Shown: positions 1 to 53,605 of the stretch, piece after piece
Position numbering within the stretch: position 1 is the stretch's first letter
How the letters are laid out: every line of letters begins with the position of its first letter
Virus record (IMG/VR): IMGVR_UViG_3300032007_000013
Strand: one strand, 5' to 3'
Length of the DNA: 53,605 nucleotides
From: a virus
Lineage: Duplodnaviria; Heunggongvirae; Uroviricota; Caudoviricetes
Position numbers and translations under genes: made by a program
Notes under the pieces: generated by a model
Seen by the model: the letters and a program-made list of their open reading frames with translations, nothing else
Database searches by the model: none
What the model was told of the DNA's origin: nothing

Positions 1-62
1 GGTGAGCGGATTGTGACCTCTAAGGTCAAGGGCAAGAACTACTACACTCTTGCCTGATTCCA

Positions 63-94
63 AATAACCTACCCAATCGGGTAGGTTATTTTTT
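63..94 (+). terminator. Intrinsic terminator preceding the first GCCCGGGC cassette
   Basis: 12-bp stem AATAACCTACCC/GGGTAGGTTATT followed by a T run. Confidence 0.75.
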
Positions 95-250
95 ACCTCT
101 CGGTTAGCAAAGGCTAACCGCCCGGGCACTTTGTTAAAGAAAAAACTTTCAAAAACCTCTTGACTTTTTGCCAAAAGAGAGTATAATAATAATTGTCAAG
201 GGGGACAAGAGAACTGCTAAATGACTTTCAAAGAAATTTGAAAATCCCTC

Positions 251-279
251 TTGACAAGAAAGAAAAGGCATGATATAAT
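251..279 (+). promoter_or_regulatory. Sigma-70/sigma-A promoter, representative of the tandem early promoters throughout 1-11 kb
   Basis: TTGACA-17 nt-TATAAT; a second promoter at 160-187; similar pairs precede most early genes. Confidence 0.85.
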
Positions 280-314
280 AAAATCACAAAGAAAGAAAAA
301 AGGAGATAAAACAA

Positions 315-1439
315 ATGGCTACTTCTTACTCTGTCTGCAAAGACCGCAACATGATTTACTTCACCAACGAAGATGGCAAGGCGTGGAGTTTTGATGTGAA
401 CACTGGCATTTTCCTTTCCCCCAAGGGCAACGCTGTGAAATCTTTTCCGACTGGGTTGGGCAGTTTCATTGATGGGCATGATACCAGAAATGATATTCCC
501 GCTGTTCGGCTGATGGCCTTTGTCCGTAATGACCCCTATGATTATGGCGTGCGGGATGAAAAGAATTATTACATGCTGAGAAATCCCAGCTACTACGCCA
601 AGTTGGCTGTTCTGTTTCAGGCCATTGACAAGATGGCAAGTCTGGGCTGTTCTCCTGACCGTTGGAACGCTACTGCGTCTAACCTGACTTTCATCAATGA
701 CCATTTCAAGGCTTTTGCCAAGTGGTACAATGATAATCAGTCCAATGAAATTGAGGAATTTGTTCGCTGCTATGGTGTTGAAGTGTTTTGCCGTGAACAC
801 CACATTGACGCCGAACACCTGAGTGCAGATACTATTTCTTTCATTCAGTTTTATCTGGTTAAGAATAAAGGTATTTACGGAACAAAGTGGTCGTCCCCGG
901 AATATCTTCCCTATGCTATGTATTATCTGTCGCGTGGTCTGGTTGATGTTGTCGGCGTAAATGTCGCAAGTAACCTGCTTACCACTTTCTTTGACTGGTG
1001 TGAAACCACTGGTATCAAGCCGCAGAAGTCCGACTTTTATCGGCAGTATCTTGATGTAAAGCATACTTATATTGCTAATAAAAAACAGTATGACATGATA
1101 GCCCTTGCCAATAACTACGCAGAAAAGAAAAAGGCTCTGCTGTTTGAAGATGATACTTTTAAGGTTATTATCCCCACCACTGTCGAGGAATTTCAGGCAG
1201 AGGGTGATGCACAGCATAACTGTGTATACAGTATGTATCTTGAAAAGTGCATTAAAAATACCACTCATGTGGTATTTGTCCGCCGCAAGGACGCACTTAA
1301 TGAAAGCTACATTACTTGCGAAGTTGACAAACGGGGCAACATTGTCCAGTACCTCGGTCAGTATAACAACTGGGTATCTGACCCTGCCGCAATCGCTTTC
1401 AAAAAGCATTACATGGAGTGGCTTGCCAATAACTGGTAA
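315..1439 (+). CDS. PcfJ-like domain protein
   Basis: 374 aa, AGGAG RBS; C-terminal P.T..E...EG..QHNCV...Y......VFVR....P/E.SYITCEV pattern typical of PcfJ-like phage proteins. Confidence 0.7.
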   Translation: MATSYSVCKDRNMIYFTNEDGKAWSFDVNTGIFLSPKGNAVKSFPTGLGSFIDGHDTRNDIPAVRLMAFVRNDPYDYGVRDEKNYYMLRNPSYYAKLAVLFQAIDKMASLGCSPDRWNATASNLTFINDHFKAFAKWYNDNQSNEIEEFVRCYGVEVFCREHHIDAEHLSADTISFIQFYLVKNKGIYGTKWSSPEYLPYAMYYLSRGLVDVVGVNVASNLLTTFFDWCETTGIKPQKSDFYRQYLDVKHTYIANKKQYDMIALANNYAEKKKALLFEDDTFKVIIPTTVEEFQAEGDAQHNCVYSMYLEKCIKNTTHVVFVRRKDALNESYITCEVDKRGNIVQYLGQYNNWVSDPAAIAFKKHYMEWLANNW

Positions 1440-1601
1440 GCCCTCCCAAGGGGTAGGTAATTACCTACCCCTAACCGCCCGGGCCGATTGTTAAATAAAT
1501 AACAGAGAAAACCCCTCTTGACTTTTCCAGAATTTATGTTATACTAATATTGTTGATGAGGGAAAAGAAGTTAAACCCCATCACAGAAAGGGAAAAATTT
1601 T

Positions 1602-2312
1602 ATGGAAAAAATGTATGTACTTGTTCTGGACGTTGAAACCGCTGGTGATGTTGACAGCAATCCCCTTGTCTATGATATTGGGGCAAAAATCGTTGACCTT
1701 AGCGGCAATGTTGTGGAACGTGGTAGCTGGGTAATCTATGACATTTATACTCAGCGTGACCTGATGACCTCCGCTTACTATGCCGCAAAACTGCCGCAGT
1801 ATGAACACGACATGGCAAACGGCATCCGTAAAATGGCACGACTTGAAACTGTCCGCAAAATTATTTGGAAGTGGATGTTTAAGCATAATGCTTTTATTGT
1901 TGCTGCTTACAATGCTTCTTTTGACCGCAGAGCCCTTAACAACACTGTCCGTACTCTCGGCCTTGGTTCCTATTTCTTCCCCTTTAAGGCTGAATTTATC
2001 GACATTTGGCGAATGGCTTGTTTGTCTATCTGTATGATGAAAAGTTACCACCAGATGGCGTATGAGAATGGCTGGTATAGTGATGCTGGCAATGTCCGCA
2101 CAAATGCAGAAACTGTGTATAGCTTTCTCACAAATTCGCCTGACTTTGAGGAATCCCACACAGCCCTCGAAGATGTAGACATTGAAACAGAAATTATGCT
2201 CTACTGTTGGAAGAAAGTAAAGGCTGAACAGCGTGGAATTGTTGGCAATCCGTGGCGATATCCGCAAAAAGAATGGACTTTCCATGAAGCAAAGTTCGAT
2301 GAAATTATTTAA
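1602..2312 (+). CDS. DEDDh 3'-5' exonuclease (DnaQ-like), paralog 1
   Basis: Motifs LDVET, AYNASFD, HTALED. Confidence 0.85.
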   Translation: MEKMYVLVLDVETAGDVDSNPLVYDIGAKIVDLSGNVVERGSWVIYDIYTQRDLMTSAYYAAKLPQYEHDMANGIRKMARLETVRKIIWKWMFKHNAFIVAAYNASFDRRALNNTVRTLGLGSYFFPFKAEFIDIWRMACLSICMMKSYHQMAYENGWYSDAGNVRTNAETVYSFLTNSPDFEESHTALEDVDIETEIMLYCWKKVKAEQRGIVGNPWRYPQKEWTFHEAKFDEII

Positions 2313-2313
2313 T

Positions 2314-2346
2314 AAAATCGCGGGGAGAAATCCCTGCGATTTTTTA
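2314..2346 (+). terminator. Intrinsic terminator
   Basis: AAAATCGCGGGGA/TCCCTGCGATTTT stem plus T run directly after the exonuclease stop. Confidence 0.75.
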
Positions 2347-2511
2347 TTTGAAAATTTAAAAAAAATATTATAAAATATTTATAGAAAATAAAAAATGAAT
2401 ACTGCCGAATAAATATTCACCGCCCGGGCAATCTTTTCTTAAAAACCCTATTGACAAATTCCAATAGAGGGTGTATAATAAAAGCACAAAAGGAAAAGGA
2501 GATAACACAAA

Positions 2512-3054
2512 ATGATTACTGCTAATGAACTGATGAAGATTGAAATGAACAGACAGGCCGCGATCGAAAAAAGAAAGATGGAGCATGAGCAGTCTGCCGA
2601 AGTAGTCAAGGCCGCAAGGCTTGAACGGGCAAAGGTGAACTATGAACATGCAAAGGAAAATGTGGTTAAGCTGTGCGAAGACCGCATTGGTACTCTGATT
2701 GAGGAAACCATCGAGCGGCAGGGTCTTGAAAATTTTTCCGTGCGGTTGCCTGTATCTCTTTTTACTGATGAATTGGGCAACAAACTTTTTAAGGTTGCGA
2801 CTAAAGATGAGTTTGTTCCTGAGCAGACCAGAAAGCGGAACAGATTCAGAAATGATAACCGTGAATATTTAATTATCGGTAGCTCTGATTTCTGCTATAA
2901 GACTTTTCAGCAGTATTTGAAGAAGCATGGCTTCCGAGTTGTACAAGAACGGAGCAAAGAAACTATCCCGTCGAGATGGTCTCTTAATTCTTCTATCATC
3001 TGTAATATTGTTACCATTACTTTGTTAAATTCTCCGGCAAAGGATGAGGGCTAA
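2512..3054 (+). CDS. Hypothetical protein
   Basis: 180 aa ORF with promoter and AAGGAG RBS. Confidence 0.75.
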   Translation: MITANELMKIEMNRQAAIEKRKMEHEQSAEVVKAARLERAKVNYEHAKENVVKLCEDRIGTLIEETIERQGLENFSVRLPVSLFTDELGNKLFKVATKDEFVPEQTRKRNRFRNDNREYLIIGSSDFCYKTFQQYLKKHGFRVVQERSKETIPSRWSLNSSIICNIVTITLLNSPAKDEG

Positions 3055-3424
3055 TCCCTCATCCCCTCGCCCGGGCGGATTGTTAAATAAATAACTATTA
3101 AAAAACCTATTGACTTTTCAGAAAAAGAGAGTATAATAATAATTGTTAAGGGGAGGGGCTCCCAAAAAAACAAAATCGCCTGTGGGATTTAACTGGCGAC
3201 CTGATAAAAAAAATTCTTGAAACAAAGAAAAACCCCTTGACAAATGCCACAGGCTGTGGTATAATGAATACAGTTAAGAGGGCAAGAGACGCCGGGGATA
3301 AGAGTTATGGCTAATCTGCTTATCCCGCCAAAGCCAAAAAAAATAATAAAAAGTCGAAAAACCCTCTTGACAAAACCACAAACCTGTAGTACAATAAGTA
3401 TGTAAGATAAAGAGAAACAAACGG

Positions 3425-3486
3425 AGCCTTGTCCTACTAAAAGGCTTTAGAATCTGGTAGGTAAAAAAACGAAAGAGGTAGATACT
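3425..3486 (+). promoter_or_regulatory. 62-nt 5' leader identical to 6658-6719; candidate cis-regulatory RNA
   Basis: Exact duplicate upstream of two diverged paralogs; hairpin and pseudoknot potential. Confidence 0.55.
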
Positions 3487-3879
3487 ATGGCTAATTCTGT
3501 TGCTAACACTGACCGCAAGCCCACCAAGCGTGACCGCTTTAATCGGCTTTACACCATTGTGCAGGAGGGTTCCTATCCCGATGCCGATGACCTGATGGGC
3601 TTTATCGAGCATGAGCTGGAACTGCTCGACAAGAAGAACACCGCTGAGCGTAAGCCCACCGCCAAGCAGGTCGCCAACGAGGGCTACAAGCAGAACATCC
3701 TTAACTGGATGGAGCCTGACCACCTGTATCTTGCGGCTGAGATTGCCAAGGGTGTGCCTGAGATTGTTGCCGATGGTGTGACTGCCGGCACTGTCACCGC
3801 TCTGCTGACCCAGCTCTACAAGGCGGGTAGTCTGACCCGTACCGAGGATAAGCGTAAGAACTATTACGCCCTCGCGTAA
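3487..3879 (+). CDS. Phage protein with C-terminal winged-HTH-like domain, paralog 1
   Basis: 130 aa; strong codon bias (AAG/CAG/ACC); clearly homologous to 6720-7103 and 25052-25459. Confidence 0.8.
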   Translation: MANSVANTDRKPTKRDRFNRLYTIVQEGSYPDADDLMGFIEHELELLDKKNTAERKPTAKQVANEGYKQNILNWMEPDHLYLAAEIAKGVPEIVADGVTAGTVTALLTQLYKAGSLTRTEDKRKNYYALA

Positions 3880-3920
3880 CCCCTACGGTTTCGGGGGTGA
3901 GCCAATCACCCCCACCCTAT

Positions 3921-3996
3921 GCGGGCATAGCTCAGATGGAAGAGCACTTGACTTTTAATCAAGGGGTCGGGGGTTCAAATCCCCCTGCCCGCACCA
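3921..3996 (+). tRNA. tRNA-Lys(TTT)
   Basis: Cloverleaf, loop CT-TTT-AA, TTCAAAT T-loop, CCA end. Confidence 0.95.
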
Positions 3997-4364
3997 CTAA
4001 TTTCCCATTTCCTTTCTGTCTTTTGGCGGTTCCTACCCTATGGGTAGGAATTGCGCCCGGGCGAAAAATTGTTAAATAAATAACTATTAAAAAAGGTATT
4101 GACTTTTCGCCAAAAGAGAGTATAATAATAATTGTCAAGAGGGGAACCGACGCAGGTCGAGTAAGGCACCGCGGATGACCCCAAAGCAAAGCAAGGTTAA
4201 TAAAAGTTTAAAACCTTCTTGACATGCTCACAGGTTTGTGATATAATGGATACAGTCAAGAGGGAGAGCTGAGAGTTGAAAAACATCGCCAAGGCTCGAA
4301 AAAAAATAAAAAAAATCTCCAAAACCCTCTTGACAAGACCACGAATCTGTGATATAATAAGAGT

Positions 4365-4835
4365 GTAAAGATGATAAAGACCCGTGTACACCCCAACACA
4401 AGTTGGGCCGAGGCACAAAAACTACTGGCACAGAGATATCTATGTGCGTAGCCGAGAGAGGTTAATGGCTACACTAATGATTATGCCATCTATCCAACTG
4501 CGTGGGATAGTGAGGGGGACGCAGACCCCAAAAAGCGAGCAACGGCTTACGGAGAGCGCTGGACACCGCGCCCATTGAGGCGGGAAGTGCTGGTAGAGCA
4601 GGGGACTCCAGACGCCAGAACACAAGGGCATGTGGAATGGCAACACTTTTCCTGTATTGACTTGTAGGTTTTCAATTGAACCTTCCGCAGTTTTGGACTG
4701 TTATAAGTTCTGCGTAAATAAAAACTTGCAAAAAATGGGTAAAGGCGTTGAGCGTGTATGTCTACCCCATTAAAAACGCTACAAAGGGTTTTGCGGCAGG
4801 AGACCTATATAGGGGTGAGAAACCTATTCCCCTAA
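4365..4835 (+). ncRNA. Promoter-driven GC-rich non-coding structured segment of unknown family
   Basis: Follows the TTGACA..TATAAT promoter at ~4330-4359; no credible RBS/ORF; multiple hairpins; ends at tRNA-Lys. Confidence 0.4.
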
Positions 4836-4842
4836 TTTATAA

Positions 4843-4917
4843 GCGCGTGTAACTCAGTGGTAGAGTAATTGCCTTTTAAGCGATAAGTCGCGGGTTCAAG
4901 CCCCGCCACGCGCACCA
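4843..4917 (+). tRNA. tRNA-Lys(TTT)
   Basis: ATTGC-CTTTTAA-GCGAT anticodon arm, CCA. Confidence 0.93.
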
Positions 4918-4996
4918 TCTGACAGTTTTAAGCAAATTTGTTCTGTCAAAAAAATAAAGACTAATGTGCGGATTAGGGAAACCTAAATTCCTACCT

Positions 4997-5073
4997 GGCC
5001 CCTTCTACTAATTGGATAGGTAATCAGGCTTTCAACCTGAAAATGGTGAGTTCAAACCTCCCAGGGGTCACCA
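4997..5073 (+). tRNA. tRNA-Glu(TTC)
   Basis: TCAGG-CTTTCAA-CCTGA arm, CCA. Confidence 0.9.
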
Positions 5074-5236
5074 ATAATATCCTCTCTCCTTTCTTTCTCT
5101 CCTTTCTCTTTCGGGCTCTACCACTTTAATGTGGTAGAGTTCCCGCCCGGGCGATTTGTTAATGTTTTAACATAGCTTGACAGGAAGAAAGAAAGATGCT
5201 ATAATGTAATCACTAAAAAGGAAGGACTTTGAACAA

Positions 5237-5467
5237 ATGAAAGAGAAGATTTTGGCTTGCCTTAATCGCTACCCCGGAGCCCGCAAACGCTTTGTTGCGT
5301 CAGAAATTCATTGCCCTGTAAATGGGATATTTCTTCATAGCTTTAGTGAGCTGGAAGATATTGGTTTTATCCAGCATGTTACTATCAATGACCCCGCAAA
5401 TATGGAATTTTATGATAAATGGTACTTGACAGATGTCGGGTATCGTGCTATAATGAATGTAGATTAA
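5237..5467 (+). CDS. Small hypothetical protein, possibly wHTH-like
   Basis: 76 aa with own promoter and RBS. Confidence 0.65.
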   Translation: MKEKILACLNRYPGARKRFVASEIHCPVNGIFLHSFSELEDIGFIQHVTINDPANMEFYDKWYLTDVGYRAIMNVD

Positions 5468-5484
5468 GGAAAGGAGTGTAATAC

Positions 5485-5904
5485 ATGGCCAAGCCTGCTT
5501 TGAATGAAAAGACTATTGCGGATTACATGAAGCGTAATAAGTGTAACCGTGAGGAAGCAATCGACCTTATCAAGTACGATATTGCTGTCGAAGATGGCGA
5601 AGAAACTGAATACGACCTTACCGAAGAACAGAAAAAGGTTGTACAGGACATGAATCGCAAGATTGACCATAAGAAACCTACTACCAAGGTCAAGAGAGAA
5701 CGCAAGCCGAACGAACTGAAAGAAGCCCTCGTTGCCGCCCTTGCTGACTTCCTTGAAAATGTCTGTGAGTTTGAAATGGTAGAGGGCGGCCTTACCTACT
5801 GCGGAGATGTGGAAATTACCAATAAAAACCGTATGATTCACTTCACCTGCAAAGATAAGGAATTTGACCTGCAACTCATTGAAAAGCGGCCCAAAAAGTC
5901 CTAA
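5485..5904 (+). CDS. Hypothetical protein
   Basis: 139 aa, GGAAAGGAG RBS, biased codons. Confidence 0.75.
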   Translation: MAKPALNEKTIADYMKRNKCNREEAIDLIKYDIAVEDGEETEYDLTEEQKKVVQDMNRKIDHKKPTTKVKRERKPNELKEALVAALADFLENVCEFEMVEGGLTYCGDVEITNKNRMIHFTCKDKEFDLQLIEKRPKKS

Positions 5905-6719
5905 ACAGACGAAACCCCGAACTTTTCGGGGTAATTCGCCCGGGCCATTTGTTAAATAAATAACTTATAGATAAGTATTGACAAATACACTCAACTCTGC
6001 TATACTATAATTGTTCCAAGGGAAAGCAAGAAAGTGACTGAGCCTGTTAGATTGGGTCTGCGGGTGGGTGCACACATTCATGATTCTTTCCTCAGCCAGT
6101 CGGTCAACCTTGTGGAAGCTTCTTACCAAGGAACATTCTCTGGGTAGGACTTGCTACCCTACCCATACAAATTTAATATAGGGAAGACGTAGGAAAGGAG
6201 TTAGTAAAACATGGTTTTACTACTGCGTTTGCCGCACCTTTGACACTGTATAAGTGTTAAAAATTTTGAGACACTACCCACCTATTGGTACGGTGGGTGA
6301 GTGCCCGGGCGGATTGTTAAATAAATAACTTTTGAAAAAGGTATTGACTTTTCCGCGAAAAAGAGTATAATAATAATCGTAAAGGGGAGCGGTAAAGAGT
6401 GAGTCCCAACGCTGACCGCGAAAAAAAATAAACTATACTAGGATGGGAAAACCCCTTGACAAGTCCCACAAAGTGTGGTACAATATAAAAGAAGTCAAGA
6501 GGGAGACAGAACGGGTCAAGTAAGACACCGCGGAAGGTCTGAAAACAAAGGGAAGTCAAAAAAAACTTTGAAAACCCTCTTGACAAGACCACAAACCTGT
6601 GATATAATAAGTATGTAAGTGAGAGAGATGTTGAACAAAGTTCAACCCTCCACTACAAGCCTTGTCCTACTAAAAGGCTTTAGAATCTGGTAGGTAAAAA
6701 AACGAAAGAGGTAGATACT

Positions 6720-7103
6720 ATGGCTAATTCTGTTGTTGGTGAGAAGAAGATTACTAAGCGTGACCGCTTTAACGAACTGCTCGGCATCCCCGCCGTGGCT
6801 GAGAATGAGGATCTGGTTGAGTTTATCAATCACGAGATTGAACTGCTCGACAAGAAGAACACCGCAGAACGGAAGCCTACTGCGAAGCAGGTTGCCAATG
6901 AGGGCTATAAGGAAGCCATTGTTGGCTGGATGGAGCCTGACCGCCTGTACCTTGCGGCTGAGATTGCCAAGGGCTGTCCCGCTATTGTGGAGAACGGTGT
7001 CACCGCTGGCACTGTGACCGCCCTGCTGACCCAGCTTTATAAGGCTGGCAAGATTGTCCGCACTGAGGACAAGCGGAAGAATTATTACTCCCTCGCGGAG
7101 TAA
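6720..7103 (+). CDS. Phage protein with C-terminal winged-HTH-like domain, paralog 2
   Basis: Shares ELLDKKNTAERKPTAKQVANEGYK and GVTAGTVTALLTQLYKAG with 3487-3879. Confidence 0.8.
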   Translation: MANSVVGEKKITKRDRFNELLGIPAVAENEDLVEFINHEIELLDKKNTAERKPTAKQVANEGYKEAIVGWMEPDRLYLAAEIAKGCPAIVENGVTAGTVTALLTQLYKAGKIVRTEDKRKNYYSLAE

Positions 7104-7144
7104 TAATTCCCCCATGGGGGATGGGTAAATCCCCCACCCTATAC

Positions 7145-7218
7145 GGGCGTGTAGCTGAGGGGTTTAGCAATAGGCTGTTAACCTATGGACGAAGGTTCGA
7201 GACCTTCCACGCTCGCCA
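7145..7218 (+). tRNA. tRNA-Asn(GTT)
   Basis: ATAGG-CTGTTAA-CCTAT arm, CCA. Confidence 0.92.
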
Positions 7219-7391
7219 CTACTTCTCCTTTTAGTCTCCTTTCTTTCTCTCCCTTCTGTGGGGCTCTACCACTTTAATGTGGTAGAGTTCCCGCCCGGGC
7301 GATTTGTTAAAACCTTAACAAAATAAACTACTTGACATAATTCCAATAACGTGATATAATTTTTATAGTAAAAGATAAGGAGTATTAAACA

Positions 7392-7598
7392 ATGGCGGAT
7401 GACCCTGTATCATGGTTTTTCCTTACTGTAATCGGTATTTATTTTATCTGTCGCTTTTTCAAAAAGGTAATTAATGAAAGCGAACGCCTAAAAGCAGAAA
7501 GAGAAAAAGCCTGTCAAGAAATTTTCTTTGAAAATCCTCTTGACAAAACTAACGCTATGGCGTATAATAGGTTTAACAACAGGAGGAAAAACAAATGA
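7392..7598 (+). CDS. Small protein with N-terminal transmembrane helix
   Basis: Hydrophobic stretch WFFLTVIGIYFIC; RBS. Confidence 0.55.
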   Translation: MADDPVSWFFLTVIGIYFICRFFKKVINESERLKAEREKACQEIFFENPLDKTNAMAYNRFNNRRKNK

Positions 7599-8299
7599 AC
7601 TACATGATGATTGATACTGAGACTACTAATAGTCTTGATGACCCTCTTGCTTACGATGTAGGTTTTGAGGTCTTTAACCGTGACGGCAACACTATTGAAA
7701 CAGCGTCTTTGACTAACAAAGATTTGTTTCTTGATAAAGATTTTATGTCCACCGCTTACTATGCCGAAAAAATCCCTAACTATTGGAAAGAGATTTGGGC
7801 AAAAGAGCGTGAACTTTTAACTTGGCGGGAAATCAAGTGGAGAGTATTCGATGCTTGTAAGCGAAACGGTTGTCAGATTGTGGCGGCTCACAATGCTATG
7901 TTTGACAATCGGGCATTGAACCTGACCCAGCGTTATATTACTACCAGCCAGCACCGTTATTTCCTGCCGTATGGTGTGACTTGGTGGGACACTTTGAAAA
8001 TGGCTCGTGAAGTCCTCGGCAAAGATGAAACTTATGCACGATTTTGTGAATACTTTGGATATACCACCGCAAGAGGTAAGCCCCGTTTTACCGCTGAAAT
8101 TGTGTATAAATACATTAGTGGGGATATAGATTTTGAGGAACGGCACACCGGTCTTGAAGATGTAAAGATAGAAAAAGACATTTTTCTTTACTGCCTTAAT
8201 CGTGTTCCCGACATAGACGGGCGGCTTTGGAAACCGAAGCCGGAGCCGCCACGAAAAATGGAACCTTGGGAAATCGAATTACAAGAATTACTTGCATAA
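7595..8299 (+). CDS. DEDDh 3'-5' exonuclease (DnaQ-like), paralog 2
   Basis: IDTET, AHNAMFD, HTGLED. Confidence 0.85.
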   Translation: MNYMMIDTETTNSLDDPLAYDVGFEVFNRDGNTIETASLTNKDLFLDKDFMSTAYYAEKIPNYWKEIWAKERELLTWREIKWRVFDACKRNGCQIVAAHNAMFDNRALNLTQRYITTSQHRYFLPYGVTWWDTLKMAREVLGKDETYARFCEYFGYTTARGKPRFTAEIVYKYISGDIDFEERHTGLEDVKIEKDIFLYCLNRVPDIDGRLWKPKPEPPRKMEPWEIELQELLA

Positions 8300-8313
8300 A
8301 GGAGAATAAAAAA

Positions 8314-10751
8314 ATGAAATACTGTGTTACTCTTGGTTATGAAGTTGAAGTGGAAGCCGACACCCGCGAAGAAGCCATGGACGCCGCTGTCTTGGCTTTC
8401 AGCGAAGATACGCACCCCGATGTGTATATAGCATTCATCGATCCGCTGGAAAATGAATAATTTTCCAGCCGCCCGGGCGTTTTATTTCAAAAATTTTAAG
8501 TAATTTTGGCACTTGACAAATAACTCCTCTTGTATTATACTATAATTGTTCCAAGAGATAAAAAGAAAGGAAGTAAATAAAATGACACGTAAGGAAATTA
8601 TTAGCTATTTGTGCGGGCATCCTGGCTCTCCTCTTGATGATTCTCCAGTCGTGAGGGAATTGGAAAAAGATGAGATGATTGAATGCCGTAATGGGAAATT
8701 TTATCTTACTCCTATAGGTTGGAGAATTGCTATGTGGAAATGGGAGGTATAAAAAATGGATAAGAATAATTATCTTTTTATTTGTGTTTTGAAAATTCTT
8801 AAACACCGTGTTGAGAACGCGCATTCTCCGCAGACAAAGAGCGCTTTGATTTTCGCTCATAACCTTTTGGTCTATGCGCTTCGTAATGATACTACCGCTA
8901 TTGATGCGGCAATGAAGAAGGAGGGTTTATAAAATGTGGATTCGTGATTGGGATGAAATGAGATTTGATTCTGAGGAAGAGGCATTTGGAGATGCCTGTA
9001 TGGAAATGCTTACCGATGGAGCGACTGTGGATTATCTTAAACCTTGGATTAGTTATGACACTCTTCTTGATTGGGCTATGAAGCAAGATGGCTTTTTTGA
9101 CCATTTTGAAGATGATTTTTCTAAAGCCCAGCGAGATTATTTTGAAGACTTTTATTTTGAAATTGAGGATGATGAAAATGAAAACGGTGAATGTGAGAGC
9201 GAGAGTGACTTATGATTATCAGGTAGAAATTCCTGATGATGAAGAGGGATGCGCTATGACTGATATTGCAAGTTATTGTGATGGAAGTGATCCAGTGTAT
9301 TCTGCTATGTGTAAGTTAATGGAAAATACAGGTATCCAATGGGAAGGTGAACTTCTTTCTATTGTTGATGAAGATACTGATGAAGTGTTATGGTGCGGCG
9401 AGTAAGTCGCACCTAACTGCCCGGGCGCACAAATAGGTATTGACAATTATCAGTAGATGTGTTATAATAATTGTAGAAAATAAAAGGAGTAATTATTATG
9501 ACAAGACAAAAGAAAATCCAAAAGGAAATTGAAATTGAATCTTTTATCTATCATTTCATTAGACGTGCGGGAACTTTTGATTATTGGCTTGACGACTATT
9601 GGCTGTTCCCGCAGGTGGCGTATTCTTGCAAGTGCTCATTGAGTTTAGTAAGAAAAATTTTCTTTAAGAAACTTTATCCTGATGAAAAATTTCGTGAGTG
9701 GTTAACTAATTTTGAGTATTGACAAACCATTCAAAGTGTGCTATAATAATTATAGAAAACGGAAAAGGAGAACAAAAAATGAAGTTTTATGATTTTCTTT
9801 TTGAGCTGACCGAAGATAGTGATAATGAAGGCGAGCAGATTCTTTGTGAGGAAACCACACTTGACGCGGCGTATAATTGTCTTGTCAATATGTATGGTTT
9901 CGAGTATAAGGAACTGCGCTTCATTGAGCAGATGGAGACTTGGGAGGGCGAACTTCTTGGCCTTGATACTTATTAAGAGGTGATTAAAAATGATCAAATG
10001 GTTTTTCGGAAATACTCCTTTTGAATGTCAAATTTATACCAATAAATCTCCTACTTGGTATTGGCCTATATCAGAATATTATGAATTTGATTCATACAAA
10101 TGGTCTGTTGGACTCGGTAAATACACTTTTTGTTGGGCTTTACCAAAATTAGGTAAAGACTATGTAATTACCCCTTGTGGAGATTATGTCTGGAAAAATC
10201 AAGATAATTGGAAAGACGCAAAATTACTTTGGGATATAGGGTTAAGAGGAAAAGAATAAAAGGTTATTGACAAATTCTTTTTAATCTGATATACTATAAT
10301 TACCAAAAGAAAAGGAAAAATAAAAAATGAAAATTTTTGAACGTTTTGAAGATGCTAACAAGGTTTGGCGACTTAACTATACTTTCTTTCAGTTGCCTTG
10401 GTGGGTATGTGTAGAAGCATACATTAGAAGTTTAATAAGGGGCGTTAAATAATGAAAGAATACTGGATTGATTTTTCTGGCTATCTGAAAGTGGAAGCAG
10501 AAAATGCTGATGAAGCAGAACGTAAATTCTGGCACGCCGTAAATACTCAATGCGGTTTTTGCGGGCGTGATGGATTCAGTGATGATGTATGGGATTTAGA
10601 CGCCACAGAGGAAGTGTCTGACGATATTTATAATGGGTGGCACAAAGAAAATGTCGTTGATTTTCTTCTTGACAGAGAAGATAAACCGACCTTTGAAAAT
10701 CCCAATGCTCCCAATTTACAAGACATAGAAGACTTTTGGAATGATAAATAA
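8314..10751 (+). other. Run of about ten small acidic hypothetical early genes (e.g. 8314-8460, 8582-8752, 8934-9215, 9498-9722, 9990-10259, 10452-10751)
   Basis: Closely packed + strand ORFs with GGAGG-type RBSs, all ending TAA/TGA. Confidence 0.65.
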
Positions 10752-11851
10752 GGGGTGTATTATTATACACCCCCATGAATAATGCCCGGGCAAATCGGCC
10801 CGGAGACGCTAGCGTAGGGCCGAACTTCAATTATATCATATTTTAGGAAAATTGTCAAGTAAAATATTGCACAAAATTTGGTTTACATAATATCCCGAAA
10901 CTGCGCACTTTGCTACGCTAAATCGCTACCGCTTTAGCACGCTAAATCGCTACTGTATTAAAGCCCGACCGCTAGGTCTTGACAAAATCGTCGGATTGTC
11001 TAAAAAAGTGTGCATATGCGACTCGATTTTAAACAAAAGTTGGCCTAATTTAACCGGTCGGGGCCTCTCGCTAACCGCATATGCGATTGATTTCAAAACA
11101 AAAGTGGGTTTAAAACCAGTATATAAAAAATTTTAACTAGTTTTTTTATCAAAAAAAACTAGTTTTTTTGCATTTTTAAGTAGTTTTAACTTGTTTTTAC
11201 TTAGTTTTGCGGCGTTTTTGGCTAGTTTTATCTCGAAAAAACACCACTTTTTTCGCCTATTTTTGGCGAAAAAAGCCGGCCGGGAACTTGACTTTCAAAA
11301 AAAAATTTGATATAATATCAAAAAAAACCATTTTTTTTTAGGCCGCACGCCCGGGCAATAGCACTATTTAATTCTATTCCAGAAGCCAAAATTAAAGGTT
11401 AAATTGCCTCGCATCAAAAAAAACTAACACGAATTCATCAGTCTACTTTTAAAAGTCGTACAATAAACAAGAATTATGCCAGGCATACGAGTTCCAAGAG
11501 GAACGGATGAAGGGAAAAGTGGCATATGCGGCCTTTAAATAAATAAAAGTTTTTATTTTATAATTGACAAATATAAAATAATATGATATAATATAAAAAA
11601 AAGACATTTTAAATGAGGAGCCACGGATTTAATTCTATTTGCCTCGCATAAAAATTTTCGTTCTTATTTTTAATAACTCTACTTTTAACTTCCATAGACA
11701 AAACAAGACTACAACTGACAACATGACTCCGGAGCAAACGAGAAAATTTTGAGCCGGCCGGTTTGGCTATGTATAAAAAGTATTGATTTGAATTTTTTTA
11801 AAAAAAATGATATAATATATATAGAAAATAAATAAAGGAGAATTTCTTTTA

Positions 11852-12265
11852 ATGAACAATTCACTTAATGTAAATTATAATTTTGATGATATCGCAAAGT
11901 ATCTACGTGATGGTGGAGATGCTACTAAGTTGGCTCAGGCTTTTGCTGATACTTTGAATGAAGCACTCGCTCAGGTCCAGAAGGAGAATAAGTTGGATGC
12001 GAAGGCGACTGAGTTTGCCGATGCCTGGAATGCTTATATTGATGAGTATTTTAAGACTCACGATGTTCCGGATAACTGTGTCGTAGCAGATATGTATCTT
12101 AATGATAGGGATGTCACTTATCTAATGGAGCAGGTTTTGAAGTTTTTTATTCCTTTACTCGATAAGTTGAATGGACTTTTTGAGGTCGGTGCGGAACAGG
12201 TATCCAAGAGTAAGAATAAGGTAGAAAGTACCGTAGACAAGTTCTTTGATAAGTTTGGTATCTAA
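11852..12265 (+). CDS. Hypothetical protein
   Basis: 137 aa, AAGGAG RBS, own promoter. Confidence 0.75.
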   Translation: MNNSLNVNYNFDDIAKYLRDGGDATKLAQAFADTLNEALAQVQKENKLDAKATEFADAWNAYIDEYFKTHDVPDNCVVADMYLNDRDVTYLMEQVLKFFIPLLDKLNGLFEVGAEQVSKSKNKVESTVDKFFDKFGI

Positions 12266-12469
12266 GTGCCGGAATTAGTTTTAATTGTGTACCTTGAAAT
12301 TTGACAAATTTAATTGCCGTTAAATAAGAAACGAAGATGAACTCGTATTTCTACTTATAAATGCTGTAGAATTGAGTTGGACAAAGTGGGAATACGAGTT
12401 TTTTAGAAACGGTTGACGGCAACGGCAAAAAACTCAAGGCCAAGATAAACCGGGCGGGCCAGGCTTAAA

Positions 12470-13090
12470 ACACAACGCCACTCAATATAATATAATAATA
12501 TAATATAGTAATATAATAATATAATAACGCAATACAATATAATATAATAACACAATGGCACGCCACGCAATATAACAATACAATATAATATGTAATATAC
12601 TATAATATAATATACTACTCTACCATTGTTATGTAGTATATTAACAACTCAACACCACATATAAATCATTAAATAAAATTCAAATATAATTAGGAGTAAT
12701 CCTATTTATATATATAGCAAAACCGTAAAAACAAATAGTAGTTTTGAGATTCCTTTCTACCTTTCACTTTTACTTCCCAAAAGTGAAAGGATTTTTTATT
12801 TTCATTTCATTTTTTGGAACCCCTACTATTTTTCATTTCATTTTTCAAAAAGCCCTCTCGCCAATTTTTCATTTCATTTTCTAAAACCTCTATTTCCCCC
12901 ATTCCCAATAGCCCCCTCGCCGCCAATACTCCCCGTTCGCAAATATGATTTATATTATTTTATTATTATTTCTTTATAATTATTACTTATTTTATAATTA
13001 TTATTATACTATTTAATATTATATATAATATAATACTATATAATAATATAAATCTTTAATATATATTAAATAAAAAATATATATATTATA
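12470..13090. other. Very AT-rich low-complexity tracts (candidate unwinding element) with 3x TTTTCATTTCATTTT
   Basis: (AAT)n-like runs at ~12480-12620 and ~12950-13090. Confidence 0.5.
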
Positions 13091-13096
13091 TTTCTC

Positions 13097-13544
13097 CGGA
13101 AAAATTTACCGAATCTTGGTGAAAATGCCTGTTCCAACGACCGCATCTACTAATTCCAGACCAACTTTCGGTAAATTTTACCGTTTCTCCGGTCGTAAAT
13201 TCGGTAAAAATTACCGTTTTTGTGATACGTAAATGCGGTAAAATTTACTGCTTTTCCGAGTGTAAATACGGTAAAATTTACCGAATCTAAATGAAAATGC
13301 TAAAACGGTAAAAATTACCGCTTTTACGGTCGCAAATTCGGTAAAATTTACCGAATTAAATGATTCTTCCCAAATTTTGGTGATAAAAGTATTAATTCGG
13401 TAAAATTTACCGTTTTTCCGGGCGTAAATGCGGTAAAATTTACCACTTTTAATATTAACTTTCGGTAAAATTTACCGCATTTCCGGTCGCAGTTTCGGTA
13501 AAAATTACCGCTTTTCCGTTCGTATAAAACGGTAAAAATTACCG
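13097..13544. repeat. Iteron-like array: 12 copies of the palindrome CGGTAAAWTTTACCG, mostly 32-34 bp apart
   Basis: Starts at 13097, 13169, 13202, 13236, 13269, 13306, 13339, 13398, 13431, 13463, 13496, 13530. Confidence 0.9.
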
Positions 13545-13576
13545 TATTTACGACCGGCTTTATTTTTACCAATTTA

Positions 13577-14017
13577 TCAAAATGTCTAAACTCGTCTTAA
13601 CTCTCCATCGCTCAACCGCACGACATCTTCTTCTATCCATTCAGCATCTTTGTCAACCTCATAACTCAATATAACCTTCAACTTATCCTTCTCATAAGTC
13701 TGCGGCACCTCATCAAATCTATATCCATTACCAGAAATCTAAACGAGATATCCTTTATTCTCCAATCCCTATCTGGCTTCACGCCAACTTTTATCACTAC
13801 CCCCGAATTCCTCAATTAAAGCCTATGGACTAAAAGCCCAACCGTTATCGTCTTTAATCCTATGACAATAAATCCATAAATAAACTTCAAAAGGCTTACA
13901 TTCTTTCACAACTTTCTCAAATGCTGCCGCACTTAATCTATAATAATGATGTGTCGCATCTTTTAAAGTCTCATATCCTGGGTAAATAATCTTTGAATTT
14001 CTATAAGTCGTCGCCAA
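13577..14017 (-). CDS. Winged-helix protein, candidate replication initiator (code 15; 4 in-frame TAG)
   Basis: TTG start; reads through TAG to ..WREARQGLENKGYLVQISGNGYRFDE..; lies next to the iteron array. Confidence 0.6.
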
Positions 14018-14019
14018 GA

Positions 14020-14196
14020 TTATTGCCCCCTCTTCGCAAGGACTTCCGCAAATGCTTCTTCAAGAGCATCACTTTCCTCAAAAGCCCAAGCCAAATACTT
14101 TGGATTAGTAGGATTCGGGAATGACTCTATTGGACGAAACCCTTTCTCCAATAGACCTAACATAATTTGTTTTGAAAATATAATTTTTTGTTTCAT
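14020..14196 (-). CDS. Small DUF5659-like protein
   Basis: MKQKIIFSKQIMLGLLEKGFRPIESFPNPTNPKYLAWAFEESDALEEAFAEVLAKRGQ; RBS; not in the ORF track. Confidence 0.55.
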   Translation of the reverse strand: MKQKIIFSKQIMLGLLEKGFRPIESFPNPTNPKYLAWAFEESDALEEAFAEVLAKRGQ

Positions 14197-14598
14197 TTGT
14201 TATTTGTTCCCTTCCTTTACTACTATTTATCAGTAGTTTTACTGTTTTTACTTACTGCGGCTCTATACATACGGAAACCTTTTCTAACTATACTAGCCAT
14301 AGATACATCATGCTTATCACAGTATCGCACTAACCAGCCATACTCTTCCGTAGTTAATTTCACTGATATCTAATGAACTTTCTTATCTTCCAAAAATGTT
14401 TCAGTCCTTTCCAATGCGGATTTAGGTATGTCTTTAAAGGTCTTAGACATACCAAAAAAGATAGGCATTTAAACCGCCTAAAAAGTTGTAAAATTTTAGT
14501 ATATTTCATTTTAACAAAATATACAGATTTTCATATTGAATTTTATAAAAAAATATTATATAATATACATAGAAAAAATAACAAAGGAGTAATTTGTA

Positions 14599-15071
14599 AT
14601 GAACGCAAATAAAAATTATAAGAGTTTTTCGCTACCCGGTGGTGGTGTTCTCCGCATTAACAAAGACAAAATTGTTGCGACAATTAGTTCTGCTACTAAT
14701 AATTACATTGAAATTTATTGTAGCGACACCGCAATTCCTTTCCGTATTGAAGCAAATAAACACTCTCCCCAGGAAATTATAGATTGTATCTGGGAGAATC
14801 ATGATCTCGATGGAGGTATGTAAAAATGAAGTTTTTCTATTGCGAAGTTACTTGGTATGATGACTATACTGACCAAACACAAGAAGATAAAGTATTTATT
14901 TTCGCTGCTAATTATCAGGATGCTTGCTGCCAATTAAGTGTTCAGTTCCCTGATATTAGTAAAATTAATATTGAATTAGTAAATGATGATACTGGTGGTA
15001 CTAGTATTCTCTTTATTGAGGGTAATGATGAAGACATGGTTCAGTCAATTAAAAATTCCAATACATATTGA
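14599..15071 (+). other. Two small hypothetical genes (14599-14823, 14826-15071)
   Basis: RBS-led adjacent ORFs. Confidence 0.6.
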
Positions 15072-15420
15072 GCAATGCTAGTTCTGCGGTAAAGAATATC
15101 CAGGAGTAAGTCTAGTAGCAACCAACCTTGAGGACAAAATTCTATTTCTTTGTCCTCAATGTTATGGTTTAATTGGGAACTGTAATTCTTGTATCCATGC
15201 CGAAACTTGCGGGTTCCAGGCAGACCATAGCGAACCGCATTAGGTTTCACAAACAATTAGACAAGGCCCAATGATTATGAATGTCCAGGTGAAGAATCCT
15301 CATTTGGTCGAGAAATATTGTTCGATTTGTCATTGTCAGACGGCAACTGAATGTCAACGGGAGAAAGATACGGGACTTCATTGCCCGAACTACAAAATAA
15401 AACCAAACTTGCTCCGATAA
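15025..15420 (+). CDS. Cys-rich zinc-binding hypothetical protein (code 15; 2 TAG)
   Basis: C-[TAG]-F-C and several further CxxC motifs. Confidence 0.6.
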
Positions 15421-15513
15421 TTTCATATTATTATATCATATTTATATATCTTTGTCAAAATTTGCTAAAAAAGAAAAAATTTGATATAATAATATGATAA
15501 AGGAGTTGGTATA

Positions 15514-16221
15514 ATGAGTAAAATAGTTGATTTAACAAATCAAAAAATTGGTAATTTAAAAGTTTTATATTTAGATAATAATTGGTATAAAGACGGTAGA
15601 AAACATTGGATTTGTTAGTGCGATTGTGGTAATATTTGTTCTATTTCTAGTAGTGTATTAAGAGATAAAAAACGAAAAACTTATTCTTGTGGTTGTCAAA
15701 ATAAAATTGAAGATTTAACTAATAAAGTATTTGGAGAATGGACTGTATTAAAATAGGACACTAATCATAATAGAGAAATTTATTGGATATGTCAATGTAG
15801 TTGTGGAAATATTAAATCAGTAAGTGGAAAATCATTAAAAGATTCACGTTCTTAGTCTTGCGGTTGTAAAAAACAATCTCATGGAGAAAAGAAAATTTTT
15901 GATATATTAAAACAAAATAATATATTATTTGAATAGCAAAAAATATTTAAAAATTGTTTTAATGAATCTTCTTTACGATTTGATTTTTATTTACCAGATT
16001 ACAATACTTGTATTGAATATGACGGTGAATAGCATTTTCAATCAATTCCTTTATGGGGTGGAACAGAAGCATTAGAAAAACAATAGTTAAATGATAATAT
16101 AAAAAATAATTTTTGTTTTACAAATAATATATTTTTAATACGTATTCCATATACTCATTTTAACAATATAACTATAAATGATTTATTACCTACTTCTTCT
16201 TCTTTTGTAATTAATAATTAA
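15514..16221 (+). CDS. Homing-type endonuclease: two WxCxCxCG repeats plus a C-terminal Vsr/DUF559-like domain (code 15; 6 TAG)
   Basis: WIC*CDCGN, RFDFYLP, IEYDGE*HF, RIPY. Confidence 0.85.
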
Positions 16222-16817
16222 CTTTCTTTACTACAAAATAAAATAATAGATGCTCCTAAATAATTACCAATCATTACTTCAAAAATTTGTAATAATTGCC
16301 GCATCCCCATATTATGGGCTAGCATATAATAGAAAAAGTCTGCTATACAGTGTTCGCTACCCGTTAAGATAAATACCATTACTGGTAAAATGACACCAAT
16401 AGCAGATTTATCTTTCTTATAATTTTGGACAGCAATCTAGATGCATGAGCCACAAATAGCACCTGCGGCAATATGCTAATACCATAATCTAGCATTACGG
16501 GCTGCCGCAATATTAATAGCAACATCATTTGTAGCAGAATGAGTCATAAAATTAGTTAAAAGTGCTACTATAACTATCCCCAAAAAATTAAGATTAGCCA
16601 TTAAAATTAATTCTACTAAATTATATATAAAGTCTTCATCTTTACGATATATTCTACCAAACTGACCAGTTAATAATAAATACTAATTTACACAAATACT
16701 AAATAATCCAGTAGCAAAAAGTAGAGAGCCTAACCAGCCTCCACCAACCATTATATTAGCAAGTGCCCCAAGCCCTATAAGAATGCCGGCTCCAAGGCAT
16801 CTTCTTTTAAGAAACAT
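16218..16817 (-). CDS. Formate/nitrite transporter (FNT) family channel (code 15; 3 TAG)
   Basis: 199 aa, hydrophobic; AGILIGLG, LFATGL, FILTGSEHCIADFFY, GNYLG motifs. Confidence 0.8.
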
Positions 16818-16931
16818 TTAATCACATCCTTCACTAATTATTTTACAAAATTTTTTAGAGATAGTCAAATTTATAAAAGAGTAAATAAATTTGCCCCGAT
16901 TTTTATTTGGCTATGGAAAGGAGAACCCTTT

Positions 16932-19831
16932 ATGATGATGTTTTCATTCTTGAAAGATTTTCTTTCAATTCTATTTTAGTTAGTCGCAATTCCTATTAAA
17001 AAATGGTATCATTTGTGTATCAAAGGTGAATATTTAATTGATGATGACCATACAGAAAAATTTATTGCCTTCTTAACAAAAATAGCACAAGACCCAAAAT
17101 ATCAACCAACAGAAGACGAACAAGAATTTGAACAGGACTTAATTGAAGGTCATTACCAAATTATTGAAGAAGACCCCGAATTAACAGAAGAAAATTATCG
17201 GTATGAGGACCAAAGACAAAGATACGCCATAGAAGGATTGCGTTTTATACAAGAATATGCGAGAATCAAGGAAGATGAATAAATCTTTCCTTGATTTTTT
17301 TATAAAAAAATGTTATAATATTTATAGAAAAATAAGAAATGAGGAATTTTTTATGGGTGTTGATTATAGAGTTTTCTATGGATATGGCTATGAAATTTCT
17401 AATGAAAAAGCATTTAATCTTACTCCTGAAAAATATGATGAATTAATTGATAGTGATTATACCCAATTTTTAGATGGATATAGCGATGAACGTAGATGTT
17501 TTTTTGGAATAACTTTAGCTATTGTCCCTGGATGTGATATGTATAAAGTACCAGTTATCGACGATATTGATTATAATAATTTTAAAGATATGATTAATGA
17601 ATATAAAAATATTTTTAATGAACCGCCTGAAATGGCTAGTCATTATGTAGGATTTGCGGTGACATAATTATGATGAAATTAACCAGTTTGAAACGTAAAA
17701 AGTATCAACGATATATTAATAAAATAGTCCGTAAGTTAAATCAAAATATTAAAAATGATTGGGTTTGGAATGCTAGGTTCACCGTTCATCAAAAGCAAGC
17801 TAGATTCCATATCTATTATGATAATAGCGGCGCGCAATTATATGTTCTACTAGAATGTAAAGATAATAAAACAAATAAAACTACTACTTCTTGGTTTGAA
17901 ACAAGCCTTTTTGTAGAATCTAAAATTTGGTATTGGGTCAATCAGTGTATTGTAGAAAATTTTAATGTATGGGCGGAAGACCCCAATCCATTCGAACAAG
18001 CCAAGTTAGAAGGTAGAAATCCACCCATATTTAAACTTTAAGGAGATTGGCAAAGCATGAAGTATATATATGTTGATGATTTGCGGCCTACCCCTGCTGG
18101 TGATATCTATGACGAACATTTTAAAACTGTAAACGATACTCTTAAATATATTCGTAATGCTTATAAAGCAGGAACTACTAATTTCTTCCTTGACCTTGAC
18201 CATGATGCTAGTGATATTTATTCTCCCGAGGGTGGAGATTATATTGAGATTCTTAATAAATTAGAGTCTCTTCATGATTCTGGCAAAATGCGGCATATTA
18301 AACTAAAAGTACATTTCCATTCTGGTAATGCTGTTGGTATTGCTAATATGAGAGCAATCGTAGAACATAATCATAAATGGATGGAGGAAGTGTAATGAAT
18401 CAAAATATTTTTTGTGATATGTGTGACTTAATCGCTGATATTATGGATTTAGAAGATAATGCTCCTGATACTAATATGGACCATCTTTGTGCCAATGAAG
18501 CATGGATTCTTCTTCGTAAGATGACTGAAAAGAAGTGTAAAGAGATTTATGAAGATTACGAAAGCGTTGCGGAAGAAGTTCTCGATTGTGTAAATGGCGT
18601 TATGAAATGCGGTTCTGTCTGGAATACAAAACTTAATGAAATTTTTGAATCTTATGATGATATTTATGATTTCTTTTTTAGATGCGATATGGAGGGAAAA
18701 CATGATGACAGATAAACTTTATGGTTATTATATTGGAGATAATCTAAAATTTATTTCTCCTGACAAAGATTTACTTCAAGAAATCTTAGTAGATGATTAT
18801 TTTGATTTTGCTTACTACACTTATAATCTTCATTGTCATGCCGCAAACACACGATATAGGTTCCGTCCAAAAGATGCTATTTCTTTTTGGAAAGCAGAAA
18901 AAGAATATCCTTTTTTAAGTGAACAATATATTATGAATTTGAAAAATTATTATATTGAATAATTAAAGGAGAAAATATGTATATTCTTTTAATTAATGAT
19001 AAAATTACTTATGCTTCGGATAACAAAGAATTACTTCAAGAGATAGTAATGGATAGTTATTTTGATACAGAATATGAGCAATGGTTAATTTATTGTTTTA
19101 CCTTACCATTTAATTTGCCATCCTTAACTAAATATTATACTCCACAAGAATGGTGGAAAAAATTTGCGGCTCCTATGGCAACTTCTGCTTATGAAATTAT
19201 AAATTTGGAGGATTATTATATTGAATAATATTTATATTTTATATAAACTAGAAAAACGAGCAGAAACGACTGATACTCTTCTATATTATGCTAGTTATGA
19301 TAAAGGATTGCTGGAAGAAATTCTTTTATCTATTTGGGAAGAGGCAAAATATTTAATTTGGAATTATCCTGATAATCCTACTGATAATCAATGGAGAAAA
19401 GATAGTCTGAATTCTTATATTGAGCAGTTTGGAATTACTAGTATTCCCGAGATAAGATAATCCTATAAATAATATTAAATATAAGGAGACTAATTATGAG
19501 CGTTGATGTTGCGGCAAAAATTGGGTGTGGATATATTCTTTCAAGTGATGAATATCAGAATTATATGGATAAAATTAAAAATATAAATGATGCGAATTAT
19601 ATGACACTTGAAGATTATTGTTGTTATATTAATGGTTATGCTGCTGATAGTGATATTTTTTGCGGTCTTATTCTCAATTATACTGATTATTATGAGTCAA
19701 TTAGTCTGGATATATCTAGCGAAATCGACCCAAAAGATTGGGAAAATTTTATGAATATATTCAAGAAAGAACTTCCAGAAATAGCAGCATCAGAAATCCC
19801 ACAGATGTATTTAATTTGTGAATGGCGATAA
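16932..19831 (+). other. Operons of small hypothetical genes; 16932-17282 needs TAG read-through
   Basis: Overlapping start/stop junctions, RBSs. Confidence 0.65.
18057..18395 (+). CDS. Cyclic-phosphate-processing receiver-like domain protein
   Basis: YVDDLRPTP, LDLDHD, HFHSGNAVGIANM motifs. Confidence 0.65.
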   Translation: MKYIYVDDLRPTPAGDIYDEHFKTVNDTLKYIRNAYKAGTTNFFLDLDHDASDIYSPEGGDYIEILNKLESLHDSGKMRHIKLKVHFHSGNAVGIANMRAIVEHNHKWMEEV

Positions 19832-19931
19832 GTTAAAGGGGCAATTTGTATTGCCTCTTTAATTTTTTAATTGAAAATTTAAAAAAAATATTATATAATA
19901 TTTATAGAAAATAAGAAATGAGGTATTTTTT

Positions 19932-20390
19932 ATGAAATATTATTTCTCTCACTTTGGCGTAAGTGTTCCTAAAACTCTTAATGACAATTTAAATAATTGG
20001 ATACAGAAATACTTTCATTTCAACGGACTTACTTTCTTATACAATAAAGAATCTGGTTATGGTTGGCAAGAGCAGGTTATTTATATAGGGAAAAAAGATA
20101 AATCTATTCATGATGATTTTCGTCAATTTCTTCATGAATATGGTTGTGATATAAATGCTTCTAATTCTGTTTTAACTTTTTTACATGAATTAGGGCATTG
20201 CCTTACTGATAGTAATTATGATGACCTTGAACAAATTATTTTTAAGTTTCAAAAAGAAAGTGTACATAATGCTTTTGATTATTGGCACATTCTTGATGAA
20301 TTTGAAGCAAATATGTTCGTTGTTAATTTTATGAATAATAATCCAGAAGCGGTAAAAGAACTTGATATGATTTTTGAAGGGTGGATGTGA
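19932..20390 (+). CDS. HExxH metallopeptidase-like protein
   Basis: FLHELGH motif with downstream EFEAN. Confidence 0.55.
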   Translation: MKYYFSHFGVSVPKTLNDNLNNWIQKYFHFNGLTFLYNKESGYGWQEQVIYIGKKDKSIHDDFRQFLHEYGCDINASNSVLTFLHELGHCLTDSNYDDLEQIIFKFQKESVHNAFDYWHILDEFEANMFVVNFMNNNPEAVKELDMIFEGWM

Positions 20391-21130
20391 TAAAAATGAG
20401 TGCTTTGGTTGCTAAATCTTACCAGGAATTGGAACAGTTGTGCGAGCCATATGAAGTTAATGGTAAAATGTATGTAAAAGTTCGTATGAGAAATGGTCAT
20501 GAAAAAGTTGTACGAGCATATAGTGAAGCAGAATATCGTCGTTATAATCCAGAAATAACAATTATTCAGCCTGCTAAAAGTCGTAGAGATGTTCTTGGTT
20601 TTGGAGAAGCCGGTTATATTTGGTTGTTTAAAAATGCGACTTATGAATTAAAAGATTGGTTTAAACTTTCTCCTTGCCGCTATACTAAATTGTGGGGATG
20701 GTATTTGCCGTCTGCCGAAGAAATGCCTGAGACTCTTCCTGCGGGAATCACTCCTATTAAATTGGAGTGGGATGAAGTTTCTTTTGATGGTCAGTTGATT
20801 CCTGATAAAGATATTACTGCTATTGTCGATGAAAAACTGTATGACCCGGGTACTTCTGTTTGGGTTGGAAAAATTGGCGAGCGTATTACTCTTAATTTGA
20901 TTTGTGTTAGAGCAATTGAAATAGATAATATGTATGGAACTAGTATCTTTCATACTTTTTCAGATGAAGCAGGAAATGTTTTTACTTGGAGCACTACTGC
21001 TAAGCATCTTGAAGAAGGCCATATGTATTATATGGCAGGAACGGTTAAAGACCATACTACTTATAAAGCCGTTAAGCAGACTGTGTTAACTCGGTGTACA
21101 ATTAAGGAGGATTTAGGAAATGTAGAATAA
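20381..21130 (+). CDS. Phage protein with C-terminal OB-fold-like domain
   Basis: WVGKIGERITL...GNVFTWST...GTVKDH...KQTVLTRC pattern. Confidence 0.55.
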   Translation: MDVIKMSALVAKSYQELEQLCEPYEVNGKMYVKVRMRNGHEKVVRAYSEAEYRRYNPEITIIQPAKSRRDVLGFGEAGYIWLFKNATYELKDWFKLSPCRYTKLWGWYLPSAEEMPETLPAGITPIKLEWDEVSFDGQLIPDKDITAIVDEKLYDPGTSVWVGKIGERITLNLICVRAIEIDNMYGTSIFHTFSDEAGNVFTWSTTAKHLEEGHMYYMAGTVKDHTTYKAVKQTVLTRCTIKEDLGNVE

Positions 21131-21232
21131 AATTATTAAAATTGGAATATTTACATTTTTAGGGATAGGTCTAGTTTATCTATGGTCTATCCTTAGAATC
21201 ATATATGTTTTTTTACCGAAGGAGTATGAATA

Positions 21233-21613
21233 ATGAAAGAACTTAAATGCCCTAATTGTGGAGGCCCTGTAAAACATAAAGGTTGGGGTAAATATTACTG
21301 TGAATATTGCGGGACTGAATTTGAGAATAAAGACGAATATGGAGTTATCCACATTGTTAAAGAGCAATCTGATACAGTGACCCTAGCAGCAAAAGCCATT
21401 GTAGATGAGCATATGCTTCGTTGCTACTCTTTAATGGGAGAAGATAAAGATAAAATGTATGCCCATATTAAGGAAAGTCTTTGTGATCAGTTAGCCCATG
21501 GGTTAGTACAGTATCTTAATCTAAGAGAAAATTATGACCCAATGCATATGAATATGAGTTTCATCGGAACTGTTGATGTAGTTGACCCAGCATCTAGGAG
21601 GTATTCATATTGA
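21233..21613 (+). CDS. Zinc-ribbon hypothetical protein
   Basis: CPNCG...CEYCG. Confidence 0.65.
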   Translation: MKELKCPNCGGPVKHKGWGKYYCEYCGTEFENKDEYGVIHIVKEQSDTVTLAAKAIVDEHMLRCYSLMGEDKDKMYAHIKESLCDQLAHGLVQYLNLRENYDPMHMNMSFIGTVDVVDPASRRYSY

Positions 21614-22146
21614 AAGAATTTGTCTATTATAATAGTATGTTAGATGAATTTAAAGATTTATATTTTCATTTTAAAAATTTAGATATTTCATCTAAGTAGC
21701 GATATCTTGCCGGAATTGATGACTATGAGTTAACAAGAGTTATTGATTTCTTTCTAACTCCTATGGCAAACTTAACCTCTTATAATAATATAGAGGATTT
21801 TTATCTTTTACAAGAACTTTATGAAAATGATGACCCAGTAACTGTTAATGATAAACAATTTACAATAAATACTATTGAAGATTTATTCGATTTAGCATTT
21901 GCTCGTAATTTTGAAGAAAATCTTTTTCGTATATATGATAAATATAGAGAATTCGGTTCATCAATTGAAGATACTGTTTTATTTTTAACCTATGACAATG
22001 AATATATAGATGAACTTTATACCGCAGAAGAATTAGAATAGATAGCAGAAGATATTCAAGCATATATAGAAGATGAAACGGTTAAAGTTCATTATGATGG
22101 AGATATGTTTTTTGTTGAACAAGAGGTAGAAGAAGAAGAGTATTGA
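21610..22146 (+). CDS. Acidic hypothetical protein (code 15; 2 TAG)
   Basis: Extends track ORF 21763-22041 in both directions through TAG. Confidence 0.6.
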
Positions 22147-22206
22147 CATTTTAAAAAAAATATGATATAATTATTATAGAAAAATATATATTGGAGTGAC
22201 TAAAAA

Positions 22207-23130
22207 ATGTCAAACACAGACAGCTATGCAACAACAGCCTCTAATATAGGAGTTACTTCATCTTTATAGAGTAATAGTATTACACTTAATGATAATTATA
22301 CATTTACTACTAGAACTATTGACACACCAGATTGGGGATTATAGACAACTGTTACAACTCCAACTTGGACAGTCAGTGATAATTATTACGATAATGTTTA
22401 GCGAAATGTATTATATATGAAAGATGACCGAACTCTATGTTGGGGTGATCCAAATAAAGAAAAAAAGGAAGATAAAAATAATATGGCAAATGAATTTGAT
22501 TTTGGTCCATATGAAGGAAGTAATATTAGACTATCAACATATGGAATCGCATTAAAAAATAAAACTGGAAAATGGGTTTCTTATGATAAAGATAAAAAGA
22601 GATTAATGGATGTTGATGTATTAAATATTCCAGTAGATACAAAGAAACTTGTTTATAAAGTACCAAAAGCAGTTGATGATGTAGATGAAGGCGATGTTGT
22701 TATTCACAATGGAAACCTTGTAATTGTTGAAAAGAAACAGGGAGAGGGTAGATTCTTAGCAGTAGACCCAATCGCTGGAACTGAGTATGTTATTTTACCT
22801 GCGGTGTCACCATTTGGATTTGATTATTTAACCACAATTATTAGTCTCGCGGCTTATTTACCTGCGGCAGATAAAGATAATCCTTTTGGTAGTATGTTAC
22901 CATTAATGTTATCTACAAAAGATAATAATGGTTTGTTAATGTCTTTACTTTTGAGAGATAGTATGTATAATCTTGATCCCACCATTCTCGCATTGATGTT
23001 AAGTGGGGATGTATCTTCTTATATTCTTTTAATGATGCTCAATGATAAAGAAAAAAAGAAGAAAGAAAAAGATTATGAAAAATTACAGAAAGCATTGAGG
23101 GATGCTAGGGCTCGCGAAAAAGAGCAGTAA
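22207..23130 (+). CDS. Hypothetical protein (code 15; 3 TAG in a Thr-rich N-terminus)
   Basis: Promoter and GGAG RBS at 22207, in frame with track ORF 22417-23130. Confidence 0.6.
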
Positions 23131-23203
23131 TACATTGGGAATTTTTACTTTTTAGTAAAAATTCCCTAATTTACTATTATATAAAAAAAGGAAGTATTTA
23201 TTT

Positions 23204-24847
23204 TTGTTAGAATTAATTAATGACGCAGAACAAGATCTTATTCAATATTATATTTCATCCTTTGGACCAATCAATCATGATAGTTTAAATCGTCCAATGG
23301 CTTCTTTGGATACAATTTTTGCCGAATGGGAAAATTCAAAAACTACTCTTTTTAATATGCTTGGCAATCAATTAATTGTACGACGTCCATATACCTATGT
23401 TATTCCAGAACAAAATTTAATTGATACTTTTACTAGTAAAAAATATGATAATGATTGTTGGGTATTCCTTTGTTGGTGGAATAGAGAAATTATTGCCCCT
23501 TTAACTAATCAAAATGATATAGATCTAGATTTTGTCCAGTTATGCTATGATATTATTAAACCAATTACATTAGCAGGAAATAAATATTTAAATAATACCA
23601 AAATGTTTTATTTGCCTCCTGATAATGAACCTTTTAAAGTTTCAAAAGGTATGCGGCCTATGAGAATTATTACTAAATTGGCCCAAAAGTATGGTTGTAA
23701 AGAAGAAGTGCTAGAAAAATTTCGTATTTGGCACTCTCAAATTTTAAATAATAAACATATGGATGGGGAATTGTGCTTATCAATTCATCCACTAGATTTT
23801 ATGACCATGAGCGATAACGATAATGATTGGCAAAGTTGTATGAATTGGATAAATCATGGAGATTATCGTGCTGGCACTATTGAATGTATGAATTCTCCCT
23901 ATGTACTGATGGCTTATTTACATAATCCTAAACATAAAATGACATTAGGTTCTTGGAATGAATATGAGTGGAATAGTAAACATTGGCGTGAATTATTTAT
24001 TATTTATCCAGAAATGATAACCGAAGTAAAAGGATATTGTTTTTAGGATGAAAATTTAACTAATACTGTTCTAATGTGGATTAAAGAATTGGCTCATAAT
24101 AATTTAAATTGGGATTATGATGATGATGAAATTAATCTACAAGATAGTAATTCTATACCTTTCAATGAGGGAGATTTATGTTTTCGCGTATATCCTGAAG
24201 GGTATATGTATAATGATATTGGAACGTTAGAGAAACATAGAGCCCGAATTAATCGAGAAAAAATTGGTAAATATGAAAATATTACTCACTGGTTTGCTCC
24301 AAATGAAGAGAAATGGCACTATATGCTTGAACTTCCTTATGGCGGTAAAGCAACTTGTATGTGGTGCGGCAGAGAATATAGTGAACCAGATAGAGAAGAA
24401 TTTGTGTTTTGTGAAAATTGTGACCCATCTACCCGTTGTAGTTATTGTGGGAACTATATGAGAGAAGAAGATGGATATTATATTGATGATTATGATGGAT
24501 TAATTTGTTCTGAATGTTTAGATTATGAATGCGGGATTGATGATTTAACAGATGAAACTCATATCAATAGTAATTTAGACTATATTGAATGGTTAATTGG
24601 GTATGATGAAGATAATAATCCTATCTTTTATGATGAAGGAATTTGGGTTTATCATCCAAAAGAGAATTATAAATATCAAGAATTGTTTTCTAATCCACCT
24701 AAAAGTATGAATCATTATTATAGGAATCATCAATATATTACAGTAGATGATATTATTAATAAAAGCGAGTTTGAAGATGTGTTTAGATTAGATGATGATA
24801 TTGAAAATGTCATAGCTGAATACGCTCAAAAAGCAATAACTGAATAA
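23204..24847 (+). CDS. Large conserved phage protein (SIHPLDFMTMS..WQSC motif) with C-terminal zinc fingers; one gene under code 15
   Basis: Track ORFs 23204-24046 and 24074-24847 are in frame and separated by one TAG. Confidence 0.75.
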
Positions 24848-25051
24848 ACTCTTAATTGATTTTTTTAAAAAAAAATTATATAATATATATGTAAGATAAA
24901 GAAAAGGAAAAAACATCTTACAAAAGAAACAGACATACTTATTAAGAAAAAACGAAATCTAATTTGAAAATTTAAAAAAAATATTATATAATAAGTATGT
25001 AAGAAAGACAAAAATAAATAAAAAATTAAAAAATGAAAGGTGAATGAAATT

Positions 25052-25459
25052 ATGTCTGATTCTGTTGTTAAGGTTACCAAGCGTGAGCGGTATGAGTCTA
25101 TTAAGGCTCTGTGTGATGTTGCCGGCGATGTGGGCGACATTGATATTGCGGGTATTATCGCTTTCTGCGATAAGGAAATTGAGACTCTTGATGCCCGTGC
25201 CGAGAAGGCTAAGGAGCGTGCGGCTACTAAGCGAGCCGAGGGCGATGAACTCACTGAGGTCGTTTATAACGTCCTGACTGACGAGCCTGCTCCTATTGAC
25301 GAGATTGTTGCTCGTATCGGCAACGAGGATGTTACCAAGGGTAAGGTTACTTATCGTCTTACTAGCCTCGTTAAGGCTGGTCGTGCCGTGAAGACTGAGG
25401 CTTCTGTGCCCGGTGCTGATGGCAAGGCACGTAAGGTGTCTGTATACGCTATCGCCTAA
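25052..25459 (+). CDS. Winged-HTH-like phage protein, paralog 3 of 3487/6720
   Basis: TKRERY..IKAL, FCDKEIETLD, VTYRLTSLVKAG; highly biased codons. Confidence 0.75.
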   Translation: MSDSVVKVTKRERYESIKALCDVAGDVGDIDIAGIIAFCDKEIETLDARAEKAKERAATKRAEGDELTEVVYNVLTDEPAPIDEIVARIGNEDVTKGKVTYRLTSLVKAGRAVKTEASVPGADGKARKVSVYAIA

Positions 25460-25473
25460 GAAAGAAATAGGCT

Positions 25474-25510
25474 AAAAAGGGAAAGGTAATATTATCTTTC
25501 CCTTTTTCTT
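25474..25510 (+). terminator. Intrinsic terminator
   Basis: AAAAAGGGAAAG/CTTTCCCTTTTT stem. Confidence 0.65.
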
Positions 25511-25558
25511 TTATTATTTGACTATTATCAAAAAAAATGGTAAAATAATAAAAAGGAT

Positions 25559-26377
25559 GTGAGTAATTTGAGATATTGTTTAAACGCACGCCAAAACATG
25601 GAATACTTAAAAAAGGCTGATGAACTCCTTGTTTAGTGGCGTGATAGAGATTATATATATGATTTAGCAGAAAAGTATCCAGAAGTAAGAATTGTATTAG
25701 AAACTCCAAATGAATTAGAAGATAATTTATGGCAAAGTATTCATTAGTATGAAGTAATTTGTAAAGCAGGATTTATGCTTTGTGTAGTTAATGAACTACA
25801 AATGCATATAGCAAAAGATTTTGGATATAAATTTTTCTTAAAAACCCCAATTAAAGACCCTTATATTTTAAATGCTTTAATTGATTTTGGAGTAAGTGCG
25901 GCTCGTATTTCAGGCATTTTATGTCATAGTTTAGATTATGTAAATACTTTACCGATAGAAATACGTGTTATTGCTAATTATAGCGACTCTGCTTTTGGAT
26001 ATCAAAAGATGCGAGGAGCATGGTTCCGTCCAGAAGATTTATATAAAATAGAAGCAATTGATGTTTGTGAATTTTTTCATAAAGATAATAGAGATGAACA
26101 AGCATTATACCGTATTTATGCGGAAAATCATGAATGGCCTGGCGAACTGAATCTTATTATAAAAGATATTGAAGATAAAGATATTCTTAATAGAATGCTA
26201 CCTCCGGAATTTCAAGAAAAAAGAAGTAATTGTCATTAGCGTTGTCAATATGGAGGTCATTGTCATTTATGTGATAGAATGACTTCATTAGCTAATCCAG
26301 TTCATTTAGAATATATTACAAAATTTCCTAAAAAACCAGTAGAATATTACGATCCAGAAGAGGAGAATGATGAATGA
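25559..26377 (+). CDS. Hypothetical protein with a C-terminal Cys cluster (NCHQRCQYGGHCHLC), possibly peptidase U32-like (code 15; 3 TAG)
   Basis: GTG start; read-through extends track ORF 25775-26239 in both directions. Confidence 0.6.
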
Positions 26378-26756
26378 GCAGCCAGTCAACTGCGTTTCTT
26401 GGTTATGGTTTTATTATAAATAAATATGAAGACGCTCCTATGCCTAATCATTTAGGGGAAGATTGGGAGCCTAATCCAGAATGGGAAGAATGGGCTGATA
26501 ATTTTTGTAATAGTGAATTTTGTTGGCCTATTTATGCTTATGATGATGAAGCACGATTTTTTGGTATTAAACTAACTGATAGTATTGACCCGGGAGAATA
26601 TGCAGAATTTGGAAATGATTTTCCTCATTTTGATAAAGAATGTATCCCTGAATGGAATAATTTTATGACAGAATTTGAAAAATTTTTCCCTAATTCTAAT
26701 AAAAAACCGCAACATATATTTGTAAATGTATTTTGGTGTTAAAGGAGAGATAAGGT

Positions 26757-27059
26757 ATGGCAAAAGGTGCAGAAGCCAAAAGCATTGTAGAAAATAAAAT
26801 TCGTGATGCTTTTGGCAAAGATTTTATTGGTATTGATACAAGTTCAAAAAAGATTTATGTATAGGCAAATGAAGGCGGAGAAATGGTTTAGGTAGCAATA
26901 TCTATGACTTGCCCGAAAACACCATTCGTAGCTGGTGGTAGTGAGCCATCTGCATTTGGAAATGGAAATTATGCTCAACCAGATGTTTTTTAGCCAGTTG
27001 AAATTACAAGTGAAGAACTTGATAATGTTCGTAAATTAATCAAGGAGTTTGATTTATAA
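26757..27059 (+). CDS. Hypothetical protein (code 15; 3 TAG), absent from the ORF track
   Basis: MAKGAEAKSIVENKIRDAFGKDFIG...; RBS; ends TAA. Confidence 0.7.
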
Positions 27060-30000
27060 TGGGAAAATTTTACGTAGTTGGTTTTGATGAAACTGGAGAT
27101 ACATATTATTTTCATTCAAAAGAAAATGCTATAAAGTTTGCAGAAGAATCATATCAACAAGATTTTGGTAAAGATACCGAAGATGAAGTTTATATTGCTG
27201 ATATAACTACATTAAAGCAAGATGGGTATATTGACGATTATACTTGGATAGAGGAGTGTTATTTTGAAGATGAAGGTTAATAATACTGGGTATTCTATGG
27301 ATATTTATTTCCGTGATTGGAATGGCGGTCGTAGTTTTGGTGTTTCAAACGATGAAGAAGATAGCGTTTCTTTAATGGCATTTCGTGATTTTTGCTATGA
27401 TGCGGGACGGGCATACGGTTTTAGCGAAAATCAAATGGATAGTATCTTTAATTGGGATTTTGGCGATGATACCAATTAATAATATAGATGACGCAATTGA
27501 AAAATTAGAATATATTTTAGAGGCAGACCCTAGAACTTTTTCTAACCAAACCTGTGAGAATGAGGAAGTTTTTGATGAAGTCTATGAAGCATTAAAGCAT
27601 CTTAAAAAGGCAAGATTAAAATCTTTTATTTGAAAATTTATAAAAAATATTATAAAATATATATAGAAAATAGATAAGAGATATTTTCTATATATATTTT
27701 TTTTATAGGAGAAAATTTATAATGTTTTGTAGCAAAGTAAAATATGTTACTGTAACTGATAATTGGCATCCTAATTTTCACGATAATTTAATTAAAATTA
27801 CTTTAGGTGTATTTGCTTATGACGGTGATTGCTATGTAAAGTTAATGGCATGGGGCGCTGATGATTTTGGTCTTGAAATTTATAAGGAAGATTTAACTTT
27901 TCAAGAAGCTATGAATCTTTATAATAATGAAATGAATACCCTATATGAATCTATTCCAAAAGTAACTAATAAAAATTGGTTTTATGATCATGGATTTGAA
28001 AGGTTTTAATTATGGTTTATATTAATAAAACTACTTTAGAAAAAGAAATTATTGATAATTATTGTAGTTTTTGCCGTCGCCGCAAAGATTTTAATAATAT
28101 TGAATGTCTTGATTGTAAAATTAGATCTATTCTTCTTCTTATAGATGATATTCCTTGTTTTGATAATTTTGTTCCAACAGAAAAAGTAGATGAATTGGTA
28201 AATTTTAGTGCTGGCCAATTAAAAAATGGTTGTCCTTTTCCTCTTGGGAGCTGTCCTGATGATGATGATTGGAATTGTGAAGATTGTTGGAGAGAATTTT
28301 TAAATAAAAAATTTCTTATTTGAAAATTTTAAAAAAATATTATAAAATATTTATAGAAAAATAAATAAAGGAGATATTTTTAATGCCTGTTTATTTTGTT
28401 TATTTTGATATAACATATGAAATTCCTTATGGGAAAAGACTTTTTTCCTCTAAAGAAAAAGCAATTAATTATTTTTTAGATAAATATTATGATTATTGTG
28501 TTGAATCTGGTATTGAATCTATAAGTTATGATTTAGCAGAAAAATATCCTGAAAAAGATAATAATGAAATAGATGAAATAGCTTATTGTCAAGCTATAAA
28601 ACAGGCTCAAGAAAAAATTTCTATAATTCAAACACGTTTAAAAGATTCAAATTATAATTTTATGTATCATGATTGGGATGATATGCCCGTATTATGTGAA
28701 GTTGAACAATTTGGTTATGTTCAAAAGATGGAAGTTGAATGAAATAAAAAATTTTGATGTAATTTAAAAAATTTCTTATTTGAAAATTTTAAAAAAATAT
28801 TATATAATATTTATAGAAAATAAGAAATGAGGTTTTAAAAAATGTTCCGTAAAGTAGTTTGTTATCCACATATTGATTTTTATGATTTAGTTGAAGAAGT
28901 TGAAAAAACTGGATATCTTGGTGATTTTGAAACTGATTTTATGGAACATCATCAGCCCAGTCCTACTTGCTCTATTGGGATACATATTCCCAGTGAAAGC
29001 GATTTGAAAAAGTACGATTGGGAAGAATGGGAACTTGTAATGTTTTCAATACTTAGAACAAATGGTTATAATCCTGATGAAACAATCTATGTTGATATTG
29101 ATTATTAAGGAGAGTATAAAAAATGACTGTTATTCTTGTTTATGAAGAAAACCATGACCTCATTACTGTAGCAAAAGATTATAAATCTGCTATTAAATTT
29201 CTTATTAATAATAGATGGATTGAAGAATCTATGGAAGTTTGGAATGGAGATGGTACTTATGGTCGTCTTGATGAACTTCTCGGAGAAAATGCTTTTGATA
29301 TTATAACTGAAAAATGGGATATTAGTTCTTTTAATATCTTTTGGGATGGAAGTTTCTTCCTTAATGAGGTAAACGTATATGAATAAATCAATTTATACTT
29401 TAATTAATGCGGAAGACCTTTATCCAGAAGCACAGTATAGTTCTTATGATAAATCTCTTTTGGAAGAGATTATGTGTGATGAATTTATGCTTGACGTTAT
29501 GTATGAATTTAATTCAAGAATAAACAGGGCAGAAATCGTCAATAATGAGTTTTTAAATAATAATAAAGAACGAATTGCAAAAGAATCTTGGAATGATGTT
29601 CTTGATTATTATAACGCTTATGTAAGTATTGTGCTAAGTGATGTAATTTAAATAATCTCTTATTTGAAAATTTTAAAAAAATATTATATAATATTTATAG
29701 AAAAATAAAAAAAGGAATTTTTAAAAATGACTGTAAGAGAATTTGTTCAAAATATTCTTCTTGAAGCTCCTGATTTAGATGCTACTATTTATATTAGTCA
29801 TACTATTAATGAAGATACGGAAGAAATAGAATCCTTTGATGTTGATAAAATTACTTCTTGGGGGAATAATGACATGGTTGATATTGTTCTTCGTAAATGG
29901 GAAGGCGGTCAGTAATGCATAGTTTTGATGCTGGTAATGGTTATCGTTTTCACTTTAATAGTGATTATTCTGGAGATATAATTATCACTCATCCTGATAA

Positions 30001-30337
30001 AGAAGAATATGAAATTGATGGAGATGCTTTTATGGCATTTGCCAGATATGCTTTATCTGATGAATTAGTTGAATATTTAGCAAAATTTTGGGATAAATAA
30101 ATCTCTTATTTGAAAATTTAAAAAAAATATTATATAATATATATGTAAGATAAATAAAGATAAGGAATTTAAAAAATGACTGCTTATATTATTGTTGCTC
30201 TTCAATCATTTGGTACAGATTGGGACATTCATCCTACTATTTTTCTTAATAAAGAAGAAGCCTTAGAAGAGTGTGCTAAATTAAATAATAAAATTAGCGG
30301 TTATGAATATTTCGTAAAAGAAAGAGAGCTTGTGTAA
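27059..30337 (+). other. About eleven small hypothetical genes, several with their own promoter cassette
   Basis: RBS-led ORFs of 54-119 aa. Confidence 0.65.
28773..28820 (+). promoter_or_regulatory. Representative of a ~45-bp repeated promoter cassette (TTGAAA-17-TATAAT; TCTTATTTGAAAATTTTAAAAAAATATTATATAATATTTATAGAAAA)
   Basis: Near-identical copies near 19870, 24960, 27630, 28320, 29660, 30110, 31340, 33110, 38215, 38500, 48420, 51770, 51920, 52350. Confidence 0.8.
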
Positions 30338-30351
30338 GTTTTCTTACTTTT

Positions 30352-30465
30352 CATAAAAAATCAAATAACTACTGGTTCGAGTCCTTAGTAACGGCGGTCC
30401 CGAAAGGAAAGAAGCGTAATTGCCCTTCGCCGTAGCAGTTGGTGCTTAGTATTTGATTTTTTATG
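30352..30465 (+). ncRNA. Stem-closed RNA with T-like arm, acceptor-like stem, then D-like arm (permuted tRNA mimic)
   Basis: Perfect 16-bp closing stem; GGTTCGAGTCC; ACGGCG/CGCCGT; TA-GCA-GTTGG-TGC. Confidence 0.5.
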
Positions 30466-31105
30466 AAAGGCAAGAAAGAAAATCTAGCGGTTGGCCATTG
30501 CTATGAGAAGTATTGTCTCCTTATACGTCCGCACTATCAAGTTCAATCGACGATAAAAACCAGGAACTTGTGACTTTCGAGATGGTTGTATAGCTCTTCA
30601 CTGGTTTCAAGAGGAAACCAAAGATGTCCTATATTGTTGTCGTTTATGCATGGTTAGTCCCTACATTAAAAGGAGGAAAACCGGCAACTTAGCTAAGCAG
30701 TTTCGCTTAACTGCCCTGCGGGGAAATAAGCAATTTAAGGGATGCTTTTCTTTATGATTAATCGAGGACGTGTGCGGTGGGAAATGTTTGAGAATCCAAG
30801 AGTTGGGAATGTAGATTAATCACTGATGTAGGAGTTATAGGCCTACGGTCGGCCAAGAGACGATAAACATTGGAGAGTTGCCACCTCTTGAAAAGTGTGG
30901 AGTGGAAATCTTTATATCTGTGCTGATAAGCCATAGGAGACATCCTTAAAGAGTTCCGTTCTTAGACCGACTACAAGGTCTTTGTCGAAATATAGAAAAA
31001 GATGTAGTTAAAGAGGAGTTTGCGTGAGACGTGAGGGGATGCCCGAAGTAGACGAAACGCAGAGGGTTGGTGGCCTCCAAAGAAGTTGACGGACCAAGAC
31101 TTCTA
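30466..31105 (+). ncRNA. ~640-nt structured RNA candidate (GOLLD/ROOL class)
   Basis: GC-rich, no RBS-led ORF, many hairpins, abuts the tRNA cluster. Confidence 0.45.
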
Positions 31106-31108
31106 TAT

Positions 31109-31261
31109 GCCGCTCTAGCTTAACTGGTTAGAGCCCGCGACTTGGAAATATCGTTTAACTGGAAAGACTGCCCGGTGTGTGCTGGGATAATATCAGTTCA
31201 AGTCTGGTTATTTCCGGCAATAATCGCGAGGTTCTGGGTTCGATTCCCAGGGGCGGCACCA
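31109..31261 (+). tRNA. tRNA-Ile (TAT or AAT) interrupted in its anticodon loop by a nested tRNA
   Basis: Acceptor GCCGCTC/GGGCGGC+ACCA; anticodon stem CGCGA/TCGCG split by a 76-nt insert. Confidence 0.8.
31144..31219 (+). tRNA. Nested tRNA-His(GTG)-like gene
   Basis: GGAAATA/TATTTCC acceptor, D arm, GTG in anticodon register, ATCAG-TTCAAGT-CTGGT T arm, ends GGCA. Confidence 0.7.
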
Positions 31262-31386
31262 TTAAAAAAAATTTTTTAGGGCAAAGAAAGAAAAAGTATT
31301 AAAAAAATCTTTCTTTAAAAATACATAAAAATCTTTCATTTGAAAATTTTAAAAAAATATTATATAATATATATGTAAGATAAATA

Positions 31387-31525
31387 AAGACAGAAACAGC
31401 AATTTTAATTTAAAAATGTTATGATTTGAGGAATCCGGTGTTGTAGGTTCGACTCCTGCCTTCCGGTTATAGGACTGGAAGTAGCTCAATCGGTAGAGCA
31501 CGAAAAAACTTTTTAAACTGTCTTG
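31387..31525 (+). ncRNA. ACAGCAA clamp RNA 1, containing a circularly permuted tRNA (YrlA-like topology)
   Basis: AAGACAG/CTGTCTT clamp; T arm 31443-31459, loop-closed acceptor 31460-31481, D arm 31484-31499. Confidence 0.75.
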
Positions 31526-31555
31526 TCATTACTTCGTAATGACGAAGTAATATAT

Positions 31556-31630
31556 GGCTCCGTAGCTCAGAGGTAGAGCGCACGCCTGTTAAGCGTGATG
31601 TCGAGATATCGTAATTCTCCGGAGCCGCCA
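31556..31630 (+). tRNA. tRNA-Asn(GTT)
   Basis: CACGC-CTGTTAA-GCGTG; atypical T-loop ATCGTAA; CCA. Confidence 0.88.
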
Positions 31631-31635
31631 TAAAA

Positions 31636-31916
31636 AATAATGGTAGTAGGCTTAGAAGTAGCCATCTTTAATGAGTAGTGATATGCCGTGTGTGAGTATA
31701 GTTAGTTTGTTGGTAAAGCTACTATGAATGGATAGAGAGAGTCAATTCCAAAGAAAACCAACCTTAAATTAGTCAGTCAAGAACGGTAACGCGGGGAGAA
31801 GCGGCTGTATATCAACCTGCGCAACGTGAAGCTATGGAGCTAATGAAGTTATGCTTGCAAGGGCGGGGCCGACCTAAATGACCAATATACTTTTAGTGTA
31901 ATAACACACCATTATT
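31636..31916 (+). ncRNA. 23S rRNA L11-binding domain (H43/H44) mimic with a ~220-nt insertion
   Basis: GGCTTAGAAGTAGCCATCTTTAATGA ... AGTGTAATAACACA, closed by 9-bp AATAATGGT/ACCATTATT. Confidence 0.7.
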
Positions 31917-32335
31917 AAATATATTAATCGGTAGTATAACCGTAAGCAAGGTGCTATACTTATGGGAAACCATAAAAGGGTGTCGTAGGTAACGACAGTA
32001 AGGCGAGTGCAAATCCACCCTATTTTTTATTTATGGCTTGTGCGCAGGTCATCTTAGTGTGTAAAGCCACACTAAATTGGAGGAATCCTCCGCCCCAGCT
32101 TAGGGGAGGAATATAAGCAGAAAGATTTGGCCCTTATTGCCAATTGTCAAAAGTATAAGTATTGTAGTATACTACACGATAGGGAGCCCTAAAACACTCG
32201 TTAGGTGGGAAGGTGAATTGAGAGTGCAATATATAACTCTACGTGGTGCCCAATGTGAAGGTGGCAATGCCGAGCTGACGGCTATAGTAAAGGGTGACAC
32301 CTATCAGCAAAAATATTTATCTTTTTTATAATTTT

Positions 32336-32411
32336 GTCTTGTTGGTATAATGGCTATTACACCAGACTCTTAATCTGTGAGATCAGAGTTTAAATCTCTG
32401 GCGAGACACCA
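32336..32411 (+). tRNA. tRNA-Lys(CTT)
   Basis: Loop CT-CTT-AA, CCA. Confidence 0.85.
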
Positions 32412-32670
32412 TAAAAGTTGCTATTAACTTTTTCCAAAAAAAATAGTCGTAGGAATATGAGATATACAAATGAATAAGAATCCCGGAACCATTGTATATC
32501 AGATAACGTGAGACCCAAGTTAGCTGTGGTTGTGGAGATGGGAAGTCCACGTAAAACTTATTAAACCAAGGCGTTAGCACTCCATTACAAACGGGGTATT
32601 TAGCTTCGAGATAGCAGGAGTGTGGGATAGCAGACCACGCGGGTGGAACCGCGAATAGGCTAATTTATAT

Positions 32671-32757
32671 GCGGAATTGCTGGAATTGGTAGACAGGCAG
32701 CGTTGAGGTCGCTGTGTTCATTAGATCGTGTGGGTTCAAGTCCCACATTCCGCACCA
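32671..32757 (+). tRNA. tRNA-Leu(GAG)
   Basis: CAGCG-TTGAGGT-CGCTG, long variable arm, CCA. Confidence 0.92.
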
Positions 32758-32763
32758 AATTAT

Positions 32764-32852
32764 GCGGGATTAGCCGAATGGCATAGGCATTAGGTTTAGG
32801 CCCTAACGAAGTTAATTCTTCATTGCGGGTTCAAATCCCGTGTCCCGCACCA
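32764..32852 (+). tRNA. tRNA-Leu(TAG)
   Basis: TTAGG-TTTAGGC-CCTAA, long variable arm, CCA. Confidence 0.9.
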
Positions 32853-32910
32853 TAGCACCTGGCAAGGTGGCAAAGTCAGCCCGTTAGACTTTAAATGGCG
32901 GGGCACCTAT

Positions 32911-32995
32911 GCTGAAATGATGGAATGGTAGACATGTCACACTCAAAATGTGATGCCATCACGGCGTGTGGGTTCAAGTCCCACTTTCAGTACCA
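32911..32995 (+). tRNA. tRNA-Leu(CAA)
   Basis: TCACA-CTCAAAA-TGTGA, CCA. Confidence 0.92.
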
Positions 32996-33158
32996 GGGCT
33001 TTATGCCTTTACAATACTACAACAATTATTTCAGTAATGTACTATGGTGGCTTTGAAGATTTCCCATCTAATTACCTAAAAGTAATAAACATAAATGAAA
33101 TCTTCTCTTATTTGAAAATTTAAAAAAAATATTATATAATATATATGTAAGATAAATA

Positions 33159-33221
33159 AAGACACAAACAGCAATTTGTTATATAACTCTTGCCGTATTG
33201 AGGGAAAATATACGTGTCTTG
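33159..33221 (+). ncRNA. ACAGCAA clamp RNA 2 (short cargo)
   Basis: AAGACAC-AAACAGCAA...GTGTCTT-G, directly after a promoter. Confidence 0.65.
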
Positions 33222-33228
33222 ATTATAT

Positions 33229-33304
33229 GGCTCCGTGATGCAGATGGTTACCATGACGGCCTGTCACGCCGTATACACGGGTTCAAGTCCCGTCGGAGTC
33301 GCCA
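33229..33304 (+). tRNA. tRNA-Asp(GTC)
   Basis: ACGGC-CTGTCAC-GCCGT, CCA. Confidence 0.92.
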
Positions 33305-33596
33305 GCCAGTTGAGAGTTAGCTGCGAAACTCCATGCTCCGCTATGAGCAATAATATTCTGGGCCGAAAGCAGGAATAATTGGTCGGTTGGTTTTGAAGTC
33401 CTTCCGTATGATTGTAGATAGAGGGAACCCGCCTAGGAAAAACACATCCTAAAGTGCTACGCAGTGGGTTAGCGTAGATATAATGAGTAGACAAAAACTG
33501 GATAGAAAGTTGGACCAGTCATTAGACCATCACTACTTAAACGGAGTTATGAGTTGCAAACGCTTTATCCGTATTTAATACAAAGCGGTAGACTAT

Positions 33597-33675
33597 GGGG
33601 CACGGGACTGCTTGGAGTGGTCGCCTCCCTTGCAAGGAGGATATCAGATGGGTTCGATGCCCATGTGTTCCACCA
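33597..33675 (+). tRNA. tRNA-Ala(TGC)
   Basis: CCTCC-CTTGCAA-GGAGG, CCA. Confidence 0.88.
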
Positions 33676-33832
33676 AGAAACTTATTGGTATGGGGTTTAT
33701 GTGTTTGTCTCCGCCAATAAGAAAAGAAACACTTTACGCTATAGGTTCGGTTCAAAAATTCCTAGCAAATAAACAATAGAAATCTCGCATAGTGAAAGCG
33801 TTCTAATAAGATGTTCAGCGTATATTTTATAT

Positions 33833-33905
33833 GGGTAAGTAGCACTCGGTAGTGCGGGATGAAGTCCACCGCGGGAAGTCAGTTCAACTCTGGCCTTATC
33901 CACCA
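33833..33905 (+). tRNA. Aberrant tRNA-like gene with a shrunken anticodon arm (GGA-TGAAG-TCC)
   Basis: Intact acceptor, D and T arms and CCA; 5-nt loop containing GAA. Confidence 0.55.
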
Positions 33906-34048
33906 TAGGTCTACTGTTTATTAGTTTTATACGACCTTATAAACGACTTAGAAACTAATATGGGGTAGCATTAAGGTCGCTACTTAATGAGATAATGTGC
34001 TCCTACACAAGCCCAAATTTATAATAAATATCTAGGAGGATATAGATT

Positions 34049-34699
34049 ATGGCATATATTTATTTAATTACAAATGATATTAATGGAAAATAGTATGTTG
34101 GAAAAACTTATAAAACTATTGAGTAGCGTTGGAAAGAACATTTAGGAGATAGAACTAAAAGAGAATTAGAAAAACGTCCTTTATATGATGCTATGAATAA
34201 ATATGGGATAGAACATTTCCATATTAAAGAAGTTGAATATGTTCCACCGGAAGTAAATTTAGAAGAACGTGAAGTTTATTGGATAGCATAGTATGATACG
34301 TATTATAATGGATACAATGCTACTTTAGGTGGAGATGGTAGTCGTTTATATGATTATAATTTAATTGTTGAAAAATATAATAAATTATAGAATATGGTTA
34401 AAGTTGCTGAAGAACTTAATATATCTAAAGATACAGTTCGAGTTGCTTTAAGAAATAATAATATATAGATTATTCCAGCTTATGAAATTACTAAAAAGCA
34501 ATATCAAAAAGCAGTAGCTCAATATGATTTACAAAATAATTATATTCAAGAATTTGAATGTTTATATGATGCTGCAAAAAGTGTTATAAATCAAGAAAAA
34601 AAAGATATTAAAGGAGCAGCAAGTCATATAGCAGATGTTTGTAAAGGAAAAAGAAAAACTGCTTATAAATATAAATGGAAATTTGTTAATAAAAATTAA
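34049..34699 (+). CDS. GIY-YIG endonuclease with C-terminal NUMOD1-like domain (code 15)
   Basis: YIYLITNDINGK*YVGKT, YNGYNATLGGDG, VCKGKRKTAYKYKWKF. Confidence 0.9.
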
Positions 34700-34703
34700 A
34701 TAT

Positions 34704-34790
34704 GGCGGGATATACCGTAAGTAGTAGCGGGGCGCACTGTAAATGCGTTGTCGAAAGACTCGGTTGGGGCAGCTCCAACTCCCGCCACCA
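34704..34790 (+). tRNA. tRNA-Tyr(GTA)
   Basis: GCGCA-CTGTAAA-TGCGT, variable arm, CCA; odd T-loop GGCAGCT. Confidence 0.85.
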
Positions 34791-34881
34791 AATTATCTAG
34801 TTCAATGGTAGTGCACTAATAAATTTAGAACACTGGCAAGTCTAGTCAGAGATTCTTGTTCGATTCAAGAGATAATTGCCA
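34791..34881 (+). tRNA. Aberrant tRNA-Asp(GTC)-like gene with an extra hairpin between the D and anticodon arms
   Basis: AATTATC/GATAATT+GCCA; CTGGC-AAGTCTA-GTCAG; TCTTG-TTCGATT-CAAGA. Confidence 0.55.
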
Positions 34882-34882
34882 T

Positions 34883-34992
34883 AAGACATATACAGCAATT
34901 TAATTTCCAGAATAGTCAAATGGTTAAGACATTTTCCTACAAAGAAAACAAATGTGCGTTCAAATCGCACTTCCGGACAAAAATATGTCTTG
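34883..34992 (+). ncRNA. ACAGCAA clamp RNA 3, enclosing a CCA-less tRNA-Cys(ACA)-like cloverleaf (34906-34978)
   Basis: AAGACATA/TATGTCTT clamp; TTTTC-CTACAAA-GAAAA arm; GTGCG-TTCAAAT-CGCAC. Confidence 0.7.
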
Positions 34993-35014
34993 AAATTTAA
35001 ATGAGGTTAAATAT

Positions 35015-35518
35015 ATGAATCCTTTAAATGTATTTAATAATCCATATTATAAATGGAAGTATCCAGATTGTTGGTTAAAAAATGCTCGAATGTTTTTTCG
35101 TAGTTTTAAATATGCTTACCAACGAATAACTCGTGGTTGGGCAAGCTGTGATATTTGGGATTTAGATAATTATTATGAATATATCATTGCTGATACTTTA
35201 AATTATTTAGCAGATAATCATTGGGGTTATCCAGGTAATGATGAATTTCCAGATGATGAAAGTTGGACTAAATATCTTAAAGATATGGCTCAAAAATTTT
35301 ATAATGGTAATGAAGAAAATAATGTTTATCCAACTCCAGAAGAAGATAAGTGGTGGCATTGGATTGAACTTCATCCAGAAGATACGATAGAAAGGTCTGA
35401 TAATCCTTATATAAAATCTATGTGCACTGAAGTACAAACTAATGCAAGTAAGCGTGAAAATGATATTCAAGAAGGTTTAAAAATGATTGCCAAAGTATGG
35501 TATCATCTTTGGGATTAA
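35015..35518 (+). CDS. Hypothetical phage protein
   Basis: 167 aa, GAGG RBS. Confidence 0.75.
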   Translation: MNPLNVFNNPYYKWKYPDCWLKNARMFFRSFKYAYQRITRGWASCDIWDLDNYYEYIIADTLNYLADNHWGYPGNDEFPDDESWTKYLKDMAQKFYNGNEENNVYPTPEEDKWWHWIELHPEDTIERSDNPYIKSMCTEVQTNASKRENDIQEGLKMIAKVWYHLWD

Positions 35519-35609
35519 GATATCTTACAGCAAAAAAGTGTAATAAAAAAATATGTGGGTGGTTTGGTATCTTGTTTGACAATCTAAAAAAAATTTGATA
35601 TAATATATT

Positions 35610-35778
35610 TAGACAGTTAGACAGCAATATAATTTAAATAACAAGTTTTATTCAAATACAAAAAGACATGTTTTATTCTCCTTATTTGGTATAAAAGAGA
35701 TTTGATTTTATTGTGATTCTAATTTCATCAAATCTGCCAGTTATATGGAATTATAAAGAAAAGGAATTAACTGTCTAG
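35610..35778 (+). ncRNA. ACAGCAA clamp RNA 4 (multi-hairpin cargo)
   Basis: 10-bp TAGACAGTTA/TAACTGTCTA clamp followed by GACAGCAA; directly after a promoter. Confidence 0.6.
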
Positions 35779-35817
35779 TTTATCTAAAATTATTTAAAAT
35801 TTAAATTATATATAATA

Positions 35818-35913
35818 AAGACACATACAGCAATTAATTTACAAAAGGTTAAAATTGTAGGCTGTATACCTGTGATGAAATGGTTCGAATCCATTAAATA
35901 TTAAAGTGTCTTG
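35818..35913 (+). ncRNA. ACAGCAA clamp RNA 5 (Tyr GTA-like anticodon arm plus T arm, no acceptor stem)
   Basis: AAGACAC/GTGTCTT; AGG-CTGTATA-CCT; ATGG-TTCGAAT-CCAT. Confidence 0.65.
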
Positions 35914-35935
35914 TTATTATTAAGTCTTAAAATAT

Positions 35936-36551
35936 AAATACAAGTTTTGATAACTCAGTGCAGACTATAAGCGACTTATAGGCTGAGAAATACCGAAGTG
36001 AGGCTCGGCACGGAACGAAACAAGGATACTTGTGGATAGTGGACCGCACTTTATATCGTGAGGTATAAAGTGAACCCATGCGGGGAAAGGAAAGGTATTG
36101 TGCTAAAGTTATCGTAATTTAAAATACCCGAGGGCGGGCAGAGTAATAGAAAGCTTTGTTGATAAGACAAAGCCGAATCCAGAAAACCGCGACCGGTGGC
36201 ACGGCGTGAGAGTCTGGAAAAGCCAAACAATCTGTTGAATGTAGTTGAATAGGAGAAATCCTAGTATAACGCCTAACCAGGGTGCGAGTAGGGGAAATCT
36301 ACAAAGGCTCAAATCTTAAAGACTTGAAGATATTATATTATTGATTGGTAAATATAATTAACGATACAATTTCTGAAAGTCCCCTGAAAGTTGTGGGTAA
36401 GCAATCCCACCAAGACGAAAGTTAGCTGTAAGCTAATGTCATAGGAAGCGTCATATCGACGGGTATGAGCTCAGACCTATGGCAGCTTGTGATTGAAAAA
36501 AGTTGAAGGTAATTGGTAGTAGGGGGAAGCCCCATCAAAAAATCTGTATTT
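35936..36551 (+). ncRNA. ~615-nt structured RNA candidate (ROOL/GOLLD class)
   Basis: Ends pair (AAATAC..TTTTGAT with ATCAAAA..GTATTT); GC-rich hairpins; no RBS-led ORF. Confidence 0.55.
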
Positions 36552-36673
36552 ATATTTTAGGACTTAATTAATATGCGAGCGTAAGTTCAATTTTTTGGTC
36601 GAAAGTTCAAAATTATATTATTATAATTTTTATATAAAATGAAAGAAAAAATATAAAAAGAGGTAATATAATT

Positions 36674-37276
36674 ATGTCTTATGAAATAGTAAAAAATTTT
36701 CGGCAAAGATTAAAAGAACGTGCTACTTATGTAATGGGTAATAAATGTGCTTGTTGTGGTTATGATAAATGTATTTAGGCTTTAGAATTTCATCATTTAA
36801 ATCCAGAAGAAAAAGATTTTAATTTTGGAACTAATACAAATAGAAGTTGGGAATCAACTCGTAATGAAATTAAAAAATGTATTTTAGTATGTGCTAATTG
36901 TCATAGAGAAATTCATTATGGTTTAATAGATAGTTCTTTGCTGCAAAGTTCTTTTAATGAACAACGAGCAGAAGAAATTGATAAATTAGTTAATGATGTA
37001 AAAGTTCATAAAATTTATTATTGTAAAAGTTGTGGCAAAGAAGTTTGGCGGGGGAATGAATATTGCCCCGAGTGCGCCGCAAAAGCTCGTAGAAAAGTAG
37101 AACGGCCAAATAGAGAAGAATTAAAAATGTTAATTAGGAATAATTCATTTATGTCTTTAGGACGTAAGTATGGAGTTACTGATAATACTATTAGAAAATG
37201 GTGTAAAGCTGAAAATCTTCCATTTAAGTCCACAGAAATAAAGCAATATACCGATAATGAATGGGAATTAATTTAA
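36674..37276 (+). CDS. HNH endonuclease with zinc ribbon and C-terminal HTH (code 15)
   Basis: CACCGYDKCI*ALEFHH...CILVCANCHREIH. Confidence 0.88.
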
Positions 37277-37285
37277 TTCTCATTT

Positions 37286-37361
37286 GCCGAAGTCATATAG
37301 TTGGTTAGTATGCGAAACTGATAATTTCGTCACACAGGTTCAAATCCTGTCTTTGGCACCA
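37286..37361 (+). tRNA. tRNA-Ile(GAT)
   Basis: CGAAA-CTGATAA-TTTCG, CCA. Confidence 0.9.
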
Positions 37362-37364
37362 TAT

Positions 37365-37439
37365 GCCTCGGTAGCTCAGAGGAAGAGCGCGGCCCTGAAG
37401 AGGCCGGCGTCGGCAGCCCGAACCTGCCCTGAGGCACCA
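37365..37439 (+). tRNA. tRNA-Phe(GAA)
   Basis: CGGCC-CTGAAGA-GGCCG; T-loop CCCGAAC; CCA. Confidence 0.88.
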
Positions 37440-37572
37440 GGGTGAATATCCAAGTCTCTCAAAGGAACCGGACCGATAACTGAATCTAGTTTTAGGTTTG
37501 ATAACAGCAGCACGGACTATAAATCCGGCGCTATTTAGCTTCGCAGGTATGGAATCCTCGCTTCACCCACCA
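37440..37572 (+). tRNA. tRNA-Tyr(ATA)-like gene with a 44-nt insertion at the anticodon arm
   Basis: GGGTGAA/TTCACCC+ACCA; CCGGAC[insert ending CGGAC]TATAAA-TCCGG; long variable arm. Confidence 0.6.
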
Positions 37573-37591
37573 GAAGAAAGGAATGATAATT

Positions 37592-37789
37592 ATGACTTTT
37601 GAGCTTAAAGATAAAGATTTAGAAAATGTAACTGGCGGTTCAATTCTTCCTTATCTTGTTGAGGCTGGAGATACTTTAGCAATGATTGCAAAGAAATTTA
37701 ATTGTACTGTTGAAGAACTCCAAAGATGGAACAAGATTGAAAATATTGATAAAATTGATGTAGGCCAAAAATTAATAATTAAGTTTTAA
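37592..37789 (+). CDS. Double-glycine leader peptide fused to a single LysM domain
   Basis: ELKDKDLENVTGG then YLVEAGDTLAMIAKKFNCTVEELQRWNKIENIDKIDVGQKLII. Confidence 0.85.
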   Translation: MTFELKDKDLENVTGGSILPYLVEAGDTLAMIAKKFNCTVEELQRWNKIENIDKIDVGQKLIIKF

Positions 37790-38762
37790 AAAAATTGGCT
37801 TTGGTAAGGAGACCATGTAAGTGGTAGAGATAGGGACTATAACCAATTTTTATATAACCAACAAGCTACCTGTTGAGACGATGAGGATTGGAGCAACGTC
37901 GTTGTAAAAATAAATAAAGTCCCCAGGATGTTTGGCGGGAACAGAACAAACCGTACAGCAGAGGGAAGGGTTTGTAGGTCGCTGCCTTTCGTGTAGCAAT
38001 AGAAAGGATACGGTAATGACCATTTCGGAAATCCCTTGAAAGAAAGAAAACCTACATTAAATAGAATAGTAGGGAATTGCTTTGTGGATTACTGCAAACG
38101 CATGTAAATAGCGTGACCCTACACGCGGTGCCCTGGTTTATTGTATCGCACAGAGACACGTATAATTTATTCACCTGATGGAATATTAATTTACTGGGGC
38201 ATTTAATTTCTTATTTGAAAATTTAAAAAAAATATTATATAATATTTATAGAAAATAAGAAATGAGGTTTTTAAAAATGATAACTCCTCCTTGGTATCAA
38301 GATAAAGTTGAAACTCTTGCTTTTAATGCTTATTGTTACCATAGTCAAGAAGTAGAAGATATAATTTCTTTAATTGGAAGAGGCATTGTTGCATTTGATT
38401 GTGATACCTATATGACTGATGATGATATGCGATATATTGAAGAAGAAGTAAAAAAAAGATATGGTATGATAATCCACGTATCTTAAATAAAAGATTTCTT
38501 ATTTGAAAATTTTAAAAAAATATTATATAATATTTATAGAAAAGTGAGGGAAATAAAAAATGAATGATAAATTTGATGATTTTGATGTTGGCCCTCAAAG
38601 TGATGATTTTGAGATTAGTGACTATGATGACCATTATACAATTTATGATGCGTGGCTAGATTATGAAAGAACTTTGAATCAGCAAGCTGTATGGATAAGT
38701 TATTATATAGATTGTGATGATGGTACTAATGGTGATGAAATCTATGTAATAAAAAAGTAAAT

Positions 38763-38840
38763 GGCCTGTTCGTCTAAATAGGCAAGGATATTAGATTCTC
38801 AATCTGATGATGCTAGGTTCAAATCCTGCACAGGTCACCA
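38763..38840 (+). tRNA. tRNA-Glu(CTC)
   Basis: TTAGA-TTCTCAA-TCTGA, CCA. Confidence 0.85.
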
Positions 38841-39039
38841 TTGCAGGTAGTGGCGACTCCTGGGTAAAAAAGGTCGCTAATGAGGTAAAATAAGTTGCCT
38901 TACCGGAAAAAAGACTTAAAGGGAACATTATTGCTCAATGGTAAAGCCCATAATACGGTGATTATAGAAACTATTCCGTATATATAAGGTTTCGCTTAAC
39001 CTATTGAAATAAGCATGTATGGTTCTAATTGAATGAGAT

Positions 39040-39094
39040 GCGGGTTCAAGACCCGTCCGGCCGTTTGGCGGGTAGTGTAAGAGGAAATAAACAT
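39040..39094 (+). ncRNA. Circularly permuted tRNA-like module within a larger non-coding block
   Basis: GCGGG-TTCAAGA-CCCGT, CCGGCC-GTTT-GGCGGG, TA, GTGT..ACAT D arm. Confidence 0.55.
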
Positions 39095-39249
39095 ACAGAA
39101 GAAATTAATTTTGGTGAAGAAAAATTATTTTGTAGTGAGATAAAATTTCTGTAATTCCAAAGAGAACCCTGTAAAAATGATTCACTACCATTTTTACAGT
39201 AAGACCGCAAGAGCTGGTAGTGCGGAATATAAATTAATCAGCATAGTAT

Positions 39250-39326
39250 GGTCCCCTCGACTAATAGGCTAGGTCGCAACCCTTTCAAGGTTGTAATGCT
39301 GGGTTCAAATCCCGCGGGGATCACCA
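39250..39326 (+). tRNA. tRNA-Glu(TTC)
   Basis: CAACC-CTTTCAA-GGTTG, CCA. Confidence 0.88.
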
Positions 39327-39645
39327 TTGGTTCTGGTGGAACTTTAAACCACTATTGATAGTACCTTGGGAGCATAAAGACTATCTCTAATGGAACTCCA
39401 CAAAGTCACGAGTAGGCTGAGAGGGACATATAGGGGTGAGTTAGCTATTCCCCTAAAAATTAAAATAGGAGGATAACAGATTATGAAAAATAAACATATG
39501 AAACCTTCTGATGAGGATAGCCCAATTGGCTATTTAAGGTCCTAAGCAAGACCTTAAAAGGCTTAATATCGCAGAGCGAAGAAGTCTTCCATCCTGGCTC
39601 ATAACCAGGACTCCGCAGGAGCGTTACCTGCCTCTGCTCCCAAAT

Positions 39646-39721
39646 GGCAGGGAGGCTGTTGGTTTGCCCGCGAGGTCTCATAAACCCCGTTACGTGAGTT
39701 CAATTCTCACCCCTGTTACCA
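39646..39721 (+). tRNA. tRNA-Met(CAT); elongator, initiator or Ile2 identity not resolved
   Basis: Loop CT-CAT-AA, CCA. Confidence 0.85.
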
Positions 39722-40109
39722 TGGTTGACACTACCCTCAAAAAGTGCCCCTGACATAGAAAGCACGGATTTAGTCCTTAAACTACCACTGGCTACGTAAT
39801 TCGACCCTATGGGAGTTGTAGTAGATATGTGGCAATACAAGCGGTTTAGATAGTCTGGTTAATAAAAATACAAGCGAAGTAAAGGACATTAAAGACTCAC
39901 TAAGAGGGAACCATATAATTAAATGCGATAGCTGGAAGGCTCGGCATTTGAAGGTGAATATGGCTGGTGAGGAAATACACTACCTTTTCTCATATATTTA
40001 AATGTATGGGAAACAAAAGAAGATTTACTATGAGGTTTCTTTTACATCCCAAGCCAAAGTAATCTGTTTGGTTGTGTTTTTCTTACCTCATATTTTTTTA
40101 TTATCATTT

Positions 40110-40205
40110 GGTGCTCTAAGCCTAATCGGTAAGGCAGATGCCTGCTAAGCATCGAGTAAGTCGGTTCTTCCGGCTGTCCCAGTTCAAGTCTGGGGAGCAT
40201 CGCCA
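40110..40205 (+). tRNA. tRNA-Ser(GCT)
   Basis: GATGC-CTGCTAA-GCATC, long variable arm, G73, CCA. Confidence 0.9.
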
Positions 40206-40313
40206 TTAAAGTAGCAAGGTTTAAGCGAAAAGGGAAACGGAAAATCCCCCTTGATTTGATCAGGGCTAAATCCGAGATAACCGTGAGCCTTAATCGTAGA
40301 AAGGCATTTATTT

Positions 40314-40406
40314 GGCCGGCTAAGCCTAATGGTAAGGCAGTAGTCTTGAAAACTACTAGTAAGAGTGATGAGCTCTGTCTCCGTTCAAGTCGGAGGCCGG
40401 TCGCCA
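40314..40406 (+). tRNA. tRNA-Ser(TGA)
   Basis: GTAGT-CTTGAAA-ACTAC, long variable arm, CCA. Confidence 0.9.
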
Positions 40407-40586
40407 AAAGGTACTCTTGTTCATACCTGTCACACAAAACTGAACCGTGTCGCCACACGAAAGGAAAGGCGGGGAGAGGAAGGCAGAAGCATCCTGATAA
40501 AAAACGCATTGCCGGAGTTTTTAAGACCCGTAAAAAAGTCGTACTTTTATCTTAAAATTATAACAATAATACAGGAAAATGGAAAA

Positions 40587-41935
40587 ATGAAACATTCTGA
40601 TAAAGAAAAAGAAATGCGCGAAGCTTATGAATAGTATATTAATCAAATTGCTTATAATTATGCTGATGGAGAAGGATATTATGATTATGGTGGCATAGGA
40701 ATGAAGCAAAATGCTAGGCGTGCGCATCCTTTTGAAGATTATTGGCCTGGTAAAGAAGAATTTAGTCATTAGAAAGATTAAAATTTAAAAACAATGGATG
40801 AACATGTTATTCCTCTTGTTAATTATTTTAATGCACATGGATTAAAGACAGAAATGTCTTGTGAAGGGCATAATAAAACAAATATGTCAATGTTTTGGAT
40901 TAGTTTTACTAATTCAGTTCAAGAACAAGATATTATAAATTTCCAAAAGAAACATATTAATAAATATGGAAATTTTTGTTCTTGCGGTAGATTTGCTCAA
41001 AGATTATATGTTTGTGCCGTTACTAATGAAAAATATTGGTGTTATTTTGCGGCAACAATAGAAGCAGCAAATGAAGATTTAAGAAGGTGGCAACAAGATG
41101 ATTCAAAATATTGTAATAGGGAAACCACTAGTTGAACCTTGGAGTTTAATTTCTTATAATAAAGAAGATTTTGAAAAAAATGATAAAGAATATACCATGT
41201 TTACTGAAGAAAGATTTCTTCCTACTCTTTTAGTAAATGCTGGTATTGTTAAATCCAAGAGTGAAATAAAAAGAAATAAACCTGAATTTTGGATCATACT
41301 TGATACATTAGATTGCCTTTGGGTTAAATGGGGCAAAAATAAAATCTACATTATTGTAGGAGAAAAATATGAATTTTAATGATAAATATAATGGTGATAA
41401 AAATGCGGCATTGCGGGATGGATTGCTAATCAGTAAAGAAATTGGTCTTTGCTTTTGTGGAAAACCTACAAGATATATTGACATTTATTCTGAAGGTTAT
41501 TTTTGTTCAGAAGAGTGTTATAATAAATTTTATGATGAAATGAATGAATGGGCAAATAAAAACGATGAAATATATTGATATTTATTAGAATTTACGACCA
41601 TTTCATCCAGAAGATGAAATAAATGGAATAATTTGTGTATCAAAATTTCAACCTTGTTGTGTATGCGGACATCCTACTTGTTATGTTGAAATTAATTATG
41701 AAGGTTATTTCTGTAGTGAAGAATGTCTGCGGCAATTTGAGGATAATATAAAATGATTGAAGTAATTAAGCATGGTAAAATGAAATATAATAAAAATCAA
41801 TCTACTCGTCCTATTTGTGGATGTATTTTTGCTTATCATGACTCTGATATAAAAAATAAAGGCCCATATTATTTTATATATTGTCCTGATTGTGGACATG
41901 AGCTTACGGGATTTTGTAAAGATAAATTGTCATGA
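40587..41935 (+). other. Operon of about six small hypothetical genes (40587-40781 needs TAG read-through)
   Basis: Overlapping junctions; several Cys-rich. Confidence 0.6.
41098..41379 (+). CDS. S4-like RNA-binding domain protein
   Basis: LPTLLVNAGIVKSKSEIKRNK...VKWGKNKIYI resembles the TyrRS C-terminal S4 domain. Confidence 0.55.
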   Translation: MIQNIVIGKPLVEPWSLISYNKEDFEKNDKEYTMFTEERFLPTLLVNAGIVKSKSEIKRNKPEFWIILDTLDCLWVKWGKNKIYIIVGEKYEF

Positions 41936-42272
41936 TACTTAAAATTGGGAAAAATAATTTTTGACAATTTAGAAAATTTTTAATATAATATATATGTGAA
42001 AAATAAAAAATGGAGGTTATCTTCTTGGCGAGTGACCCTAATTTAAAAGGATTAACTTAATGTTAGATTGGATATTAATTATTGATTTTAGTTTTATTAT
42101 TCCTATAAGTTTATTTGTAATTTATCTTTTATATAGTTTTAAAAATAAATAATGCTAGAATATTTAATAATTTTTATTTTTTGCTTTATTGGCGGCATTG
42201 GTTTATTTCTTATTATATTATTAATATTTTATTTTTTAGATAAATAATATATAATATTATTTATCTAAATAT

Positions 42273-42349
42273 GCCATCGTAGCTCACGCTGGTAGAGCAG
42301 GCGCCTTGTAAGCGTCAGGTAGTCGGATCGTCACCGGCCGGTGGCTCCA
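42273..42349 (+). tRNA. tRNA-Thr(TGT)
   Basis: Loop CT-TGT-AA; T-loop ATCGTCA; CCA. Confidence 0.88.
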
Positions 42350-42468
42350 TTAAAAAACCGATGAAGTGTCTATGACAAAGAGCCTTCAAAAAAATTATAC
42401 TAATCCCGCCACTTTGTCTATATAAGGGAGATAGATGATAAAAAGGTTTAAACGTTTTCCTTTTAAAT

Positions 42469-42544
42469 GCCAACTTAGCTCAGTTGGTAGAGCAATACAC
42501 TAGTAATGTATAGGTCGTGAGTTCGAGTCTCACAGTTGGCTCCA
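42469..42544 (+). tRNA. tRNA-Thr(AGT)
   Basis: ATACA-CTAGTAA-TGTAT, canonical 76 nt, CCA. Confidence 0.9.
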
Positions 42545-42548
42545 ATAT

Positions 42549-42624
42549 GCGGGTATGGTGTTAGTGGTTAGCATATGTGCTTGCCAAGCATAAGAGGAGG
42601 GTTCAAGTCCCTCTACTCGCTCCA
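42549..42624 (+). tRNA. tRNA-Gly(GCC)
   Basis: Loop TT-GCC-AA, U73, CCA. Confidence 0.9.
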
Positions 42625-42631
42625 ATAAAAT

Positions 42632-42705
42632 GCGGATATAGTTTAATGGTAGAACGCCACGTTCCCATCGTGGAAGTGAGATTTCGATTATCTTTATTCG
42701 CTCCA
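42632..42705 (+). tRNA. tRNA-Gly(CCC)
   Basis: CCACG-TTCCCAT-CGTGG, CCA. Confidence 0.85.
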
Positions 42706-42818
42706 TAATTCCTGGCTAACAAAAATAATAAAAAGCACCTGATATAAAATGCGGTGACTGGGAATAATAGAAAATAAAGTAGGGAATATCTATTAAATAA
42801 AATATAGGAGAAATAATT

Positions 42819-43301
42819 ATGAAGTTATTAATAACTTTTATTATCGTCTCCGCTATAAATGTAATCTTTTCAACAACTCGTTAGATTTTAACTGTTAATG
42901 GAGGCAAATGGGTAGCAGCATTAGCTTGTGCTATTTATAATGCCTTTAATAATATATTAGTTATTTATACAGTTGCTGATTTCCCATTATGGGAAAAATG
43001 TTTAATTACATTTATGTGTAATTTGATTTGTGTATTTATTGTAAAAACAGTAGAAGCTAAACGTAAACCAGTTTCTATGTGGAAATGTGAGCTTGCACTT
43101 CCAAAAATTTATTATGTAAATCCTGGTAGCATCAAAGAAATGATAGAAAATAAAGATATAGATTGCGTTTATGGTGAAGTTGGTAAAAAAGTAATTTTTA
43201 ATTGCTATTGTGATACCAAACATCAAGTTTCTTTTTTGAAGAAAATTTGTAAATAGTATAATGGTAAAATGTCTGCTTATCAAAGTGAGCAGGTTTGGTG
43301 A
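42819..43301 (+). CDS. Membrane protein, DUF2179/DUF5698-like (code 15; 2 TAG)
   Basis: Three hydrophobic segments then a soluble domain; AGGAG RBS. Confidence 0.6.
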
Positions 43302-43346
43302 TGATTTTGGGGCTAAAGCCCCTTCAAATCACCCAAAATAATAAAT

Positions 43347-43423
43347 GCGGGATTAGTGTCTAGCGGCTAGCACGCCAGCCTTCCAAGCTGGAAGGGCCAG
43401 TTCGAATCTGGTATCTCGCTCCA
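43347..43423 (+). tRNA. tRNA-Gly(TCC)
   Basis: CCAGC-CTTCCAA-GCTGG, CCA. Confidence 0.92.
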
Positions 43424-43669
43424 ATTAAAATCTTGTGTTATTTTTAAAGGAGAATTATATTATGACACTTGATGAAGCAATAGAACATCTCCAAGATAAA
43501 TTTGAAGAAGATGATTGGCCTTGTGAAGAATGCCGCCAAGAACATCTACAACTTTTATATTGGTTAATGGAATTAAGAGAACGTAGAGAAGTTGGAGATA
43601 AATTTCTTAAATATCATTTAGAAAAAATGGTAGATGAAATTAAAATGTTAGAGGAGTTATTACCAAGAA

Positions 43670-43915
43670 ATGAAACTTAATAGTGAAATTGAAATTCTTG
43701 ATTTTTTAAATACAATTAAACGCACTAAAAATAATGTATATTTAAAGTCACAAGATGGTGATTGCTATAATATGAAATCTGCCCTTTCAAAATATGTTGC
43801 TATTGGTGCATTATTAAGTGAACCTGGCGATGAACTTGAACTATTTTGTGATAATAAAGATGATGAAAAATTATTTTTTAGTTTTTTTAGAAAATATCCA
43901 GATGTATTAGAGTAA
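43670..43915 (+). CDS. HPr-like small protein
   Basis: FLNTIKRTKNNVYLKSQDGDCYNMKSALS...LELFC pattern. Confidence 0.5.
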   Translation: MKLNSEIEILDFLNTIKRTKNNVYLKSQDGDCYNMKSALSKYVAIGALLSEPGDELELFCDNKDDEKLFFSFFRKYPDVLE

Positions 43916-43999
43916 AATGATTGCGCCGGACTTGAGGGCATAATTCGTCCGGCGCATTTTTTTTGTCCTTGGAAATTTTTAAATACAATATTTACAATA

Positions 44000-44152
44000 T
44001 TATTTCTCCCAAAAAACATCAAAAGCAGTCTATAACCCATAGGCAATTTTTAACATTTTCTATAAATCATCAAATGATATATTATTTTTTTTCATTAATT
44101 CCATTCCTTCATTAGCCCAAGCTGCTATTTTTTCATAAGTTTCTTGTTCCAT
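44000..44152 (-). CDS. Small hypothetical protein (code 15; 2 TAG)
   Basis: AGAAAGGAGG RBS; MEQETYEKIAAWANEGMELMKKNNISFDDLQKMLKIAYGLQTAFDVFWEK. Confidence 0.6.
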
Positions 44153-44265
44153 TTTTTAACCTCCTTTCTGCCATTATTTTACTAAAAAATTTCATAATTG
44201 TCAAAAATTTGCTTGACAATCTCCAAAAAATTTTATATAATAAAATAAAAAAAGGAGATTTCAAG

Positions 44266-46026
44266 ATGGAAAAAACACAATCACTTTTGTTAGATAAAAC
44301 ATTTGATTTAATAGCAGCAATTTAGCAATTAGAAAAACAGATGGATGATATTTATAAAATTAATTATTATCTTATTCGTAAATATAGAGATGATTTAATA
44401 AAAGAGTTTAAAATAGAAAATCCAGAAGCAACAGAATCTTGCGCGCTTTGGGCAAAAATATTTGATCCAGATACAACAAGTTTAGCAGATACATTAACTA
44501 TTTTAGATATTACTAATAAGATACGCGATGAAATGAAAAAAGAAATGCCCGACCCATGGTATAGTTATGGCATCGCGCAACTAACAAATAAAGAATAAAT
44601 TTGATTTTTATAAAAAAATATTATATAATATTTATAGAAAATAAGTGAAAGAGAAAATAAATATGGAAGAATACCCAAAATATTATTTTATTACAGTTTT
44701 TATTTCATATGATGAGTTTGGCCCACATGGAATGCGTTGTTGGGGTTTTTATGATAATTGGTATGAAGCAGATGATACACTAAGTAATAATATAACGGAC
44801 CTTTGGGAAACTTGTTATAATTATGGTGTAATTGAAGAATATGAAGCAGGTATAGGTGGTTATACTGGCATGAGGTAGTTTTATAAATATAATGCCAAGA
44901 CTGGCTTCTATGATAATATTGAAGAACCAGAAGTATTAAAACATTATGGAGGATTTGCATTAGGATGAAAAATCATAATTGTCCAAACTGCGGGGCTCCA
45001 TTAGAACTTGTAGAGTATAAATGTCCTTATTGTGGAACTTTATATTTAGATTTAACAATGATAGATTTTGATAATAAAACTCCATTTTTTCTTACTATTA
45101 AGTAGAATGGAATGTTAATTACTCAAAAAGTTAAACCAGAAACTGCCGATATGACCATAACAAGTGAACCAGTTTATGCAATAGGGAAAAACCAAAAAAT
45201 GTTATCAATTATTTCTTCTGTAAATGCAGAAACTAATATTCAATTTACAGCTATTCCGATAGGAAAAGATAGAGTCTATGCAGAAATGAGGAAAATAGAA
45301 AATGATTAAGAAAGCAGAAATTCTACCAAAAGAAGTTGAAGTGTGTCAATGGACTGGGCATAATGCTGATGAAATGATAGCATTTACTGGAAAGGCTGTT
45401 CACGATATATATGAAAATTCTTATGGCTTTTGTTGCTGGATACATACAACTCGTTTAGCCGCAGGAGATTATGTAGTTAAAGCGAATAACGAAGTAATAG
45501 ATGTTTGTTCAGAAGATAACTTTAAAGAAAGGTATAGATTTATAAAATGAAAGATGTTTTAATTATAGTTGTTATTATTATACTTTTATTAGGATTGGCT
45601 TTTGGGCTAAATAGCTGCTCAGCAAAAATGGAAGGGTTTTATTTTGATCCTGGCAATTGCCCTGAATGTGGAACTAAACTTGTAAAAGGAGTATATGGGG
45701 CATATGCACCTAATGTTTGTTGGTATTGCCCTAATTGTCCTTAAAGGAGAAAACAAATGATTAATATTGCTAGAAAAAAGCCTGTTGAAGTTGAAGTTTG
45801 TCAGTGGACTGGAGAAAATGTTGATGAAATTAAGAATTTCTGCGGTCATAGTGCTAATTTTGTTATGAGAAAAGATGGCGGCAAATGGTTTACTACTCTT
45901 GATATTTTTACTCTTGAGGGAACTCATTATGCCGATTTTGGAGATTATATTATTAAAGGGGTAAAAGGAGAATTTTATCCTTGTAAGCCTGATATTTTTG
46001 AAAAAACTTATGATATTATTAAGTGA
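44266..46026 (+). other. Small hypothetical genes: 44266-44598, 44645-44968 and 44965-45309 (all TAG read-through; the last a double zinc ribbon), 45547-45744, and two paralogs 45302-45550 / 45757-46026 (EVEVCQWTG)
   Basis: RBSs and overlapping stop/start junctions after recoding. Confidence 0.65.
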
Positions 46027-46056
46027 AAAATGGGATAAAATTTAATATCCCTACAT

Positions 46057-46133
46057 GCCCACGTAAGCTAATGGATAAACTGCTGGGTTTCTACCCCAGA
46101 TCTATGAGGGTTCGACTCCTTCCGTGGGTGCCA
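46057..46133 (+). tRNA. tRNA-Arg(TCT)
   Basis: CTGGG-TTTCTAC-CCCAG, CCA. Confidence 0.9.
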
Positions 46134-46326
46134 TAACTTCGCAACCATATTATAAGCGCTTATATATGGCCAATTCAACAAATATTGCGGGGCGGGTTCC
46201 GCATTCCCCCTAAAATATGAGCAGGTCCAATATGGTAAAGTAGCCAAGTCTGTAAAAAATTTTTTGGGTAAAATTTATTTGTCTATCTTTCTAAAAAATT
46301 ATATAATAATAGAGAGGTGATAAAAA

Positions 46327-46881
46327 ATGCCTAATAAATTAAATTTAATTGGATAGAAATTTGGCGATTTAAAAGTGATAGATAATGCCCCTAGTAAAAA
46401 TGGAAAAACTTATTGGTTATGCGAATGTAAATGTGGAGAATAGAAAATAATTAGAACAACTAGTTTAAGAGATGGTAGCACAACCAGTTGTGGCAAGTGC
46501 AGAAATAATCGTAAAAATCCAAATATTTCTGATATTAATAAAATAAAAATATGCCCTATATGTTCAAAAGAATTTTCTACTAATATAAATAATCGTATTT
46601 ATTGTTATGAATGTTCTCCGATTAATGATAGTAGTAAATATAGAAAGAGAGCAGTTAAACATTAGTTAATTTTATATAAAGGTGGAAAATGTGAAAAATG
46701 TGGCTATAATAAGTGCGAAGGAGCATTATAGTTTCACCACATAGATATGTCTCAAAAAGAATTTCAATTAAGTGATAGTGATATAACTAAAAATATTTCT
46801 TTAAACGATTTAAAAAAAGAAGTAGATAAATGTATGTTATTATGCGCTAATTGTCATGCAGAATTGCATTATAATTCATAA
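46327..46881 (+). CDS. HNH endonuclease with N-terminal WLCECKCG domain (code 15)
   Basis: LIG*KFG, GGKCEKCGY...AL*FHH, CMLLCANCHAELH. Confidence 0.88.
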
Positions 46882-46890
46882 TGCAATATA

Positions 46891-46966
46891 GATCCCTTAG
46901 TCAAGAAGTTAAGGCACTCGGCTGCAACCCGAGGGGGGAACGGTGCGATACCGTTAGGGATCTCCA
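46891..46966 (+). tRNA. tRNA-Cys(GCA)
   Basis: CTCGG-CTGCAAC-CCGAG, U73, CCA. Confidence 0.88.
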
Positions 46967-47059
46967 ACTTAGAAAAACTGCGCTTACCAAAAATTTCACA
47001 ATTAAATGTAAAAAAATTGGTAAGCGCAGTCCCTCTTTTAAGGAAAGGAGTAAAAAATT

Positions 47060-47929
47060 ATGAATATTCAGTCTTTATCTATTATGGTTCCATGTGGCGG
47101 GCATTGTATGAATAATTGTAAATTTTGTGTTTCTCGTATGAGAGATGATGAAAGCATTTTTGGTAAAGAAATTATTAGTGCGACAAATATTCCTCAGTCT
47201 TATATTGACCGCATTAAATATGTTCGTGATGCTGGATGTGATAATATGATTATCACTGGCACGACAGAGCCACAGCAGAATATGGAATTTATTAAAGCAC
47301 TTTTATGGAAAATTAATAAAAATTTACCTAAACCTTTTTATAATATTGCAATTCAGACTACTGGTGCTAATATATCAGAATCAAATATTAGTTTTTTATC
47401 AACCAGTGGTATAAATACTCTTGCTTTATCTGTATCTTCTTTTAATGCTGAACGTAATTGGGAAATTATTCAAACTCCAGAAGCAGCAAGAAAAATGACT
47501 GTTGATGAATTAGTAGCTCGCGGCAAAGCTAATGGCATGAATGTGCGAGTCTGTCTTAATCTTACTGATGAATTTGATCCTTATTCTCCTAAATATATTT
47601 TTCAGTGGGCAAATGAAAGAAATGTGGACCAGTTAACTTTTAGAAAAATATATCGTAGTAGAATGGATACTGAACAGGACAGGTGGATTATTCAGCATAG
47701 TTATAGTAATGAGAGTTATACTAAAATTATTAAATTTATAAAAGAAATGGGAACTCCTATTCGTATTCTGCCTTTTGGGGCTACTCTTTATGATTGTATG
47801 GGCATTGGTGTAGTAGTTGACGAAGATTGTATGGCAAAGAAAAATCTTGAAGATATGCGATACGCTATCCTTAGACCCAATAATCATCTTTATTCTTCTT
47901 GGGATTTGAAAGGAAGTTTAATTTATTAA
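47060..47929 (+). CDS. Radical SAM protein
   Basis: CMNNCKFC (CxxxCxxC), ITGTTEP. Confidence 0.85.
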   Translation: MNIQSLSIMVPCGGHCMNNCKFCVSRMRDDESIFGKEIISATNIPQSYIDRIKYVRDAGCDNMIITGTTEPQQNMEFIKALLWKINKNLPKPFYNIAIQTTGANISESNISFLSTSGINTLALSVSSFNAERNWEIIQTPEAARKMTVDELVARGKANGMNVRVCLNLTDEFDPYSPKYIFQWANERNVDQLTFRKIYRSRMDTEQDRWIIQHSYSNESYTKIIKFIKEMGTPIRILPFGATLYDCMGIGVVVDEDCMAKKNLEDMRYAILRPNNHLYSSWDLKGSLIY

Positions 47930-47930
47930 T

Positions 47931-48421
47931 ATGGAAATTGAAAGAAAATGGCTATTAAAAGCTTTTCCAGTTGGACAGCATAAAACTCATTGTTATATTT
48001 TTCAAACTTATTTAGCATCTTATGATGATTGTGAAATAAGAATTAGATATTGTGAACCTGCTTTAGACATAGAAATAAACCAGTTTCACCTTATAAGTTT
48101 ACTTATAAAAGTGGTGGAGATTTATGCCGTAATGAAGTTGAAAAAGAATTAACTGCTCAGCAGTTTGATGAATTAAAAAGAAATATTCTATATCCTGCTA
48201 TAAGTAAAAATTTTTATACTTATGAATATGACGGGCATACAATTGAAATATCTAAGGTTGATGATGATTGGATTTACGCAGAAGTGGAATTTAATAATGA
48301 ACTTGAAGCTATCAATTATGATTTTCCTTGGCCAAGTTTAGTTATTGAAGATGTTACAGAAAATAAAGAATATAAAATGAAAAATTATTGGCGGAAGACT
48401 AGATTAAAAGAAGAAATTTGA
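47931..48421 (+). pseudogene. CYTH/triphosphate-tunnel protein split by a -1 frameshift near 48060-48080
   Basis: EIERKWL N-terminus; YKFTYKSGGDLCRNEVE and AEVEF continue in the -1 frame. Confidence 0.7.
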
Positions 48422-48481
48422 AAATTTTAAAAAAATTTAGTATAATATTTATAGAAAATAAATGATGTACTAAATTTATAA

Positions 48482-48556
48482 GCCTCGGTAGTTTAACGGA
48501 TAGATCATGCGGCTACGGACCGCAGGGTGTGGGTTCGACTCCTGCTCGGGGTGCCA
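48482..48556 (+). tRNA. tRNA-Arg(ACG)
   Basis: TGCGG-CTACGGA-CCGCA, CCA. Confidence 0.9.
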
Positions 48557-48677
48557 GCGAAATTGTCGTCACTATAACTTACCACGCACATGGGATAGCT
48601 TATACTGTAGATTTGTGCACCATGGCTACAAAGTATAAGGTTAGTAAAAATAGGATTGGACTTTTTTCGCTTTATAT

Positions 48678-48753
48678 GGAGGGATTGGTGTAATAGTTAG
48701 CATTAGAGATTGTGGCTCTCTAGGCGACGGAGCGTAACCGTCATCTCTCCCCA
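48678..48753 (+). tRNA. tRNA-His(GTG)
   Basis: G-1, C73, AGAGA-TTGTGGC-TCTCT, CCA. Confidence 0.9.
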
Positions 48754-48777
48754 TTTAAAATATAAAGGAGTATTGAA

Positions 48778-49884
48778 ATGAATGTAATTAAAACTGGTGG
48801 CAATTGGACTATTTATGATGATGCTATTGAATCGTTTGATAAACTTCCTGCTGGCACCTATATGATTAATTTTAGTAAAATGATGGGTTATTTTCTTACT
48901 AATCATAATGACCTTGAAGTTAAAGAAACTAAAATTTATGGAGATACTGAAAAGAAAGTTGATAAGATTCTTCGTTCTTTTTCTTTAACTGACCGTAATT
49001 TTGGTGTTATTTTAAGTGGCCCAAAAGGTGTTGGTAAATCTTTATTCGCACGAGTTCTTGCTAATAAAGCCGCAGAGAATAATCTTCCTCTTTTGATTTG
49101 TTCTGGTTATACTCCTGGGATTGCTTCTTTTATTAGTTCTATTGACCAAGAGGTAATCATTCTTTTTGATGAGTTTGAAAAAACTTTTAGCGAAAAAGAT
49201 AATACTGATCCCCAAGAGGAAATGTTGAGTTTATTTGATGGTGTCGATAGTGGTAAGAAACTTTTTGTAGTAACTTGTAATGAAGTGCGGCATTTAAATG
49301 AATATTTACTAAATAGACCTGGACGTTTTCATTATCATTTTACTCTCACTAATCCTACCGCAATCGAAGTAGAGGAATATATGAAAGATAAACTTGATTT
49401 GAAATATCAAAATCTTATTCCTCAAATTATTAATTTTTCTCTTGGTGGTAGTCTTACTTATGATTGTTTGCGAGCCATCGCATTTGAAATTAATAATGGT
49501 TATAGCCTTGAAGAGACTGTGCAAGATTTGAACATTTCTCGTGATAAAGTACTTTATTATGATATTCGCATTGAATTTGAGGATGGTCAAATTTGTCTTG
49601 CTAGAAAAGCCTGCCTTGATTTTTATAGGGATTATTGTAGAGAATGGTGTCAAGACGGTAATGATGGAGTTGGTTTTTTCCTTGTCTTTAAGACTAGCGA
49701 TATTAAATATGACCCTGAAAGAACTATCCAGCATCTTGATCCAGATAAAGTAACAATTCAGTATGATAACTGTGATTTGGAAGATATGACTGACGATCAA
49801 AAGGCTTTCTATCAAACTCGTAAAGTAAAATCTGTTGTACTTCATAAGAGCGTTGACTCTTATATTTATAGGTATGCGGTTTAA
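48778..49884 (+). CDS. AAA+ ATPase
   Basis: Walker A GPKGVGKS, Walker B ILFDEFEK, RPGRF. Confidence 0.9.
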   Translation: MNVIKTGGNWTIYDDAIESFDKLPAGTYMINFSKMMGYFLTNHNDLEVKETKIYGDTEKKVDKILRSFSLTDRNFGVILSGPKGVGKSLFARVLANKAAENNLPLLICSGYTPGIASFISSIDQEVIILFDEFEKTFSEKDNTDPQEEMLSLFDGVDSGKKLFVVTCNEVRHLNEYLLNRPGRFHYHFTLTNPTAIEVEEYMKDKLDLKYQNLIPQIINFSLGGSLTYDCLRAIAFEINNGYSLEETVQDLNISRDKVLYYDIRIEFEDGQICLARKACLDFYRDYCREWCQDGNDGVGFFLVFKTSDIKYDPERTIQHLDPDKVTIQYDNCDLEDMTDDQKAFYQTRKVKSVVLHKSVDSYIYRYAV

Positions 49885-49899
49885 TTAAATCGTATACAT

Positions 49900-49974
49900 A
49901 CGTTCGTAGTCTAATGGATAAAACAATTCTTCCCTAAAGAATAATTGTAGGTTCAATTCCTACCGAGTGTACCA
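49900..49974 (+). tRNA. tRNA-Arg(CCT)
   Basis: ATTCT-TCCCTAA-AGAAT, CCA. Confidence 0.82.
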
Positions 49975-50032
49975 ATACTCTATATAAGATTAGGTATAGA
50001 GTAAATTTATATTGTAAAGTGAGGAATTTACA

Positions 50033-50371
50033 ATGGTTATTTATAGTGAAAAACTTAATAAGAAATTTGAAACTGTCGATGAATGCATAAAAGCAGAACA
50101 GGAATATGAGGCAAAAGTTGCCGCAGAAAAGGCTGCTAAAGAAAAGGCTCTTGTTGAAGCTAAGGCACGACAGGAAGCTCTTGCTAATGACCGCAAGACT
50201 CGTGCTACTGAAGTTGAAGATGCCTATAAAGCAGTTGTTGAAGCACAGAAAGTTTATCGCGAGAAACTGAATGCTTTTATTAAGGATTATGGTAGTTTCC
50301 ATATGACCCTTAAAACTGGTGATGGCAATCCTTTTGATCTTTTTCATAGTTTCTTTGAAAACTGGTTTTAA
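50033..50371 (+). CDS. Coiled-coil hypothetical phage protein
   Basis: 112 aa, biased codons, GAGG RBS. Confidence 0.75.
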   Translation: MVIYSEKLNKKFETVDECIKAEQEYEAKVAAEKAAKEKALVEAKARQEALANDRKTRATEVEDAYKAVVEAQKVYREKLNAFIKDYGSFHMTLKTGDGNPFDLFHSFFENWF

Positions 50372-50409
50372 TCGATAAAATTTTGGGGAAATTCCCCAAA
50401 ATTTTATAT

Positions 50410-50492
50410 AGGGGTGAAGCCTTAAATAGTGAGGGACACTTAATGCGCTCCAAACGCATGGGCAATGCGTCCGACTCGTATCACTCCTGCCA
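50410..50492 (+). tRNA. tRNA-Trp(CCA)-like gene with extra nucleotides between the D and anticodon arms
   Basis: AGGGGTG/CACTCCT+GCCA; ATGCG-CTCCAAA-CGCAT; T-loop TCCGACT. Confidence 0.65.
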
Positions 50493-50569
50493 AAAATAAT
50501 TCGAGGTCGAATTTTATTAATTGTCATAATTATTTTTTCATATATTTATGAAAGAGAGATGATTAATAT

Positions 50570-51310
50570 ATGTCTATTTGTGGAATTTATAAAATTACAA
50601 ATAAAATTAATGGAAAATGTTATATTGGATAGAGTATAAATATATAGGAAAGATGGAAACATCATCGAAGTTATCCTATAAAAAAAAGTTATTATCCTTT
50701 ATATAAAGCTTTTGAAAAATATGATATAAATAATTTTTTATTTGAAGTTATTGAAGAATGTTCTATTGAAGAATTAAATGAAAAAGAAATTTATTGGATT
50801 AATTTTTATGATTCTTATTATCATGGTTATAATTAGACAAAAGGTGGATCAACTGCTGGACATATTGTAAAAATTTCTGATGAAGATTTAGAAATTATTT
50901 ATGATTTATTATAGAATACATCTATTTTATAGAATGATATAGCTTCTATGTTTGGTGTAGGAGCAGATACTATTTCTGAAATTAATCATGGTAAAACAAG
51001 AATTAATGAAAATTTAAATTATCCATTACGAAAAGTAATAAAAAAACATAATTATTGTATTGATTGCGGAATAGAAATAAATTATAAAGCAGTTAGATGC
51101 TAGAAATGTCAAGCTTTATATTCTAGAATTGTAATAAGACCAAATAGAGAAGAATTAAAAAATTTAATTAGAAATAATTCTTTTTTATCTATAGGTAAAA
51201 AATATAAAGTTTCAGATAACACTATTCGTAAATGGTGTATTGCAGAAAATCTTCCATCAACAAAAAAAGAAATAAAAAAGTATTCTGATGTTGAATGGAT
51301 ATTAATATAA
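50570..51310 (+). CDS. GIY-YIG endonuclease with zinc ribbon and C-terminal HTH (code 15)
   Basis: GIYKITNKINGKCYIG*SINI*ERW; GYN*TKGG. Confidence 0.9.
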
Positions 51311-51330
51311 AAATAAGGAGTATTTTTGAA

Positions 51331-51771
51331 ATGTTAAGAAAGATTGTTTCTATCTTCCTTGTGTTTGTTTTTGCTATTTTTCTTATGGGATATATTATTC
51401 CAGTAGCAAATGCTGATTATTTTCCTAGTCCAACAGTAACAGAACATGATATGAGGTTGCGGTATTTTCCTGATGTAGCGTCTAATCTTTATCGAATTTG
51501 TGATAACGATGGAAATTTAGTACGTTTTCTTGAATTTAAAGATGTTACATATTCTCTTTTGGATGACTTTACTGGAATTACATCTGATGTAAAATTTGCC
51601 TTTAATCTTAATATTAATACTGAATTTGTTAATGATGAATATATGGAACTTATTCTTCTTAATGAAAATGAAATTAATGTATATAATAATGGAGTGAAAG
51701 TTCCAGTTGAAAAATTCGGTGAGTATAATATAGTTCATATCATTGATTCAGGTTTAATAACGATTAGTTGA
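51331..51771 (+). CDS. Secreted or membrane-anchored hypothetical protein
   Basis: Signal-peptide-like MLRKIVSIFLVFVFAIFLMGYIIPVANA; AGGAG RBS supports the 51331 start. Confidence 0.65.
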   Translation: MLRKIVSIFLVFVFAIFLMGYIIPVANADYFPSPTVTEHDMRLRYFPDVASNLYRICDNDGNLVRFLEFKDVTYSLLDDFTGITSDVKFAFNLNINTEFVNDEYMELILLNENEINVYNNGVKVPVEKFGEYNIVHIIDSGLITIS

Positions 51772-51841
51772 AAATTTTAAAAAAATATTATATAATATAT
51801 ATGTAAAATAAAGAAAAATATATTACATATATATTGTTTAT

Positions 51842-51917
51842 GTATCCATAGCTCAGCTGGTAGAGCAGCGGACTCTTAATCCGAAGGTCGCGGGTTCGAA
51901 CCCCTCTGGATGCACCA
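51842..51917 (+). tRNA. tRNA-Lys(CTT)
   Basis: Loop CT-CTT-AA, CCA. Confidence 0.93.
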
Positions 51918-51957
51918 TTTGAAAATTTTAAAAAAAATTTGATATAATATAACAATA

Positions 51958-52127
51958 AAGGCATATACAGCAACCATTATATTTGTAAATTTTTAGAATT
52001 AAAATATATAAAAACAATTTTAGAAGCGTGGTTTCTTCTAACGACGATTAATAAACTAGATTATTTCTCTAACAAGAGAAACACCGGAGATTTAGTCTTA
52101 TTAACAGGTAAGTTTCTTTGTGCCTTG
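51958..52127 (+). ncRNA. ACAGCAA clamp RNA 6 (multi-hairpin cargo)
   Basis: AAGGCAT-ATACAGCAA...GTGCCTT-G, directly after a promoter. Confidence 0.6.
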
Positions 52128-52153
52128 TCTTGGGGATATTAATCCACAGTTAT

Positions 52154-52230
52154 GCGGGGTTAGCTCAGCTGGTTAGAGCACATGCCTTACAAGCATGGGG
52201 TCACTGGTTCAAGTCCAGTACTCCGCACCA
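52154..52230 (+). tRNA. tRNA-Val(TAC)
   Basis: CATGC-CTTACAA-GCATG, CCA. Confidence 0.95.
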
Positions 52231-52260
52231 TTAGTGAAGCGAAGTGCACTATAAGTATTA

Positions 52261-52321
52261 AAGACTCAAACAGCAATTTTTTTGGAATAGACTGCTAATC
52301 TATAATTCAAAAAGAGTCTTG
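52261..52321 (+). ncRNA. ACAGCAA clamp RNA 7, enclosing a lone Ser(GCT) anticodon stem-loop
   Basis: AAGACTC/GAGTCTT; ATAGA-CTGCTAA-TCTAT. Confidence 0.7.
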
Positions 52322-52409
52322 TGATTTAAATAAAAAGATTTTTTATTTGAAAATTTTAAAAAAATTTGATATAATATATGTATAAAAGTTAAGAAATAAA
52401 TAAATAAAT

Positions 52410-52486
52410 CGAGGCGTGGCCCAGTTTGGTAGGGCTCCTGATTTGGGATCAGGAAGTCGCAGGTTCAAATCCTGTCGCCTCGACCA
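52410..52486 (+). tRNA. tRNA-Pro(TGG)
   Basis: CCTGA-TTTGGGA-TCAGG, CCA. Confidence 0.95.
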
Positions 52487-52511
52487 TAAAAATTAAAAAA
52501 GGATTAATATA

Positions 52512-53237
52512 ATGGAAAAAATTAATACTTATGTTAGTTTAACAGATTTAGAAATTGAAAATTTATGGGAACAAATTTGTAATTTACATGAAATATATTT
52601 AAAAAAATTTAATATTATTTTACCTAAAAAAAATAGTAATAAAATGTATCAACTTATATATCTTTATTATTATCAAGGAAAAGCTATATCTAAAGAAGTA
52701 ATTTCTAAATTTGTCCAAGAACATAATCCAAAAGCTTCAGGTGATCAACAAGTTAGACATCTTTCAGCTCAACATGGTTATTATGTTTTAGGAAAAAATG
52801 GAATATATAAAAATGAATCAATGCCATTGGGATACTATTTATTAGTAAATTTAACTGAACCTGATCCTAATTGGAATAATAATCAAACAAAAAGAAATAT
52901 TATTTTAAGCACAGATGATTTTGATTTGTTAAAAATTAATTTTAATAATTGTTGCGCAACTTGTGGAGTTAAAGAAAATAGTATTCATCCTCGAACTGGG
53001 AAAAAAGTTATTTTACAAAAAGGTCATATTAATCCTAGTAAGCCATTAGAAATAGGAAATATTATTCCTCAATGTGAATATTGTAATCAAAATATTTATA
53101 AAAATGATTTTGTTTTCACTTCTTTTGGATATCCAGAAAGTATTTATAATCCTAAATATATTCTAAAAAGTGATGAAAATATTCAAAGAGAAATGTATAA
53201 TATTCTAAAAGAGAAATTTAAGGAGAAAGAAAAATGA
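52512..53237 (+). CDS. Probable HNH-type (beta-beta-alpha) restriction endonuclease
   Basis: CATCG...LQKGHINP...GNIIPQCEYCN; translationally coupled (ATGA) to a methyltransferase. Confidence 0.6.
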   Translation: MEKINTYVSLTDLEIENLWEQICNLHEIYLKKFNIILPKKNSNKMYQLIYLYYYQGKAISKEVISKFVQEHNPKASGDQQVRHLSAQHGYYVLGKNGIYKNESMPLGYYLLVNLTEPDPNWNNNQTKRNIILSTDDFDLLKINFNNCCATCGVKENSIHPRTGKKVILQKGHINPSKPLEIGNIIPQCEYCNQNIYKNDFVFTSFGYPESIYNPKYILKSDENIQREMYNILKEKFKEKEK

Positions 53238-53605
53238 TTTAGCAATTAATTCAAGGAGAAGCCTTAGAAGAATTAAAAAAATTAGATGCTAATTCTGTTG
53301 ATTTAGTTTTAATTGATCCTCCATATTTCATTGATAAAATGGATGATAATTGGGATAGTGAAAAAATTAAAAAATCTATATAGTAGGCTGGAATAATTGG
53401 TGGACTTCCAGTAGGTATGAAGTTTGATCCTAAACAAGGAATAAATTTAGAAAAATTTATAAATATTATTAGTAAAGAAATTTATAGAATTTTAAAACCA
53501 GGAGGATTTTTTCTTTGTTTTTCTCAAGCTCGTTTAAGTCATCGTATGGGAGTAGGTATTGAAAATGCTGGATTTGAAATACGAGATATGTTATATTGGA
53601 AACGA
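53234..53605 (+). CDS. N6-adenine/N4-cytosine DNA methyltransferase, truncated by the window end (code 15; 3 TAG)
   Basis: LIQGEALEELKKL..NSVDLVLIDPPY; RILKPGG. Confidence 0.88.

What the first reader, a model, noticed from the sequence alone, without database searches (positions are those of the whole stretch)
120..11356. Early genes packaged as cassettes bounded by the perfect GC palindrome GCCCGGGC
Seen: 13 exact intergenic copies in the first 11.4 kb and none spotted later. The typical order is terminator hairpin, GCCCGGGC, TTGTTAA-N-TAAC(A), then one to three TTGACA/TATAAT promoters. At an assumed 40% GC, chance expectation over 11.4 kb is about 0.03 copies. Inference: a binding or crossover site that defines mobile early-gene cassettes, or a protein-loading signal for first-injected DNA. 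The dyad TTGTTAA..TTAACA (clearest at ~5157-5170 and ~7304-7321) looks like a second operator. I know no described element with this layout.
Basis: partly seen in the sequence, partly recalled or inferred. Interest (0 to 1): 0.8.

Follow-up and report, generated by a model that had tools for sequence, protein, structure and literature searches.

The report
Palindrome-tagged early promoter cassettes in phage
An uncultured rumen jumbo phage splits its early genes into small units, each starting with a hairpin, the invariant 8-base palindrome GCCCGGGC and strong host-type promoters; the palindrome looks like the docking site of a phage protein that acts on those promoters, while gene shuffling happens at the repeated promoter modules as a whole.

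Summary
GCCCGGGC occurs 13 times in window 120-11356 and nowhere in the other 42 kb (0.16 expected). The window holds only the last third of the array: the nearest relative (239.6 kb) has 51 copies in 38 kb, and about 30 other large rumen or gut phage contigs carry 2-27 clustered copies.

This scan has noted the same motif before on other DNA. My tests agree with most of those notes and qualify one.

- **Link to promoters.** The motif is tied to near-consensus sigma-70 promoters in two layouts. It sits either in the middle of the 17-bp spacer, or 13-65 bp upstream of the -35 box in 10-bp helical phase, abutting a hairpin that has no U-tract.
- **Adjacent dyad.** TTGTTAA-N4-TTAACAA is real, equals the clostridial Rex-box consensus, and is a separable element.
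- **Breakpoints.** Half of the shared motif boundaries between window and relative are synteny breaks. Other breaks fall at internal promoters without the motif. Shuffling therefore looks like PeSL-type recombination between repeated promoter modules, not 8-mer-specific crossover.
- **Best reading.** The motif is a protein recognition site acting on early transcription. The candidate reader is an orphan mini restriction-endonuclease-fold early protein (odds ratio 12, with exceptions). Sister lineages place GGCCGGCC or GTACGTAC in the same position.

This is a new variant of a known kind.

The parts
120..127 (.). GCCCGGGC copy 1, boundary before cassette 1
   Evidence: A hairpin (ggttagc/gctaacc) abuts it, and the -35 box at 160 starts 32 nt after it.
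1477..1484 (.). GCCCGGGC copy 2; synteny break against G001 (G001 has 3 extra cassettes here)
2422..2429 (.). GCCCGGGC copy 3 (no dyad; -35 box 21 nt downstream)
3069..3076 (.). GCCCGGGC copy 4; synteny break
4055..4062 (.). GCCCGGGC copy 5; synteny break
5145..5152 (.). GCCCGGGC copy 6; synteny break
5938..5945 (.). GCCCGGGC copy 7
6303..6310 (.). GCCCGGGC copy 8; synteny break
7293..7300 (.). GCCCGGGC copy 9
8471..8478 (.). GCCCGGGC copy 10
9419..9426 (.). GCCCGGGC copy 11 (-35 box 13 nt downstream); synteny break
10784..10791 (.). GCCCGGGC copy 12. It starts a roughly 1-kb gene-poor stretch and faces a perfect minus-strand promoter at 10858-10830.
11349..11356 (.). GCCCGGGC copy 13, absent from G001, lying downstream of the promoter at 11288-11316
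1488..1505 (.). Rex-box-like dyad (2 mismatches to TTGTTAANNNNTTAACAA)
3080..3097 (.). Rex-box-like dyad (2 mismatches)
4069..4086 (.). Rex-box-like dyad (2 mismatches)
5156..5173 (.). Rex-box-like dyad (1 mismatch)
5949..5966 (.). Rex-box-like dyad (3 mismatches)
6314..6331 (.). Rex-box-like dyad (3 mismatches)
7304..7321 (.). Rex-box-like dyad, perfect match
160..279 (+). Tandem promoters of cassette 1 (160-187 matches 11 of 12 consensus positions; 251-279 matches 12 of 12)
3110..3395 (+). Three tandem promoters of cassette 4 (3110, 3237, 3367). The third is an internal recombination breakpoint without the 8-mer.
4099..4358 (+). Three tandem promoters of cassette 5 (4099, 4219, 4330). 4330 is an internal breakpoint.
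6344..6608 (+). Three tandem promoters of cassette 8 (6344, 6456, 6580). 6580 is an internal breakpoint.
315..1439 (+). Cassette 1 gene, PcfJ-like protein (374 aa)
   Evidence: PF14284, E 3e-19.
1602..2312 (+). Cassette 2 gene, DEDDh 3'-5' exonuclease-like protein (phrog_20187); paralogue of 7595-8299
3487..3879 (+). Cassette 4 gene, small winged-helix (MarR-like C-terminus) protein; paralogue at 6720-7103
3921..3996 (+). tRNA-Lys(UUU) closing cassette 4
4135..4842 (+). Cassette 5 body: non-coding RNA candidate, followed by tRNA-Lys 4843-4917 and tRNA-Glu 4997-5073
6720..7103 (+). Cassette 8 gene, winged-helix paralogue, followed by tRNA-Asn 7145-7218
7595..8299 (+). Cassette 9 gene, DEDDh exonuclease-like paralogue

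Best explanation
**What it is.** GCCCGGGC is the recognition site of a sequence-specific phage protein. It is built into a repeated promoter/boundary module: GC hairpin, 8-mer, AT-rich dyad with UP-like A-tract, then one to three near-consensus host sigma-A promoters. These modules drive the small early ('host-takeover') cassettes of a rumen jumbo phage.

**How it probably works.** The protein sits either in the centre of the promoter spacer or upstream on a fixed face of the helix. There it modulates the early promoters as a set, most likely by shutting them off or insulating them.

**Candidate reader.** An orphan protein of about 150 aa with a restriction-endonuclease fold. Its motif is (G/A)SD-x8-10-(S/Q)xK. 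It is encoded inside the array of relatives but not inside this window.

**Cassette shuffling.** Gain, loss and re-ordering of cassettes is a by-product of homologous recombination between the many near-identical promoter modules, as in the PeSLs of T4-type phages. It is not 8-mer-specific recombination.

**Shown:** site statistics, geometry, phasing, conservation, breakpoints, the fold, and the gene/site association. **Inferred:** that the site is bound, by which protein, and the sign of the effect.
For: 1. **Invariance and confinement.**
   - 13 copies against 0.16 expected, all in 11.4 kb.
   - 51 copies in 38 kb of G001, 10 in G002, and 2-27 in 29 further contigs. The reversed-word control gave 0-1.
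2. **Tie to promoters.**
   - Of 351 copies in low-GC loci, 83% have a promoter with 2 or fewer mismatches within 120 nt on one side.
   - 31 copies lie inside the spacer, as in TTGACAaatcGCCCGGGCaatgcTATAAT.
3. **Helical phasing.** For 200 unique upstream-type copies the distance to the -35 box peaks at about 22, 34, 42, 53 and 62 nt. Fourier power is 13.4 at a period of 10-10.5, and 0 of 2000 jittered sets reach it.
4. **Other lineages.** Sister lineages put a different 8-bp palindrome in the same slot.
   - GGCCGGCC: 15 copies, 12 beside promoters.
   - GTACGTAC: 10 copies in the locus, 9 beside promoters.
   - 27 of 80 unbiased loci have some GC-containing 8-mer palindrome in 5 or more copies, against 0 of 80 shuffled.
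5. **Candidate protein.**
   - The model has pLDDT 92.
   - The top structural matches are restriction or homing endonucleases: HhaI Z 6.9, NhoI 6.3, I-Ssp6803I 5.6, HinP1I 5.0, MspI 4.9.
   - G, D and K are invariant. HhaI's active-site motif is SD-X11-EAK (PMC7026639).
   - The gene is present in 23 of 31 array genomes, inside or beside the array.
   - In 80 loci anchored on an unrelated early gene it occurs in 13 of 18 loci with arrays against 11 of 62 without (odds ratio 12, p = 3e-5). Strong hits are 6 of 18 against 0 of 62. The NT5C control gives an odds ratio of 0.86.
   - CCGG occurs in promoter spacers in 7.0% of promoters in loci with the gene against 1.2% in loci without.
6. **Recombination at modules in general.** Six of 12 shared boundaries are breaks. 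Other alignment ends fall at promoters lacking the 8-mer or at tRNA ends.
Against: - No binding was measured.
- The gene/site association is imperfect.
  - One complete genome with 20 copies (G022) has no detectable homologue.
  - Strong homologues (P0013, P0024) sit in contigs with 0-1 copies within 10 kb, although the promoter spacers there carry CCGGA or CCGnnCGG.
  - The loci are phylogenetically related, so the p-values are inflated.
- The structural Z scores (5-7) are in the range where only a common fold can be claimed.
- The conserved putative catalytic residues suggest an active nuclease rather than a pure DNA binder. No cytosine or N4/N6 methylase was found in five array genomes. A cutter would therefore face 10-51 unprotected sites of its own.
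- Phasing can be partly inherited through module duplication. De-duplication removed identical sequences only.
Confidence: 0.5

Rival explanations
1. The 8-mer is the cut or nick site of an active phage endonuclease (the same REase-fold protein). Breaks at cassette borders would start recombination-dependent replication or cassette exchange between co-infecting phages, and any effect on transcription would be secondary.
For: - The putative catalytic residues E, D and (S/Q)xK are conserved across proteins only 20-35% identical.
- The closest folds are true restriction and homing enzymes, among them the monomeric cutters HhaI, HinP1I and MspI, which read GC-only palindromes (PMC7026639).
- Boundaries are hot spots of rearrangement.
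- RNA and DNA contigs from other animals join paralogous modules directly, for example 3153>4121 and 5166>7315.
Against: - Breakpoints occur just as often at promoters without the 8-mer.
- The 10-bp phasing to the -35 box and the exact mid-spacer placement have no obvious use for a cut site.
- No protecting methylase was found, so the phage would cut itself 13-51 times.
Confidence: 0.22
2. The 8-mer is read by a host protein, or by the small winged-helix paralogues encoded in the cassettes, together with the neighbouring Rex-type dyad. Early promoters would then be coupled to host physiology, for example the NADH/NAD+ ratio through Rex. The REase-fold gene would be an unrelated early gene that happens to share the same phylogenetic distribution.
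For: - The dyad equals the clostridial Rex consensus TTGTTAANNNNTTAACAA.
- In G002 the half-sites vary as TTGTGAA/TTCACAA, the general Rex form, and flank the core on both sides 30 bp apart.
- 44% of upstream-type copies have the dyad 2-7 nt away, against 0 at control positions.
- The phages have no Rex DNA-binding domain of their own.
- The winged-helix family is present in 18 of 18 array loci.
Against: - Rex-like dyads are equally enriched in related early regions without the 8-mer (0.50 against 0.78 per 10 kb; shuffled 0.08). Only 6 of 25 dyads in the unbiased array loci touch the motif. The two elements are therefore separable.
- A host factor does not explain why sister lineages swap the core palindrome.
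- The winged-helix family is also present in 49 of 62 loci without arrays.
- The host is unknown.
Confidence: 0.15
3. The 8-mer has no reader. It is a passenger of a recently amplified promoter/terminator module, kept identical by gene conversion, perhaps serving only as a GC clamp between the hairpin and the AT-rich UP region.
For: - Modules are near-identical over about 100 bp and clearly recombine.
- The motif abuts a hairpin in 63% of copies, against 33% at control positions.
Against: - The 8-mer stays exact while its flanks, hairpins and promoters diverge completely between G001, G002 and dozens of contigs.
- It appears in two unrelated positions, the spacer and upstream.
- It is phase-locked to the promoter.
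- It is not specifically paired into the RNA hairpin when compared with other GC 8-mers.
Confidence: 0.08

Closest known systems
PeSLs (promoter-early stem-loops) of T4-type phages (Arbiol et al. 2010, PMC2839356; Comeau et al. 2014, PMC4122927)
   Same: - Small composite modules of a stem-loop plus a strong sigma-70-type early promoter.
- They are repeated between small non-essential early genes in hyperplastic regions.
- Insertions, deletions and replacements between close relatives break at these modules.
   Different: - A different phage group (rumen jumbo phage of a presumably Firmicutes host, TAG-recoded late genes) with no sequence relation.
- Here the module carries an invariant 8-bp GC palindrome, also found inside promoter spacers and phase-locked to the -35 box, plus a Rex-type dyad.
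- Most stem-loops lack a U-tract.
- Mini-circles were not tested.
Rex operator of Clostridia, TTGTTAANNNNTTAACAA (Ravcheev et al. 2012, as quoted in PMC5367854 and PMC9600882)
   Same: The AT-rich dyad beside the 8-mer matches this 14-position consensus perfectly at 7304-7321 and in 11 of 239 unique copies elsewhere. It has the same half-site variation (G or T at position 5).
   Different: - The dyad lies at about -57 rather than over the promoter core.
- It sits in a phage, in dozens of copies.
- Binding by Rex is untested and the host is unknown.
- In most window copies the right half-site is degenerate (ATAACT).
Monomeric type IIP restriction endonucleases HhaI, HinP1I and MspI (PDB 6UKE, 1YNM, 1SA3; PMC7026639)
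   Same: - They are the best structural matches of the candidate reader protein (Z 4.9-6.9 over 123-129 residues).
- The active-site motif is of SD-x-(E/Q/S)xK type.
- Their targets are short GC-only palindromes, MspI's being CCGG, the core of GCCCGGGC.
   Different: - The phage protein is about 150 aa, against 247-262 aa.
- It has no partner methylase.
- It is encoded among early genes of a phage that itself carries tens of sites.
- Neither its activity nor its specificity is known.
Operator/'stoperator' network of Cluster A mycobacteriophages (L5, Bxb1). I did not open the papers; the comparison comes from my own knowledge and from earlier scan notes.
   Same: One short site is repeated tens of times through a phage genome, often at gene borders and promoters, and is read by a single phage protein that controls transcription globally.
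   Different: - Stoperators are asymmetric 13-bp sites spread genome-wide and bound by the immunity repressor of a temperate phage.
- Here the site is an 8-bp palindrome confined to the early region of an apparently lytic jumbo phage.

Membership tests
PeSL-type mobile regulatory cassettes | Composite of a stem-loop and a strong sigma-70-like early promoter repeated between small early genes | tested here: met
   - There are 14 perfect (12 of 12) promoters in 12.5 kb.
- 63% of 239 unique copies have a hairpin of -8 kcal/mol or stronger ending 0-5 nt before the motif.
PeSL-type mobile regulatory cassettes | The stem-loop acts as an efficient transcription terminator | tested here: inconclusive
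   - Canonical hairpin-plus-T-run sites are not enriched (12 against 12.4).
- Only 11% of copies have a T-rich tail.
- RNA contigs mostly stop before the boundaries, but contigs cannot show RNA ends.
PeSL-type mobile regulatory cassettes | Insertions, deletions and replacements between close relatives have their ends in the modules | tested here: met
   Six of 12 shared boundaries are synteny breaks. The remaining alignment ends fall at internal promoters or tRNA ends.
PeSL-type mobile regulatory cassettes | Excised mini-circles formed by recombination between neighbouring modules | not testable with these tools
   This needs PCR or long reads on phage DNA. The contig joints between paralogous modules may equally be assembly collapses.
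Rex regulon operator | 18-bp dyad matching TTGTKAANNNNTTMACAA | tested here: met
   - In the window, 7 copies match at 3 or fewer mismatches, one of them perfectly.
- 106 of 239 unique copies elsewhere match at 3 or fewer mismatches, against 0 at control positions.
Rex regulon operator | Bound by Rex and responsive to NADH/NAD+ | not testable with these tools
   The host is unknown. No phage Rex domain was found (PF06971).
PD-(D/E)xK restriction-endonuclease fold (candidate reader, alignment A2) | Alpha-beta-beta-beta-alpha-beta core with E...D...(D/E/Q/S)xK residues | tested here: met
   - The model has pLDDT 92.
- The top 7 VIA matches are restriction or homing endonucleases, and ranks 8-13 are further nucleases of this fold (Hjc resolvase, MutH, more restriction enzymes), with Z 3.6-6.9.
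- D45 and K56 are invariant; the motif is SD-x8-10-(S/Q)xK.
PD-(D/E)xK restriction-endonuclease fold (candidate reader, alignment A2) | Sequence-specific recognition or cleavage of the proposed site GCCCGGGC | not testable with these tools
   Only co-occurrence is available: odds ratio 12, with exceptions in both directions.
Type II restriction-modification system | A cognate DNA methyltransferase protects the element's own DNA | tested here: not met
   No PF00145 or PF01555 match was found in five array genomes, while the controls were positive.
Integron-like site-specific cassette array | Recombination restricted to the repeated site | tested here: not met
   Breakpoints also occur at promoters that lack the 8-mer.
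Integron-like site-specific cassette array | An adjacent integrase | not tested
   No dedicated integrase search was run. The protein families that recur in array loci are an exonuclease-like, an NT5C-like, a winged-helix and a REase-fold family.

The most novel reading that the evidence does not exclude
The palindrome is written into tens of host-type early promoters, in the spacer or phase-locked upstream. One early gene product could thus switch, insulate or nick the whole host-takeover region at once. Different phage lineages would have re-programmed the pair to other palindromes (GGCCGGCC, GTACGTAC).
Probability: 0.3. Interest if true: 0.8.

Novelty: new variant of a known kind. Interest (0 to 1): 0.62.

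Why it matters
- **Early-gene control.** How jumbo phages of anaerobic Firmicutes time and then silence their host-takeover genes is unknown. A single 8-bp word placed in or beside dozens of consensus promoters, with a candidate reader gene, gives a directly testable handle (EMSA, reporter fusions, nuclease assay).
- **Phage genome evolution.** The PeSL idea (promoter/terminator modules as recombination seams that shuffle small genes) would extend from T4-like phages of Proteobacteria to an unrelated phage group.
- **Redox sensing.** If the adjacent dyad is really read by host Rex, the phage would sense the host's redox state before committing to early expression.
- **Applied use.** The arrays are a source of very strong, compact sigma-A promoters. 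They may also yield an 8-bp-specific DNA-binding or DNA-cutting protein.

Tried and rejected
- **Near relatives among deposited phage genomes.** Megablast of window 1-12000 and 20000-40000 found nothing useful. The window's own assembly is not held.
- **Rfam.** At E <= 1 over 1-12.5 kb only the four tRNAs matched convincingly.
- **RNA-level role of the motif.** The 8-mer is not paired into the upstream hairpin more than the control words CGGGCCCG or GGCCGGCC: 3.6 against 3.2 and 3.3 paired nucleotides. Rejected.
- **Roadblock plus hairpin as a terminator.** Considered and found geometrically awkward. The hairpin ends 0-5 nt before the motif, so a polymerase stalled at a bound protein would not yet have transcribed the hairpin. 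This is inference.
- **MerR-type activation from the spacer.** Rejected, because the spacers are the optimal 17 bp.
- **Terminal or first-injected DNA.** The array position relative to contig ends is inconsistent, and the one 'terminal repeat' I measured is 37 bp.
- **The search for related loci.** With the 547-aa marker it found only G001.
- **Foldseek against the PDB.** No match at E <= 0.001. The fold assignment rests on VIA-align.
- **Homodimer prediction for the REase-fold protein.** No verdict. This is not evidence either way.
- **Partner for the GTACGTAC lineage.** Only one contig has a dense array (14 copies). Six others have 2-3 copies, too few for a co-occurrence test.
- **Other enriched palindromes.** CCGATCGG, CGTATACG, CATGCATG and ACCCGGGT are enriched in some relatives but mostly lie away from promoters, so they are probably other phenomena.
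- **RNA contigs.** They show presence only. Parts of the array without RNA cover are not evidence of silence.

Full report
**Observation.** GCCCGGGC occurs exactly 13 times in the window, at 120, 1477, 2422, 3069, 4055, 5145, 5938, 6303, 7293, 8471, 9419, 10784 and 11349. It occurs nowhere in the remaining 42 kb. Dinucleotide-preserving shuffles give a mean of 0.16 copies and a maximum of 2. No one-mismatch copy lies in the array. All copies are intergenic. The first 8 kb have 43% G+C against about 30% further on.

**What the DNA is.** The window comes from an uncultured jumbo phage.
- Its nearest held relative, G001 (IMG/VR, 239,565 bp), shares 25% of sampled 31-mers and aligns at 72-97% identity over most of the window.
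- Runs that hold the sequence are bovine, sheep and goat gut metagenomes.
- The window also carries a ROOL RNA (35930-36553, 292 bits) and 33 tRNA genes.
- Read with TAG as glutamine, ORFs with in-frame TAG appear only from about 15.5 kb onward. This fits earlier scan notes that the phage recodes TAG in late genes. The cassette region reads in the standard code and uses host-type promoters, so I treat it as early.
- G001 has 51 copies of the motif, all within 115179-153195. The window therefore shows only the 3' third of a 38-kb array.

**Anatomy in the window.**
- Eleven of the 13 copies are followed by a near-consensus sigma-70 promoter whose -35 box starts 13-36 nt later.
- The 12.5 kb contain 14 perfect TTGACA-17-TATAAT promoters. 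Cassettes 4, 5 and 8 have three tandem promoters each.
- A GC-rich hairpin of variable sequence ends a few bases before most copies. Canonical terminators (hairpin plus T-run) are not enriched: 12 found against 12.4 expected.
- Seven copies are followed, after 3-6 nt, by the dyad TTGTTAA-N4-TTAACAA at 0-3 mismatches. The other 16 three-mismatch matches in the window are what chance gives.

**Cassette contents**.
- A PcfJ-like protein.
- Two DEDDh exonuclease-like paralogues.
- Two small winged-helix paralogues, each followed by a tRNA.
- Several small ORFs.
- Two cassettes without a credible ORF.

**Two layouts.** In the 5' part of G001's array the motif lies inside the promoter, as in TTGACAaatcGCCCGGGCaatgcTATAAT, in the middle of an optimal 17-bp spacer. 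In the 3' part and in the window it lies upstream. I analysed 351 copies from low-GC loci of many contigs.
- 83% have a promoter with 2 or fewer mismatches within 120 nt on one side, and 31 are of the spacer type.
- For 200 unique upstream-type copies the distance to the -35 box is not smooth. It peaks near 22, 34, 42, 53 and 62 nt. Fourier power is 13.4 at a period of 10-10.5 bp, and none of 2000 sets jittered by +/-5 nt reaches it. The motif is therefore kept on one face of the helix relative to the promoter. De-duplication removed identical sequences only, so shared ancestry may inflate this figure.
- 63% of 239 unique copies have a hairpin of -8 kcal/mol or stronger in the 45 nt upstream (33% at control positions), usually ending 0-5 nt before the motif. 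Only 11% have a T-rich tail.
- The motif is not specifically paired into that hairpin.

**Spread.** A pattern scan of IMG/VR found the motif-plus-dyad in about 100 stretches. In 31 contigs checked in full, the copy number was 2-51, against 0-1 for the reversed word, and the copies were clustered.
- G002 (174 kb) has 10 exact copies and 5 ACCCGGGC variants.
- Some G002 copies have a Rex-type dyad on both sides of the core at 2-3 nt, giving a pseudo-palindrome of about 50 bp.

**The dyad.** TTGTTAANNNNTTAACAA is the published Rex-box consensus of Clostridiaceae.
- In G002 the half-sites vary as TTGTGAA/TTCACAA, which I recall to be the general Rex form.
- 106 of 239 unique upstream-type copies have the dyad at 3 or fewer mismatches 2-7 nt after the motif, 11 of them perfectly. 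Control positions give 0. Part of this sample was collected with a pattern that required half of the dyad, so the fraction is biased upward.
- G001 and G002 encode no Rex DNA-binding domain.
- In an unbiased set of 80 related early regions, Rex-like dyads occur at 0.78 per 10 kb where the 8-mer array is present and 0.50 per 10 kb where it is absent. Shuffled sequence gives 0.08.
- The dyad is therefore a separate element of this phage group. Host Rex and the phage winged-helix family are both possible readers, and I cannot decide between them.

**Are the boundaries recombination points?** I compared each window boundary with all 51 G001 boundaries.
- The upstream 200 nt and the cassette body downstream point to different G001 boundaries, or to none, at 1477, 3069, 4055, 5145, 6303 and 9419. 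That is six of the 12 shared boundaries.
- For example, G001 has three extra cassettes (142017-144143) exactly at window 1477.
- The remaining alignment ends inside the array fall at internal promoters that have no 8-mer (3367, 4330, 6580, 9440/9719, 10267) or at tRNA ends (4917, 4996).
- Metatranscriptome and metagenome contigs from other animals join paralogous modules directly, for example 3153>4121 and 5166>7315. Assembly collapse across repeats cannot be excluded.
- The pattern is recombination between repeated promoter modules, as described for the PeSLs of T4-type phages. It is not crossover confined to the 8-mer.

**Candidate reader.** I clustered ORFs from the array loci. One family of 130-175 aa is absent from the window but present twice in G001 (127389-127817 and 129852-130301) and once in G002, always inside or beside the array.
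- *Sequence and fold.*
  - It has no Pfam or PHROG match.
  - Its invariant residues are G, D and K, in the motif (G/A)SD-x8-10-(S/Q)xK, preceded by NxGxxxE.
  - The AlphaFold model has pLDDT 92.
  - Foldseek found nothing significant.
  - The exhaustive VIA-align search ranks restriction or homing endonucleases in the top seven places, followed by other nucleases of the same fold. The top scores are HhaI Z 6.9, NhoI 6.3, I-Ssp6803I 5.6, ThaI (entry 3NDH, per PMC3025569) 5.1, HinP1I 5.0 and MspI 4.9.
  - These Z values support a shared fold and nothing more.
  - HhaI's active-site motif is SD-X11-EAK. HhaI, HinP1I and MspI (CCGG) are related monomeric enzymes that read GC-only palindromes.
- *Co-occurrence.*
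  - The family is found in 23 of 31 array genomes.
  - In 80 loci anchored on the unrelated exonuclease-like gene, it occurs in 13 of 18 loci with 3 or more motif copies and in 11 of 62 without (odds ratio 12, Fisher p = 3e-5).
  - Strong hits are 6 of 18 against 0 of 62.
  - A control family (NT5C-like) gives an odds ratio of 0.86. The winged-helix family gives 18 of 18 against 49 of 62.
- *Exceptions.*
  - G022 (complete, 20 copies) has no detectable homologue.
  - Two strong homologues lie in contigs with 0-1 copies within 10 kb. In those contigs the promoter spacers carry CCGGA or CCGnnCGG.
  - Overall, CCGG lies in 7.0% of promoter spacers in loci with the gene against 1.2% in loci without.
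- *No methylase.* None of five array genomes encodes a C5 or N4/N6 DNA methylase.
- An earlier scan note said the motif occurs only where this protein is encoded. My data show a strong but not exclusive association.

**Other palindromes in the same slot.** In the unbiased set, 27 of 80 loci have some 8-bp palindrome with at least 4 G/C bases in 5 or more copies, against 0 of 80 after shuffling. Two share the architecture seen here (AT-rich GTTAA/TTAAC arms, core, -35 box about 22 nt downstream).
- GGCCGGCC in L169: 15 copies, 12 beside promoters. L169 also has a weak, apparently truncated homologue of the REase-fold protein (hhalign 75%).
- GTACGTAC in L161: 10 copies in the locus and 14 in its contig, 9 beside promoters, with no homologue.

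A core that changes between lineages while the surrounding module persists is what a co-evolving protein/site pair would produce. Each alternative rests on a single dense contig.

**Mechanism.** I favour the following (confidence 0.5). The 8-mer is a protein recognition site that acts on the early promoters as a set, probably repressing from the spacer and acting through a face-specific contact or as an insulator from upstream. The REase-fold protein is the most likely reader, and cassette shuffling is a by-product of homologous recombination among the modules.
- The main rival (0.22) keeps the same protein but makes it an active nicking or cutting enzyme that seeds recombination. The conserved catalytic-type residues favour it. 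The phasing, the mid-spacer placement and the lack of a methylase argue against it.
- A host or winged-helix reader coupled to the Rex-type dyad (0.15) remains possible.
- A readerless passenger sequence (0.08) also remains possible.

**Novelty.** The kind of element is known: promoter/stem-loop cassettes that mediate modular shuffling. New relative to the papers I could search are the invariant palindrome in two promoter-linked layouts, its helical phasing, the Rex-type dyad, the orphan REase-fold candidate, and the lineage-specific alternative palindromes. My one literature search on the 8-mer plus 'phage' returned 322 papers, and none of the 25 listed concerned such an element. The scan itself has reported the same motif on other genomes, so this window adds a further member and some new tests, not a first sighting.

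Noticed in passing
window 4135-4842 (cassette 5): This cassette has three tandem promoters and no credible ORF. Against G001, substitutions show no codon periodicity (18/11/18) and the indels are not multiples of three. The fold energy has z = -2.3. Two RNA runs from one sample hold 622- and 669-nt contigs (4141-4762 and 4147-4815, 100% identical, depths 45 and 11) that begin about 8-14 nt after the predicted start and stop before tRNA-Lys. This is a candidate large non-coding RNA co-transcribed with two tRNAs, and only one homologue (in G001) was found.
   Followed up: partly
window 5938-6303 (cassette 7): A 365-bp cassette without an ORF longer than 37 aa. RNA contigs from two samples (three runs) cover about 6026-6270, just downstream of the promoter at 5978-6006. 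It is a candidate small RNA of about 250 nt and is conserved in G001 and L189.
   Followed up: partly
window 3110-3486 and 6344-6719: The roughly 350-nt 'leaders' before the two winged-helix genes are really three tandem consensus promoters spaced 110-130 nt apart. Pieces of them recur in about 30 other loci. Each may give a short transcript, or the set may act as a sink for host RNA polymerase.
   Followed up: partly
window 3921-3996, 4843-4917, 4997-5073, 7145-7218: Four tRNA genes (Lys-UUU twice, Glu-UUC, Asn-GUU) sit at the 3' ends of early cassettes, directly before the boundary hairpin. They lie apart from the main tRNA region at 31-52 kb.
   Followed up: no
window 10784-11850: A gene-poor stretch with a perfect minus-strand promoter (10858-10830) firing back toward motif copy 12, plus further + strand promoters at 11288 and 11564. 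The last motif copy (11349) is absent from G001.
   Followed up: no
window 35930-36553: A full-length ROOL RNA (Rfam RF03087, 292 bits, E 3e-66) sits inside the tRNA-rich region and is 97% identical to G001's copy.
   Followed up: no
window 1602-2312 and 7595-8299: Two paralogous DEDDh (DnaQ-like) exonuclease-like early genes with all three Exo motifs conserved. This is the most widespread family in these arrays: more than 577 related stretches in IMG/VR.
   Followed up: partly
L215:13373-14141 and L207 (relatives): Other relatives have dense clusters of different palindromes that are not beside promoters. L215 has 11 copies of CGTATACG within 0.8 kb. L207 has CATGCATG/GCATGC in about 28 copies at cassette borders.
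   Followed up: partly
L139, L142, L144 (contigs encoding the REase-fold protein): The early arrays begin next to a divergently transcribed block of large genes with YonG_N and YonD_N domains (SPbeta-like). This hints at a distant link of this phage group to SPbeta-type Bacillus phages.
   Followed up: no

What the first reader, a model, noticed from the sequence alone, without database searches (positions are those of the whole stretch)
30352..39094. Three circularly permuted tRNA mimics (T arm, loop-closed acceptor, D arm)
Seen: at 31443-31499 a textbook T arm is followed by CTTCCGGT-tatagg-ACTGGAAG, then TA and GCTC-AATCGGTA-GAGC. This is a tRNA opened at the anticodon with its ends joined. 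The same order occurs at 39040-39094 and, more loosely, inside the 16-bp-closed element 30352-30465. Established: bacterial YrlA Y RNAs have this permuted tRNA-like domain with a Ro60-binding stem in place of the anticodon arm. The closing stems here differ from one another and I do not see the usual Y RNA Ro60 motif. Inference: a new Y-like or decoy RNA class, or permuted tRNA genes matured through circular intermediates.
Basis: partly seen in the sequence, partly recalled or inferred. Interest (0 to 1): 0.85.

Follow-up and report, generated by a model that had tools for sequence, protein, structure and literature searches.

The report
Phage Y-RNA-like tRNA mimics
Two of the three "inside-out tRNA" elements are real, conserved small RNAs of a rumen jumbo phage; the best one carries a docking "handle" that travels with a phage protein folded like the RNA-binding protein Ro60, so it is probably a new kind of Y RNA.

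Summary
Site 1 (31387-31525) is real. It holds a T arm, a loop-closed 7-bp acceptor, U8-A9 and a D arm in exact tRNA register. Sixteen homologues from related phages support it: 96.7% of cells paired against 72.6% shuffled, 18 of 23 pairs changed on both sides, and the tertiary 15-48 pair covaries.

It hits Rfam YrlA below threshold (36.8 bits, cut-off 69). It lacks the GNCGAA(N)G Ro60 motif and has no canonical TROVE gene nearby.

Its ends form a covarying stem followed by ACAGCAA. This handle frames at least six other small RNAs in the window and 4-24 per related genome. The handle co-occurs with a DUF2828 gene (34 of 45 relatives; 0 of 21 TROVE phages). The DUF2828 model of the nearest relative matches only Ro60 structures over its full length.

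Site 2 (38988-39106) has the same order with a 6-bp acceptor, three compensatory pairs and no handle. Site 3 (30339-30478) is a 29-bp-closed hairpin with only loose tRNA features and no informative homologue.

Permuted tRNA genes are unlikely: there is no anticodon arm and no CCA.

This scan has already noted ACAGCAA-handle RNAs beside DUF2828 genes on other DNA.

The parts
31340..31368 (+). Sigma-70-like promoter TTGAAA-17-TATAAT, 18 nt upstream of site 1
   Evidence: 11 of 12 consensus matches. The same upstream sequence precedes the handle RNA at 33159. It is a consensus match only; no transcript data.
31387..31393 (+). Site 1 handle stem P1, 5' strand (AAGACAG)
   Evidence: Pairs with 31518-31524. 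In 16 homologues the 7 pairs are 97-100% paired and 5 show changes on both sides.
31394..31402 (+). Site 1 handle bulge AAA + invariant CAGCAA
   Evidence: CAGCAA is invariant in 16 of 16 homologues. The same word follows a covarying stem in 6 other units of the window.
31423..31435 (+). Site 1 hairpin P2 (GATTT-GAG-GAATC) between the handle and the variable-loop-like GGTGTT
   Evidence: Predicted. A hairpin of different sequence sits at this place in most homologues. Column-wise covariation was not counted.
31443..31459 (+). Site 1 T arm (5 bp + TTCGACT)
   Evidence: 4 of 5 pairs changed on both sides, 98.8% paired. In G001 three pairs are replaced by compensatory pairs while the flanks stay identical.
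31460..31481 (+). Site 1 acceptor stem closed by an 8-nt loop (CTTCCGG / TTATAGGA / CTGGAAG)
   Evidence: All 7 pairs changed on both sides across homologues. Own-molecule complementarity is 6.0 of 7 against 3.2 between molecules, with 20 distinct sequences.
31482..31499 (+). Site 1 U8-A9 equivalent (TA) and D arm (GCTC-AATCGGTA-GAGC)
   Evidence: TAG is invariant and the D stem is 100% paired with 2 covarying pairs. Position 15 of the D loop covaries with the base before the T stem: 14 of 16 Y:R, permutation p = 0.0004.
31500..31525 (+). Site 1 A-rich 3' junction, possible inner helix (31507-31517 with 31409-31420), P1 3' strand CTGTCTT (31518-31524) and terminal G
   Evidence: P1 is supported. 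The inner helix is seen only in the MFE with flanks and is identical in G001, so it has no comparative support.
31526..31550 (+). Hairpin between site 1 and tRNA-Asn (31556-31630)
   Evidence: Predicted. G001 has a different hairpin here, followed by an ORF start. Its GACGAAG word is therefore not conserved.
38988..39014 (+). Site 2 closing-stem 5' strand GGTTTC (38988-38993) and hairpin GCTTA...TAAGC (38994-39014)
   Evidence: RNAalifold on 3 sequences. These pairs are conserved but do not covary.
39040..39056 (+). Site 2 T arm (GCGGG-TTCAAGA-CCCGT)
   Evidence: One pair is G-C in the window and A-U in G001.
39057..39072 (+). Site 2 acceptor-like hairpin, 6 bp closed by GTTT (one G-G mismatch in the window)
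   Evidence: Two pairs changed on both sides in G045. The stem is perfect in G001 and G045.
39073..39106 (+). Site 2 TA, D-like arm GTGT / 12-nt loop with GG / ACAT (39075-39094), and closing-stem 3' strand GAAATT (39101-39106)
   Evidence: The D-like stem is 4 of 4 paired in all three sequences. The window's own MFE prefers a competing TGTATG/CATACA helix, which is weakened in G001 and G045.
30339..30478 (+). Site 3: long hairpin. Arms are about 30339-30371 and 30447-30478. The interior holds GGTTCGAGTCC (30374-30384), stem ACGGCG/CGCCGT (30391-30433) and hairpin AGCA-GTTGG-TGCT (30434-30446)
   Evidence: MFE -44.9 kcal/mol, z = -4.6. The only homologue is 96-98% identical. No YrlA or tRNA model match.

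Best explanation
Site 1, and more loosely site 2, are small non-coding RNAs of the Y-RNA type made by a TAG-recoded rumen jumbo phage.

In site 1 a tRNA body without an anticodon arm (T arm stacked on a loop-closed 7-bp acceptor, D arm, tRNA-like core) hangs on a terminal 'handle'. The handle is a covarying 7-bp stem that joins the 5' and 3' ends, followed on the 5' strand by unpaired ACAGCAA.

I infer three things. First, the handle is the docking site of the phage's Ro60-like protein (Pfam DUF2828: helical-repeat ring plus vWA domain), as the bulged terminal stem of Y RNAs docks Ro60. Second, the closed-acceptor tRNA body is the effector end: it presents a tRNA-shaped surface that cannot be charged, either to recruit or titrate a tRNA-recognising host factor or to tether the protein to one, as YrlA tethers Rsr to PNPase. 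Third, the particle serves the phage in conflicts over RNA with the host.

Shown here: the structure and its covariation, the spread of the handle, its co-occurrence and frequent adjacency with DUF2828 genes, and the Ro60 fold of the DUF2828 model. Inferred: binding, expression, processing and biological role.

Site 2 is a relative that has lost or replaced the handle. Site 3 is most likely an RNase III-type long-stem hairpin with a degenerate tRNA-derived interior.
For: Structure:
- Strict tRNA register and covariation in 16-20 homologues.
- Covariation of the tertiary 15-48 pair.
- Conserved U8, A14, G18-G19 and T-loop letters.
- YrlA is the only Rfam family hit.

Handle:
- 7 units in the window, all on the + strand and inside the tRNA region.
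- 4-24 strand-biased copies per related genome, against 0-1 for the reversed-pattern control.

Partner:
- DUF2828 is present in 34 of 45 relatives and 15 of 16 complete ones, including the nearest relative G001.
- It is present in 0 of 21 TROVE-encoding phages. Those carry a different handle, GAWGCAG-N5-9-RGTTACTTC, in 11 of 21 records, mostly clustered in tandem, and the permuted mimics that bear it lie just downstream of TROVE.
- In G003 two handle RNAs, one a site-1 homologue, start about 80 and 200 nt after the DUF2828 stop codon on the same strand. In G020, G022, G016, G007, G009, G028, G033 and G010 a handle lies 0.2-3.6 kb from the gene on the same strand.
- The AlphaFold model of the G001 DUF2828 protein (pLDDT 68.6) has Ro60 structures as its 13 best PDB matches, aligned over 520-585 columns, E 3e-7 to 2e-3. 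All later matches cover only the vWA domain.

Precedent:
- Bacterial and phage Ro60 with YrlA or Yrl RNAs (PMC4201824; PMC12135203).
- Bas63 gp130, a Ro60-shaped phage protein that counters the ppl defence. Its authors guessed that some neighbouring 'tRNA genes' are Y RNAs (10.1101/2024.10.10.617714).
Against:
- The two genome sets were pulled with one protein each, so the 2x2 table compares two phage clades and is not a set of independent events.
- Profile comparison of DUF2828 with TROVE is not significant (hhalign probability 0.4, E 0.14), and the TM-scores are only 0.36-0.52.
- In G001 the DUF2828 gene lies about 29 kb from the site-1 homologue.
- G024 has both DUF2828 and a canonical TROVE gene, and the TROVE gene is the one next to its handle RNAs.
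- Bas63 gp130 worked when moved alone into T7, so a phage RNA partner is not proven to be needed.
- Sites 2 and 3 lack the handle.
Confidence: 0.6

Rival explanations
1. Protein-independent tRNA decoy. The closed-acceptor tRNA body soaks up a host tRNA-binding enzyme or tRNA-directed defence nuclease by itself. The terminal stem plus ACAGCAA only stabilises or processes the RNA and has nothing to do with DUF2828.
For: The tRNA core is kept in detail. The same handle also frames ordinary tRNAs and anticodon-arm-like hairpins, as expected of a general expression or stability cassette. T arm and acceptor were swapped wholesale between the window and G001 while the flanks stayed identical, which fits selection on shape only.
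Against: An invariant unpaired 6-mer next to a freely covarying stem is the signature of a specific ligand, not of stability alone. The handle tracks DUF2828 and is at background in TROVE phages.
Confidence: 0.2
2. Canonical YrlA that works with a host-encoded (or undetected phage) TROVE Ro60/Rsr.
For: YrlA model hit over the full model length. A subgroup of homologues keeps the YrlA box (A)UGCUUGGGG. In G024 the homologue lies 0.9 kb upstream of a canonical 551-aa TROVE gene on the same strand, with a tmRNA between them.
Against: The score is half the gathering cut-off. GNCGAA(N)G is absent from the unit. TROVE is absent from 44 of 45 relatives by HMM and by protein search. Phages that do encode TROVE use another handle, which is absent here. 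The host is unknown.
Confidence: 0.08
3. Permuted or split tRNA gene. RNase P and 3' trimming open the acceptor loop, with or without circularisation of the transcript ends by the phage RNA ligase, and yield a working tRNA.
For: Some relatives carry a whole tRNA body in this order with an anticodon arm (loop CUGAUAA, anticodon GAU) inside the same handle. In five relatives the acceptor loop begins with NCCA. M. smegmatis YrlA is cut by RNase P and receives CCA (PMC4201824). An Rnl2-family RNA ligase is present in 5 of 5 complete relatives tested.
Against: Sites 1 and 2 have no anticodon arm and no CCA in the loop, whereas ordinary tRNA genes seen in the window encode CCA. The handle, ACAGCAA and P2 have no place in a tRNA. 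No CCA-adding enzyme or RtcB was found in 5 complete relatives. No junction data were obtainable.
Confidence: 0.05
4. Non-functional debris: leftovers of junctions between tandem tRNA genes.
For: A junction between two tandem Gly tRNAs at 42597-42655 passes the same strict scan. Low-scoring YrlA hits in relatives are tRNA-tRNA junctions. The origin of the family from such a junction is plausible.
Against: Compensatory changes in every helix across phages whose linked ATPase is only 41-69% identical. Site 1 has its own near-consensus promoter and an invariant handle.
Confidence: 0.03

Closest known systems
YrlA (Y RNA-like A; Rfam RF02553; Chen et al. 2014, PMC4201824; structure preprint 10.1101/312249)
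   Same: Small RNA whose 5' and 3' ends pair in a terminal stem. The tRNA-like domain has the order T arm, loop-closed acceptor, D arm. It is encoded among tRNA genes in phages. Some homologues share the box UGCUUGGGG.
   Different: The score is 36.8 bits against a 69-bit cut-off. The GNCGAA(N)G motif is missing; the terminal stem is instead followed by ACAGCAA. An extra hairpin precedes the T arm. No canonical TROVE gene is present in the window (no TROVE hit on the ORFs tested) or in its nearest relative. The same handle carries other cargos.
Phage Ro60 with Y-RNA-like partners: Thermus phage phiLo phiRo60 with Yrl1/Yrl2 (PMC12135203); mycobacteriophage Rsr-YrlA (PMC4201824); jumbo-phage TROVE proteins (PMC7824862)
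   Same: A phage-encoded ring protein plus small RNAs encoded nearby. The proposed use is to hijack host RNA enzymes.
   Different: Those proteins are recognisable TROVE proteins and their RNAs carry a CGAA-type bulge. Here the protein is DUF2828 (Ro60 fold by model only) and the RNA motif is ACAGCAA.
Bas63 gp130 (Felixounavirus; PhageMaP preprint 10.1101/2024.10.10.617714)
   Same: A Ro60-shaped phage protein encoded beside the tRNA array. It counters the ppl defence. The authors suggested that some annotated tRNAs are its Y RNAs.
   Different: No RNA partner was defined there.
Permuted tRNA genes of Cyanidioschyzon merolae and other algae (my own knowledge: Soma et al. 2007; mentioned in PMC4238349)
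   Same: The 3' half of a tRNA is encoded upstream of the 5' half, with the acceptor ends joined by a short linker.
   Different: Those genes encode every tRNA part and are circularised through a bulge-helix-bulge junction and then opened at the acceptor. The window's copies lack an anticodon arm, CCA and any such junction.
Class I RNAs of dictyostelid amoebae (Rfam RF01414; Kjellin et al. 2021, PMC7919456)
   Same: A short covarying stem joins the two ends, a conserved unpaired motif lies next to the 5' strand, and the interior is variable. The conserved positions reported fit a motif ending in ...ACAGCAA as I remember it.
   Different: No Rfam match at E <= 10 on a short handle RNA of the window. 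Those RNAs are eukaryotic, have no tRNA cargo, and have an RRM protein as known partner. This is a resemblance only.

Membership tests
YrlA (RF02553) | Covariance-model score at or above the gathering cut-off (69 bits) | tested here: not met
   Site 1 scores 36.8 bits (E 3e-5 in 10 kb), site 2 scores 17.2 bits (E 0.45 in 311 nt), site 3 has no hit. The best relative scores 48.2 bits.
YrlA (RF02553) | tRNA-like domain in the order T arm, loop-closed acceptor-like stem, D arm, with the ends leaving on the anticodon side | tested here: met
   Site 1. Site 2: (6-bp acceptor). Site 3 is inconclusive.
YrlA (RF02553) | GNCGAA(N0-1)G motif near the 5' end (putative Ro60 contact; PMC4201824) | tested here: not met
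   There is none inside the three units. The one at 31541 lies in the downstream hairpin and is not conserved in G001.
YrlA (RF02553) | Encoded within about 4 kb of a TROVE Ro60 gene on the same strand | tested here: not met
   No TROVE in G001 or in 44 of 45 relatives. The feature is met only in G024. The window's own genome beyond the window could not be searched.
YrlA (RF02553) | Bound by Ro60/Rsr; carries tRNA-type modifications | not testable with these tools
   Needs immunoprecipitation and modification mapping.
ACAGCAA-handle RNAs (defined in this scan; no publication or Rfam family found) | Covarying 6-10 bp stem joining the two ends, 1-3 nt, invariant CAGCAA, then A or U; the 3' strand is followed by G | tested here: met
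   Site 1. Not met by sites 2 and 3.
ACAGCAA-handle RNAs (defined in this scan; no publication or Rfam family found) | Genome also encodes a DUF2828 protein with a Ro60 fold, often next to handle RNAs | tested here: met
Tested on relatives: 34 of 45 against 0 of 21, adjacency, fold.
Permuted tRNA genes | All tRNA parts present, including anticodon arm and anticodon | tested here: not met
   There is no anticodon arm in sites 1-3. It is present in some relatives.
Permuted tRNA genes | Circular intermediate, and opening at the acceptor ends | not testable with these tools
Dictyostelid Class I RNA (RF01414) | Match to the family's covariance model | tested here: not met
   No hit at E <= 10 on 52245-52335, nor at E <= 5 on 30000-40200.

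The most novel reading that the evidence does not exclude
One Ro60-like protein (DUF2828) docks, through a common ACAGCAA handle, a whole library of tRNA pieces encoded by the phage: closed-acceptor tRNA bodies such as site 1, anticodon-arm look-alikes, and complete tRNAs in normal or permuted order. The particle would then be a modular display system that decoys or redirects several different tRNA-directed host defences or RNA enzymes. This use is not described for any Ro/Y RNP.
Probability: 0.25. Interest if true: 0.85.

Novelty: new variant of a known kind. Interest (0 to 1): 0.65.

Why it matters
Ro60-Y RNA particles are known from animals, some bacteria and a few phages, and their RNA signature has been a CGAA-type bulged stem. 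Here the same logic (terminal handle plus tRNA mimic) appears with a different handle and a protein that only structure prediction links to Ro60, in many copies per genome.

This names concrete candidate RNA partners for a phage protein family whose Felix O1-type member is reported to defeat a bacterial defence. That makes the system directly testable by binding assays, handle mutants and knock-outs in cultivable phages.

It also shows that tRNA scanners and Rfam leave a recurrent class of phage small RNAs unannotated inside tRNA arrays.

Tried and rejected
- blastn of 30300-33000 against the phage collection found only tRNA matches. An exact-pattern scan of viral contigs found only G001.
- Canonical TROVE: HMM and protein searches were negative in 44 of 45 relatives.
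- The DUF2828-versus-TROVE profile comparison was not significant. A PDB sequence search with the DUF2828 profile gave nothing useful.
- RtcB and the CCA-adding enzyme are absent from 5 complete relatives.
- AAA ATPase 48778-49884 as handle partner: it is also present in 3 of 21 TROVE phages, one of them without handles, so I dropped it as a claim.
- The 547-aa TAG-containing ORF 23204-24847 as a hidden Ro60: no TROVE or DUF2828 signal, and a Cys-rich C-terminus.
- GACGAAG at 31541 as a Ro60 motif: not conserved in G001.
- The YrlA model's proposed basal stems for site 1 rely on G-U pairs and are not kept in G001. They are replaced by the AAGACAG/CTGTCTT stem.
- Site 3: DNA search found only the 96-98% identical G001 copy, so no covariation test was possible.
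- Class I RNA membership: no Rfam hit.

Full report
**Setting.** The window is about 30% G+C. It carries 33 tRNA genes by ARAGORN, 31 Rfam hits and a ROOL RNA at 35930-36553. The own assembly is not held. The nearest record, G001 (IMGVR_UViG_3300028805_000039, 239,565 bp, rated complete), shares 25% of sampled words. Earlier notes of this scan describe the genome as a rumen jumbo phage that reads TAG as glutamine. With TAG = Q, no plausible + strand gene overlaps the three sites.

**Site 1, anatomy.**
- The unit is longer, 31387-31525.
- It starts 18 nt after a near-consensus promoter (TTGAAA-17-TATAAT, 11 of 12).
- It opens with AAGACAG, which pairs with CTGTCTT at 31518-31524.
- After this stem come AAA and CAGCAA, an AU-rich stretch, a small hairpin (31423-31435) and a 5-7 nt variable-loop-like segment.
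- Then follow the T arm, the acceptor stem closed by an 8-nt loop, TA, the D arm and an A-rich junction.
- tRNA-Asn follows 30 nt downstream.

**Site 1, comparative support.**
- The AAA ATPase at 48778-49884 pulled in 52 loci from related viral contigs, with ATPase identity from 29% to 95%.
- Rfam's YrlA model found sub-threshold, mostly full-length hits in 36 of 45 of these records. The lowest hits are plain tRNA-tRNA junctions.
- In 20 elements I read the 7 nt directly after the T stem against the 7 nt directly before TA plus the D stem. They pair 6.0 of 7 within a molecule and 3.2 of 7 between molecules, and all 20 acceptor sequences differ.
- On a 16-sequence alignment, the structure made of handle stem, T stem, acceptor stem and D stem is 96.7% paired, against 72.6% for shuffles and at most 42% for slid partners. 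18 of 23 pairs changed on both sides, and 0 of 500 shuffles reached this.
- The base before the T stem covaries with the second D-loop base: U:A seven times, C:G seven times, p = 0.0004. This is the tRNA 15-48 tertiary pair.
- Between the window and G001 the 82 nt upstream are identical and the roughly 45 nt downstream nearly so (one change). The T stem and acceptor were replaced by different but complementary letters.

**Relation to YrlA.**
- YrlA is the only Rfam family that matches site 1: 36.8 bits, cut-off 69.
- Chen et al. 2014 define the family by the tRNA-like domain, a GNCGAA(N)G motif near the 5' end, and a position within 4 kb of Ro60 on the same strand.
- The first feature is met. 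The motif is absent. Canonical TROVE is absent from G001 and from 44 of 45 relatives, both by HMM and by search with a phage TROVE protein.
- The exception, G024, has a 551-aa TROVE gene 0.9 kb downstream of its site-1 homologue, with a tRNA and a tmRNA between them.
- That TROVE protein has 4236 homologues on phage-sized contigs.
- In 23 of 44 viral loci around such genes, permuted tRNA mimics lie mostly just downstream of TROVE, but with another handle: GAWGCAG, about 7 nt, RGUUACUUC ... AUUCUC.
- That handle is absent from the window and from 25 of 25 relatives tested.

**The handle and its likely partner.**
- The stem-plus-ACAGCAA handle frames six further units in the window: 33159-33221, 34882-34993, 35609-35779, 35818-35913, 51958-52127 and 52261-52321.
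- It occurs 4-24 times per related genome on one strand, against 0-1 for the reversed control.
- Cargos include permuted bodies like site 1, permuted bodies with an anticodon arm (GAU), acceptor-hairpin-first orders, ordinary tRNAs and anticodon-arm-like hairpins.
- I found the handle before consulting earlier notes. Those notes then named DUF2828 as a Ro60-shaped neighbour of such RNAs on other DNA, and that changed my reading.
- I tested the lead. PF11443 (DUF2828) hits 34 of 45 relatives and 15 of 16 complete ones, including G001 at about 204.5-206.0 kb. It hits 0 of 21 TROVE phages and 0 of 14 control genomes.
- Handle RNAs lie 0.1-3.6 kb from the gene on the same strand in at least nine relatives. 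In G003 the order is DUF2828, handle RNA, site-1 homologue, tRNA-Gln.
- An AlphaFold model from eight homologues (pLDDT 68.6, pTM 0.52) has thirteen Ro60 structures (phage phiLo, Xenopus, human, Deinococcus) as its best PDB matches over the full length. Everything below them matches only the vWA domain.
- Sequence profiles alone do not show the relationship.
- The two genome sets are two clades, so the 2x2 table is suggestive, not a phylogenetically independent test.
- In G001 the gene is about 29 kb from the site-1 homologue, at the far end of the same RNA-gene array.

**Site 2.**
- Homologues exist in G001 (93%) and G045 (77%).
- The consensus fold has a closing stem GGUUUC/GAAAUU, a hairpin, the T arm (one compensatory pair), a 6-bp acceptor-like hairpin closed by GUUU (two compensatory pairs; one G-G mismatch in the window), TA, and a 4-bp D-like stem with a 12-nt GG-containing loop.
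- A model built from these three also finds handle-bearing mimics in G013, G016 and G010 at 28-30 bits.
- Site 2 is therefore a relative of the same cargo type without the handle.
- The window's own MFE is not significant (z = -1.1) and prefers a competing helix.

**Site 3.**
- It is a very stable hairpin (z = -4.6) with a closing stem of about 29 bp.
- The interior keeps a T-loop word, a 6-bp stem with an insert, and a short GUUGG hairpin.
- The 'T stem' has two pairs only. No model matches it. The only homologue is 96-98% identical.
- I read it as a long-stem, probably RNase III-processed element with a tRNA-derived interior. This is inference only.

**Mechanism and rivals.** By analogy with Y RNAs (PMC4201824; PMC12135203, where phage Ro60, Yrl RNA and host PNPase form a complex) and with Bas63 gp130 (Ro60-shaped, counters the ppl defence), the most likely working is this: the handle docks the DUF2828 ring, and the uncharged, closed tRNA body engages a tRNA-recognising factor. 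The rivals are a protein-independent decoy, a canonical YrlA using host Rsr, a permuted or split tRNA, and debris; they are weighed in their own sections. The permuted-gene idea fails on anatomy for the window's copies. It stays open for relatives that hold an anticodon arm or an NCCA in the loop, and an Rnl2-type ligase is present in this clade.

**Novelty.** Phage Ro60 with Y-like RNAs, and tRNA mimicry by YrlA, are published. I found no paper or Rfam family for the ACAGCAA handle or for DUF2828 as an RNA-binding protein. This scan has noted the pairing many times on other DNA.

**Limits.** There are no expression or binding data. The own genome could not be searched.

Noticed in passing
window 31109-31261: A tRNA whose anticodon loop is interrupted by a roughly 76-nt insert that itself scores as a tRNA (ARAGORN 31143-31218 'tRNA-???'; Rfam tRNA 33.7 bits). 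It is a tRNA nested in a tRNA.
   Followed up: partly
window 33159-33221, 34882-34993, 35609-35779, 35818-35913, 51958-52127, 52261-52321: Six further stem + ACAGCAA handle RNAs with other cargos. 34882-34993 holds a normal-order tRNA-like body with anticodon ACA. 52261-52321 holds an anticodon-arm look-alike with loop CUGCUAA. 35818-35913 lies directly before the ROOL RNA.
   Followed up: partly
L126-L165 (viral loci around TROVE genes), e.g. L133:5927-6137, L126:6035-6428: TROVE-encoding jumbo phages carry tandem arrays of 1-6 permuted tRNA mimics, mostly just downstream of TROVE. These share a second, different handle: GAWGCAG, about 7 covarying nt, RGUUACUUC ... partner 7 nt, AUUCUC.
   Followed up: partly
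L079:1653-1774 (-), L040:123-249, L013:2455-2596: Relatives carry complete tRNA bodies in permuted order inside the ACAGCAA handle: T arm, closed acceptor, D arm, then an anticodon arm with loop CUGAUAA (anticodon GAU). The break sits at the variable loop.
   Followed up: partly
L066, L075, L076, L078, L022, L040, L015 (downstream of the mimic): In 7 of 20 relatives the permuted mimic is followed within 4-8 nt by tRNA-Gln (UUG or CUG). This is notable in a clade reported to read TAG as Gln.
   Followed up: no
G024 (IMGVR_UViG_3300029305_005108): 173872-174462 joined to 3-1190, and 130814-131566: This phage has both a canonical TROVE gene (split over the contig ends, so the contig is circularly permuted) and a DUF2828 gene, together with 11 ACAGCAA handles and none of the TROVE-type handles.
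   Followed up: partly
window 23204-24847 (+): A 547-aa ORF appears when one TAG is read as Gln. It has a Cys-rich, zinc-ribbon-like C-terminal part and no significant Pfam family.
   Followed up: partly
window 33878-33905 and 34854-34881: T-arm-like hairpins followed by an acceptor-like strand and CCA (…CCACCA, …GCCA) that no tRNA finder called. They may be further odd or interrupted tRNAs.
   Followed up: no
window 1-8000: G+C is 43% here against about 30% elsewhere. Long ORFs are open on both strands (228-1409 on the - strand, 315-1439 on the + strand). Two paralogous exonuclease-like genes (phrog_20187) sit among tRNAs.
   Followed up: no
window 48778-49884 and loci L013-L058: The AAA+ ATPase used as anchor is flanked within 1 kb by handle RNAs in many relatives. 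It also occurs in 3 of 21 TROVE phages, so no specific link is claimed.
   Followed up: partly

What the first reader, a model, noticed from the sequence alone, without database searches (positions are those of the whole stretch)
31109..31261. A tRNA nested inside another tRNA's anticodon loop
Seen: an intact outer tRNA whose anticodon loop is interrupted by an exactly 76-nt cloverleaf (31144-31219, GTG anticodon, ends GGCA instead of NCCA). Removing it rejoins CT-TAT-AA (Ile, UAU). Removing it one base earlier gives CT-AAT-AA, also Ile. Inference: ordinary 5' and 3' tRNA processing of the inner tRNA would excise it as an intron, and ligation would give a tRNA-Ile that could read AUA without host lysidine. 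That would couple two tRNAs and gate one on a ligase; it could also hide the anticodon from host nucleases until needed. tRNA introns have been noted in large gut phages; I cannot verify whether this arrangement is described.
Basis: partly seen in the sequence, partly recalled or inferred. Interest (0 to 1): 0.92.

Follow-up and report, generated by a model that had tools for sequence, protein, structure and literature searches.

The report
tRNA-shaped intron splitting phage tRNA-Ile
A rumen jumbo phage's isoleucine tRNA gene is split in the middle of its anticodon by a 76-base insert that is itself tRNA-shaped; the insert is real, kept in several strains and absent from others, and is a further, well-documented example of the unexplained tRNA-shaped introns already noted in large stop-codon-recoded phages.

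Summary
Window 31109-31261 is a tRNA gene split between nucleotides 34 and 35 by exactly 76 nt (31144-31219). That insert passes Rfam's tRNA threshold.

- **Identity of the outer gene.** Six close relatives carry the same gene uninterrupted as tRNA-Ile(UAU). This fixes the junction and rules out the AAU and Pro(UGG) readings.
- **Not an artefact.** The nested form recurs in three further data sets.
- **Conservation of the insert.** In three distinct alleles all variation lies in the inner anticodon-like arm. Its 5-bp stem keeps pairing (C-G, U.G, U-A). Its loop has 6 nt and varies in sequence. The inner element is therefore tRNA-shaped but not a decoding tRNA-His.
- **Other inserts in relatives.** The same gene carries a different CCA-ended tRNA-shaped insert, or an insert with an I-Ssp6803I-like endonuclease gene, at 36|37. 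A tRNA-Gln of the nearest relative holds a third tRNA-shaped insert ending in TCCA.

Best reading (inferred, no RNA evidence): a protein-spliced intron. Its ends are set by tRNA end-processing, with RNase P at the 5' side and a cut after position 76. An Rnl-type ligase, not RtcB, then reseals the anticodon loop.

The kind is already noted in the literature (PMC6784885, PMC13037316). This scan has found it before, in another tRNA of this genome and in other phages. It is a new member of a known but mechanistically unexplained kind.

The parts
31109..31143 (+). 5' exon of the outer tRNA-Ile(UAU): acceptor 5' strand, D arm, anticodon stem 5' strand and loop nucleotides C32 U33 U34
   Evidence: ARAGORN on the joined exons. 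Alignment with six uninterrupted alleles. T at 31121 (D-stem position 13) is unique to this allele; every other allele has C.
31144..31219 (+). 76-nt tRNA-shaped insert (intron) whose ends fall at inner positions +1 and 76
   Evidence: Rfam tRNA 33.7 bits. It is the only copy in the window. It is absent from six relatives and present in X4, L016 and L038. 69 of its 76 positions are invariant in three alleles.
31144..31150 (+). Inner acceptor stem, 5' strand; pairs with 31209-31215
   Evidence: 7 standard pairs, invariant in 3 alleles. The nucleotide at -1 is U (31143).
31153..31168 (+). Inner D arm with the G18 G19 pair of the elbow
   Evidence: Rfam alignment. Invariant in 3 alleles.
31171..31186 (+). 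Inner anticodon-like arm: 5-bp stem closing a 6-nt loop (31176-31181)
   Evidence: ARAGORN calls a 2-nt 'anticodon' and the Rfam alignment shows a 6-nt loop. Pair 30-41 is C-G, U.G or U-A, and pair 31-40 is G.U or A-U. The loop reads UGUGUG, UGUGUA or CCAGUG in the three alleles.
31192..31208 (+). Inner T arm with T-loop TTCAAGT
   Evidence: Rfam alignment. Invariant in 3 alleles.
31216..31219 (+). Inner 3' tail GGCA (positions 73-76); the 3' junction lies directly after it
   Evidence: Sequence. The tail is the same in L016 and L038. The analogous tails are G+CCA in L040 and TCCA in the G001 tRNA-Gln insert.
31220..31261 (+). 3' exon of the outer tRNA-Ile(UAU): A35 U36 A37 A38, anticodon stem 3' strand, T arm, acceptor 3' strand and ACCA
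   Evidence: ARAGORN on the joined exons. Identical to the 3' part of the uninterrupted alleles L010, L014 and L037.

Best explanation
The 76-nt insert is a tRNA-shaped intron in a phage tRNA-Ile(UAU) gene. It does not splice itself.

Proposed path:
1. The gene is transcribed as a 153-nt precursor in which both cloverleaves can form.
2. The inner element keeps the parts of a tRNA that end-processing enzymes recognise: a 7-bp acceptor stem, the T arm, the D-loop/T-loop elbow and a 4-nt 3' tail. It has lost a working anticodon loop.
3. RNase P cuts 5' of inner G+1 (31143|31144), leaving U34 with a 3'-OH.
4. A second endonuclease cuts directly after inner position 76 (31219|31220), leaving A35 with a 5'-phosphate.
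5. The two exon halves stay held together by the outer acceptor and anticodon stems. An ATP-dependent RNA ligase that joins 3'-OH to 5'-phosphate seals the anticodon loop.
6. The product is the same tRNA-Ile(UAU) that relatives encode uninterrupted, and it reads AUA codons.

At the DNA level the intron is an optional, probably mobile element.

Shown: the anatomy, the exact junction, the presence/absence polymorphism, conservation of the inner fold, and recurrence of the same end rule in unrelated inserts.

Inferred: every enzymatic step, and that splicing happens at all.
For: 1. **Exact junction.** Six uninterrupted alleles differ from the nested one by precisely 31144-31219.
2. **Real and recurrent.** The nested form occurs in the source run, in X4, in L016 and in L038.
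3. **Selection on the RNA fold.**
   - All 7 variable positions among three alleles lie in the inner anticodon-like arm.
   - Every cell of the stem stays paired, along the series C-G, U.G, U-A.
   - The acceptor stem, D arm, T arm and tail are invariant.
4. **Exons stay intact in intron-bearing alleles.** No disabling change was found. The outer acceptor pair 5-68 runs C-G (window), U.G (G001), U-A (L040, L041). The T-stem pair runs U-A or C-G.
5. **Same end rule in unrelated inserts.**
   - L040: 88 nt, Rfam tRNA 34.8 bits, ends in CCA, inserted at 36|37.
   - G001 tRNA-Gln: 83 nt, folds as a cloverleaf, ends in TCCA, inserted after U34.
6. **Bona fide mobile-intron traffic at this site.** L041 carries an insert with an I-Ssp6803I-like PD-(D/E)XK endonuclease gene.
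7. **Ligase of the right chemistry.** G001 is about 90% identical to the window. It encodes an Rnl5-type RNA ligase and no RtcB.
8. **Precedent for a cut directly after CCA.** Thermotoga maritima RNase Z and, for some tRNAs, RNase E do this (PMC7479834 introduction).
9. **Other known splicing signals are absent.** There is no self-splicing or self-cleaving RNA family match at E up to 10. G001 has no archaeal-type splicing endonuclease.
10. **Established knowledge used.** RNase P leaves a 3'-OH on the leader, and RNase Z leaves a 5'-phosphate on the trailer.
Against: - **No RNA evidence.** The only RNA data that could be laid were contigs. They cover 30477-31092 and 31590 onward, but nothing across 31102-31263.
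- **The 3' nuclease is unidentified.** A standard RNase Z cut after the discriminator would give a 10-nt loop. The tail here is GGCA, not CCA. G001 encodes no RNase Z-like protein.
- **The ligase evidence is indirect.** Rnl5 ligases are known as sealers of nicks in duplexes, not of anticodon loops. The ligase was found in G001, which lacks this intron. The window's own genome could not be searched.
- **Covariation is thin.** It rests on three alleles, and the shuffle control has no power.
- **High similarity could be recent exchange.** Window and L016 are 94% identical across the nested gene while neighbouring tRNAs are 71-82% identical. This could reflect recent transfer of the allele and not long-term selection.
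- **Lak introns do not fit.** They carry a 5' hairpin and linker ahead of their tRNA-like part, so a simple RNase P model fails there. The L041 insert has no T arm.
Confidence: 0.5

Rival explanations
1. It is a spliced intron, but the cuts are made by a dedicated, still unrecognised phage or host endonuclease that recognises the tRNA-shaped intron. The cuts leave 2',3'-cyclic phosphate and 5'-OH ends. These are then healed and sealed, or joined by a host RtcB.
For: - This phage group holds several non-self-splicing insert types that a pure RNase P model does not explain. Examples are the endonuclease-bearing inserts in L041 and L014, whose ends form a plain helix, and the Lak introns with 5' leaders.
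- No known enzyme is shown to cut after a GGCA tail.
Against: - G001 has no RtcB and no archaeal-type splicing endonuclease.
- No bulge-helix-bulge motif can be drawn at the junctions (sequence).
- The exact coincidence of both junctions with +1 and 76 of a tRNA fold, in three unrelated inserts, is most simply explained by enzymes that measure tRNA ends.
Confidence: 0.2
2. It is not spliced. The insert is a selfish or protective DNA element that has inactivated this copy of tRNA-Ile(UAU). It persists because it destroys the target site of homing endonucleases that attack the anticodon-arm DNA of this gene, or simply because the insertion is recent.
For: - Presence or absence varies between near-identical strains. 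L037 and L038 share identical exons and an identical neighbouring protein.
- Distribution does not follow overall relatedness. The window is closer to the uninterrupted L010, L014 and G001 (about 90-93% identity) than to the nested L016 (67-87%).
- A homing-endonuclease-bearing insert occupies the same anticodon loop in L041.
- No spliced RNA was seen.
Against: - Substitutions in the inner arm preserve RNA pairing, which a purely DNA-level element would not require.
- Exons show no disabling change in any of five intron-bearing alleles.
- AUA is a common codon, at 18-22 per 1000, and no other AUA-reading tRNA was identified in the window.
- Protection of the DNA site and RNA splicing are not mutually exclusive.
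Confidence: 0.2
3. Two tRNAs come from one gene. The inner element is itself a working decoding tRNA, released by ordinary processing, and the outer tRNA is produced as well.
For: - The inner element passes Rfam's tRNA threshold and has all four arms.
- Both papers word the idea this way: the intron 'may encode a tRNA' (PMC6784885, PMC13037316).
Against: - The loop has 6 nt, and this register is the one kept by the compensatory changes.
- The loop sequence differs between alleles, so no anticodon is conserved.
- The tail is GGCA, the nucleotide at -1 is U and the discriminator is G. The bacterial tRNA-His identity pair G-1:C73 is therefore absent (sequence).
- The two other tRNA-shaped inserts also have aberrant anticodon regions.
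Confidence: 0.05
4. The unspliced composite RNA is the functional product, for example as a decoy for host tRNA-targeting nucleases or tRNA-binding factors.
For: - The island is full of tRNA mimics, including a YrlA-like RNA at 31414-31534.
- Both folds are conserved.
Against: - There is no direct evidence.
- It does not explain why both insert ends coincide with tRNA positions +1 and 76.
- It does not explain why close relatives do well with the plain tRNA-Ile(UAU).
Confidence: 0.05

Closest known systems
'Enigmatic' tRNA introns of Lak megaphages (Devoto et al. 2019, PMC6784885, Fig. 4 and Table S6), and the later note that tRNA introns of alternatively coded jumbo phages 'could encode another tRNA' (PMC13037316, 2026)
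   Same: - The host gene is a tRNA of a large, stop-codon-recoded gut phage.
- The insert lies in the anticodon loop and is too short for a group I intron.
- It contains a tRNA-like fold that Rfam recognises.
- It is present in some strains and absent from others, and is almost identical wherever present.
- No mechanism is known.
   Different: - Lak introns (79-114 nt) start with a small hairpin and an AAATTAAA-like linker, and the tRNA-like part is only their 3' portion. Here the tRNA-shaped element is the whole intron.
- Here the intron runs from +1 to a 4-nt tail ending at position 76.
- It sits inside the anticodon (34|35), not after it.
- The phage lineage is different: a roughly 240-kb rumen phage with about 31-34% G+C.
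Group I introns in bacterial and phage tRNA anticodon loops, including the tRNA-fMet intron of Synechocystis that encodes the PD-(D/E)XK homing endonuclease I-Ssp6803I (PDB 2ost)
   Same: - Both are anticodon-loop insertions that are optional between strains.
- The classic tRNA-Leu(UAA) intron also lies between positions 34 and 35 (own knowledge).
- A relative (L041) carries an I-Ssp6803I-like gene in an insert in this same tRNA-Ile.
   Different: - At 76 nt there is no room for a catalytic core, and no group I match appears at E up to 10.
- Even the 484-nt L041 insert has only 18 and 22 non-coding nucleotides around its gene, and no group I match.
Archaeal and eukaryal protein-spliced tRNA introns (bulge-helix-bulge motif, EndA/Sen endonuclease, RtcB or Trl1 ligase)
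   Same: - Both are short introns in the anticodon loop that are removed by proteins and resealed by a ligase.
- Eukaryal tRNA-Ile(UAU) genes carry introns (own knowledge).
   Different: - No bulge-helix-bulge motif can be drawn here.
- The position is 34|35, not 37|38.
- The related phage has no EndA-family gene and no RtcB.
- The predicted end chemistry is 3'-OH and 5'-phosphate, not cyclic phosphate and 5'-OH.
tRNA-like processing signals that recruit RNase P and RNase Z outside tRNA genes (mitochondrial tRNA punctuation; the MALAT1 mascRNA)
   Same: A tRNA-shaped module embedded in a longer RNA defines both cleavage sites through the ordinary tRNA end-processing enzymes (own knowledge).
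   Different: In those systems the flanking pieces are not rejoined. Here the flanks are two halves of another tRNA and would need ligation.
Phage T4 anticodon-loop repair (Pnk plus Rnl1)
   Same: A phage-encoded ATP-dependent ligase reseals a tRNA broken in the anticodon loop (own knowledge). The related phage G001 encodes an ATP-dependent RNA ligase.
   Different: - The ligase here is Rnl5-type (N-terminal OB domain plus nucleotidyltransferase; PDB 5cot, E 4e-26), not Rnl1.
- The break would come from programmed processing, not from a host defence nuclease.
- No end healing would be needed.

Membership tests
tRNA (Rfam RF00005): inner element | Cloverleaf scoring above the family's gathering score | tested here: met
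   33.7 bits against a gathering score of 29. The L038 allele scores 31.7 bits.
tRNA (decoding): inner element | 7-nt anticodon loop with a conserved anticodon | tested here: not met
   The loop has 6 nt. The stem register is supported by pair-preserving changes. The loop reads UGUGUG, UGUGUA or CCAGUG.
   The tail is GGCA, the nucleotide at -1 is U and the discriminator is G.
tRNA-Ile(UAU): outer gene | The joined exons fold as a canonical tRNA with anticodon UAU | tested here: met
   ARAGORN calls tRNA-Ile(TAT), 77 nt. The cloverleaf evaluates to -29.1 kcal/mol.
tRNA-Ile(UAU): outer gene | Orthology to uninterrupted tRNA-Ile(UAU) genes at the same locus in relatives | tested here: met
   G001, L010, L011, L012, L014 and L037 are syntenic, and their exons differ at 0 to about 8 positions.
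tRNA-Ile(UAU): outer gene | Mature, ligated and aminoacylated RNA is produced | not testable with these tools
   Only contig-level RNA data were available, and they do not cover the gene.
Group I intron | Catalytic core (P3-P9), typically 200 nt or more, recognisable by covariance model | tested here: not met
   The insert is 76 nt. There is no intron or ribozyme family match at E up to 10 in 30800-31700.
Bulge-helix-bulge (archaeal/eukaryal) tRNA intron | Two 3-nt bulges holding the splice sites, separated by a 4-bp helix; canonical site 37|38 | tested here: not met
   By inspection: the 5' site abuts a 7-bp helix. The 3' site lies in an 8-nt single strand (GGCA and AUAA). The site is 34|35.
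Bulge-helix-bulge (archaeal/eukaryal) tRNA intron | EndA/Sen-family endonuclease available | tested here: inconclusive
   There is no PF01974 match in the complete relative G001. The window's own genome and the host could not be searched.
tRNA-containing introns of recoded jumbo phages and megaphages (PMC6784885; PMC13037316) | Insert in the anticodon loop of a phage tRNA, in a large phage that uses an alternative code | tested here: met
   The insert lies at 34|35. The relative G001 is 239.6 kb and about 90% identical to the window. TAG occurs inside long open frames at 6-13 per 1000 codons. Earlier notes report TAG read as Gln in this genome.
tRNA-containing introns of recoded jumbo phages and megaphages (PMC6784885; PMC13037316) | The intron holds a tRNA-like fold that Rfam recognises | tested here: met
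tRNA-containing introns of recoded jumbo phages and megaphages (PMC6784885; PMC13037316) | Optional between strains, and nearly identical wherever present | tested here: met
   There are four data sets with the insert and six alleles without it. The three insert alleles are 92-95% identical to one another.
tRNA-containing introns of recoded jumbo phages and megaphages (PMC6784885; PMC13037316) | Lak-type 5' hairpin plus A/T-rich linker ahead of the tRNA-like part | tested here: not met
   The insert begins with inner G+1. Lak sequences are in Table S6.

The most novel reading that the evidence does not exclude
Bacteria and their large phages have a general, undescribed protein-only tRNA splicing route. 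The intron is a tRNA look-alike. RNase P and an endonuclease that cuts after position 76 release it. An Rnl-type ligase reseals the anticodon loop. Several unrelated families of such introns move between phage tRNA genes and compete with homing-endonuclease-bearing inserts for the same anticodon-loop sites. This nested tRNA-Ile would be a clean, full-length model substrate for showing it.
Probability: 0.35. Interest if true: 0.85.

Novelty: new member of a known kind. Interest (0 to 1): 0.6.

Why it matters
Textbooks give bacterial-type tRNA genes only self-splicing group I introns. Protein-dependent tRNA splicing is treated as a trait of archaea and eukaryotes.

Short tRNA-shaped inserts in phage tRNAs have been listed twice in metagenomic papers, but nobody has explained them. 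This locus offers an unusually clean test case:

- The intron is a complete 76-nt cloverleaf with no extra sequence.
- The spliced product is defined exactly by natural uninterrupted alleles.
- An exon base unique to this allele (T at 31121) tells spliced RNA apart from DNA of intron-less strains.
- Natural variants show which part of the intron is free to change.

If the proposed route holds, ordinary tRNA end-processing plus an RNA-repair ligase makes up a third way of splicing tRNAs. That would also give phage RNA ligases a housekeeping job beyond repairing damage from host defence. It would explain why gene finders under-count tRNAs in large phages: here the default ARAGORN run and Rfam both miss the tRNA-Ile.

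Tried and rejected
1. **Misassembly or chimera: rejected.** An independent assembly of the source run and three other data sets hold the same junctions.
2. **ARAGORN's intron-mode reading: rejected.** It proposed tRNA-Pro(TGG) with a 76-nt intron at the canonical site. The uninterrupted alleles rule it out.
3. **The AAU junction: rejected** for the same reason.
4. **Self-splicing or self-cleaving RNA: rejected.** No Rfam family matches at E up to 10.
5. **A second copy or free-standing source of the inner element: not found.**
   - None in the window at up to 3 mismatches.
   - None in the complete relative G001 or in any fetched locus.
   - None in IMG/VR by exact patterns.
   - The closest phage tRNAs are only 48-49 of 76 identical.
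6. **GenBank phages: nothing related.** Only short tRNA T-arm matches to Microbacterium phages appeared.
7. **IMG/VR scans: nothing new.** Scans for exon patterns, for the two other insert types and for the predicted spliced tRNA-Gln junction returned only G001 or nothing.
8. **GTDB genome scan: uninformative.** The 3' exon pattern hit only unrelated Bradyrhizobium and Streptomyces-group tRNAs.
9. **RNA evidence: none obtained.**
   - Two metatranscriptome runs of one sample were laid as contigs.
   - They cover the upstream RNA (30477-31092) and 31590 onward.
   - Nothing covers the nested gene, and no joint across 31144-31219 was seen.
   - This is no evidence either way, because tRNAs are poorly captured and contigs cannot show ends.
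10. **Further contigs: too short or unavailable.** Those reached through the neighbouring 90-aa protein did not extend to the tRNA or had no DNA.
11. **ARAGORN intron-mode call at 35550-35903: false positive.** The 'tRNA-Arg with 260-nt intron' is AT-rich and mismatched.
12. **Rnl1 family search in G001: uninformative.** The control genomes did not match either.
13. **Shuffle control on the three-allele alignment: no power**.
Full report
**1. What is in the sequence**

The window is an AT-rich (34% G+C) stretch of a large phage with about 33 tRNA genes. At 31109-31261 the sequence reads as a tRNA whose anticodon loop is interrupted.

- 31109-31143 gives the acceptor 5' strand, the D arm, the anticodon stem 5' strand and loop nucleotides C32 U33 U34.
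- 31220-31261 gives A35 U36 A37 A38, the stem 3' strand, the T arm, the acceptor 3' strand and ACCA.
- The 76 nt between them (31144-31219) form a cloverleaf of their own.
  - It has a 7-bp acceptor stem.
  - Its D arm carries the GG of the elbow.
  - Its T arm has T-loop TTCAAGT.
  - Its 3' tail is GGCA.

Rfam's tRNA model scores the inner element at 33.7 bits, above the gathering score of 29. ARAGORN also calls it a tRNA but reports a two-letter 'anticodon', which means a 6-nt loop. Both the default ARAGORN run and Rfam miss the outer gene altogether.

Removing 31144-31219 gives a 77-nt sequence that ARAGORN calls tRNA-Ile(TAT). The double cloverleaf is a legal fold of the 153-nt precursor at -43.5 kcal/mol. 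It is not the nearest-neighbour optimum of -55.5, which is usual for tRNAs.

**2. Which junction is right**

Sequence alone allows several 76-nt deletions that leave a 7-nt loop:
- Ile(UAU);
- Ile(AAU);
- Thr(UGU);
- Pro(UGG), which ARAGORN's intron mode prefers.

Relatives settle the question. The nearest held virus record, G001, is a 239,565-bp IMG/VR genome rated complete. It is about 90% identical to the window and colinear with it. At the same place it has an uninterrupted tRNA-Ile(TAT).

A metagenome scan with a 3'-exon pattern, and contigs reached through a neighbouring 90-aa protein, gave five more uninterrupted alleles: L010, L011, L012, L014 and L037. In the alignment the gap is exactly 31144-31219, between U34 and A35. 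The insert therefore lies inside the anticodon, and the spliced product, if made, is tRNA-Ile(UAU).

**3. It is real and recurrent**

- Logan's independent assembly of the probable source run spans 30400-31367 without a difference.
- A contig from another study (X4) spans 31105-31367 with two differences and no gaps. Its flanks differ from the window by 4-15%.
- Two further metagenome contigs carry the nested form.
  - L016 is a syntenic but clearly diverged phage. Its neighbouring genes are 67-87% identical to the window's, and most neighbouring tRNAs are 71-82% identical.
  - L038 shares identical exons and an identical neighbouring protein with the uninterrupted L037.
- All samples are ruminant gut metagenomes.

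**4. What the variation says**

The three distinct insert alleles differ at 7 of 76 positions, and all 7 lie in the inner anticodon-like arm.

- In the register with a 5-bp stem and 6-nt loop, every cell stays paired.
- Pair 30-41 runs C-G, U.G, U-A, and pair 31-40 runs G.U, A-U.
- The loop reads UGUGUG, UGUGUA or CCAGUG.

The 'anticodon' would become CAG in L038. Three alleles give no statistical power, and the shuffle control says so.

The pattern is still coherent. The parts of a tRNA that end-processing enzymes read (acceptor stem, T arm, elbow, tail) are frozen. The arm is kept as a helix, and its loop is free to change.

The inner element also lacks the bacterial tRNA-His marks, since -1 is U and the discriminator is G, and it lacks CCA. 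It is tRNA-shaped but not a decoding tRNA.

The outer exons show no disabling change in any intron-bearing allele.
- Acceptor pair 5-68 runs C-G in the window, U.G in G001 and U-A in L040 and L041.
- One T-stem pair is U-A or C-G.

**5. Caveat on conservation**

Window and L016 are 94% identical over the nested gene, although most neighbouring tRNAs are far more diverged. The window is also closer overall to uninterrupted genomes than to L016.

So the intron's distribution does not follow genome relatedness. Either the intron-bearing allele moves by recombination or homing, or the intron is lost precisely and repeatedly. Part of the similarity may therefore reflect recent exchange, not long-term purifying selection.

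**6. The same gene and the same island hold other inserts**

- **L040.** The tRNA-Ile(UAU) is split at 36|37 by an unrelated 88-nt element.
  - It scores 34.8 bits on the tRNA model.
  - It has an 8-bp terminal helix, or 7 bp plus a discriminator.
  - It has T-loop TTCGAAT and ends in CCA.
- **L041.** This contig comes from the same metagenome and has the same exons. The gene is split at 36|37 by 484 nt.
  - Of those, 444 nt encode a PD-(D/E)XK endonuclease (PF11645, 102 bits).
  - Its closest solved structure is 2ost, the tRNA-intron homing endonuclease I-Ssp6803I, at E 1.7e-7.
  - Only 18 and 22 non-coding nucleotides flank the gene, and no group I model matches.
  - The two ends and the anticodon loop can form one continuous helix, with the two junctions staggered by 3 bp (sequence).
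- **L014.** A homologous endonuclease gene (33% identity) interrupts tRNA-Ala(TGC). The same tRNA is intact in the window at 33597-33675.
- **G001.** A tRNA that Rfam scores at 48.6 bits has an 83-nt insert after U34.
  - The insert folds as a cloverleaf and ends in TCCA.
  - The joined loop would read UUG (Gln).
  - No uninterrupted allele was found, so this junction is inferred.
- **Earlier notes of this scan** report two more cases in this same genome, just beyond the window. One is a suppressor tRNA split by a 49-nt mini-tRNA and the other is a group I intron in tRNA-Leu(UAA) (not checked here).

In three unrelated tRNA-shaped inserts, the 5' junction lies at the base of the terminal helix. 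The 3' junction lies directly after the last base of an NCCA-like tail.

**7. How it most likely works**

The end rule is the geometry of a mature tRNA. The simplest reading has the cell's tRNA end-processing enzymes define the intron.

- **5' cut.** RNase P would cut 5' of inner +1, with U at -1.
- **3' cut.** A second endonuclease would cut after position 76.
- **End chemistry.** By established chemistry, RNase P leaves a 3'-OH on the upstream piece. RNase Z-type enzymes leave a 5'-phosphate on the downstream piece. The exon halves would then be direct substrates for an ATP-dependent RNA ligase and not for RtcB.
- **Ligase in the relative.** G001 has no RtcB but encodes an Rnl5-type ligase. 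It has an OB domain plus a nucleotidyltransferase domain, and it matches the Naegleria ligase 5cot at E 4e-26.
- **What is missing in G001.** It has no RNase Z-like, EndA-like or CCA-adding enzyme. The cuts would therefore be made by host enzymes or by unrecognised phage proteins.
- **Precedent for the 3' cut.** A standard RNase Z cut after the discriminator would leave GCA on the 3' exon and give a 10-nt loop. Endonucleolytic cutting right after CCA does have precedents, in Thermotoga maritima RNase Z and, for some tRNAs, RNase E (PMC7479834).

None of these steps is shown here. The RNA data that could be laid were contigs that do not cover the gene.

I put the general statement, a spliced tRNA-shaped intron processed in this way, at about 0.5. 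The remainder is spread over four rivals:
- a dedicated unknown nuclease with other end chemistry;
- a non-spliced selfish or protective insertion;
- a functional unspliced composite RNA;
- a working inner tRNA.

**8. Why an intron here**

AUA is frequent in these genomes at 18-22 per 1000 codons. The window's other Ile tRNA has anticodon GAU. A tRNA-Ile(UAU) is therefore useful, and relatives keep it intact.

The anticodon-arm DNA of this gene is evidently a target of homing elements, as L041 shows. An insert that splits the site would protect it from such endonucleases, provided the RNA can still be repaired by splicing. This is inference. It is compatible with both the best explanation and the selfish-element rival.

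**9. Comparison with what is known**

- Devoto et al. 2019 (PMC6784885) reported 'enigmatic' introns in Lak megaphage tRNAs.
  - One of them 'itself may encode a tRNA'.
  - Excision points were inferred from intron-less alleles, and sequences were identical across cohorts.
- A 2026 survey (PMC13037316) states that tRNA introns occur in 77% of alternatively coded jumbo phages and 'could encode another tRNA'.
- I found no paper that proposes or tests a mechanism.
- This scan has met the same kind of element before, in another tRNA of this genome and in several other phage genomes.

The arrangement is therefore not new as an observation. This locus differs from the Lak cases in three ways:
- the tRNA-shaped element is the whole intron, with no leader hairpin;
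- it is a full four-arm cloverleaf;
- it sits inside the anticodon.

It fails the defining features of group I introns and of bulge-helix-bulge introns (see the membership table).

**10. Verdict**

The processing-plus-ligation idea fits the anatomy. The tRNA-His reading, the AAU alternative and the RtcB pairing do not.
- Novelty: a new member of a known but unexplained kind.
- Interest is moderate to high. The locus gives an exact, testable substrate for an open question, but the class has been noted before and no RNA evidence was obtained.

Noticed in passing
window 31414-31534: Match to Rfam YrlA (Y RNA-like, a permuted tRNA mimic) at 36.8 bits, E 3e-6. This is below the gathering score of 69. 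It lies 150 nt downstream of the nested tRNA.
   Followed up: no
window 35930-36553: Full-length ROOL RNA (RF03087) at 292.5 bits inside the tRNA island.
   Followed up: no
L031:19127-19283 (G001 199127-199283): A second nested tRNA in the closest relative. The outer tRNA (Rfam 48.6 bits, probably Gln UUG) is split after U34 by an 83-nt cloverleaf ending in TCCA. The window has no homologue, and no uninterrupted allele was found.
   Followed up: partly
L040:6143-6230: An unrelated 88-nt CCA-ended tRNA-shaped insert (Rfam 34.8 bits) at position 36|37 of the same tRNA-Ile(UAU) gene in another rumen phage strain.
   Followed up: partly
L041:6368-6851: A 484-nt insert at 36|37 of the same tRNA-Ile gene. 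It carries an I-Ssp6803I-like PD-(D/E)XK endonuclease gene (PF11645, 102 bits). No room is left for a group I core. Its ends plus the anticodon loop form one continuous helix, with the junctions staggered by 3 bp.
   Followed up: partly
L014:9022-9500 versus window 33597-33675: A homologous endonuclease gene (33% identity) interrupts tRNA-Ala(TGC) in L014. The window's tRNA-Ala is intact.
   Followed up: no
window 31106|31109 versus L010:5456-5801, L014 and G001 175100-175434: Relatives with the uninterrupted tRNA-Ile have an extra non-coding element of about 340 nt between the upstream structured RNA and the tRNA. The window lacks it. L016 (nested) keeps at least its 3' end.
   Followed up: no
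window 30477-31092: The GC-rich non-coding block just upstream of the nested tRNA is covered by metatranscriptome contigs of one rumen sample, at 100% identity. The contigs stop 17-33 nt before the tRNA's 5' end.
   Followed up: no
window 31320-31400: An AT-rich motif of about 60 nt containing TATATAATATATA recurs more than 30 times across G001. It collects very high depth in all runs, and is probably the phage's promoter or intergenic repeat.
   Followed up: no
window 37440-37572: A tRNA-Tyr-like gene with anticodon ATA and a 44-nt non-tRNA-like insert flanked by a CGGAC repeat. The region is 91% identical in G001, so the insert is shared.
   Followed up: no
L013, L015, L017-L020: Other rumen contigs with GC-rich flanks carry tRNA-Ile(UAU) genes that have the same anticodon arm as the phage gene. 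They may be hosts or other large phages.
   Followed up: no

Follow-up and report, generated by a model that had tools for sequence, protein, structure and literature searches.

The GTPase-associated centre (GAC) of 23S rRNA is among the most conserved and best-studied of all RNA domains; thiopeptide antibiotics and at least one bacterial toxin act on it, and it is required for the activation of RelA. In bacterial 23S rRNA (E. coli 1051-1108), helices H42, H43 and H44 meet in a three-way junction, and the H43 loop reads UUAGAAG and contains A1067. A1067 and A1095 line the cleft used by thiostrepton, EF-G and the incoming tRNA, and the isolated 58-60-nt rRNA domain binds uL11 and thiostrepton by itself. 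Mimicry of an rRNA site is the usual logic of ribosomal-protein leaders. These leaders, such as the L10 leader (Rfam RF00557), are partial mimics of the binding site of a stalk-base protein, and they act in cis on the mRNA downstream. Isolated GAC RNA has also been presented off the ribosome in laboratory “ribosome-in-pieces” constructs; Munishkin and Wool, in 1997, reportedly observed that synthetic oligoribonucleotides of the thiostrepton and sarcin-ricin domains bind EF-G. Among phages, pseudo-ToxI of phage PhiTE is an RNA decoy that imitates a host RNA to defeat a toxin (PMC3475682).

Here we describe a non-coding RNA gene of 281 nt that lies within the tRNA genes of a rumen jumbo phage, at positions 31636-31916 on the plus strand of the window (the whole stretch of 53,605 nucleotides that was analysed, IMG/VR record IMGVR_UViG_3300032007_000013). 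The element has the same three-way junction as the bacterial GAC and keeps the G1087-C1102 pair, the internal loop 1088-1090, the hexaloop GUAAUA with A1095 and the contact of 1072 with the 1092-1099 pair, this triple being the natural alternative U·U-A that occurs in the rRNAs of CPR bacteria and archaea. Unlike the rRNA domain, it is free-standing in a phage tRNA array, an unrelated 9-bp stem stands in place of H42, a 219-nt folded domain with an extra UUUR junction lies between 1090 and 1091, U1101 is replaced by A, the 1057-1081 pair is absent and 1082-1086 is a U·U. Ribosomal-protein leaders and the element both mimic the binding site of a stalk-base protein, but the element is a near-complete domain with no ribosomal-protein gene downstream, and no match to it was obtained with the ribosomal-protein leader families of Rfam. 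The “ribosome-in-pieces” oligos likewise present an isolated GAC off the ribosome; however, they are laboratory constructs, whereas the element is a natural gene and lacks the sarcin-ricin loop (SRL), which is added in the phage RNAs of loci L167 and L196 and in the cyanobacterial RNAs described below. The likeness to pseudo-ToxI is one of analogy only, as the logic of mimicry by a phage non-coding RNA is shared and there is no relation in sequence or structure. The features of the element and its surroundings are collected in Table 1.

Table 1. Features of the GAC-mimic RNA gene, its upstream neighbours and the cyanobacterial RNA. Positions are those of the window except where a locus is named; numbers from 1058 to 1102 are E. 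coli 23S positions.
Feature	Position	Strand	Equivalent, sequence or basis
Promoter-like site TTGAAA-17-TATAAT	31340-31368	+	11/12; consensus match only
tRNA-Asn (GTT), encoded CCA	31556-31630	+	ends 5 nt before the closing stem
Closing stem, 5' strand (H42 equivalent)	31636-31644	+	DNA AATAATGGT, RNA AAUAAUGGU
AGUA linker	start of 31645-31666	+	1058-1061; precedes the H43 hairpin
H43 hairpin GGCUUAGAAGUAGCC, then AUC	31645-31666, including the AGUA linker	+	1062-1076, then 1077-1079
UUUAAUGAGU	31667-31676	+	1080, 1082-1090; includes the 1082-1086 position, U·U in the window
Inserted structured domain	31677-31891	+	register from family covariation; RNAalifold
Insert base helix AGUG/UACU	31677-31680 with 31888-31891	+	family covariation
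Insert long stem	31686-31699 with 31851-31866	+	RNAalifold
Insert internal hairpins	31709-31714 with 31757-31762; 31729-31732 with 31747-31750	+	
Insert branch	31768-31787 with 31831-31844	+	RNAalifold
Junction UUUA (family consensus UUUG)	31892-31895	+	opposite G1087-U1090
H44 hairpin	31896-31905	+	1091-1100; DNA GTGTAATAAC, RNA GUGUAAUAAC; A1101 and C1102 follow, to 31907
Closing stem, 3' strand	31908-31916	+	DNA ACCATTATT, RNA ACCAUUAUU
Cyanobacterial SRL+GAC RNA	L046:5540-5740, plus 44 further loci among L029-L108	- (L046)	

An earlier note, made from the letters of the window, had described this element as a copy of 23S H43/H44 with both loops kept, closed by a perfect 9-bp stem and carrying a compensatory change in H44 and a structured insert of about 220 nt, and each of these parts was found in place. 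The two closing strands pair perfectly over 9 bp and close the three-way junction where H42 would stand. The H43 copy (GGCTTAGAAGTAGCC followed by ATC, 31649-31666) differs from E. coli 23S 1062-1079 at a single base of the 18, with the loop U1066-A1073 present, A1067 at 31654 and U1072 at 31659. In the H44 copy, C1092-G1099 has been changed to U1092-A1099, as the note had said, and 1072 has changed from C to U as well; as 1072 is the third member of the 1072·(1092-1099) triple, the change is a three-way compensation. The hexaloop GUAAUA occupies 31898-31903, with A1095 at 31900, and it is reached through the internal loop A1088, G1089 and U1090 (31674-31676), with the pairs G1087-C1102 (31673/31907) and G1091-C1100 (31896/31905) both kept. 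The copy in the window is not perfect: it has a U·U at 1082-1086 and lacks the 1057-1081 pair, which has been deleted on both strands at once. No open reading frame longer than 47 aa overlaps the element, including those in which TAG is read as glutamine.

The likeness to rRNA is well beyond the range of shuffled sequence. The E. coli reference string used for the comparison was found at 100% identity in the annotated 23S rRNA of all 5426 complete E. coli genomes searched. The 18-mer of H43, at 3 mismatches or fewer, occurs once in the window against an expectation of 0.01, and the best local alignment of the window to E. coli 23S scores 38, the shuffles having a mean of 21 and a maximum of 27. 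Rfam 15 models matched about 31 tRNAs, a ROOL RNA and, below threshold, a YrlA-like RNA in the window; neither LSU nor SSU rRNA was matched, which agrees with the claim of the earlier note that no other rRNA sequence flanks the element. Rfam 15 has no family that matches the element at gathering scores or at E up to 5, and BLAST searches of GenBank phages, near and distant, matched only the neighbouring tRNA. The minimum free energy of the whole element was no better than that of shuffled sequence (z-score +0.66), so the structural support comes from covariation and not from folding energy.

In order to find relatives, IMG/VR was scanned with the exact 18-mer. The form with U at 1072, as in the window, was found in 27 contigs, 23 of which show the architecture of the window element, and the form with C at 1072 was found in at least 118 stretches; these family counts are lower bounds from pattern-selected samples. 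Conserved homologs, on which the earlier note had made its reading depend, are thus numerous, the architecture being carried by more than 100 IMG/VR phage contigs, usually beside tRNAs. The order of parts is constant: one strand of a closing stem that is unrelated in sequence, then the H43 module, AAAGAGU, a variable insert, CUUUG-GYGUAANARC-ACA and the second strand of the stem. The window conforms to the junction rule of the family (GAGU/UUUR), with GAGU and UUUA strands and the base helix AGUG/UACU. No parsed member aligns with E. coli 23S over more than 300 nt, so the family does not represent rRNA contamination.

A covariance-model search, akin to the check that the earlier note had proposed, was also made. 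The model (R1) was built from 34 short phage copies, and neither the window nor its near twin L022 nor the L180 group contributed to it. Its sole match in the window is 31635-31917, at 63.9 bits (E 2.1e-15) and over model positions 1-163 of 163, and no second copy was found in the window with filters off; across 100 fetched phage loci, R1 gave 100 hits. The phage family to which the element belongs is large; it has no entry in Rfam 15, and no description of it was found in the searchable full-text literature. In one IMG/VR phage, two GAC-mimic RNAs lie in tandem (L175:5124-5362 and 5441-5708), the second with C in place of A1095. A contig of a Gastranaerophilales MAG (L079) carries a phage-type GAC mimic with a 223-nt insert in a tRNA array, and a Pistol ribozyme (L079:1325-1397, 64 bits) lies on the same contig.

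Covariation was assessed against the Rfam structure line for the region, which gives a 5-bp H42, a 3+3-bp H43, a lone 1082-1086 pair and G1087-C1102 and, within H44, the internal loop 1088-1090, the pairs G1091-C1100 and 1092-1099, and the hexaloop. Seven closing-stem positions of the family are paired in 26-33 of the 34 sequences, with 2-6 pair types each, and there is covariation across the family in the closing stem, in the lower part of H43 and at the base of the insert. For H42 (7 bp), 1057-1081, 1058-1080, the 4-bp insert helix and 1092-1099, each taken separately, 0 of 1000 column shuffles reached the observed pairing. The 1082-1086 position is U-A in 17 of the 34 sequences, C-G in 9, U·U (the state of the window) in 4 and of other composition in the remaining 4.

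The tertiary triple covaries as well. The form with C1072 and C1092-G1099 is documented in E. coli (PMC2952862). Among the 86 parsed members of the phage family, positions 1072/1092/1099 read C/C/G in 62, U/U/A in 23, the window included, and C/U/A in 1; neither C/A nor U/G was found at 1092/1099 in any of the 86, though the search expression allowed both. Where U1072 occurs in true 23S rRNAs of CPR bacteria and archaea, it is likewise accompanied by U1092-A1099. The 23S rRNA of Candidatus Phlomobacter fragariae (L098) is an exception, having U1072 yet keeping C1092-G1099. The H44 loop lay outside the selection made by the 5' scan pattern and has kept the conservation profile of rRNA: G1093 is present in 80/80 members, U1094 in 79/80, A1095 in 76/80, a purine at 1096 in 79/80, any base at 1097 and A1098 in 80/80. 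The invariance of H43, A1067 included, is in part a result of construction, as both scans used the exact 18-mer. The GAC fold, including its tertiary contacts, is under selection, and family-wide covariation that extends to the tertiary triple strongly supports the element as a stand-alone mimic of the H42-H44 L11/GTPase-associated domain.

The element sits on the tRNA strand of the array of about 33 tRNAs, and such placement is common in the family. A tRNA on the same strand lies within 1.5 kb in 65 of 85 members; a tRNA ends 30 nt or less upstream in 24 of the 85 and one starts 30 nt or less downstream in 25. The promoter-like site upstream of tRNA-Asn could drive a unit made up of a YrlA-like RNA, tRNA-Asn and the GAC-mimic RNA, as judged by its match to the consensus; promoter-like sites are no more numerous in the region than in shuffles. 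The YrlA (Y RNA-like) match, at 31414-31534 directly upstream of tRNA-Asn, scores 36.8 bits against a gathering threshold of 69; it is 86% conserved in the related phage G001, the nearest complete relative (239,565 bp, complete by CheckV), and overlaps the first of the RNAs that the earlier note had termed “ACAGCAA clamp” RNAs.

In the comparison with G001, the element is the best preserved block of its surroundings, at 96% identity; the remaining blocks that align 5' of it and just 3' of it reach 77-94%. The tRNA block at 32824-33311, which lies farther 3', is as conserved as the element. Two ORF-free blocks directly 3' of the element, 31929-32022 and 32027-32307, are 94% conserved in G001, where 240 nt are inserted between their counterparts. 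No Rfam family was found for either block, and both are probably additional non-coding RNAs of the array. The tRNA array also includes a full-length ROOL RNA (35930-36553, 292.5 bits), at a distance of 4 kb on the 3' side of the element. G001 also contains a second, divergent GAC-like RNA (L320:1500-1590, G001 200099-200189; 25 bits with R1). This RNA keeps the closing stem, GAAGUA, AUC-UUUUAAAGAGC and ACA and has a small hairpin as its insert; its H43 is shortened (GGGUUAGGAGCUC) and its H44 loop is replaced by a GCAA tetraloop.

Searches of G001 for homologues of L11, L10, RelA/SpoT and Ro60/TROVE found none, while the positive controls were matched, all 14 control genomes giving matches in the case of L11 and L10. 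As G001 lacks genes for L11, L10 and RelA/SpoT, any protein partner of the RNA is probably encoded by the host. No conserved protein gene neighbour that would point to a partner was seen in the phage family, and the larger proteins of the window are mostly of unknown family.

On this basis, we propose, with moderate confidence, that 31636-31916 encodes a stable trans-acting RNA that offers the GAC surface off the ribosome and is most likely bound by host uL11. An RNA of about 281 nt would be transcribed with the phage tRNA array and probably released by tRNA-processing enzymes, with the 3' processing of tRNA-Asn setting the 5' end of the mimic. Its two ends would fold into the GAC three-way junction (the end of H42, H43 and H44) with the tertiary contacts kept, and the 219-nt lineage-specific folded domain would project from the internal loop of H44. 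Off the ribosome, such an RNA would present the same surface as the ribosomal site. As the isolated rRNA domain binds uL11, the likeliest molecular event is the capture of host uL11. Conservation of A1095 (and of A1067, in this case by construction), both of which line the cleft, suggests selection for something that reads the cleft and not merely for a stable fold.

The complex of RNA and uL11 would then titrate either uL11 itself or a ligand or enzyme aimed at the A1067/A1095 cleft, for which the candidates are a GAC-directed toxin (e.g., an ADP-ribosyltransferase acting on H44), a translational GTPase, or RelA. Titration of uL11 could, through uL11, affect the activation of RelA, and the benefit to the phage would be ongoing translation during infection. 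A role as a decoy for a toxin aimed at the GAC is one candidate, for which a precedent is given by the T6SS toxin Tre23: it modifies H44 at 1095-1098 by ADP-ribosylation, with the result that the GTPase of EF-G is blocked (PMC8661411). The earlier note had put forward a decoy role too, naming L11, translation GTPases, the stringent-response factor and an rRNA-targeting toxin or methylase as possible targets. One quantitative objection bears on all the candidate roles, as the RNA would have to compete with ribosomes; these number tens of thousands, so it is uncertain whether a stoichiometric decoy could simply soak up a catalytic toxin or a factor that is abundant.

The insert comprises 219 nt between U1090 (31676) and G1091 (31896), at a point that the Rfam structure line places in the internal loop of H44, in keeping with the position and approximate size given in the earlier note. 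Across the family, G1087-A-G-U1090 and the opposite UUUG (UUUA in the window) form A-U, G-U and U·U oppositions that are nearly invariant and without covariation, and the first four pairs of the base helix that follows are paired in fractions of 0.99, 0.97, 0.86 and 0.74, with 3-6 pair types. As the register of this helix is fixed by covariation, the insert leaves the fold between 1090 and 1091. The insert of the window is 96% identical to that of L022 (the G001 locus) and is homologous to the inserts of a second lineage with the C-type triple (L180, L181, L309 and L317). An RNAalifold consensus of the window, L022, L180 and L181 contains 54 pairs, 14 of them with compensatory changes (for example, GUUGGU/ACCAAC against AUGCGC/GCGCAU), so the insert is a folded, conserved domain in this sub-lineage. 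It is a conserved structured domain and not a neutral spacer, and it differs completely between sub-lineages, insert lengths in the family running from 11 to about 360 nt with sequences that are unrelated between lineages.

When the insert was aligned by Smith-Waterman with E. coli 16S and 23S rRNA, the scores were within the range of shuffles, so the insert is not another piece of rRNA. The SRL motif AGUACGAGAGGA was absent, at 2 mismatches or fewer, from the window and from its insert, and no SRL motif was found in any of the T-variant inserts; of the 86 phage members, only L167 and L196, the two with the longest inserts, carry an SRL-like motif. In two IMG/VR scans with patterns taken from the insert, almost all matches were chance matches in GC-rich phages: the pattern CGCGGGGAGAAGCGGC yielded nothing new, and the sole additions from TTGCAAGGRCGGGGC were L309 and L317, near-copies of L180 and L181.

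This diversity of inserts gives weight to the explanation that takes most of the probability left by the proposal above, namely that the GAC module is only a handle or stabilising scaffold, coated for example with uL11, and that the activity is lineage-specific and resides in the variable insert, whose role could be to bind a ligand, to pair with another nucleic acid or to multimerise. We regard this as unlikely, though a serious competitor. It would account for inserts that share neither sequence nor length between lineages and yet, in the lineage of the window, are conserved with compensatory pairs, and large ornate RNAs, including the ROOL RNA of the window, share the tRNA-array habitat. 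However, the insert is all but absent from compact members (L143, L099 and the cyanobacterial copies), so the GAC module is the only constant part of the family, and the H44 loop has retained the conservation profile of rRNA, A1095 included, which also speaks against a mere handle.

The same compact members would fit an insert that is an intron, with the spliced 60-nt GAC mimic as the active RNA. This explanation is very unlikely: no group I or group II model matched 31000-35100 at E up to 5, the GAGU and UUUG strands of the junction are conserved within the structure, and the base helix shows the covariation of any ordinary RNA helix.

Finally, prokaryotic genomes were scanned, one for each species. 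A stand-alone RNA of about 200 nt, outside rRNA, was found at about 45 cyanobacterial chromosomal loci and in one Acidobacteriota MAG. It consists of a compact, insert-less GAC with the exact SRL 12-mer AGUACGAGAGGA usually about 75 nt upstream (the distance is 139 nt at two loci and 33 nt at a third), followed by a conserved 3' tail, and its terminal stem is UUGCGU/ACGCAA. The H43 18-mer is identical to that of the window, including U1072 together with U1092-A1099, and both RNAs stand alone; the cyanobacterial RNA, in contrast, has no insert, is chromosomal and carries the SRL that the window lacks. Rfam LSU models score the cyanobacterial copies above gathering on the GAC domain exactly (positions 1077-1160 or 1170-1239). 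In 15-25 loci, the RNA lies between a gene for a VWA-domain protein and a gene pair encoding a 281-aa protein and a ThiF/E1-like protein. The 281-aa protein has no match in Pfam, NCBIfam, PADLOC or Atlas, and its AlphaFold model is poor (pLDDT 58.5, pTM 0.38). No description of this RNA was found, and its existence suggests that cells use the same GAC-mimic trick.

As the cyanobacterial RNA sits just upstream of a conserved two-gene cassette, and as mimicry of rRNA sites is the habit of ribosomal-protein leaders, one could take the phage element for a cis-acting autoregulatory leader of an L11 or L10 gene. This is more improbable still, given that the element is followed by non-coding blocks and tRNAs and not by a gene, that neither protein has a homologue in G001 by searches that matched every control genome, and that the cyanobacterial neighbours are the unknown 281-aa protein and the ThiF/E1-like protein, with no ribosomal proteins among them. 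Least likely of all is that the element is a piece of host 23S rRNA, whether decayed or captured, that has no function of its own, a possibility that the earlier note had itself raised and that the near-identity of H43 to rRNA would favour: it is refuted by the lack of other rRNA sequence in the flanks, by a closing stem that is unrelated to H42 in sequence and covaries across the family, and by the more than 100 phage contigs that keep the architecture and the tertiary triple, and the 96% identity of the element between the two related phages, equalled by the tRNA block at 32824-33311, also stands against it.

It is possible, though short of probable, that large phages and, separately, many cyanobacteria make GAC replicas that recruit uL11, and perhaps the stalk base, and that serve as decoys or antidotes against enzymes or factors acting on the A1067/A1095 cleft, among which GAC-directed toxins from defence or competition systems, RelA and translational GTPases are candidates. 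A natural and widespread copy of the whole domain, encoded in trans and with its tertiary contacts kept by selection in hundreds of phages, would represent both a new class of non-coding RNA in viruses and a new form of ribosome mimicry. It would offer handles on phage control of translation and of the stringent response, on whether defence toxins act at the GAC and on the tolerance of the GAC fold to insertion. If true, the proposal would add a new layer to the conflict between phages and their hosts over a ribosomal RNA site.
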